DNA of 32,000 nucleotides, from NCBI GenBank assembly GCA_964510585.1, contig CAZECW010000146.1, positions 17,841 through 49,840 of the forward strand, read 5' to 3'. Made by a program: the position numbers and the translations under genes. Under the pieces are notes generated by a model. The model worked only from the letters and a program-made list of their open reading frames with translations, was not told where the DNA came from and did not search any database. The DNA comes from an uncultured archaeon. Its GTDB lineage: Archaea; Asgardarchaeota; Jordiarchaeia; Jordiarchaeales; Jordiarchaeaceae. Below, in pieces: positions 1 to 32,000 of the stretch (its first letter is position 1; each line of letters opens with the position of its first letter).

Positions 1-618
1 GGCTGCGAGAAGTTCGGGGTTCCTGTGGTGGGTGGTCACCTTCACCCCTTCTCATCTACTTATTCGCTCTCCGTAACGGTTCTGGGACGAGTACCAAGGA
101 ATGAAGTTATTTACAGCGATACTGCAAGGCCAGGCGAGTTTATTCTAGCTGCGGTTGATCTTGAGGGTAAAGTGCATGAAAGTTTTGCTTATGCTTGGGA
201 TAGCACTTCTTGGAAGAATCCGGAGTATGTTGAAGAGAAGTTTAAGGCTATGAGGCAGATTGCCAAGAGACACTTGGCCACCGCTGCGAAGGATATTAGT
301 AATCCGGGATTGATAGGAACTTTGGGTATGCTTCTTGAGGCCAGTCAGGTGGGTGGGATAGTTGATGTTTCCGCCATACCTAAACCCAAGGATGTGAAGT
401 TGGAGCAGTGGGTTAAAATGTATCCCGGATTTGGGGTTGTTATGACTTCTAAACCAGAGAGGGCTTCGGAGTGCCTCGAAATATTTCGGAGTGTAGGTGT
501 TTCGGCGGAGATAATTGGCCGCGTTGACGCTTCGAAAAAGCTTTTAATAGCAGATGACAGTGAAGTTTGTGAAGTATTTAGTTTTGAGAGAGACCGACTG
601 TCTGGAAAAATTTGGTAA
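1..618 (+). CDS. AIR synthase/PurM-like protein, methanogenesis marker protein 2 type (5'-truncated)
   Basis: Frame is open from base 1 (GCEKFGVPVVGGHLHP). GGHLHP, AxKDISNPGLIGTLGMLLE and W-x-x-M-Y-P-G-F-G motifs are typical of the PurM-like marker-2 family. Confidence 0.75.
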   Translation, partial: GCEKFGVPVVGGHLHPFSSTYSLSVTVLGRVPRNEVIYSDTARPGEFILAAVDLEGKVHESFAYAWDSTSWKNPEYVEEKFKAMRQIAKRHLATAAKDISNPGLIGTLGMLLEASQVGGIVDVSAIPKPKDVKLEQWVKMYPGFGVVMTSKPERASECLEIFRSVGVSAEIIGRVDASKKLLIADDSEVCEVFSFERDRLSGKIW

Positions 619-675
619 GCAAAAATAACCCGTTATCCAAATAATTTTGAATTAAAATACTTGAAGGGATATACG

Positions 676-903
676 ATGGCGAAGAGAAAAGATGAATCAA
701 TGTGTAGTGTAACATCCTGCGGCGAAAAGGCGAAGCGCTCATTCTCACTCAAGAGCATTCAGAGCGCACTTGTGAAGAGCGGCATCAATATTGAGGGGAC
801 TCCCAAGAGAGTTCATCTCTGCGACAAACACTACAAAGCAATTAAAAAGGAGTTAAAAAGGGAGAAAAAAACAGAACTAATGAGACACGGCCTACCCTTT
901 TAA
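676..903 (+). CDS. Small basic zinc-binding protein (C-x4-C...C-x2-H)
   Basis: ATG at 676 follows a GAAGGGA SD-like element. CSVTSC and LCDKHY motifs, Lys/Arg-rich C-terminal helix, 75 aa. Confidence 0.7.
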   Translation: MAKRKDESMCSVTSCGEKAKRSFSLKSIQSALVKSGINIEGTPKRVHLCDKHYKAIKKELKREKKTELMRHGLPF

Positions 904-916
904 CTCATAAAGTTTT

Positions 917-2527
917 TCACTCCCACTCCACGGTTGAGGGCGGTTTGTTTGTTATATCGTAGACCACCCTATTTATTCCCCTAACCTCATTCACTATTCG
1001 GGAGGAAATTCTTTCCAACAGGTCCCAGTCAAGTTTCGCAAAGTTTGCGGTCATGGCATCCTCACTCTCCACAGCTCTCACCGCTATAACATTCTCGTAG
1101 GTTCTCGCATCTCCCATTACTCCCACAGTTTTTACGGGCAGAAGAACTGCAAAATATTGCCAGAGTCTACTTTTAAAAGGGGATTTCTGAATTTCCTCCT
1201 GTATGATGGCGTCGGCCTCACGAAGGATACCCAGTTTCTGTTCTGTAACCTCACCTACTATTCTCACAGCTAAACTGGGTCCGGGGAAAGGCTGCCTCCA
1301 AATTACATCGTCCGCGAGTCCTAGAAGTTTGCCCACTTTTCTAACCTCATCCTTGTAAAGGTATGCTAGAGGTTCAACCAGTTTAAGAGTCATACCCTGA
1401 GGGAGAGTTACGTTGTGGTGAGACTTTATTTTTGAAGCCGATTTGCTGGTTGCCGCAGACTCCACCCGGTCAGGATAAATTGTCCCCTGACCCAGAAATT
1501 CGAATTTTCCATAGGCTCCCTCAAGTTCTCTGGCTTTGGCCTCAAAAATTCTTATGAATTGGTCAGCAATTATTTTGCGTTTATCCTCGGGGTCAATCAC
1601 TCCCTTTAGCCTCTCAAGAAATGTTTCTCCAGCGTCCACAAAATGAATGTGCTCAAAGTTCAATCTTTTAAATCCCTCAACGACTTCCTTAGCTTCATTT
1701 TTTCTAAGAAGTCCATTATTAACAAATACACAGTGCAGGTTTTCTCCCACCGCCTCATGTATTAGAACCGCTGCAACTGTGGAATCAACTCCTCCACTTA
1801 CCGCCATTATAACCCTAGCGTCCCCAATAGTTTTCCTAATGTTCTGTATTGTTTCCTTTACCCAGTCATCCATTCTCCAAGTGGGCCTACTTCCACATAT
1901 TCCCTCCACAAAGTTCCGCAGAATCCTGCTCCCCTTGGCTGTGTGGTGCACCTCTATGTGGAATTGAACACCAAAAATATTATCCTTGACGTTTCGATAC
2001 GCCGCTATGGCACAGTTATCGGTGTGTCCAATTTTCTCAAATCCTGAAGGTAAGAGTGATACTTGGTCTTCATGGCTCATCCAGACCACTTCAGTATCTT
2101 CTAAACCTTGGAAAAGATCCTCCCTATTTTCAACGCGGAGAACCGATTTTCCATACTCCCCCACACTTCTATTCACTTTACCCCCCAAAATATGGACTAT
2201 TAGTTGATGACCATAACATATTCCCAAAATTGGAATTCCCCTCCTCTTACACCAAGCAAAGAATTCTCTACCAATAAGGGGACTACCCTCACTGTATACA
2301 CTGCTTGGACCACCAGAAAAAATAACTCCTTTAAGCTTGGGAATTTTTTCCAACTCATCTATGGATACATCATAGGGGTAAATCTCTGAATATACTCCTA
2401 GTTCACGAATTCTTCTGGAAATGAGATGAGTGTACTGGCCACCGAAATCTAATACTATTATGGTGTCCCGCTCCAATGTAAAGCCACACTTCCATAAATT
2501 AGACATATATTTTGAGTTGAGTATCAC
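917..2527 (-). CDS. guaA: GMP synthase (glutamine-hydrolysing), fused GATase + ATP-PPase domains
   Basis: VLDFGGQY, GICYGHQ (catalytic Cys), QFHIEV, SGGVDS PP-loop, IKSHHNV, C-terminal KPPSTVEWE. True start may be the ATG at 2506 or further downstream. Confidence 0.97.
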   Translation of the reverse strand: MILNSKYMSNLWKCGFTLERDTIIVLDFGGQYTHLISRRIRELGVYSEIYPYDVSIDELEKIPKLKGVIFSGGPSSVYSEGSPLIGREFFAWCKRRGIPILGICYGHQLIVHILGGKVNRSVGEYGKSVLRVENREDLFQGLEDTEVVWMSHEDQVSLLPSGFEKIGHTDNCAIAAYRNVKDNIFGVQFHIEVHHTAKGSRILRNFVEGICGSRPTWRMDDWVKETIQNIRKTIGDARVIMAVSGGVDSTVAAVLIHEAVGENLHCVFVNNGLLRKNEAKEVVEGFKRLNFEHIHFVDAGETFLERLKGVIDPEDKRKIIADQFIRIFEAKARELEGAYGKFEFLGQGTIYPDRVESAATSKSASKIKSHHNVTLPQGMTLKLVEPLAYLYKDEVRKVGKLLGLADDVIWRQPFPGPSLAVRIVGEVTEQKLGILREADAIIQEEIQKSPFKSRLWQYFAVLLPVKTVGVMGDARTYENVIAVRAVESEDAMTANFAKLDWDLLERISSRIVNEVRGINRVVYDITNKPPSTVEWE

Positions 2528-2636
2528 TAATCCAAGAAAAGGCTTTTAATCTTATTCTAGTTAAAAAAGATATTTTTATATTGTTCCTTTTAGTGAATAT
2601 AAAGGGTACTAAGTGTAAGTAGGAGGAGAGAATACT

Positions 2637-3158
2637 GTGGATGTTTTTGAGGCTATTAAAACAAGGAGAAGCATCCGACGTTATAAGTCAGAAAATGTTT
2701 CTGAGGAGCAAGTCAAAAAACTGTTGGAAGCGGCAATCATGGCTCCCTCGGGAGGAAACATGCAACCTTGGGATTTCATTATCGTTAGGGACGAGACGCA
2801 AAAGAAGGCTCTAGCCAGAGCCGCTCTGGGACAAATGTTCATTGCCAGCGCCCCCGTAGTCATAGTAGTTTGCGCAAATAAGCCTCGAACCGCTAAAAGA
2901 TATGGTGATAGAGGAGCAGAGTTTTACTGCCTTCAGGACACAGCGGCAGCAACGCAAAACATACTGCTAGCTGCTACAGCTATGGGATTAGCAGGATGCT
3001 GGGTGGGCGCCTTTAATGATGAAGCAGTGTCCCACGTTTTAAAACTTCCCGAATACATAAGACCAGTTGTAATACTGCCCATTGGCTTCCCCGCAGAATC
3101 TCCAAAAGCGCCTCCACGCATACCGCTAGATGAACTTATACATTACGATAGGTGGTGA
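2637..3158 (+). CDS. Nitroreductase family flavoprotein
   Basis: AIKTRRSIRRY, APSGGNMQPWDF and LAATAMGLAGCWVGAF motifs. AGGAGG SD at 2621-2626 before the GTG start. Confidence 0.93.
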   Translation: MDVFEAIKTRRSIRRYKSENVSEEQVKKLLEAAIMAPSGGNMQPWDFIIVRDETQKKALARAALGQMFIASAPVVIVVCANKPRTAKRYGDRGAEFYCLQDTAAATQNILLAATAMGLAGCWVGAFNDEAVSHVLKLPEYIRPVVILPIGFPAESPKAPPRIPLDELIHYDRW

Positions 3159-3185
3159 CAGACCCTCAACTTTCAAGTGGTGGAG

Positions 3186-3578
3186 CTATTTTAGCATTCC
3201 ATACTCCCTTAGAAAATTTTTGTCTGAGTCTGAAACATTGCTTCCAAGAAAGTTTGTTCCCTCCACTGTGAGTTCTATTACAGTGTATCCATTCTGTGAT
3301 GAGAATATTTTTACAAATCCTTTCTCCTTAAGTTTTTTTAGTGAGGATAAAATTAGTTGTTCTAGCTGGGAATCTTTAAATGCAAGGCTTCCATCTGGCT
3401 TGTGAAAGTCGGGAATTCGCCTCAAAGTTTTCTGAAGAGAGGTTAGTGAGCGTTTTCCGGAATCTGAGGGGTTGGAATAAAGCCACAAAAGAATTAGCCA
3501 GTCAATAAAGGAGAGACTGGAATCAACCCCTAATAGTTTGCGGGCGATGATGCTAATCGAAGGCATAACGAGCACCAA
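3186..3578 (-). CDS. Hypothetical protein with probable C-terminal winged-helix motif
   Basis: LKKLKEKGFVKI...IELTVEG resembles a wHTH recognition helix + wing. Same strand, 66 nt after the hdrB stop. Alternative ATG at 3566. Confidence 0.55.
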   Translation of the reverse strand: MVLVMPSISIIARKLLGVDSSLSFIDWLILLWLYSNPSDSGKRSLTSLQKTLRRIPDFHKPDGSLAFKDSQLEQLILSSLKKLKEKGFVKIFSSQNGYTVIELTVEGTNFLGSNVSDSDKNFLREYGMLK

Positions 3579-3644
3579 GAAAAATACCGCAAAAAATCAA
3601 CCATAAACCTTTTGGTTAACGCTCTGGAAATTTATTCTGGAAGT

Positions 3645-4565
3645 TTAGGTCTCTTTGGGCACCAATTTGGCAATTATGGGTTCCACTGGTATTCTGTGCA
3701 TTTTGAAGCCTAGTTTTTTGGGCTCCGCTCCCATAAGTAGAGCCAACAGTTGGGATAGGTGTATTACGGGAATTGGGTTTTCCAGCATTTCAACATCTAG
3801 AAGGTTTCCCTGATACTTGTCCAAAACATTAAGACAGTAGGGGCATATGACCACTATAGCCTCCGCATAGGCGTCTGACAGGCTATCGAGCTTCTTCTGA
3901 GTAACAGCGTAGGAAATGGTTTTGTGTACTGTTTGCTGTATTCCTCCAAACCCACAGCACAAAGTTTTTTCAGTGTACTCTACAGGGATTCCACCCAGTT
4001 TCCCAACCATTTCCTCTATGAATGAGGGATTTTCCACACTGTCTAATCCCTTTTTTCCATTAACATGTGAATAGTGGCAACCGTAGTGTACCGCCATTCT
4101 TAGTTCTCCGAGGCTAAAAGTTATCTTTTGTAGTATTTCATTCATTTTCTTGTAAAAGAAGTCTGCTATGTGAATAACTTCCACTTTTTCAAATTTTTTC
4201 CCAATCTTCTTGAGAATCTTGTCCGTCTGGAATTTTATCTGAGGATCCTCCATTAAGGCCTCAGCCACATAGAAGGAGGAATAGCATCCATTACAATCCG
4301 TGATAACGTAAGGCGTTTTTTCAAATATAATGCTGGAGTTTCTTCCCACGAGACAAGTGAGCACAGTATCAGCATTTAAAGAGCTAAATTCAGGGGTTCC
4401 GCAGCAGGTCTGATCATCACTCACCGCATAGTTAACACCCAACTTTTCAAGCACAAATCTGGTGGCTGACTCAATCCCGGGATAAAAATTATTTATAAAA
4501 CAACCCCTAAAATAGAAAAAGACACCATTACCAGGAATCCTTTCCAATCTTTGCACATTCACCAA
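3645..4565 (-). CDS. hdrB: Heterodisulfide reductase subunit B (CCG-domain protein)
   Basis: Two CCG domains: GC...TCCG...CNGC and HYGCH...LCCGFGG...CPYC. Confidence 0.88.
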   Translation of the reverse strand: MVNVQRLERIPGNGVFFYFRGCFINNFYPGIESATRFVLEKLGVNYAVSDDQTCCGTPEFSSLNADTVLTCLVGRNSSIIFEKTPYVITDCNGCYSSFYVAEALMEDPQIKFQTDKILKKIGKKFEKVEVIHIADFFYKKMNEILQKITFSLGELRMAVHYGCHYSHVNGKKGLDSVENPSFIEEMVGKLGGIPVEYTEKTLCCGFGGIQQTVHKTISYAVTQKKLDSLSDAYAEAIVVICPYCLNVLDKYQGNLLDVEMLENPIPVIHLSQLLALLMGAEPKKLGFKMHRIPVEPIIAKLVPKET

Positions 4566-4578
4566 TCAACAATCCCCC

Positions 4579-5184
4579 TTAATAGTTTTCTGAACACTCC
4601 CTTGCTTGCTTCACACTCTCATTCAACTTCTCCAACCCCTCTCTAAACCCTGTCTCCTTCAAAATAACTTTTAACTCCTCCATAGCCCTACCTGAAACCT
4701 CATATTTCTCAGGCAGACCCATCTCCAGCCGCATCTCAGCCAACTCCCTCTCCGCCTTTTTAGGATCCAGCCTAGCATAATCCCGGGGACTAATCGACAA
4801 CCCACTTTCCAATAGATTCCTACCCACACCACTCAAGATTTCCACCAAATCCCAACCATAGCCCCTCTCCAAAGCCATCCTCCTCAGCCGAGAAATAATG
4901 TAAGGTATCCCTATTCTCCAAGGACACTTATTCATACAGAAGAAGCATTGAAAACAGTACCAAACCTCCTTGCTGCTTAGAACCTTCTCTTCCTCACCTA
5001 GCGCCACATCATAAATAATTTTTCTAAAATTAAAACTGGAATTCCTACTAGCTACACAATCTCCAACACAGGCCCCGCAAGAGAAACAGCATTCTATTTT
5101 TTTGCTATCTAGCCCTGCTACTCTGTCGAAGAATTTCCAACTCCATTTTCCTGAGGATAATGCCGTGTTTCCGTTTGTTGTCAC
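4579..5184 (-). CDS. hdrC: Heterodisulfide reductase subunit C
   Basis: CFSCGACVGDC and CFQCFFCMNKCP [4Fe-4S] motifs. GTG start overlaps the upstream TGA stop (GTGA, 5181-5184). Confidence 0.88.
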   Translation of the reverse strand: MTTNGNTALSSGKWSWKFFDRVAGLDSKKIECCFSCGACVGDCVASRNSSFNFRKIIYDVALGEEEKVLSSKEVWYCFQCFFCMNKCPWRIGIPYIISRLRRMALERGYGWDLVEILSGVGRNLLESGLSISPRDYARLDPKKAERELAEMRLEMGLPEKYEVSGRAMEELKVILKETGFREGLEKLNESVKQARECSENY

Positions 5185-6524
5185 TGAGCTACCTCCAGTT
5201 CCTTCTTCAAACGTTCTATGACCTTTTCTGTTTTGCCCTTCTCTGTGAGCATTCTTGTGCTCTTCTCCTTAAGGAAGTCTCTGGCCTTTTTTATACGCTG
5301 AGATAGTTTTTCCCTCATCTCCTCTGTCAGCTCTGGAACCTGCAGCTCGGGGATGGTGGGTTCTTCCTCCTCTATCTTTTCAATTTTCACTATGCGTATT
5401 TTGGGCATCTTTTCGGCTTTACCCACCAGTTTCAAGAATGTTTGTTCCCACATTCTGCTCCAAGGGGTTTCATTCGGCTTTGTGTATCGAACATCCTTTC
5501 TTATGACTTCTATTATTTTTTCTGGGCAGGCATTTTGACAGGCTCCACAGAAACCACAGAAATCTTGGTTGAAGGCTATCTTGTCAAATTTCTCCTTCTC
5601 TTCCATAGTTTCAGGGATAAACCACACCTTCGAGGGGCAAATGTTTAGACAGGCTTTACAGCCCACAGGGTCGCATTTCTCTGGGTGGTGTAGGCGAATT
5701 TCTCCCTCAAAGGCCTTTGTGACCCGTATCGCGTCTCTTGGACAAGCGGCTTTACACCAACCACAGGTTAAACACTTCTCCCTATCTATTCTTATTTCCC
5801 CAGACCACTCTAAATCTTTTATTTCCCTATCAACCTCGGTTTTACAATTAACTTTGATTGCTTTGTCTGGACATATTTTTTCGCAGAGCCCACAGTAGTC
5901 GCACTCATCCTCCACCACTCTGATATCATATCCGGGAGCAGGATTATTTGGGGTTACATCTCTCCAGCTAATCTCTATAGCTTTGCAAAGCCTTTCACAG
6001 AGTCCACAGTAGGTACATTTTTCTTTGTCTATTGTAATCTCTCCCTCTATTTTACCCGGCTCCTTCCCGTAGATAACCAAGTCCTCCTTTTTGGGAACCT
6101 TAAGATCAGCAGTAATAGACTTATTGGGGCAAGCATGTTCACACAAAACGCAAGGAATACACTTCTCCTTGTCTATTTCAATGTCCTTTAGAAACTGGGG
6201 ATAGTCAGGATTTTCTTGAATGTACTGGTCATCCATTTTAAGCTTCATAGCCTTTGTTAGGCAAACCGCAGAGCACAAACCGCAGTAGGAGCACTTGTTC
6301 TGATCAACCATCACTTTGGGAGCATCTATCTCCCCCATTGCAATCTCAGGTATTGGCCCCAGCTCTATGGCATCACAGGGGCAGACCAATTTGCACAAGC
6401 CGCAACCCGAACATCTTGAAGCGTCATAGTCCAGTGTTTTCTTCAGCTTCTCAGTATTCCATTTAAAAATTAGTCTGTCGTCCTGCACATCCATTGTAAT
6501 TTCCAATTCTACACGATCACTCAA
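5181..6524 (-). CDS. Polyferredoxin with 8 [4Fe-4S] motifs, FwdF-like
   Basis: Eight CxxCxxCxxxC-type motifs (one is CDPVGCKAC). N-terminal AIELGPIPEIAMGEIDAPKV resembles FwdF. TTG start with GGAGGA SD (6531-6536, minus strand). Confidence 0.85.
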   Translation of the reverse strand: MSDRVELEITMDVQDDRLIFKWNTEKLKKTLDYDASRCSGCGLCKLVCPCDAIELGPIPEIAMGEIDAPKVMVDQNKCSYCGLCSAVCLTKAMKLKMDDQYIQENPDYPQFLKDIEIDKEKCIPCVLCEHACPNKSITADLKVPKKEDLVIYGKEPGKIEGEITIDKEKCTYCGLCERLCKAIEISWRDVTPNNPAPGYDIRVVEDECDYCGLCEKICPDKAIKVNCKTEVDREIKDLEWSGEIRIDREKCLTCGWCKAACPRDAIRVTKAFEGEIRLHHPEKCDPVGCKACLNICPSKVWFIPETMEEKEKFDKIAFNQDFCGFCGACQNACPEKIIEVIRKDVRYTKPNETPWSRMWEQTFLKLVGKAEKMPKIRIVKIEKIEEEEPTIPELQVPELTEEMREKLSQRIKKARDFLKEKSTRMLTEKGKTEKVIERLKKELEVAQ

Positions 6525-6536
6525 AATAAATCCTCC

Positions 6537-8903
6537 TTATGTGGTCTTTTCAAAAAGCTCCGCTCCAATTGTGGGTAGGCTACGCAGCTCCTCAGTGAAC
6601 TCCTTTATCACCATGGCAAACTTTTTACCCTCCGACGCTGAAGCGCTTTCCAGCCGCAGTCTTCTAGGATTAATTCCAATGGATTTAAGCATCTCACTCA
6701 GAACCTCCACTCTACGCTGGGTTTTCAGAAAACCTGTCCGGAAGTGGCAGTCCTGAGGGTAGCAGCCCATTATGAGTACTCCATCTGCGCCCTTTTCAAA
6801 AGACTCAAGTACAAACTGGGGATTCACCCTCCCGCTGCACATAACCCATATGGGACGCACATTAGTGGGATACCTTATCTTGTTAAGCCCCGCGGTATCT
6901 GCAGCCTCATAAGCACAATAATTGCACAGAAATGCTACTATAAGTGGATACTCCTTTTTATCCTTCAAGGCGGCATCTATCTGACCCAGTATCTGTGCAT
7001 CTGTAGATATGGGAATCTGTAGTGCCCCCGACGGACAAGCCGCAGCACAAGCACCACAACCCTCACAACCAGCAGCGCTTATACTCACTCCCTCTTTGTC
7101 AATGGAGATTACCCCCCTATCACAAGTCGTGGCACATATGCCACATTTGAAACACTCTTCAGGATCCAAAACTGGAACGTAGGGTTCAATTTCCACCTCT
7201 CCCTTTGAAAGCAAAACGGCAACCTTAGCCGCCACTGCCCCGGCTTGAGAAACGCTGTCTTGGATATCCTTAGGGCTCTGAGCGCACCCTGCAACGTAGA
7301 TTCCAGATATTTGGGTCTCAACCGGTCTCAGCTTGGGGTGGCGTTCAAGGATGAACCCGTCACTACTTAGGGGAACCCCAATTTTTGACAGAAGCTTCTC
7401 CTGATCCTTTGGAGGCGATAAGCCCACGGAGAGAACCACAAGATCTGCTTCCACCTCCACAGGCCGCCCCATCAATGTGTCTTCTGCCCTCACTATGAGA
7501 TTCTTACTTTTTGGGTTCTCTATTATTTTGCTAACCCTTCCTCTAATGAATCGAATCCGATACTCACTTATAGCATCATTGTAAGCCTCCTCGAATCCCT
7601 TACCAAAAGTCCTGATATCTTGATAAAAGACGTATACCTCGGAATCAGGAATGTGATCCTTTACTTCTTTGGCTTCCTTCACCGCGTAGGTACAACACAC
7701 CCGAGAGCAGTAAGGTTTACCGATACTCTCATCCCTAGAACCCACACACTGAACAAAAACAACCCTTTTGGGAGGCACGCCGTCTGAGGGTCTAACAACG
7801 GCTCCCATGGTGGGTCCTGAGGCGCAAAACATCCTCTCCAGTTCTAGACTGGTGACCACATTATCGAACCTTCCATATCCATAATTGTCCTTAACTGTGG
7901 GGTCAAAGGTGTCAAAGCCAGTAGCGAGTATTATCGCTCCAAAATTGTTCTCAATTATCTCCTCCTTCTGGTTCAGATCTACTGCTTCCCGATTACAAAC
8001 TCCTTCACAGCTTCGGCAACCAATGCAATGCTCCGGATCAATGGTGTAAACTGTTGGGGTAGCCTGAGGGAAGGGCATATATACAGCTTTTCTCATTCCC
8101 AGTCCACAGTCAAACTCGTTGGGAACCTCAATTGGGCAGTAGTCGGCGCAGATGCCACAACCCGTGCATTCCTCCTCCTTTATGTATCTTGGCTTCTTCC
8201 TTATTTTCACCTTGAAGTTGCCTATCCAGCCTGATACGCTTTCTACTTCGGCGTAAGTTATTAACTTGATTTTGGGGTGTCTGTTGGCTTCCACCATTAG
8301 GGGTGCCAGTATACATATGCTGCAGTCGTGGTAGGGAAAGACCTTGTCCAACTGGGCCATATGGCCTCCAATACTGGGATTTTTTTCAACCAGGTATACT
8401 TCATATCCCATGTCCGCGAGGTTTAGAGAGGCGGTTATTCCTGTAACTCCTCCCCCTATGACCAGAACTCTCCTCTCCACGGGTACGGTGTGTATGGGTT
8501 GGGGTTGCATTAGTCGCGCCCGCTCAATAGCCATTTTTATGAGGTCTTCTGCCTTTTTCGTGGCTCTTATGTTGTCTCCTCTATGAACCCAAGAGCACTG
8601 TTCCCTTATGTTGGCTATGACTAACAGATACTTGTTGAGACCAGCTTCCTCTACGGCTTCACGGAATAGTTTTTCGTGAAGTTTGGGTGTGCAGGACGCC
8701 ACAACTACCCTTTCCAGTTTTTCTTCCCTAATTTTATCAATAATTAGTTTAAGGCCGGGGTCAGAACACATGTAGGTATAATCTTCAACATGAACGTTTG
8801 ACAATTTTTTGAGAGATTCAACGAGACTGGGCACATCAACTACACCAGCAATGTTTGAGCCACAGTGACATATGAAAACTCCAACCCGGGGAACTTCAAC
8901 CAT
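6537..8903 (-). CDS. hdrA: Heterodisulfide reductase subunit A fused to a C-terminal MvhD domain
   Basis: RVGVFICHCG, REQCSWVH, GGGVTG FAD motif, inserted ferredoxin, VQCVGSRD...CSRVCC. C-terminal MvhD motifs: FLCNYCAY, VMCSGRVNP, GADGVLIMGC...DCHF. Confidence 0.95.
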   Translation of the reverse strand: MVEVPRVGVFICHCGSNIAGVVDVPSLVESLKKLSNVHVEDYTYMCSDPGLKLIIDKIREEKLERVVVASCTPKLHEKLFREAVEEAGLNKYLLVIANIREQCSWVHRGDNIRATKKAEDLIKMAIERARLMQPQPIHTVPVERRVLVIGGGVTGITASLNLADMGYEVYLVEKNPSIGGHMAQLDKVFPYHDCSICILAPLMVEANRHPKIKLITYAEVESVSGWIGNFKVKIRKKPRYIKEEECTGCGICADYCPIEVPNEFDCGLGMRKAVYMPFPQATPTVYTIDPEHCIGCRSCEGVCNREAVDLNQKEEIIENNFGAIILATGFDTFDPTVKDNYGYGRFDNVVTSLELERMFCASGPTMGAVVRPSDGVPPKRVVFVQCVGSRDESIGKPYCSRVCCTYAVKEAKEVKDHIPDSEVYVFYQDIRTFGKGFEEAYNDAISEYRIRFIRGRVSKIIENPKSKNLIVRAEDTLMGRPVEVEADLVVLSVGLSPPKDQEKLLSKIGVPLSSDGFILERHPKLRPVETQISGIYVAGCAQSPKDIQDSVSQAGAVAAKVAVLLSKGEVEIEPYVPVLDPEECFKCGICATTCDRGVISIDKEGVSISAAGCEGCGACAAACPSGALQIPISTDAQILGQIDAALKDKKEYPLIVAFLCNYCAYEAADTAGLNKIRYPTNVRPIWVMCSGRVNPQFVLESFEKGADGVLIMGCYPQDCHFRTGFLKTQRRVEVLSEMLKSIGINPRRLRLESASASEGKKFAMVIKEFTEELRSLPTIGAELFEKTT

Positions 8904-8995
8904 TACTCTTTACACCTTCTCATATTGAGGGAACAGTGCCCAGAAAAAATAAGCCCGCAAACCCAACATTCTTCCAAGGAACGGTGACTCATCAC

Positions 8996-9010
8996 ATTTA
9001 TAAATTTTCC
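8996..9010 (-). promoter_or_regulatory. Putative BRE + TATA promoter of the hdr operon
   Basis: Minus strand reads GGAAAA-TTTATAAAT, about 95 nt upstream of the hdrA ATG. Confidence 0.55.
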
Positions 9011-9200
9011 ACCAAAATTATCCGCCCAATAAAACTTCAACGGGCAAAAACCCAGAATGTTACATTAGCCAAGATTTAAAGTATGCAGACTGATTCAAAA
9101 AATATTTTTATTACTAAAATGTGGGAAGAGAAATTCACGTGTTCCAAGTTATTATTAGCTGCGTTCAGAAATTGCAAATTTTGGGGGTTACTTTTAATTC

Positions 9201-9632
9201 TTATTCCTTGATTTTTCTCAGCACTAAACAGTTCTCTATATCTATTATTCCTTTTATGCCTCTAACCTTTTCTATGAAATCGTTGAGTTCAGAGAGACTG
9301 TTGACATTAACTTTCATGATTAAGCCGCATCCCCTCGTCAAAAGGTGTGCTTCCTCCACTTCTTTAAATTCGGCAAGCCTATCCACTATTTCGTTCAATC
9401 TGTGTGTCGCTGGTTGCACCGTCACAATTGAGGTTATCCTATTCTCAAATGGTTCCGGGTTCAGTACCACTGTAAACTTTTTAATTATGCCCTTATCAAC
9501 CAATCTTTGAATCCTTTTTCTGACGGTGGCAATGCTCAGGTTAAGCTCCTCAGCAATATCTTTAATCGGTTTTCTACTATCCTCTGAGAGTATCCTAATC
9601 AGCTTTTCGTCTACATCATCCAGCTTTATCAT
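9201..9632 (-). CDS. Lrp/AsnC family transcriptional regulator
   Basis: LDDVDEKLIRILSEDSRKPIKDIAEELNLSIATVRKRIQRL HTH followed by a RAM domain. Confidence 0.93.
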   Translation of the reverse strand: MIKLDDVDEKLIRILSEDSRKPIKDIAEELNLSIATVRKRIQRLVDKGIIKKFTVVLNPEPFENRITSIVTVQPATHRLNEIVDRLAEFKEVEEAHLLTRGCGLIMKVNVNSLSELNDFIEKVRGIKGIIDIENCLVLRKIKE

Positions 9633-9893
9633 TGCCTGAAAACCTCGTTTTTAAATTTAATATAGGTAACTCAAAGTGTTTGGTTCCAGTTCCGGCATTT
9701 AGAATAAATTTAAGACTAACATTTAAGATAATATCCCCTCTGTTTTAGATTTCGGCCAGGTCTAAGGCTTATAATTGTAAATCTATATAGGCTTACCCAA
9801 ATTTTGGAGGTGCTTTTCCATAGCAATAGTATTTTTAGTAAGAAAAATTAAGCATTTTATTGCATAGTTTTGTCCAGTGTGGGGCGAGGGGTA

Positions 9894-10337
9894 CTAAATC
9901 AGAGATCTTTTTAACTCTTTGAGTGCTATACAGCTTTCAAGGGCTGTTATCGCTGGTTCTCTTTGCAATTTTTCTAGGAATGCATTTAGGCTTGATAAAT
10001 CCTTTACCACGACTTTCATGTTTACGCCACACTTGCCTGACATGGAATAAGCTTCCACGACTTCAGGCAATTCTTTAACGAGTTCTTCTACTTCTCTCTC
10101 CCTCTGGTTCTGGGGGTAGGCTACAACATAAGCTATTATTGATTTTCCGCTTCTCTCGGGGTTAAGTGCCACCGTAAACCTTTCAATAACCTTGTCTTCG
10201 ACCAATTTTTTTACTCTTTTCCTCACGGTAGACTCTGTTACCCCTAGCTCATCAGCGATTTCTCTGTATGGTCTTCTGGAATCCTTAATTAGCATTTCCA
10301 CTATTTTCTTATTAATTGTATCCAGCTCCATTACCAT
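9894..10337 (-). CDS. Lrp/AsnC family transcriptional regulator (second paralog)
   Basis: LDTINKKIVEMLIKDSRRPYREIADELGVTESTVRKRVKKL HTH + RAM domain. AGGAGG SD (10341-10346) spacing favours the ATG at 10331. Confidence 0.93.
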   Translation of the reverse strand: MVMELDTINKKIVEMLIKDSRRPYREIADELGVTESTVRKRVKKLVEDKVIERFTVALNPERSGKSIIAYVVAYPQNQREREVEELVKELPEVVEAYSMSGKCGVNMKVVVKDLSSLNAFLEKLQREPAITALESCIALKELKRSLI

Positions 10338-10396
10338 TTTCCTCCTTCTTCTCCGAAGTAATTGTTTTATATAATTTACTTAAGAGTACTTATTTC

Positions 10397-10411
10397 GGAA
10401 AATTTATAAAT
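10397..10411 (+). promoter_or_regulatory. Putative BRE + TATA promoter, identical 15-mer to the hdr promoter
   Basis: GGAAAATTTATAAAT on +, the exact reverse complement of 8996-9010. Confidence 0.5.
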
Positions 10412-10515
10412 ATTTTGGAATAAAACCATAAATATTTTACGCTAAAATTATTGAAAAATAGTAAAAAGTAATCCAAAATATGTATACCACCTAATTTTAG
10501 GGAGGAGAACAAAAT

Positions 10516-10584
10516 TTGGTAAGCAAGGAACAATTTTTGTCGAATTTTAACAATCTGAAAAGAATTTTGGGACGATATCAGTAA
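10516..10584 (+). CDS. Candidate 22-aa small protein MVSKEQFLSNFNNLKRILGRYQ
   Basis: GGAGGAG at 10501-10507, 8 nt before the TTG. Upstream BRE/TATA at 10397-10411. Amphipathic-looking helix. Below the ORF-track length cutoff. Confidence 0.35.
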   Translation: MVSKEQFLSNFNNLKRILGRYQ

Positions 10585-10910
10585 AAATATGAAGAATAAT
10601 TTACTGAAATCAACTAAAATTTACTATTTTCAATAATTGGAAGAGATGAGTTTATCTTAAATAACAAATTGTTTAATTTAGAGCCAAAAAACGGAATAAA
10701 AGAGATATATTTTTTCCGTTAAACTTGTAGAAAAGTTTATAAAACGTGTTTTTAATGTTCGGCGCTGGGAGTTTTTAGGAAAAAAATTTCCCAAAATGGG
10801 ATTATTACCGTGTTTATTTTTACTAAAATTGTTAAAATTTATAATTGAAATTCCGATTTTCAACTAATAATATATATGTTATATGGAGCAAAAAATTGGA
10901 GTGATAAGTT

Positions 10911-11489
10911 ATGAAGGTTTATGTTCCGCTAAGAGAAAAGAAAGATGCTGGTAGCATAATGTGGGTTGCAAAGGTTGGATACGAGTCAAATGTAGCCTTC
11001 TACGCCGTTTCTGATAACATGGATGAGTTATATGAATCTATTAATGAAAAGGCGCAAAATCACTATTCTGGATTAATGGATTTGGATAGGAGTTTCATTA
11101 CAGTGAGAAAGGCTCGTTTAGGCGAGGTGGACATCCCTGAGAGAATAATAGGTTCCGCCACAAGAAAAATTGAAGAGGAAGGTTATGGAAATACAAAAAT
11201 TCCTCCGAGTATTTTGGTGCCTCTGGATCTAGAGTTAGTTCCTATAGTTAATCTTGGTCTTGATGACGTAGATCCAGAATTTAGCCGATTTATTGAAGCC
11301 AGAAACATATTATCCAAAGAAGAGATAATATTCCTAAATGAATTAGATGGTGAATCAAAAATTACTCTAACTGAAAAAGATGGCCAACTAGTTTGGGAGT
11401 ATCAGAAAGATGGCGTAAATGCGGAATTTGACGCCCTCAGCGGTGTGAAGATAGTTAGCAAGTTAGTAATTAAAAGGGGTGTGATGTAA
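10911..11489 (+). CDS. Hypothetical acidic protein (192 aa), co-transcribed with the MetF-like gene
   Basis: GGAGTGA SD before the ATG. Protein-like composition. 3-nt gap to the next ORF. No recognised motif. Confidence 0.75.
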   Translation: MKVYVPLREKKDAGSIMWVAKVGYESNVAFYAVSDNMDELYESINEKAQNHYSGLMDLDRSFITVRKARLGEVDIPERIIGSATRKIEEEGYGNTKIPPSILVPLDLELVPIVNLGLDDVDPEFSRFIEARNILSKEEIIFLNELDGESKITLTEKDGQLVWEYQKDGVNAEFDALSGVKIVSKLVIKRGVM

Positions 11490-11492
11490 AGT

Positions 11493-12332
11493 ATGGCTAT
11501 GGAGAAAATGGTTCGTGGAGAATTTATGACCATAGCATTATTTGATCCCCCAGAGGGAATTGATACGTTCAAATTTTTGCGTGAAGTGGAAGCCTTCAGT
11601 GATTATGTTGATGCTATTCTGATTCCGGACTCTACCAACGAGTACATTCATATGAGTCCAATTGTTCCCTGTATGCTCCTTTCCCAGTTTAATGTGGAGC
11701 CTATAATGGAGATTGCCTATGGGAGTAGAAGTGAAAAAGCCGTTTATTCTGATGTTTTGGCGGCGCTAACAGCGGGAGTTCGCAGCATAGTTTTTGTGGC
11801 AAAAAATGCAGATGAAGCTTATGTTGAGAAAAACATTCTAGATGTCATAAAAGAAGTACGAAAAATGGTGGACGAATTAGAATTTGAGGATCCTGACTAC
11901 AATATAGATCTTAAAATCGGCCTTTCTATTAATCCGCTTACCGAGGAGCGGGTAGATTTCCGAGAAGCCAAAGAGGCGGGCGTGGACTTCATAATAGCAC
12001 TCGAAACATACGACCCCGCGCTAATATTTGACATTATTCATAGAGCTAGGGAGGCTGGCCTGTATACTATAATGAAAGTTGGAGTGTTTACTTCATTTAA
12101 TCAGGCCAAATTTGCACACAAATTTATACCAGAACTATTCGTCCCGGAAGAACTCCTTGAGAAACTGTGGGAAGCAGAAGACGAGGCCCAGGCTGGCGTC
12201 GAATTTGCGCGAGAACACATAAAAATGCTGGTAGAACTGGGCGCTGATGGAGTATGCCTCATGCCTATAAATGAACCCAAAATATACAAAGTACTCCACA
12301 ATTCTCTGAATCTTAGTATTCAAAACACTTAA
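11493..12332 (+). CDS. Divergent methylenetetrahydrofolate reductase (MetF)-like TIM-barrel protein, probably catalytically degenerate
   Basis: Aligns by eye with MetF: DAILIPDS...VEPIMEI...DVLAALTAGVRSI...EAGVDFIIALETYD...GADGVCLMP. The TCRDRN and LTGD motifs are absent. Confidence 0.7.
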   Translation: MAMEKMVRGEFMTIALFDPPEGIDTFKFLREVEAFSDYVDAILIPDSTNEYIHMSPIVPCMLLSQFNVEPIMEIAYGSRSEKAVYSDVLAALTAGVRSIVFVAKNADEAYVEKNILDVIKEVRKMVDELEFEDPDYNIDLKIGLSINPLTEERVDFREAKEAGVDFIIALETYDPALIFDIIHRAREAGLYTIMKVGVFTSFNQAKFAHKFIPELFVPEELLEKLWEAEDEAQAGVEFAREHIKMLVELGADGVCLMPINEPKIYKVLHNSLNLSIQNT

Positions 12333-13144
12333 TGAGTCCTACCCTCCCACCATTTTTTTATCAAAAATGAAAAATTAGCAATCGACTTTCCATACTTTTC
12401 CTTTTTCGCTCTTTATATTTTTTGTTCTTATCCTTGGGGCGCAGTTAACTGGGTGTCACCTTTTGTGGGTAGGTTCGTGATATGTAGAAATGCCTTGATT
12501 TTAAGATGGAATGGGGTTAATGTTGGGAAACATGCTCATTTAAAGCATAAGAATGTGAGAAAAGACAACAAAGAAGCACCACCACACGATAAGAGGCACT
12601 GTGGAAACTGCCTTATCCTTCTTAGAAGGTCAGTTAGATTGGAAAATTCAAACGAGATTGGGACTAACGTTTTCTTTCTGGGTCTTTAGTGATTCCAAAA
12701 GAACTGGGAGGATCATTTTGAGGTTAAAAAGAGGTTGTGACAAAAATTCATTTAGTTTTTTAAATTTTTGGCAACGAACTATTAAAAAGATGTAAAATCC
12801 TGTTAAGGTTCTTTAACAATTTATGTTAAAAACTGGAAAAGCCTTCTTCGTTTTAGGAATAGTTATATCTGTTTTAAGTTTAAAATGGGCATATTGTTTT
12901 CCCATTTTGAGCAATTTTTTTACCTATTTTTTGCATTTTTTTAACAAAATTTTATTTTAAAGCATTTTTTTCAGACAGTTCCTTCCTTTTTTTATTATTT
13001 TTTTCCTTTTATGAATGCTTTTTTCTTTAATATTTAGCGGTTTAATTTTCCGAATTATTATTTTTTTATTTCCTAAAACATACCATTTAATTTATAAGCG
13101 GAACATGGTCAAAATATGACGACAAAGGTTGGAGGTAGATAAAA

Positions 13145-13456
13145 ATGGTGTTGTTTGCAAAGGAAAAATTGGCTGCCGTTGAGCTAGCCGAACTTGTAAG
13201 CAGAGTAGACCCAAAAGTGAGAGAGGATCTTGTAGAGGACATAATAGACGCCGTCCTAGAAACAGAAAACGCCGACGCAATGCCCGCAGAATATGCAAGA
13301 GCCGTCCTACAACTCTGGAGACGGGGAAAACTAGAAACAAACAACGGTCTGAAAGCCCTATTCAAAGCCGCACTAAGTGTAGAACCAGAAAAAACCGCCA
13401 AAGTCTGCGAGAAACACGGATGCAAAGAACTAGCAGACTACATAAGAAGCAAATAA
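13145..13456 (+). CDS. Hypothetical all-helical protein (103 aa) upstream of mer
   Basis: GGAGGT SD at 13131-13136. Codon style matches mer. Helical pattern. Confidence 0.75.
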   Translation: MVLFAKEKLAAVELAELVSRVDPKVREDLVEDIIDAVLETENADAMPAEYARAVLQLWRRGKLETNNGLKALFKAALSVEPEKTAKVCEKHGCKELADYIRSK

Positions 13457-13516
13457 GTCCACTCTCACTTTTTAAGCAACAAAATTTAGGAAACAAAAAG
13501 TTAGGAAGAATTAGAA

Positions 13517-14512
13517 ATGGTAAAACTGGGAATTGAGCTCGTACCCCAACAAAAAATCGATAAAATTGTTGAGTACATAAAGGAGGCAGAAGCAAATAAT
13601 TTCGACTTCGCTTGGATTACCGACCATTACAATAATCGCAACACTTACGTCACCCTGGCCCTGGCTGCTGTGCAAACATCCAAAATCAAACTGGGCACCG
13701 GAGTAACAAATCCTTTCTTGGTAAACCCAGCAGTAACAGCTTCCTCGATTGCATCAATTCACGAAGTTTCGAATGGTAGGGCAATACTGGGCATAGGTGC
13801 GGGGGATGCTACTACCCTCAAGCAATTGGGAGTCGAATGGAGCAAACCCTTAACAGCGGTGCAAGAAACCATAATGATTGCCAAAAAGTTATGGGCGGGA
13901 GAAACAGTCAAATTTGAGGGAGAAGTCTTTAAAATAAAAAGCGCAAGGCTAAACTTCAAAAATAAGTTCGGGCCAATTCCAGTATACGTTGGCGCCCAAG
14001 GACCCAAAATGCTGGAACTTGCAGCAACCTTAGGAGACGGCGCACTAATAAATGCTTCCCACCCCATAGATTTGGAACCCGCAACGGCCAAACTAAAGGA
14101 AACACTGAGTCAGAGGGCCAACTCCCAAGAATTCGATATTGCGGCCTACACAAGCTTTTCATTAGCAGATACAGAACAGGAAGCACGAAAACTTGCAGCA
14201 CCTGTAGTCACATTCATTGTGGCTGCTACCCCAGCAATCGTCCTTGAAAGACACGAAATTCCGGAAGCAGATGTAAACAAATTAAGGGAACTCCTTGGAA
14301 AAGGAAAAATCACAGAAGCATTCGCCGCAGTAACCGACGAAATGATAGATGCCTTCTCAATCTGCGGAACAAAAGAGACGGTCACAGAAAAAATGATTGA
14401 CCTCAAAGAAATCGGAGTATCACAAATCGTAATCGGCTCCCCCATCGCAGACGACAAAAATAAAGCCATAAAAACAATAGGAAATGAAATCTTACCCCTA
14501 CTAAAAGAATAA
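13517..14512 (+). CDS. mer: F420-dependent methylenetetrahydromethanopterin reductase
   Basis: GIELVP, WITDHYNNRN, LGTGVTNPF, GAQGPKML and INASHP motifs of Mer within the luciferase-like superfamily. Confidence 0.9.
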   Translation: MVKLGIELVPQQKIDKIVEYIKEAEANNFDFAWITDHYNNRNTYVTLALAAVQTSKIKLGTGVTNPFLVNPAVTASSIASIHEVSNGRAILGIGAGDATTLKQLGVEWSKPLTAVQETIMIAKKLWAGETVKFEGEVFKIKSARLNFKNKFGPIPVYVGAQGPKMLELAATLGDGALINASHPIDLEPATAKLKETLSQRANSQEFDIAAYTSFSLADTEQEARKLAAPVVTFIVAATPAIVLERHEIPEADVNKLRELLGKGKITEAFAAVTDEMIDAFSICGTKETVTEKMIDLKEIGVSQIVIGSPIADDKNKAIKTIGNEILPLLKE

Positions 14513-15318
14513 AAATTTTCAAAAAATAAAAAAACATCCTCATTTATTTAACATTTAAAGACTCTATTAAAAGGCAAAAGAATAGTAAATAGACTTAATT
14601 CCCCCATTTTTCCTTTTAAACAACTTCTAAGAACCACGATTCACCAAACACATATTGATAAACCATTACAAACTCATTTCTCACAGATTTTTAAAACCCT
14701 TTAACTTACTGGGAAGTTTCTTATTTTTCAATTCCCCCAGTCAGATCCCCCTTAATATGCCAGTGAAAATGCAAAAACACAAATAGGGAAATAAGAGAAA
14801 CATAATTATCCAAAAATTCTAGAACAATCTGCAAAGTGGAGCGTTATAAAATAAACTGTCACACTAAATCAAATCGAGATTGGCGGGAAAGAGCATTAAA
14901 ACAATTGGTACCATACCTTTGTAAATATTTAGCTTGTGAAAATTTTTCCAGAATTACTGCTTTTGGAAAATAAGGGCCTTTTTAACTAGCGTTGATAAGA
15001 AGGCATAGAGTTTTAATTGGAAGTTGAATTGTCAAGTTCAAATACAGGAATAAGTATATAGACTTGCTCAAGAGACGATACCTGAAAAATGAAGAGGAGC
15101 AACACCCTTGGCTGGCTATGTACAAAAAAATGCAAAATAAGGCCTACTTCAGGGCTCAGAATCCCTATTACCCTATTTTGTACACAAAAAATAAATAAGT
15201 GCTACTTTTTAACAACCAATTATTAACTTACAGTCAAAAATATATATCCCTTCATTACCGTAAACACGGGTTAGGAAAATGATTCCCACGCCCAAATTTT
15301 AGGAGGCATGAAGCAAGA

Positions 15319-15963
15319 ATGATAATTACCAAGGCAAAGTCTGACGAAGAAATCAAGGAAGTAATACAACCCTTCAAAAAACTAGTAGTGGTGGGCTGCG
15401 GAACCTGTGCAACCTTGTGCCAGACCGGCGGCGACGAACAAGTCAAAGCAATGGTTCAAAAATTGACGGACTGGGGCAAGGAAGTTACCGGCTCCATAGT
15501 TATCGAAAATCCCTGCGACCTCAGAATTGACAAGCGTGACCTGAAAAGACTTGGAGACGCCATGGCCAACGCCGACGCAGTAATTGTTATGTCATGTGGC
15601 GTCGGAGTCCAAACCATATCACAAGCCAGCGACAAAATCACACTCGCAGCTCTGGACACAGTTTTCATCGGCGAAGTGGAACGCATAGGACAATTCTACG
15701 AAATGTGCAGAGCATGCGGAGACTGCATACTAAATGAAACAGGCGGAATATGTCCCATAACAAGATGCGCAAAACACCTACTAAACGGACCATGCGGTGG
15801 AATGAACAAAGAAAAATGCGAAGTAGGCACAGACAAAGACTGCGCATGGGTACTCATATGGAAACGACTAAAAGAACAAGGTAGAGAAGAACTCTTCACC
15901 AAATTCAGAGAACCCCGAGATTACAGCATAAAAGCCGGACCAGCCGAAATCATATGGAAATAA
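15319..15963 (+). CDS. metV: Methylene-THF reductase Fe-S/Zn subunit MetV
   Basis: VGCGTCATLCQTGG, SCGVGVQ and CRACGDCILNETGGICPITRCAKHLLNGPCGG...CEV...DCAW. Directly upstream of metF. Confidence 0.88.
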   Translation: MIITKAKSDEEIKEVIQPFKKLVVVGCGTCATLCQTGGDEQVKAMVQKLTDWGKEVTGSIVIENPCDLRIDKRDLKRLGDAMANADAVIVMSCGVGVQTISQASDKITLAALDTVFIGEVERIGQFYEMCRACGDCILNETGGICPITRCAKHLLNGPCGGMNKEKCEVGTDKDCAWVLIWKRLKEQGREELFTKFREPRDYSIKAGPAEIIWK

Positions 15964-15978
15964 TGGAGGATATGAAAA

Positions 15979-16902
15979 ATGGGACCAATAACCGAAGTTT
16001 ATAGCAAACTTGGAGAAAGCCTAAAATCAGGCAAGTGGACATGGACAGGAGAAATCGAACCGGAAAAAACAACTAACCTAGAAGAAGTAATCCACACCGC
16101 CAAAATACTCGCAGGACACGTAGTAGCAGCAAACGTAACAGACAACCCACAATCATTCGGATGCATGAACAGCCTAGTCCCTTCCTACCTCATACAAAAA
16201 GAAGCCGGCCTCGAAGCCATATGGCAGGTAACCTGCAGAGACAGAAACCGCCTAGGACTCCTATCAGACATACTCGCCGCAGGCAACCTAGGAATCAAAA
16301 ACATACTAGCACTAACAGGAGATCACACCACATCAGGAGACAACCCACAATCCATGCCAGTATTCGACTTGGATTCCGCCCAACTAGTATACATGATTAA
16401 AAAAATAATGGCGGGACACGACCTAGCGGGAAACGAGATTGAAAATCCCCCAAAATTCCACATAGGAGTCGCAGGCGCACCAGGAGCAGAACCACTAGAA
16501 CCAGAAATCCTAAAAATAGAACGCAAAATAAAAGTAGGCGGCGAATTCATACAAACCCAAGTAGTCTACGACATGGAAATAGCAAAAAGATTCCTAGACG
16601 CAGTCAAACATCTAAAAGTACCCACACTAATAGGCATCTGTCCACTAAAATCCTATAAGATGGCCAAATGGATGGACGAATTCTGCCCAGGAATCTTCGT
16701 CCCACCAGAAATACTAGAAGACCTAAAGAAAATACAAGACGCCCCAAAAGAAGAACGACGCCAAAAAACCGACGAATGGAACCTAAACTTCTTCGAAGGC
16801 TGGCTAAAAGAACTCAAGAAAACAACCAGCGCAGCAGGATGCCACATTATGGCTGTAGGATTTGAGTACATTGTCGCTGACATTGTCAAGCTAATAAAGT
16901 AA
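15979..16902 (+). CDS. metF: 5,10-methylenetetrahydrofolate reductase catalytic subunit
   Basis: TGEIEP (conserved Glu), NVTDNPQ, QVTCRDRNRLGLLSD, LALTGDH, QTQVVYD. GGAGGA SD before the ATG. Confidence 0.92.
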   Translation: MGPITEVYSKLGESLKSGKWTWTGEIEPEKTTNLEEVIHTAKILAGHVVAANVTDNPQSFGCMNSLVPSYLIQKEAGLEAIWQVTCRDRNRLGLLSDILAAGNLGIKNILALTGDHTTSGDNPQSMPVFDLDSAQLVYMIKKIMAGHDLAGNEIENPPKFHIGVAGAPGAEPLEPEILKIERKIKVGGEFIQTQVVYDMEIAKRFLDAVKHLKVPTLIGICPLKSYKMAKWMDEFCPGIFVPPEILEDLKKIQDAPKEERRQKTDEWNLNFFEGWLKELKKTTSAAGCHIMAVGFEYIVADIVKLIK

Positions 16903-16903
16903 T

Positions 16904-16935
16904 TATTTTTCCCTCTTTTTTTGTTATTTTGTTCT
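16904..16935 (+). terminator. T-rich tract after metF, putative archaeal terminator
   Basis: TTATTTTTCCCTCTTTTTTTGTTATTTT begins within 2 nt of the stop, in the convergent intergenic region. Confidence 0.5.
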
Positions 16936-17045
16936 GGCTGTTTGGTGTAGCTGTCTTCTTAAAGCAGGGGTAGGGTAGTTTTATTTTTTGTGGGTTTTGT
17001 TGCTCTTTTTTGGGGCTTGTTTTGTTTTGTTTAGTTTTGGGGGGT

Positions 17046-18686
17046 TTATTTTTTTATCACTCTGACGAGTTTTTGTGCGGTTCCTGTGTTGCCGTAGTTG
17101 TCTGTGAATTTTAGGGTGGCTTTGTATGTTCCTGCTTTTTGGTATGCATGGATTGTTATGGGTAGTTTTGCTGTGTTTCCGTCTCCGAAGTCCCAATTTA
17201 GGTCTAGTATGATGCTTTGGGGTGCTGTGAAGACTGCAACGTGGAATATTGCGGGGGTTCCCTCGACTACTGGGTTGGGTGTGACTGTGAATGATCCTGT
17301 GGGTGGGGTTATTCCCTGTTTTTGCGTGATTAATTGTTTTGTGTCTTTTAGTTTGCCGTCTGCTTCTTTTATTTTTTGGGTGGGTGTTTCCTGTATTTTG
17401 TCGATGAAGTGTATGTGCGCTTTGGCGCATCTTTCGAGTTGTTCGGGTGTGCATTTGTCTGGTGTGTCGTATTTTGTGTGGTACATTACGGGTTTACCTA
17501 TGACTAGGATGGAGGGAATTCCTGCTCTGATGAAAGGTCCTAGGTCACTTACGGGTAGGGATTTTGCTGAGACGTAGGCTGCCGGCAACAGGTTATATTT
17601 GAGGGTGGCTTCCATGACGAATTGTGTTAGGGTGAGGTTGTCTGAGATGAAGAGACCTCTTTTTTCGTCCAGTCCAGTTTCTACTATACCTCCATCGGCT
17701 TGATTGTACCATCCTTTGGATCCAAATCCATCAAGCATGATGAATGTTGCTATCTTGTTGAGCAGATCTTTGTGCATTTGTACAAAGTTGTTGACTCCAA
17801 GGAAGGCTGCTTCGTGGCCTGTCCAGCCGACGAACATCATTGTTTTTTCCCTCTTTTTTAGGGGGACTTGGGCGTAGTGTTTGGCTAGGGCTATTAGTCC
17901 GGCGTTGGCTCCTGCGTTATCAACTGCGCCTGTGAAGGTGCTGTCGGTGTGGGTTCCAATTAGGATGATGTCGTCGCTCCTTCCCGGTAGGGTTCCTACT
18001 ATGATGTTGCTGCTTGCTTTTTCGGTCTTGACTTCCTCGACGAGTTTTACTGTGAGTTTACCTTGGCTTCTGGTGCATAGTGTTTTTAGATAGTTGCCAT
18101 CATCATTGTTTACTGATAGGGCGGGTAACCTGCTCTCCCATCCCTCTATCCCCTCGCCCAAAAATATGTAGGATATGGCGTCGAGGGGGGATCCGTTGAT
18201 GATCACTGCGCCTAGGGCGCCTTTTTCTTTTGCCAGTTTCAGTGAGCCGAATACTGTAAAGGTGGGGTGGAAGTTTAGTATCATTTTGCTGTCTATTAGT
18301 ACTATTTTGTCTTTGACATCTGTTGCTTGGAAATCTGCGGGTGTTCCATAGCCCACGTAGACCATCTGGGCGGTTATTCCTTCAGGGTTTGTAGAGCCGC
18401 TGAAGTAGACGGGGAATGTTTCAAGGGTTTGGTCGGAGGGGATTCCAGTTGTTTCTTCGGCTATAATTTTTAGTTCGTGTCTATCTGACCACCAGCGTGT
18501 GAAGCTGAATGGTTTAAGGTCAACCTGTGGTAGTCCTGCTTCCTTTAATTTTTGGTAGATGTATTTTTCGGCCTTTTCGGCGGGTGGGGTTCCTGCTATG
18601 CGGTAGCCGAAATCGCATAAATCCTTCATGGTTTGGTATAATTCTTGGCCGGATATCTTTACAGTGCTGGTTTTAGCCATTTTCAC
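17046..18686 (-). CDS. M28-family metallopeptidase with PA domain and C-terminal PKD domain
   Basis: PA domain: MVYVGYGTPADF...VKDKIVLI. M28 motifs: GTHTDS, DNAG, GHE, MLDG, YHTKYDT. PKD domain: WDFGDG...HAYQKAGTYKATLKFTD. Confidence 0.85.
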   Translation of the reverse strand: MKMAKTSTVKISGQELYQTMKDLCDFGYRIAGTPPAEKAEKYIYQKLKEAGLPQVDLKPFSFTRWWSDRHELKIIAEETTGIPSDQTLETFPVYFSGSTNPEGITAQMVYVGYGTPADFQATDVKDKIVLIDSKMILNFHPTFTVFGSLKLAKEKGALGAVIINGSPLDAISYIFLGEGIEGWESRLPALSVNNDDGNYLKTLCTRSQGKLTVKLVEEVKTEKASSNIIVGTLPGRSDDIILIGTHTDSTFTGAVDNAGANAGLIALAKHYAQVPLKKREKTMMFVGWTGHEAAFLGVNNFVQMHKDLLNKIATFIMLDGFGSKGWYNQADGGIVETGLDEKRGLFISDNLTLTQFVMEATLKYNLLPAAYVSAKSLPVSDLGPFIRAGIPSILVIGKPVMYHTKYDTPDKCTPEQLERCAKAHIHFIDKIQETPTQKIKEADGKLKDTKQLITQKQGITPPTGSFTVTPNPVVEGTPAIFHVAVFTAPQSIILDLNWDFGDGNTAKLPITIHAYQKAGTYKATLKFTDNYGNTGTAQKLVRVIKK

Positions 18687-18835
18687 ACCTCAATAATTGG
18701 TTTATTATTTGGTGTTTTCTTGTTAATAATTTTGTGTCTGTGGGCTGGCAATTTTTTTCAAACTGTGGAGATTATATATTGGTGGCTTCTCTAGTTAAAA
18801 GTGGAAGAAATTTAGCTTTGGAGGTATGGTTAAGT

Positions 18836-19621
18836 ATGTCCAGTTTATCCATTAGGGATGTTGGAAGGAGGCTGTCTAGGGCGGGTAGGTTGGAAACGAG
18901 GGTACTGTGTGTATATGGTTCGCGGGATATTCCTGTTGGGGCTATTCCAATGAAATCGGTTAGTCGCTGCATCGCTAGAGCAATATTTACTATGGCGGTT
19001 CGCGGAGAAGTGCCTCCCACGTATTTGGGGAATAATGCTCTTGAGGGGTGTTGCCCTGGAGGCGTATCTTGGCTTGGTTTTAGTAGTCCGTCGCCTTGGA
19101 TTAAGTATTTTGTGTCTACGGGCACAAAGGAATTCGCTGATGGAGCCGCGGAGTATTTAAAGGTTAGTCCTGAGGTTGCTGAGGAGAGCTTCAAATCTAT
19201 AGGAAAAATAACGCCCCTCGGAAAGTATACTGTGATTCAAGCTTGTGAAGACCTGGAGGAGGATCCGGGTGTTAAATCTATTGTTTGTTTTGGGACATGT
19301 GAGCAAATTAGAAATATGTGCTCGCTTGTTTACTTCAGGAGGACAGATATGTATGCGGTTTTGGCGCCCTTTGGGCCTTCTTGTGCCACCTTAGTTACTT
19401 ACCCTGCGGGTATGGGGGAAAAGGTGCCTCGCAACTCGGTGTTCATAGGGCCCTTGGACCCCACGGGAAACTCGTGGTTCCCACCTAATTATATGGCTTT
19501 GGGTATACCAGTGCAAATAGCAAGACAAATGAGCCAGGATCTGGAAGAATCGTTTATTGTAAAGAGGCCTAAAACTGCTTATCCTGATCGGAGAGAAAAA
19601 ATAGGGACTGTTGTAAAGTAA
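18836..19621 (+). CDS. DUF169-like protein
   Basis: GCCPGGVSWLG, GPSCATLV and GPLDPT motifs. GGAGGT SD at 18820-18825 supports the ATG at 18836 over the ORF-track start at 18734. Confidence 0.65.
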   Translation: MSSLSIRDVGRRLSRAGRLETRVLCVYGSRDIPVGAIPMKSVSRCIARAIFTMAVRGEVPPTYLGNNALEGCCPGGVSWLGFSSPSPWIKYFVSTGTKEFADGAAEYLKVSPEVAEESFKSIGKITPLGKYTVIQACEDLEEDPGVKSIVCFGTCEQIRNMCSLVYFRRTDMYAVLAPFGPSCATLVTYPAGMGEKVPRNSVFIGPLDPTGNSWFPPNYMALGIPVQIARQMSQDLEESFIVKRPKTAYPDRREKIGTVVK

Positions 19622-19684
19622 ATGAAGGGGGTTTGGATGGGTTGGCTGGGCTTTTGAACTACTTCTCTCTATTTTTTGTTTGAT

Positions 19685-20449
19685 TTATTGGTTTTGGTAG
19701 GGGTCTGGGGTGTTTTCGTTTGTAGGGTTTAGGAATTGTGAGAGTTTCTCTATTTTTTGGATTCCTTGTGTATAAATTGGGGATTTTATGGGTGGGGTAA
19801 TCTTGTTTTTTGTTATTTTCTTTGGGATTGACTTGTATGCGGGGTTTGGAATCCAGCGGGGACCTTTTTCCGTTTTTACTAGGTGGTAGGCCGCTCCGCA
19901 GGCGCTTTCCATTGGTCCATAGAGGGATTGGAACTTGTTTGACACCCAGTTCGCCATGACTAGTGTTTGTGGCTCCTTATTTATTGTTGTGTGCCCGTGT
20001 AGGGGAGGTGAAACCCAGAGTTCGTAGGGTTTTACCTCTGTTGCAGTGAAGACTTCTACTTTGAGGGGGTCTTTTTCACTGCTTTTTTGTGATACGTAGA
20101 TTGCTTTTCCATAGAGCACGCCATAAATTTCGGGGTAGAAATTGGGGTGATAGTGTCCAGAGGTTTTGCCGTATTCGTCTCCCAGCAGGAAATTTTTCAT
20201 TACGGTTATGTCGAACCTCAAACTATACTGGGCAATTATGGGCCTGTGTTCTGGAAGAGCTACATCTCTATACATCCAGTAGGCGATTTCCTCAGTGTCA
20301 ACTTTGAGGTCGCGGTTTCTAGCTACCTTGGTGAGGTCTCCCATAGTTCTTACGCTTGGTTGCGGCAGTTCCAATTTCTTCGAGATTAACTTATTTGTTC
20401 TCTCGTCAAGAGATATGGGAAGACCGGAAACATTCTCTAAATCTATCAT
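19685..20449 (-). CDS. pgi: Cupin-type (archaeal) glucose-6-phosphate isomerase
   Basis: RFDITV, KTSGHYHP, YPEIY, PPLHGHTTIN, MANWV and GAAYH motifs with the cupin metal ligands H, H, E, H. Confidence 0.8.
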   Translation of the reverse strand: MIDLENVSGLPISLDERTNKLISKKLELPQPSVRTMGDLTKVARNRDLKVDTEEIAYWMYRDVALPEHRPIIAQYSLRFDITVMKNFLLGDEYGKTSGHYHPNFYPEIYGVLYGKAIYVSQKSSEKDPLKVEVFTATEVKPYELWVSPPLHGHTTINKEPQTLVMANWVSNKFQSLYGPMESACGAAYHLVKTEKGPRWIPNPAYKSIPKKITKNKITPPIKSPIYTQGIQKIEKLSQFLNPTNENTPDPYQNQ

Positions 20450-20654
20450 TTTTTAATGCACCTATACACTCTTATTGTCAGAATTGATTCATTTTTTTGG
20501 TAACGGTTTTTCAGGAATTAATTCGACTCAGAAAAATTTCTAATCCCATCATGTTGTACTTTCTGCTTGATGTCCGCAGAGGTTGAATTTTAGGAATTTT
20601 CTAATGGTTTGAATAGTTTTTTTGTGGTGGGGATGTTCAGGTTTTGGGAGGGTT

Positions 20655-21059
20655 TTAACTATTTTTTAGGCATTCTTCCCTGTCTTTTAGGGCTTGTTTT
20701 GCTCTTTCTATTTTTCCGTCTTTTTCCAGTCTCTCCGCGTATTTCTTGTAGAGGTCTGCTGCCTTCCTGTAGCACTGTTTCATTTTTTCTGTGTTTCCCC
20801 CTTCTTTGTAGCATTTTCCTGCTCTCTTTAGGTTATCTGCACTGGTTCCTAGAAAGTCTTGCTCTGCTAGGTGTTCTCCCAATTTTTCGAAGCAATTTGC
20901 GGCTTTCAAAAAACATTCTTTGGCTTTTTCCTCGTTCCCAGCGTCTAGGTAGCAGGTTCCCGCCCACTCGAAGTCGTCACCTGCTTCTGCTAAATCGTTT
21001 TTTTGTAAGCTATTTTCGGCTCTTTGATATGCTTTATCCGCCTCTTTCTTAAGGCTCAA
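20655..21059 (-). CDS. SNAP/TPR-like helical-repeat protein (134 aa)
   Basis: Repeated A-G-x-C-Y / A-A-x-(C/L)-(F/Y) helical hairpins. GGAGGT SD upstream. Confidence 0.7.
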   Translation of the reverse strand: MSLKKEADKAYQRAENSLQKNDLAEAGDDFEWAGTCYLDAGNEEKAKECFLKAANCFEKLGEHLAEQDFLGTSADNLKRAGKCYKEGGNTEKMKQCYRKAADLYKKYAERLEKDGKIERAKQALKDREECLKNS

Positions 21060-21204
21060 AAATATAACCTCCTATGGAGATTACGGTACAATTTAGGATA
21101 TTTGGGATTATTCAAATTTCTATCCCCTACATAATCTGAAAAGGATATCGGAGGAAAACTCAGGACGGGTGGGGAGGGTGTTCAGTGCTTGAAATTTTGA
21201 AATT

Positions 21205-22701
21205 TTAATCTATTTCTTCTTCGACCCAGGAGAATTTTCTTTGGAGTGTTTTTGGATAATATTTTTTCCAGTCGTAGTCCACTTTTTTGCCCCATTCATA
21301 ATAGACTCTGGGGTCAATGTAGCTTTTGAGGGAGGTTGTGAGATTATAGTTTTTTGTTTTCTTCATGATTTCTATTTGTGCCTCTAATTCCTTTATTTTT
21401 TGGATGGCTTTTTCTGTTTTCTTTTCTTTTAGTTTTTTGAGGCGTTCCTTTTTCTTTTGGAGGGATTTCTGGAAACTTTTTGATACTTTCTTCTTATGGT
21501 TGCACACTTCGGCAGCTTTTAGATTAGCCATTTTGGCTGTGATTTTCTTAACATATTCTGGATCGTCCTTTGTGGTTTTAGACTCGTTTAACTCCTTCTC
21601 CACCACCTTTGTGGCGTGATATGTTCTGAAGACCTTTGCGGTTAGTCCAGGCACCACTTCGTCCAGAAACTGGCTAACGTTACTGGATCTTATCCCCGCA
21701 AAAATAGCCGAGTTTGCATCTGCAATGAACTCCTTAAGGTTCTTAATCACTTGGGGTGGTAGATAAACTTCTTTTTCCCACCTCACTGAGTCTTTTCCCA
21801 AAAAATTGAATTTGGTTAGTCCATTTTCACCAATCTTTATGTGCTCAGGTCTGAGAGTTGTTGCACCAACAGTGTCCGCCTCATCTTTATCCTTCTCATC
21901 ACCCACACGTAGTTTTATTGCGTCGATGAGGTAGCACACAGTGGCAATCTTTCTTCTCTTAACATCTTCGGCTGTTAAGTTATTCTCTATGTGTGCCCTG
22001 AGTTCCTCAATCTTGTCCTCAAGCTCCCAAGCTTTATCAAACTTTTCTATTTCCCGTCTCTGCTTAAGATGAGAAGTGTCCGATAGCCACACATGTTTTA
22101 ATTTTCCACGCAGTTTATCCTCCCACTTTGCAATCCACATGCAATCCGGTTCCCACACAATCGCTTTCCAGTTTCCGGGTGGTCTCGGAGCATCGGGCGA
22201 AAGGTTCAGAATAACATCTTCTGGTTTGGGGCCCTCCTTCCACTTGCCTCTGAGAGGATGTTTTCCTCTTCCCATAAAAATGCTTGAAGGCTCAGCATTA
22301 TAGTTTCCTATTTCCACCCTTTTACCATCTACGATGGCGTAGCCATACTTCTCTTTGTTTCTCTCGCGGATTTCCTTACGCTCAGCTGCAAGTCTCTTCT
22401 TCTCCTCTTTGGACATGCTTGCTTTTTTTAGTTTCTCATCTTCCACGTACTTTATGATTTCAGAGAAATCAAAGTCTTCTGGAGAGACTTTGCCCAGACC
22501 CAAGGCTGCGCCGAAGTCATTAAAAAAGTTTTTAACAAAAACTGGGTCATCCACATACTCTGTGCCCAGCTTTTTGACCCAGGCTACTGCCATCTCTTCC
22601 TGTTTAGGTTCCAGTTTAATCCTTTTTCCTTTAAAAAGTATGGAAAACCCCTTATAGTTATACTGTGGAAATAGAATGCCGTTATGAATTAATTGTTTCA
22701 C
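21205..22701 (-). CDS. DNA topoisomerase IB (eukaryote-like, long form)
   Basis: Catalytic pentad: LRVG (R), GKDS (K), KVFRTY (R), CNH (H), KSYIDP (Y). Eukaryote-type N-terminal core: HNG...P-x-Q-E-E...F-M-G-R-G-x-H-P. Confidence 0.95.
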   Translation of the reverse strand: MKQLIHNGILFPQYNYKGFSILFKGKRIKLEPKQEEMAVAWVKKLGTEYVDDPVFVKNFFNDFGAALGLGKVSPEDFDFSEIIKYVEDEKLKKASMSKEEKKRLAAERKEIRERNKEKYGYAIVDGKRVEIGNYNAEPSSIFMGRGKHPLRGKWKEGPKPEDVILNLSPDAPRPPGNWKAIVWEPDCMWIAKWEDKLRGKLKHVWLSDTSHLKQRREIEKFDKAWELEDKIEELRAHIENNLTAEDVKRRKIATVCYLIDAIKLRVGDEKDKDEADTVGATTLRPEHIKIGENGLTKFNFLGKDSVRWEKEVYLPPQVIKNLKEFIADANSAIFAGIRSSNVSQFLDEVVPGLTAKVFRTYHATKVVEKELNESKTTKDDPEYVKKITAKMANLKAAEVCNHKKKVSKSFQKSLQKKKERLKKLKEKKTEKAIQKIKELEAQIEIMKKTKNYNLTTSLKSYIDPRVYYEWGKKVDYDWKKYYPKTLQRKFSWVEEEID

Positions 22702-23020
22702 TTGATCTACCTGCCCATATACGTTGTGCCATACTTTAGGGTTGGGAGGTTAAGGAATGTATATGGTTGAACCTTTATATCCTTTATCAGTTTTTAAAAA
22801 TAGGGGAGGAAAAGCTTATTTTTCTAGTTTAACCATAATTTTCTAAACTATTGTTAATATGGCGCGGTTTCCACCACTACGAATAGAAATACTTCCCTTA
22901 ATATTACAGCTTCAAAGAACCAGAAACTGTACTTAAAATAGGCTCAGCCCAAAAAATCCTACAAATAATCTACTTGTATTGTGGTCCTTCCTAAAATATT
23001 GCATTAGGAGATTGGTTTAA

Positions 23021-24079
23021 ATGTCAAATGACATTGTATTTTCGGATGAGGAGAGGGAGAGGTACTCTAGGAACATTGTCCTTGACTACATAGGATATAG
23101 TGGCCAGAAAAAACTCAAGAAATCCAAAGTTCTAGTGGCAGGGGTGGGAGGTATTGGGTGTTATGCAGCGCTCCTTTTTTCTCAGATGGGCATCGGTAGC
23201 ATTAGACTTGTAGATATGGATATTGTGGAAATTTCGAATCTCCAGAGACAAGGATTATACAATATGGAACTCATTAATTATCCAAAGGTAGAAGCAGCAA
23301 AAATCCAACTCACAAAGTTAAATCCCCAAATAAGCATAGAAGCCATGCCCCATTTTCTGGACGAAACCAATGTGTTGCAAATTTTGGACGGAGTTGATGT
23401 TGTGGTTGACGGGCTGGATGAGTTAGAGCCAAGATACATTTTGAATAGAGCTTGCCACAAACTGGGCATACCGTATATCTTTGGGGCGGCAATAGAAACT
23501 TATGGCAATGTTTTCACTATAATTCCCGAAAAGACCGCCTGCTTGGAATGCTTCTACGGGAGCATCAAAGACGAATTGTTACCAGCATGTGGACAGGTAG
23601 GAGTCTTCCCCCCTGTTCCCCCAATCATAGCCAATATTGAGGTAGCGGAGGCGGTGAGAATTCTACTGGGAAAAACGCCTCAATTGGCTGGAACACTACT
23701 CTTCGTTGACGCATCGGATCTATCATTTGAAAAAATTTCCATAAAAAAAGAAAGCTCATGTAAGGTTTGCAACTTGAAACCCGACCAAATATTCTTCGAA
23801 TCAACGCGGAGGAGAAATCTTGTGAAATCCATTTGCGGCAGAGCTTCGAAAAGCACACATATAGTATTACCCGAAAAAGACCAAGATTTAGATTTTAGCA
23901 AAGTCTTGGAAAATCTGGATAAATCATACAAAGTTATTTTGTTATCGGAACTAGGAGTTTCACTAAAAAGGAATTTAGAAATAGATATTAGCATTTTAAA
24001 ATCGGGAGTGGGCATAATTAAAGGGGCTAATACTGAGGAAAATGCCCTAGCAACCTATAGAGAGTTAGTTCCATGTTAA
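23021..24079 (+). CDS. ThiF/MoeB/UbaA family E1-like adenylyltransferase with C-terminal extension
   Basis: RYSRN, GVGGIG, SNLQRQ, CLEC...CKVC Zn site, ACGQVGV catalytic-Cys region. Confidence 0.9.
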   Translation: MSNDIVFSDEERERYSRNIVLDYIGYSGQKKLKKSKVLVAGVGGIGCYAALLFSQMGIGSIRLVDMDIVEISNLQRQGLYNMELINYPKVEAAKIQLTKLNPQISIEAMPHFLDETNVLQILDGVDVVVDGLDELEPRYILNRACHKLGIPYIFGAAIETYGNVFTIIPEKTACLECFYGSIKDELLPACGQVGVFPPVPPIIANIEVAEAVRILLGKTPQLAGTLLFVDASDLSFEKISIKKESSCKVCNLKPDQIFFESTRRRNLVKSICGRASKSTHIVLPEKDQDLDFSKVLENLDKSYKVILLSELGVSLKRNLEIDISILKSGVGIIKGANTEENALATYRELVPC

Positions 24080-24447
24080 GCTTGTGGTTTAAGAGGTTTA
24101 AAGGGTACTTTTGGGAATCGGGCCTCTTTGAGGGGAGGCAAAGTTCCCAGAAAAAAAGGTTTGGGTCTCAAATGGAAATAAGCTCTACTAGAGTCCCTCT
24201 TTAACAATGGAAAGATGGTACACTGGGTCTAGAAGCTAGGGTTAGGAATAAATTTCAGTGCGTTCCCGCGAGAGTTTGGAGAATTTTTGTCGATTTTTAT
24301 AATTCAAAATTAACTTTGTATATTGCATAGTTATATTTTTATTTTGCTAGTTTTTAGCTTGCTAAATTATACTTTTAGTATAGAAAAGTTTAAATTGTGA
24401 AAGGTATATAATTACGTTATCAATAGGGGAAAAGGTGTGAGAGCAGA

Positions 24448-24795
24448 ATGAAAACACCTTGCGAAATTGTTAATAAACGCTATCTCCCCTCCATTAGAGC
24501 TATGATTGCCAAGGAACTCGCAGAAAAACACAATTGCACACAGATGAAAATTGCTGAGTGGCTTGGCGTAACACAAGCAGCCATCAGCCAATACCTCTCC
24601 TCCAAGAGAGCAGGTAAAGAACGAATTCTGAAAATTAGACCCGAAATTAAAGAGTTCGTTCAAGAAATAACCCTCAAACTTGCGAATGGGGAGAAGGAAA
24701 AATTCAACATCGGAGAAGAGATTTGTAATATTTGCAAATCCTTAAAATTAAAAGAAGAAGCACACACAACAATAAAGAGTTACGCAACAGCCTGA
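24448..24795 (+). CDS. Archaeal XRE-type HTH transcriptional regulator
   Basis: PCE...LPSIRAMIAKEL, TQMKIAEWLGVTQAAISQYL and C-terminal ICNIC. Confidence 0.85.
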   Translation: MKTPCEIVNKRYLPSIRAMIAKELAEKHNCTQMKIAEWLGVTQAAISQYLSSKRAGKERILKIRPEIKEFVQEITLKLANGEKEKFNIGEEICNICKSLKLKEEAHTTIKSYATA

Positions 24796-24895
24796 AAGTA
24801 CTAGCAACGAATTTCCACTACTAAAAGGTCAATCAGGTTCCCTCAGTGCAGAGACAGAACCAAGGTTAAATCCCTAAGAACAAAGCAAGACTAAA

Positions 24896-25072
24896 TCAGT
24901 GTTTCTCACCTTTTTTTATGGACATTTTTGGAAACTCATAGCCACAAACGGGACACGAAACCATATTGCACATTTTTGCAAGAGGACACACAAAACACTT
25001 CTCCAAATCCTCCTCACCAAACTTAAATCCACATAAGGGACATCTGTAAACCTTTTCCGATTTTTGCGACAT
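24896..25072 (-). CDS. Small Cys-rich metal-binding protein
   Basis: CPLCG...CFVCP...C...CPVCGYEF, 7 Cys in 58 aa. ATG at 25072 is preferred over the ORF-track start at 25105. Confidence 0.7.
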   Translation of the reverse strand: MSQKSEKVYRCPLCGFKFGEEDLEKCFVCPLAKMCNMVSCPVCGYEFPKMSIKKGEKH

Positions 25073-25655
25073 AAAGTTCAACACCCTGAAATTAAAAACT
25101 TCCAAAAGCTACTCCAAACATAACTATGAAGCCGCAACTTTTAACTCTATCAACTAATTTCACTCTAAATCCACTTTTTCGCGGATTCTTCAAATTTTTA
25201 GTAACATTGAATACTCCCAGTGGGGAGAGAGCTTTTCGTATATGTTTATTAAAGATGTATAATACAGTTTTCAAAATAGAAACGGCAACAGTTAAAAAGC
25301 CCGAGTAAAGCCATAAAATTTCAAAAATATGCAGGGACGGGGTTAATAGGTTCTAATTTATCTCCACTAAAATTAATATCTCGGCAATTTTAAATTTAAG
25401 CTGATTTCCATTTTGGTGCTGCTAAATGATTGGAAAAAGCATTTTCTCATCATGTAAAAGGGGAAGGATAGTGATAAACAAGCACCAATGAGCCAAACTG
25501 TCAAGAAATTGTTTAACTCGACAATTTTTTAATCAGGCTGGTTTCAGTTTTCGGGTTAAAAGAAGTATTGGGAAGCCTTCTCCCCGATATCAAAAGATAA
25601 GGGGGTATGTAAAACAAGTTATCATGGAGCAGAGTAAGTTAATTTGGGGATACTT

Positions 25656-26603
25656 TCAGTATCTCATTTTGTTTATTATCTGGTCAATTTTTCGGGATAT
25701 ATCTTCAAGGTTTTGTCTGAGTTCCTGAGTTTTAGTTCTGTATTCTTCCTCTGTTATTAGGCCCCGCATACGGTCGAACGCAAGGTCTCCGAGTTTTCTT
25801 TCTAGGTCGGATCTCTGGATTTCGAGTTCACCTATTTCCGCAGTTAAATCATCCAGAGAAGTTCTTGGTTCGGAGCCGGAATCCTCGATGGTTGTAAGCT
25901 CTTCGTCCTCCACTAATGGAATGGTGGGAATCTCTTCCTCAGATTTGATTTCGGTTTCTTGACTTCTTGCCACTGAGGGGGCTTTTTCCTCCTTTATCTC
26001 TTGCGTTAATATGTCCATTGCGTCTTCTTTCACTCTCTCTGGTTCGGTTTTCCCTAATTCTTCGGGAGTGGAGATTTTCGCAGCCGCAGATTTTGAGGTA
26101 TCTTCCATTGTTGATTCAGATTCTAGTTTCTCTTCGGTTGAAGGTAGAACTTGTTCTAATTTACTGAACAATGCTTTTATTTTCTCTTCAGTTATTTTCC
26201 TTTTTGTTGCTTTTTCTTTCGGCTCCATAACGGTGATTGTTTCTGGACTTGTTTGGGTGCTGCTGGGGATTTCTACGGAGGTGGGTTTAATGGAATCCGG
26301 TTCTGTGACTGGTTTCTCCTGTTGGGTTACAGCTATTTTGGGCGATTCCGAGGCTTTATTTAACATTCCTTCGAGATTTTTAACTGTTTCTGAGAGAAAA
26401 GTGATATCGTCTTCGAGTTTATCGATTTTTCCTCCCAGGTCTGCAACCACACTTACAACCGAAGCTTCAAGCTCATTAAGTCGGTCTCGAATCATTTGTA
26501 TACTTTTTATAATAGTACGGATGGGGGGCTCCACGCTTTCTTGGATGGTGTCCTTAATAATTTTGGCGAGTATCTCTCTGATTGCTGACTGCTTTTCACC
26601 CAT
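25656..26603 (-). CDS. Hypothetical protein: N-terminal coiled coil, acidic disordered linker, C-terminal coiled coil with GLITEEEY (SHOCT/CdvA-like) motif
   Basis: Heptad patterns at both ends. E/S/T/P/K-rich middle. GAGGATG SD-like element upstream. Confidence 0.7.
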   Translation of the reverse strand: MGEKQSAIREILAKIIKDTIQESVEPPIRTIIKSIQMIRDRLNELEASVVSVVADLGGKIDKLEDDITFLSETVKNLEGMLNKASESPKIAVTQQEKPVTEPDSIKPTSVEIPSSTQTSPETITVMEPKEKATKRKITEEKIKALFSKLEQVLPSTEEKLESESTMEDTSKSAAAKISTPEELGKTEPERVKEDAMDILTQEIKEEKAPSVARSQETEIKSEEEIPTIPLVEDEELTTIEDSGSEPRTSLDDLTAEIGELEIQRSDLERKLGDLAFDRMRGLITEEEYRTKTQELRQNLEDISRKIDQIINKMRY

Positions 26604-26934
26604 TGCGTCACATCCTCTAAATAATTAGTTATGAATTGAAACCTTAAAAATGAATCTGTATTTACATCACTCCATGATTTTTAAAATTTAGAATTTTTTG
26701 TATCATATTACCATATATAAATATGTATTTTCCAAAGATTTGGTGAACAGTGTTTTTCGCTGGCAAACTGTTTCTTCTGTGTTTAGTGGATATTACAAAG
26801 AGATTACAAACAGAATTAAATACGAAAAACTATGAATTTTTGAATACCTGTGGAACGTACACCATTGTTCCAAACACTTAAGATAATTAGCTTCTCCCAC
26901 CTTGGAAAAAGTGAAAATATTGGGGGAAGAATTT

Positions 26935-28323
26935 ATGGATGTATCAAAAAAAATTCCAGTCAAACATGTTACACTCTTTTCAAACGGAGTATCAATAGTA
27001 GAGCGGCAGGGATCTTTACCCGTAAAGGAGGGAATACTTTATTCACTTGATTTGGACCTGGACGATCTAAACAATGTGCTAAGAACAATAATGGTTATAG
27101 ATCTCGATGGCGGAGCAGTAAAGAAAATACAATATGAGATTTCAGGAGATGGATTTGGAGCACCAGGCGCAGGGTTACAAATAGACTCCAATAAAGCCCT
27201 ATCCAGCATCATTAAAGGTTCCGTAAACGAGGAAACAAAAATAGTAACTAAGAGTGGGGAGGAGATCACAGGCCGCATTCTAGGCTCAGAGACCAACGGC
27301 CACCTAATAATTACTAATGATTCAGTGGAACGAACAGATGAACTCATTTTACTAACAGAAGAGGGAAGCATAATCAGACTGCCCATGAATGAAGTCGACC
27401 AAATTATACCTAGTAAAAATATTATCAGGAAAATTCGCCAAAGCCAAACACCAAACAAAGCTAAGGCAACAATAGGTTGGGAACTGGATCCTGGCAACGA
27501 TGGAAAAGAAAACCACAATCTAATTATTAGGTACCTGCAAAGGCTGGAAAAATGGGACATGATATACCATATCCACGAGCTTAATGGCAAATTCATACTC
27601 TACGGCTTCGGCGTGCTCACAAACCCCACAACTGAGGATTGGAAGGATGTTTCCATTGACTTGGAGGTAGGAACCGCCCCTGAATCACAGACTCAGATTT
27701 ACTCGCCAAATATAAACTTTAAGGAAGCAAATAAAGCTGAAACACCACTAACAAAACAAAACTTAATTTCATACAAGTACAATATTTCTGAACCCCTAAA
27801 TATCCCAAAAATGTCTTCAGTCCTGATTCCCATAATACAAGAAACAGTGGAGGGGATTAGAGAATACTTCTGGAACACATCCGAATCAAAGCCCACCCTC
27901 TTCCTGAAAATCACAAACACAAAGGACCTAGCCTGGGCCCCCGGCTCTGTGGTCTACTGGGAAAAAGCACAATTCACCAGCGAAGGAAGAATCGAGTTCA
28001 CCCCAGTAAATGAGGAAGCTAGAATCCGAATAGGCTATACCAACGATTTGATTGTCAAAAAAGAACAAGAAAAAGTGGAACTCAACGAAAAAGAAACAAA
28101 CGAAGGTTACACTAAAAAGTATATCACAAAATTCAGAGTAGAAAACACGAGACCAGAACCAGTGATCTTATGGGTAAAAGATAAACCTCCAGAAGACACA
28201 CAGCCACAAATCATAAATGCTACACACAGCCCCAAAAAAGATACCGAAGGCTACCTCATCTGGTTGCTATCTCTAAATCCAAAAGAAAAGAAGGAAGTCA
28301 CCATCGAATACGCATACAAATAA
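26935..28323 (+). CDS. DUF4139/DUF4140 family protein
   Basis: IPVKHVTLFSNGVSIVE, NNVLRTIMVIDLDGG, LTNPTTEDWKDV, LAWAPGSV and C-terminal LNPKEKKEVTIEY. ATG at 26935 is preferred (GGGGGAAG upstream). Confidence 0.75.
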   Translation: MDVSKKIPVKHVTLFSNGVSIVERQGSLPVKEGILYSLDLDLDDLNNVLRTIMVIDLDGGAVKKIQYEISGDGFGAPGAGLQIDSNKALSSIIKGSVNEETKIVTKSGEEITGRILGSETNGHLIITNDSVERTDELILLTEEGSIIRLPMNEVDQIIPSKNIIRKIRQSQTPNKAKATIGWELDPGNDGKENHNLIIRYLQRLEKWDMIYHIHELNGKFILYGFGVLTNPTTEDWKDVSIDLEVGTAPESQTQIYSPNINFKEANKAETPLTKQNLISYKYNISEPLNIPKMSSVLIPIIQETVEGIREYFWNTSESKPTLFLKITNTKDLAWAPGSVVYWEKAQFTSEGRIEFTPVNEEARIRIGYTNDLIVKKEQEKVELNEKETNEGYTKKYITKFRVENTRPEPVILWVKDKPPEDTQPQIINATHSPKKDTEGYLIWLLSLNPKEKKEVTIEYAYK

Positions 28324-28852
28324 AATCCACACCACTTTTTAATTTTGCTATAACAACGCCAATTGGACCCTTCCACCAAAACATTTAGGAAATGTTTAGA
28401 AAGCTGGAAAAGTTTACGCCAAACTAAGTAATCAATGACTGCGATATATTCTTGTTTTCAGCCTTAAGGCTCCCAGCTGAGAGAGAAGGAAACCCATGCA
28501 TTGTTTAATGAACTTTCTGGAAAGCAAACCATAATCCTTACGAGTAAAGCGTTGTTACCACTTAAGGAGAGTAAAATGAGTATATATGTCCATGGGAGAT
28601 TCTATTTTTGTCTGCAAGAATACCTATGAAAAAACACAAAAGATTTTAACGTTTTCTCGTCTTTTAGTATTTGAAATATCGTTAAAATATTTAGATAAAA
28701 ATCTTCCACAGAAACTTGCTGATCATAACCATTGTTAAAAATCTAAATTTGAAGAGAAGATCGTTAAAGTGATGCTTTCTGCTTGCAAACAGTTTATATT
28801 TAATTTCACTCATTATTTGTCAGGATTATAGTTTAGGAGAGTTAGAGCAACT

Positions 28853-29761
28853 TTGCATGGGAAATATACAAAGTATAAAGACAAATTGGTTAAAGCGTTA
28901 AAGGTGGGTGATACTGAAGCAAATATTGATTTCTTAGTTAATGCTTTCCTTGAATCCATGGAAGAAGTCTGCGAGCGTTGTATGAGTAACAGAATGATGT
29001 GTGCGCTTCGCCCTGCATGTCCAAATCGTAAATTTTTAAATCTTTTAATTAGATTTGGGGTCGACTCTAAGGATTTGCCAAGTTTCTGTTACGAGCAACA
29101 AATTAGTAACGTTAATACTTTTTTGGAGGGCAGCTCTAAAGCAAAAATTATTGATACTACTCTTCCGATAAAAGAATTTTTGAAACTTCTCTCAGGAGGG
29201 GGCGAAAGACTAATGGGTCCGCTGCGTGAAAAGGACGCTAAAAAACTCTCGAGAGAACTGTTCATAGAACTTAAGAGAGCTACCCCAGATGTTTTCATAG
29301 CTGAAGGTGAGGATTACATCTTAGCTTTGGTAGATGAAGGAATTTATTACTTTGACCTTATAAATGAAGTAGTTATTATTAATCCCCGCGACACAATTAT
29401 AAAGTCAAATGAAATGGTACGTGACTTGATAAATATTTTTGGGGAGAGGTATAAATTAAATTTGGAGTTGAGGGAAGAATTTGAGGGCTTGTGGTATTTA
29501 AATGTAGTTATACCAGTGAAAGACTCTCAAAATGTTGAAATGGAAAAAATTAGGAGGGTTTTGAAGGAGCAGGAACAAAAATTTTTGCTTTATACTGATT
29601 ATGTTTCCTATTATTTTTCAGATGACACTGTCAATTTTGTTCTTGAAATAAAGACTCCAACTGTCCAGCAGAAATTTGATTTAACATTCAAAAGAATAAG
29701 CAGTATCTTTGCTCAGATTAATAATCTCGTAAAAGAAATCAGCCAGCCACCACAAGCTTGA
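28853..29761 (+). CDS. Hypothetical protein with N-terminal Cys cluster
   Basis: 302-aa ORF. C-x2-C-x6-C-x5-C...C motif. AGGAG upstream of the TTG start. Confidence 0.7.
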   Translation: MHGKYTKYKDKLVKALKVGDTEANIDFLVNAFLESMEEVCERCMSNRMMCALRPACPNRKFLNLLIRFGVDSKDLPSFCYEQQISNVNTFLEGSSKAKIIDTTLPIKEFLKLLSGGGERLMGPLREKDAKKLSRELFIELKRATPDVFIAEGEDYILALVDEGIYYFDLINEVVIINPRDTIIKSNEMVRDLINIFGERYKLNLELREEFEGLWYLNVVIPVKDSQNVEMEKIRRVLKEQEQKFLLYTDYVSYYFSDDTVNFVLEIKTPTVQQKFDLTFKRISSIFAQINNLVKEISQPPQA

Positions 29762-29853
29762 AATAATTTTCCTTAAGCGTTTAATATCTTCATCGTAAAT
29801 TAACTTTTAAAATTCTGATTCAAGTTCATAAAATACTTAACAAGGTGTTGGAG

Positions 29854-32000
29854 ATGGCAGCATCATTAAACCAAAAAGTCATGGAGTATGTAGGACTGAG
29901 TGAAAAAGAAGCCCAAATATATGGAACCATTCTACTTTACGGCACCCTCACACCCGGTGAAATAAGCGTATACACCAAACTCCCTATAAACAAAGTTGAA
30001 ACTTTACTTGAAAAACTGGAAAAACGCAAAATCGTCAAAAAAATTCCCGGGGTAGTGGTAAGGTATTCTGCAGCCCTCCTCTTTAAGCCACTCGAGGAAA
30101 CCCTAGAAAAATTTAGAAAAGAAGCTGAAAACTTCAGAAAAAGTATAAACCAAAAATTTAATGAAACTCTGAAGGAATTTGAAAACGCATTAAATGTTTG
30201 GAAGCTTGATGTAAAAACAATAATTGATGCCGAAATTGCCAAAATTAGTAATGAAAATATCGAAGCAGCCAAAAACTTTGAGCAAATTTATACTCAAACC
30301 TCTAAAACTTTAGAAAAAGAAACCGAAAATAGAATAAAAGAAATATCCGATGCAATTGGAAAACAGTCTGAACTCTACAATGACCGTATTTCTCAATATG
30401 AAAGCAATCTAAGCTATGTTCTGGACACACAAATTGGGAAAAGTGAAAAGGATAAAGAAATAACGGAAAAAGGCCTCATAGAGAAGCTCAACAGCAACTA
30501 CAAGTACTACATAGGCAGTATTCAGTCCCTAAATAAAAGTATTCAGAGAAAATTGTCGGAAAACTCTAAAACACTTTTAGAAATCCAAAAACAAATGAGG
30601 CTTAAAAATATAGAATTACTCGAAAAAGGTTCAGCTAGATTTGTTGAGCTGGCAAGTGAAACTAAAAACGAGGCATTTTCTGTTCTGGATAGACATCAAA
30701 GCACTTTTTCCACCGACGTGAAGGAACTTCTGCCTTCCCTAGATAGGAGCTTCCAAGATATAATAAAAGTTAGGGAGGGGAACCTGAATCTATTCTATGA
30801 CAATATCGAGAAGTCTATCTTGGAAAACGCCATAAACAATGCAAAAAGGCTCTCCAACTTCCATCTCTCGGCCAGCAAAGCCCTAAACAAATTGTATAAA
30901 TCACAAGAAATCAGCGTTCATTCAACATCGGGAAAATTAACCGAACTTGTAAACACGGGATATAATCGTGCACTCTCAGTCATTGAGAGAGTCAGTGGAT
31001 CCATCAATGAACACCTAAACACACACATAAAAGAACTCAGCAGAGAATACAGAGAATTCCAAACAGAATTCATAAAGACTTTAGACGCCGAAAACCAAAA
31101 TTTGATAACCACCAGCGAAAACCTCCAAAAATACTACACCGATGCCCTAGAACAGCAACTCAACATAAATACTCAAACAGCTTTAACTTTAAAAGACAGA
31201 ATAAGAGAATCACTCACAAAAACCACCCAAGAAATAAATACAACATTCACAGACATCCAAAACAATATTCACGATACACTATCATCAGAAATCGTAACAC
31301 ACAATAATGATCTAGAGGGTTTGAGGGGTGCTATTTTTTTGTTGCTTGATGATTCTAGAGCAGGCCTAATAAGCTCCTCCCAAAGAGTTTCAGAAAGCAT
31401 ATTTCAGAGCATTGATTTGGAAGCAAAGGGATTCGAGAGCAAAGTTAAGAAGATACGGGAGAAGTTCTCTGAAACCCTAACCTTCAACCTGGAGAAGGTG
31501 GGGAGGGAGGCGGAGAGGTTCAAGAAGGAACTTGAGAAAACCCTGGCAGAGAGAGCAGCCAGTATGGAGGACTACGCCCAGAAGGCCAGGAAGCAACTAG
31601 CCGAAGTTATAAGCAGCAGGCTTGACCAGATGTCGGCCGGCTTCGAACTCCTACAAAAGCAATCCACAGACATAATCGAAGCAATAGCCAAGAGGCTCAG
31701 CGAAGCGGCCAGCGAAACCAAGGAAAACATCGCCAGAGCCACCAGCAGCCACCTAGAGTCCTTCAAAAAAGACGCCGAAGAACTAAACCTGAGCATCGAA
31801 GAAGCCCTAAACCAAAGAATCTCAGAGCTCCAGGCCCAAGTAAAGGGGGTGAAGGAAAGCTTCCTCAGCACCATCGACGGAGAAGTCTCCTCCATAAACC
31901 AAACAATGACCAAACTCTTGGAGGAGGAGGAAGCCGCCCTGGACCAGCAATCCAAGTGGATCAGCCAACTGGCACACGAGCTGGACGCCAAGATAGCGGA
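29854..32000 (+). CDS. TrmB-type winged-helix N-terminus fused to a very long coiled-coil/helical region (3'-truncated, >715 aa)
   Basis: Translated by hand from the ATG at 29854 and open to the window end. GLSEKEAQIY...G-x-L-T-P-G-E-I...L-x-x-L-E-K-R-K-I-V is a TrmB-like HTH, followed by heptad-rich sequence. Missing from the ORF track because no stop lies in the window. Confidence 0.85.
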   Translation, partial: MAASLNQKVMEYVGLSEKEAQIYGTILLYGTLTPGEISVYTKLPINKVETLLEKLEKRKIVKKIPGVVVRYSAALLFKPLEETLEKFRKEAENFRKSINQKFNETLKEFENALNVWKLDVKTIIDAEIAKISNENIEAAKNFEQIYTQTSKTLEKETENRIKEISDAIGKQSELYNDRISQYESNLSYVLDTQIGKSEKDKEITEKGLIEKLNSNYKYYIGSIQSLNKSIQRKLSENSKTLLEIQKQMRLKNIELLEKGSARFVELASETKNEAFSVLDRHQSTFSTDVKELLPSLDRSFQDIIKVREGNLNLFYDNIEKSILENAINNAKRLSNFHLSASKALNKLYKSQEISVHSTSGKLTELVNTGYNRALSVIERVSGSINEHLNTHIKELSREYREFQTEFIKTLDAENQNLITTSENLQKYYTDALEQQLNINTQTALTLKDRIRESLTKTTQEINTTFTDIQNNIHDTLSSEIVTHNNDLEGLRGAIFLLLDDSRAGLISSSQRVSESIFQSIDLEAKGFESKVKKIREKFSETLTFNLEKVGREAERFKKELEKTLAERAASMEDYAQKARKQLAEVISSRLDQMSAGFELLQKQSTDIIEAIAKRLSEAASETKENIARATSSHLESFKKDAEELNLSIEEALNQRISELQAQVKGVKESFLSTIDGEVSSINQTMTKLLEEEEAALDQQSKWISQLAHELDAKIA

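Follow-up and report, generated by a model that had tools for sequence, protein, structure and literature searches.

Hdr-type methylene-THF reductases with the composition MetFV-HdrCBA-MvhD have been described in Moorella thermoacetica and Sporomusa ovata (PMC9430772, PMC9012536). The published sizes of HdrA are 163 kDa in M. thermoacetica and 101 kDa in S. ovata, and pull-downs in S. ovata showed contacts between MetV/MetF and HdrA/MvhD (PMC9430772). Clostridium ljungdahlii and Thermoanaerobacter kivui have a MetVF-type enzyme that depends on reduced ferredoxin (PMC8515935, PMC8578170; for the class see PMC9430772). Among the archaea, an 'ANME-1-type' MetF/MetV has been proposed as a replacement of Mer (Chadwick et al. 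2022, PMC9012536), and Methanosarcinaceae carry, alongside Mer, an anabolic MetF/MetV in a cluster with FolP, FolD, GlyA and PurN (PMC9012536). Yan, Wang & Ferry (2017, PMC5296606) described the HdrA2 of Methanosarcina acetivorans, an MvhD fusion whose operon also contains a polyferredoxin gene; the protein uses ferredoxin to reduce F420, and when joined by HdrB2C2 it bifurcates the electrons of F420H2 to ferredoxin and CoMS-SCoB.

The window, i.e. the whole stretch of 32,000 nucleotides that was analysed, comes from a non-methanogenic hot-spring Asgard archaeon (Jord-/Freyarchaeales). Its genes were called from the open reading frame listing together with Pfam and NCBIfam scans, and the locus contains the following features:

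3645..4565, minus strand: hdrB, 306 aa, two Pfam CCG domains, TIGR03288 at 225.6 bits against a cut-off of 345
4579..5184, minus strand: hdrC, 201 aa, two [4Fe-4S] motifs, Fer4_8, TIGR03290 at 82 bits, below the cut-off
5181..6524, minus strand: polyferredoxin gene, 447 aa, 34 Cys, seven CxxCxxCxxxC motifs, FwdF-like (307 bits)
6537..8903, minus strand: hdrA2::mvhD fusion, 788 aa, NF040770 at 1094.6 bits, Pfam FlpD 7e-50
9201..9632, minus strand: Lrp/AsnC-type regulator 1 (Pfam), kept within the genus
9894..10337, minus strand: Lrp/AsnC-type regulator 2 (Pfam), divergent from orf192
10911..11489, plus strand: orf192, 192 aa, no Pfam match, no Cys
11493..12332, plus strand: MetF-like paralogue, 279 aa, PF02219 at only 34 bits, beginning 3 nt past orf192
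13145..13456, plus strand: orf103, 103 aa, small conserved ORF immediately upstream of mer
13517..14512, plus strand: mer, 331 aa, TIGR03555 at 415.7 bits against a cut-off of 348.7, NF002619 at 442 bits
15319..15963, plus strand: metV, 214 aa, DUF5981 (Pfam 7e-36), 12 conserved Cys
15979..16902, plus strand: metF, 307 aa, Pfam MTHFR 3e-34, E25, D115 and Q194 kept

All locus genes have open frames, and the gaps within units range from -4 to 60 nt; the polyferredoxin gene shares 4 nt with hdrC and is separated by 12 nt from hdrA2, which precedes it. Every gene named in the first-pass annotation (hdrA::mvhD-polyferredoxin-hdrC-hdrB, the MetF-like gene, mer and metVF) was found intact, and its caveats were right as well, i.e. 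the modules are on opposite strands and the window holds neither mvhAG nor mcr. The hdr genes and metVF do not form one transcription unit; a distance of 6.4 kb separates the start of hdrA2 from that of metV, and six ORFs lie in between (the two regulators plus four more genes). No RNA genes turned up when the window was scanned with Rfam and for tRNAs. The spacers at 12333-12981 and 14524-15224 show no DNA-level conservation in comparison with G005, a relative described below, therefore a hidden gene or intron is not suggested there. A 15-nt element common to the region upstream of hdrA2 and the lrp2/orf192 spacer (GGAAAATTTATAAAT in gene direction) was considered as a shared operator and rejected, as it resembles a generic BRE/TATA promoter.

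With a confidence slightly short of even, we read the locus as a conserved redox island at the methylene/methyl-H4MPT step of the archaeal Wood-Ljungdahl pathway, composed of three separately transcribed modules. Mer would interconvert methylene-H4MPT and methyl-H4MPT with F420. The hdrA2::mvhD-polyferredoxin-hdrC-hdrB module would be a flavin-based bifurcating enzyme of the HdrA2B2C2 type, coupling Mer's F420 pool to ferredoxin and a thiol/disulfide couple: in the reductive direction it would make F420H2 from reduced ferredoxin, and in the oxidative (methylotrophic) direction it would split the electrons of F420H2 between ferredoxin and a disulfide, the latter probably with coenzyme M. MetVF, accompanied by the Asgard-specific orf192, a degenerate MetF-like paralogue and an Lrp regulator, would carry out the same step without F420, through iron-sulfur and flavin cofactors, most likely also on H4MPT and fed by ferredoxin or another Hdr. 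We infer these substrates and electron donors, as well as the absence of a physical complex between MetVF and HdrA2.

What was observed directly is the identity of the genes, their intact motifs, their synteny and their phyletic distribution. HdrA2 has an N-terminal Cys domain, one FAD domain, C194/C197, four ferredoxin-type motifs (alignment A2) and an MvhD (FlpD) domain at residues 655-776. Its score with the NF040770 HdrA2 model is just below the cut-off of 1100 bits, the orthologues of the order scoring 1081-1100, and HdrB and HdrC are far below the CoB-CoM equivalog cut-offs. Both CCG motifs of HdrB are intact (C22..C53C54..C91xxC94 and C163..C203C204..C241xxC244). Judged from its sequence, the window HdrA2 comes close to being an equivalog of its M. 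acetivorans counterpart, which acts in an F420H2-dependent CoMS-SCoB reductase. The two systems share the HdrA-MvhD fusion, the polyferredoxin gene in the hdrA2 operon, an HdrB with two CCG motifs and an HdrC with two clusters, and the host makes F420 (cofH) and carries comA. They differ in that here all four genes form one operon, the host is without mcr and the module lies beside mer. In M. acetivorans, hdrC2B2 are presumably sited elsewhere in the genome, apart from hdrA2. The first-pass annotation had suggested that the module may not be a CoM-CoB reductase; the near-equivalog status of HdrA2, the CCG motifs kept in HdrB and the presence of comA in the order speak against this, and come close to what that annotation had itself named as refuting its view.

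The host genome encodes the whole H4MPT branch (ftr, mch, mtd and cdhC on contig C58, and an RFAP synthase gene), F420 synthesis and comA. It also has Mvh-Hdr genes outside the window: contig C20 carries a separate hydrogenase of the Mvh type together with an hdrACB set of its own. In total, at least eight HdrA paralogues other than the window hdrA2 are present. The first-pass annotation had proposed to look for mcr, and mcrA was not found in the host genome; FrhA gave no match above the cut-off there. Among 41 Asgard genomes comA was found only in the host order and in one other genome. The four-gene HdrA2 module lies 9 kb from orf103-mer in a genome of family f15 (G036) and shares one contig with mch in a genome of a different family (G012), and MetV was not found in either of the two families. 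The window Hdr is more likely to serve the F420/Mer side than MetVF.

Seven of the ten genomes of the order were informative, and the hdr-mer-metVF block is conserved in all seven, so the linkage that the first-pass annotation had wanted to see in close relatives is kept. The block is whole in G003 and G004, partial in G005 and compacted in four genomes of the sister family, and the distance from hdrA2::mvhD to metVF is 3-7 kb in all seven. In G005, Ca. Freyarchaeum deiterrae, hdrCB is relocated 1.7 Mb away. In the sister family, only about 150 bp separate hdrA2 from the divergently oriented mer, a UbiA and an inositol-1-P synthase-like gene, i.e. unrelated lipid genes, lie between mer and metV, and MetF has lost the catalytic E, D and Q. 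An apparent 32-aa insert in mer of G007 proved to be a run of N. Beyond the order, mer and metVF are also linked in Baldr-, Atabey- and Heimdall-type genomes, with differing gene orders, and the orf103-mer pairing is found also in Atabeyarchaeia-type genomes and in family f15. The co-location of hdr, mer and metVF is not due to chance; the synteny within the order may in part reflect inheritance instead of selection. None of the sequencing runs listed was recorded as RNA. Contigs of a relative, about 90-95% identical, span hdr, mer and metVF in two hot-spring runs that are labelled metatranscriptomic but flagged 'probably DNA', contigs from which neither gene ranking nor transcripts can be read.

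The first alternative is that MetVF docks on HdrA2::MvhD/HdrBC, possibly via the polyferredoxin or orf192, as a bifurcating methylene-pterin reductase similar to that of Moorella and Sporomusa. We find this doubtful, though worth keeping in view. The same six protein families are found within 13 kb, MetV and MetF are intact, and hdrA2::mvhD and metVF stay close together across the order. Moreover, metVF operons with MvhD-bearing proteins exist elsewhere in Asgard archaea: a Heimdall-type genome has the operon metV-metF-hdrA::mvhD-hdrC-hdrB, another Asgard genome has the gene order orf192-hdrA::mvhD-metV-metF, and relatives of orf192 precede metV or hdrA::mvhD. The S. ovata contacts cited above speak for this reading as well. 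An MvhD domain adjoining metVF is a recurrent theme in Asgard loci, and since HdrA2 carries MvhD, MetV could conceivably dock on HdrA2. However, the HdrA in every Asgard metVF-hdr operon examined is a double-domain::MvhD type of 1150-1200 aa, whose best match in the host is encoded outside the window on contig C76 (1025 aa with a separate MvhD), whereas the window HdrA2 is a single-domain protein with an N-terminal domain and Cys197, i.e. not enlarged as in Moorella and Sporomusa. The strand arrangement and the six intervening genes also argue against docking, as do the lipid genes and the altered MetF of the sister family and the occurrence of the same HdrA2 module in families where MetV was not found. 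The window further differs from the Moorella and Sporomusa systems in having the polyferredoxin, Mer, orf192 and the MetF-like paralogue in addition, and in a carrier that is probably H4MPT. A prediction of the complex of HdrA2 (residues 10-788, 8-row alignment) with MetV (21-row alignment) scored 0.00 against a mark of 0.32 and is counted neither for nor against docking. The proposal of the first-pass annotation that Hdr may be the redox partner of MetVF is thus backed by operons of other Asgard archaea and is not supported for the window Hdr. A Thor-type metVF near hdrA-hdrA-hdrC-hdrB-mvhA was rejected as a further example: a response regulator, a PAS kinase and an MBL gene intervene, and the hdr genes are for this reason taken as an ordinary Mvh-Hdr cluster.

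A further question is that of the carrier. Mer passes the TIGR03555 equivalog cut-off, with Glu7 (motif GIE7L) at the catalytic position at the end of beta-1; the role of this Glu is described in PMC11094777. MetF E25, D115 and Q194 match the catalytic E28, D120 and Q183 of the E. coli MTHFR (alignment A4), and the conserved Cys of MetV are seen in alignment A3. In the tree of homologues, the window MetF groups with Bathy-, Odin-, Baldr- and Thor-type sequences in an archaeal clade of ANME-1/Bathy/Asgard type. In its distribution MetVF tracks RFAP synthase and Mch more closely than FolD: five genomes have MetVF and Mch without a true Mer, and six have MetVF and Mer with FolD not found. These co-occurrence patterns lean to H4MPT as the substrate of MetVF, and Mer and MetVF probably both act on methanopterin. 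The ANME-1-type proteins are also similar in that the window MetF stands among related archaeal sequences that are always paired with MetV, and in the small number of folate enzymes; they differ in that Mer is not replaced here, mer lying 0.8 kb upstream of metV. Since Mer is retained beside MetVF, the two must differ in their roles, e.g. in donor, direction or regulation. With C. ljungdahlii and T. kivui the locus shares a two-subunit MetV and MetF in an operon of their own without an NADH-binding partner, whereas the window MetVF is archaeal and has a gene of the orf192 family and an Lrp regulator beside it.

The second alternative is that the locus is a true dual-pterin node in which MetVF is folate-specific, mainly anabolic and supplies methyl-H4F, Mer works on the H4MPT Wood-Ljungdahl branch, and the co-location reflects shared C1-flux regulation only. 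This seems unlikely to us. It would fit the canonical catalytic residues of MetF, the Methanosarcina precedent of MetVF alongside Mer in an H4MPT-using archaeon (PMC9012536) and the THF route drawn in the Freyarchaeia papers (PMC11291895), and a folD is present in the host, 1.1 kb from a purH-type AICARFT/IMPCHase gene, so that the host may have some chemistry of the folate type. Yet metVF is clustered with mer and hdr and not with folate genes such as folD or purH, the window MetF belongs to a different clade than that of Methanosarcinaceae, and metVF-mer clusters are found in relatives in which FolD was not found, two of these genomes being complete. Fhs was not found in the host genome, and folC was not found in any of the 41 genomes; the folC result is weak, given that the search was equally silent in the M. 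acetivorans control. The dual-pterin proposal of the first-pass annotation is weakened by these absences and by the tendency of MetVF to track H4MPT markers, and the location of folD still speaks for it. In its general outline, the interpretation of the first-pass annotation had been published before for ANME-1 and for Syntrophoarchaeum (PMC9012536).

Finally, that three C1/redox units are adjacent by descent in one Hdr-rich order, with no functional meaning, is improbable: the many other HdrA paralogues make closeness to some Hdr fairly likely, and the rearrangement in G005 and the unrelated genes in the sister family are tolerated, but the mer-metVF pairing recurs in the three Asgard groups named above and that of the HdrA2 module with mer in family f15, in differing orders, and within the order it is invariably the same Hdr paralogue that is found at the locus.

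Two further proteins accompany MetVF in the island. The orf192 family is rare, with 18 matches among 1.8 billion representatives and all named members from Asgard archaea. It regularly heads metVF loci, and its divergent pairing with lrp occurs also at other Asgard metVF loci. In the window, orf192 is located between hdrA2 and metVF; its relatives occur near Hdr genes at three further loci: in two operons they precede an MvhD-bearing gene, and on a Helarchaeota contig the distance to hdrA::mvhD-hdrC-hdrB is 2.6 kb. Scans of Pfam and NCBIfam gave no match for orf192, its AF2 model (pLDDT 88) has no clear fold match, and its atlas scores are below 0.8. The sole match among PDB sequences, a designed repeat protein, is uninformative, and the best fold matches are C-terminal pieces resembling PepSY (Z 5.7, 50-65 residues). 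The MetF-like paralogue has, according to its model, the MTHFR TIM-barrel fold (TM 0.73-0.76), with L16, N105 and L170 in place of the catalytic Glu, Asp and Gln; it is degenerate, i.e. the fold is kept and the catalytic set is not.

A far-reaching conjecture, which we consider a long shot, is that HdrA2::MvhD-polyferredoxin-HdrCB, MetVF and orf192 together make up an F420H2-dependent, bifurcating methylene-pterin reductase, in which F420H2 would be oxidised at HdrA2; one electron branch would reach MetV/MetF by way of MvhD or the polyferredoxin, and ferredoxin would take up the other. If true, this would be an energy-conserving methyl-branch step without counterpart in known acetogens or methanogens, and it would belong to relatives of the eukaryotic ancestor.

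The carrier of the archaeal MetF/MetV (folate or methanopterin) and its electron donor have been in question since ANME-1 genomes were found to be without Mer, and they decide the energy balance of the archaeal acetyl-CoA pathway. At the sequence level, the comparison separates two Hdr associations that are easily lumped together, i.e. HdrA2/polyferredoxin with the F420/Mer branch and double-HdrA::MvhD with MetVF, and it flags orf192 as an Asgard-specific, unstudied protein that is a regular member of metVF loci. The order keeps Mer, a canonical MetVF, a degenerate MetF paralogue and an HdrA2-type module together, which makes it a natural set for assays with both carriers.

Every gene named by the first-pass annotation was recovered in the ORF listing and by profile searches. 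The genes are arranged as follows (window positions).

3645-4565, minus strand: hdrB, profile match, both CCG motifs kept
4579-5184, minus strand: hdrC, profile match
5181-6524, minus strand: FwdF-like polyferredoxin (447 aa) with seven CxxCxxCxxxC motifs
6537-8903, minus strand: hdrA::mvhD, HdrA2 profile, fused MvhD domain
After the hdr operon, minus strand: two Lrp/AsnC regulators
10911-11489, plus strand: orf192, which matches no known family
11493-12332, plus strand: MetF-like gene, MTHFR barrel fold
13145-13456, plus strand: orf103, a short ORF immediately 5' of mer
13517-14512, plus strand: mer (TIGR03555)
15319-16902, plus strand: metV and metF
21205-22701, minus strand: eukaryotic-type DNA topoisomerase IB (498 aa); Pfam Topoisom_I_N, Topoisom_I and Topo_C_assoc, all above cut-offs
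23021-24079: ThiF/E1-like gene adjoining the topoisomerase IB gene

The hdr operon is tightly packed, with intergenic gaps of 12, -4 and 13 nt from hdrA::mvhD through the polyferredoxin gene and hdrC to hdrB. HdrA scores 1094.6 bits against the cut-off of 1100 of the NCBIfam model for Methanosarcina HdrA2, and has the N-terminal cysteine domain, C194/C197 and the fused MvhD domain. Mer scores 415.7 bits (cut-off 348.7), MetV has 12 conserved cysteines in the alignment, and the MetF catalytic residues E25, D115 and Q194 (Glu, Asp, Gln) are all intact. In the MetF-like protein, whose modelled barrel matches Thermus thermophilus MTHFR with TM 0.73-0.76, these positions are occupied by L16, N105 and L170; orf192 is translationally coupled to this gene. 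GC and AT skews are strong and opposite at 4001-8000 versus 18001-22000 and track gene strand, the GC skew being -0.29 across the hdr operon and +0.24 across 18-20 kb.

The metV neighbourhoods of 25 out of 40 related genomes were taken and the window proteins were placed on them. The co-location reported in the first-pass annotation holds, i.e. the hdr-mer-metVF linkage is real. Within the genus, the entire block is conserved in G003 and G004; three other genomes of the order (G001, G002 and G010) are uninformative, as contig ends break the locus. A rearrangement in the complete Ca. Freyarchaeum deiterrae genome (G005) shifted hdrC-hdrB, together with guaA and a nitroreductase gene, by 1.7 Mb. 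It breaks the operon between the hdrC and polyferredoxin genes (810-820 kb versus 2.54-2.56 Mb of contig C1; stretches L058 and L016), and hdrA2 is separated from the polyferredoxin gene by inserted TPR, HEAT-repeat and PIN genes; hdrA2, polyferredoxin, mer and metVF remain together. The sister family has Jordarchaeales-type genomes of about 2 Mb; in the four that are informative, hdrB-hdrC-polyferredoxin-hdrA2 is divergent from mer at a distance of about 150 bp, and metVF lies 2.4-3.8 kb further on, beyond two unrelated lipid genes. The MetF of this family (18674-19567 of stretch L019, and orthologues in G007-G010) carries Gln, Ser and Tyr at the positions of the three catalytic residues (Glu, Asp and Gln), although the MetV that partners it is conserved, and may no longer be a methylene-pterin reductase.

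The mer-metVF linkage recurs beyond the order in other arrangements: lrp-orf192-metV-metF-mer in a Baldr-type genome, metV-metF-orf192-metFlike-lrp-orf103-mer-metF2-metV2 in two complete, probably Atabeyarchaeia, genomes, and metV-metF-hdrA-hdrC-hdrB followed by two mer genes in a Heimdall/Hod-type genome. The small gene orf103, which is matched by no family, also lies directly upstream of mer in the Atabey-type genomes and in the family labelled f15; a second, 74%-identical copy is at 499-789 of contig C35 of the window's own genome.

The orf192 family has 18 matches among 1.8 billion cluster representatives, the named members all being Asgard; the loci considered are the window copy, L029, L030, L031 and L062-L068. 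The predicted model is confident (pLDDT 88) and a search with it gave no clear structural relatives; the C-terminal end is PepSY-like. In seven of the contexts examined the gene lies downstream of a divergent Lrp gene and is followed by metV-metF, or by an MvhD-bearing gene and metV-metF. The MvhD-bearing gene is a double-domain hdrA::mvhD in one locus (L068) and a ferredoxin::MvhD gene in another. A Helarchaeota contig has the gene 2.6 kb from hdrA::mvhD-hdrC-hdrB, and no recognised neighbours were found around it on contig P0146. The orf192 gene thus belongs regularly to Asgard metVF loci and is so far unstudied.

The first-pass annotation also proposed that HdrABC-MvhD is the redox partner of MetVF. 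We keep such a MetVF-HdrA2 complex in consideration, as a rather unlikely reading, because MvhD beside metVF is a recurring theme. The HdrA of the Heimdall/Hod-type operon (1206 aa) has two FAD domains and MvhD, and is 50% identical to the HdrA of a second genome with orf192-hdrA::mvhD-metV-metF, also double-domain. The best match to this MetVF-linked type in the window's genome is not the window HdrA2 but a contig C76 protein, 48% identical over 1000 residues, with a separate MvhD behind it. The cluster there (6.7-17.3 kb, L070) reads hdrC-hdrB-hdrD-like (Fer4+CCG)-hdrA-mvhD-hdrA-frhB-like, the first hdrA being double (1025 aa). The second is split into frames of 131 and 448 aa, and may contain selenocysteine, since the genome search reported in-frame TGA codons there. 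The genome has at least eight further HdrA paralogues, and contig C20 encodes a Mvh-type hydrogenase (VhuA/VhuG-like) accompanied by its own hdrACB; FrhA gave nothing over the cut-off. The window-type module hdrA2::mvhD-polyferredoxin-hdrC-hdrB also occurs in two Asgard families where MetV was not found. The G036 copy lies 9 kb away from orf103-mer, and the one in G012 is on the same contig as mch. Its characterised homologue, HdrA2 of Methanosarcina acetivorans, shares an operon with a polyferredoxin gene and uses ferredoxin to reduce F420; in the presence of HdrB2C2 it bifurcates electrons from F420H2 to ferredoxin and CoMS-SCoB (PMC5296606). The gene for phosphosulfolactate synthase (comA), an enzyme of coenzyme M synthesis, was found in 11/11 genomes of the order and in 1/30 of the others (41 Asgard genomes searched).

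The window's genome is 3.78 Mb in size and 96% complete; the named homologues (Ca. Freyrarchaeum, Jordarchaeaceae, Ca. Freyarchaeum deiterrae) agree with Jord-/Freyarchaeia. Published work on Freyarchaeia and Jordarchaeia reports the H4MPT pathway, synthesis of CoM, MtrH and expression of an MTHFR, and leaves this locus undiscussed (PMC11291895, PMC9723677). The first-pass annotation had asked for the genes of both pterin branches. Here ftr and mch are on contig C58 with mtd and cdhC; comA, cofH and RFAP synthase (an H4MPT marker) are present, and a purH-type gene lies 1.1 kb away from folD. A genome search found no mcrA, fhs or folC, which answers the check for mcr in favour of that annotation and the one for fhs against it; for folC the M. 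acetivorans control was silent as well, so that this absence weighs little. That MetVF is folate-specific we hold less likely still: among the 10 families that contain MetV, 8 also have RFAP synthase and 5 have FolD, five genomes have MetVF and Mch without a true Mer, and six have MetVF and Mer without FolD, these counts being phyletic and the genomes not independent. The pattern is consistent with the proposal that this archaeal MetF clade acts on H4MPT (PMC9012536); folD-purH leaves room for folate-type anabolism.

The general concept has already been published for other archaea. The reading we tentatively rank first is that three separate modules meet at the methylene/methyl-H4MPT node. The Mer module would use F420, the HdrA2 module would couple F420 to ferredoxin and disulfide, and the MetVF/orf192 module would provide an F420-independent route.
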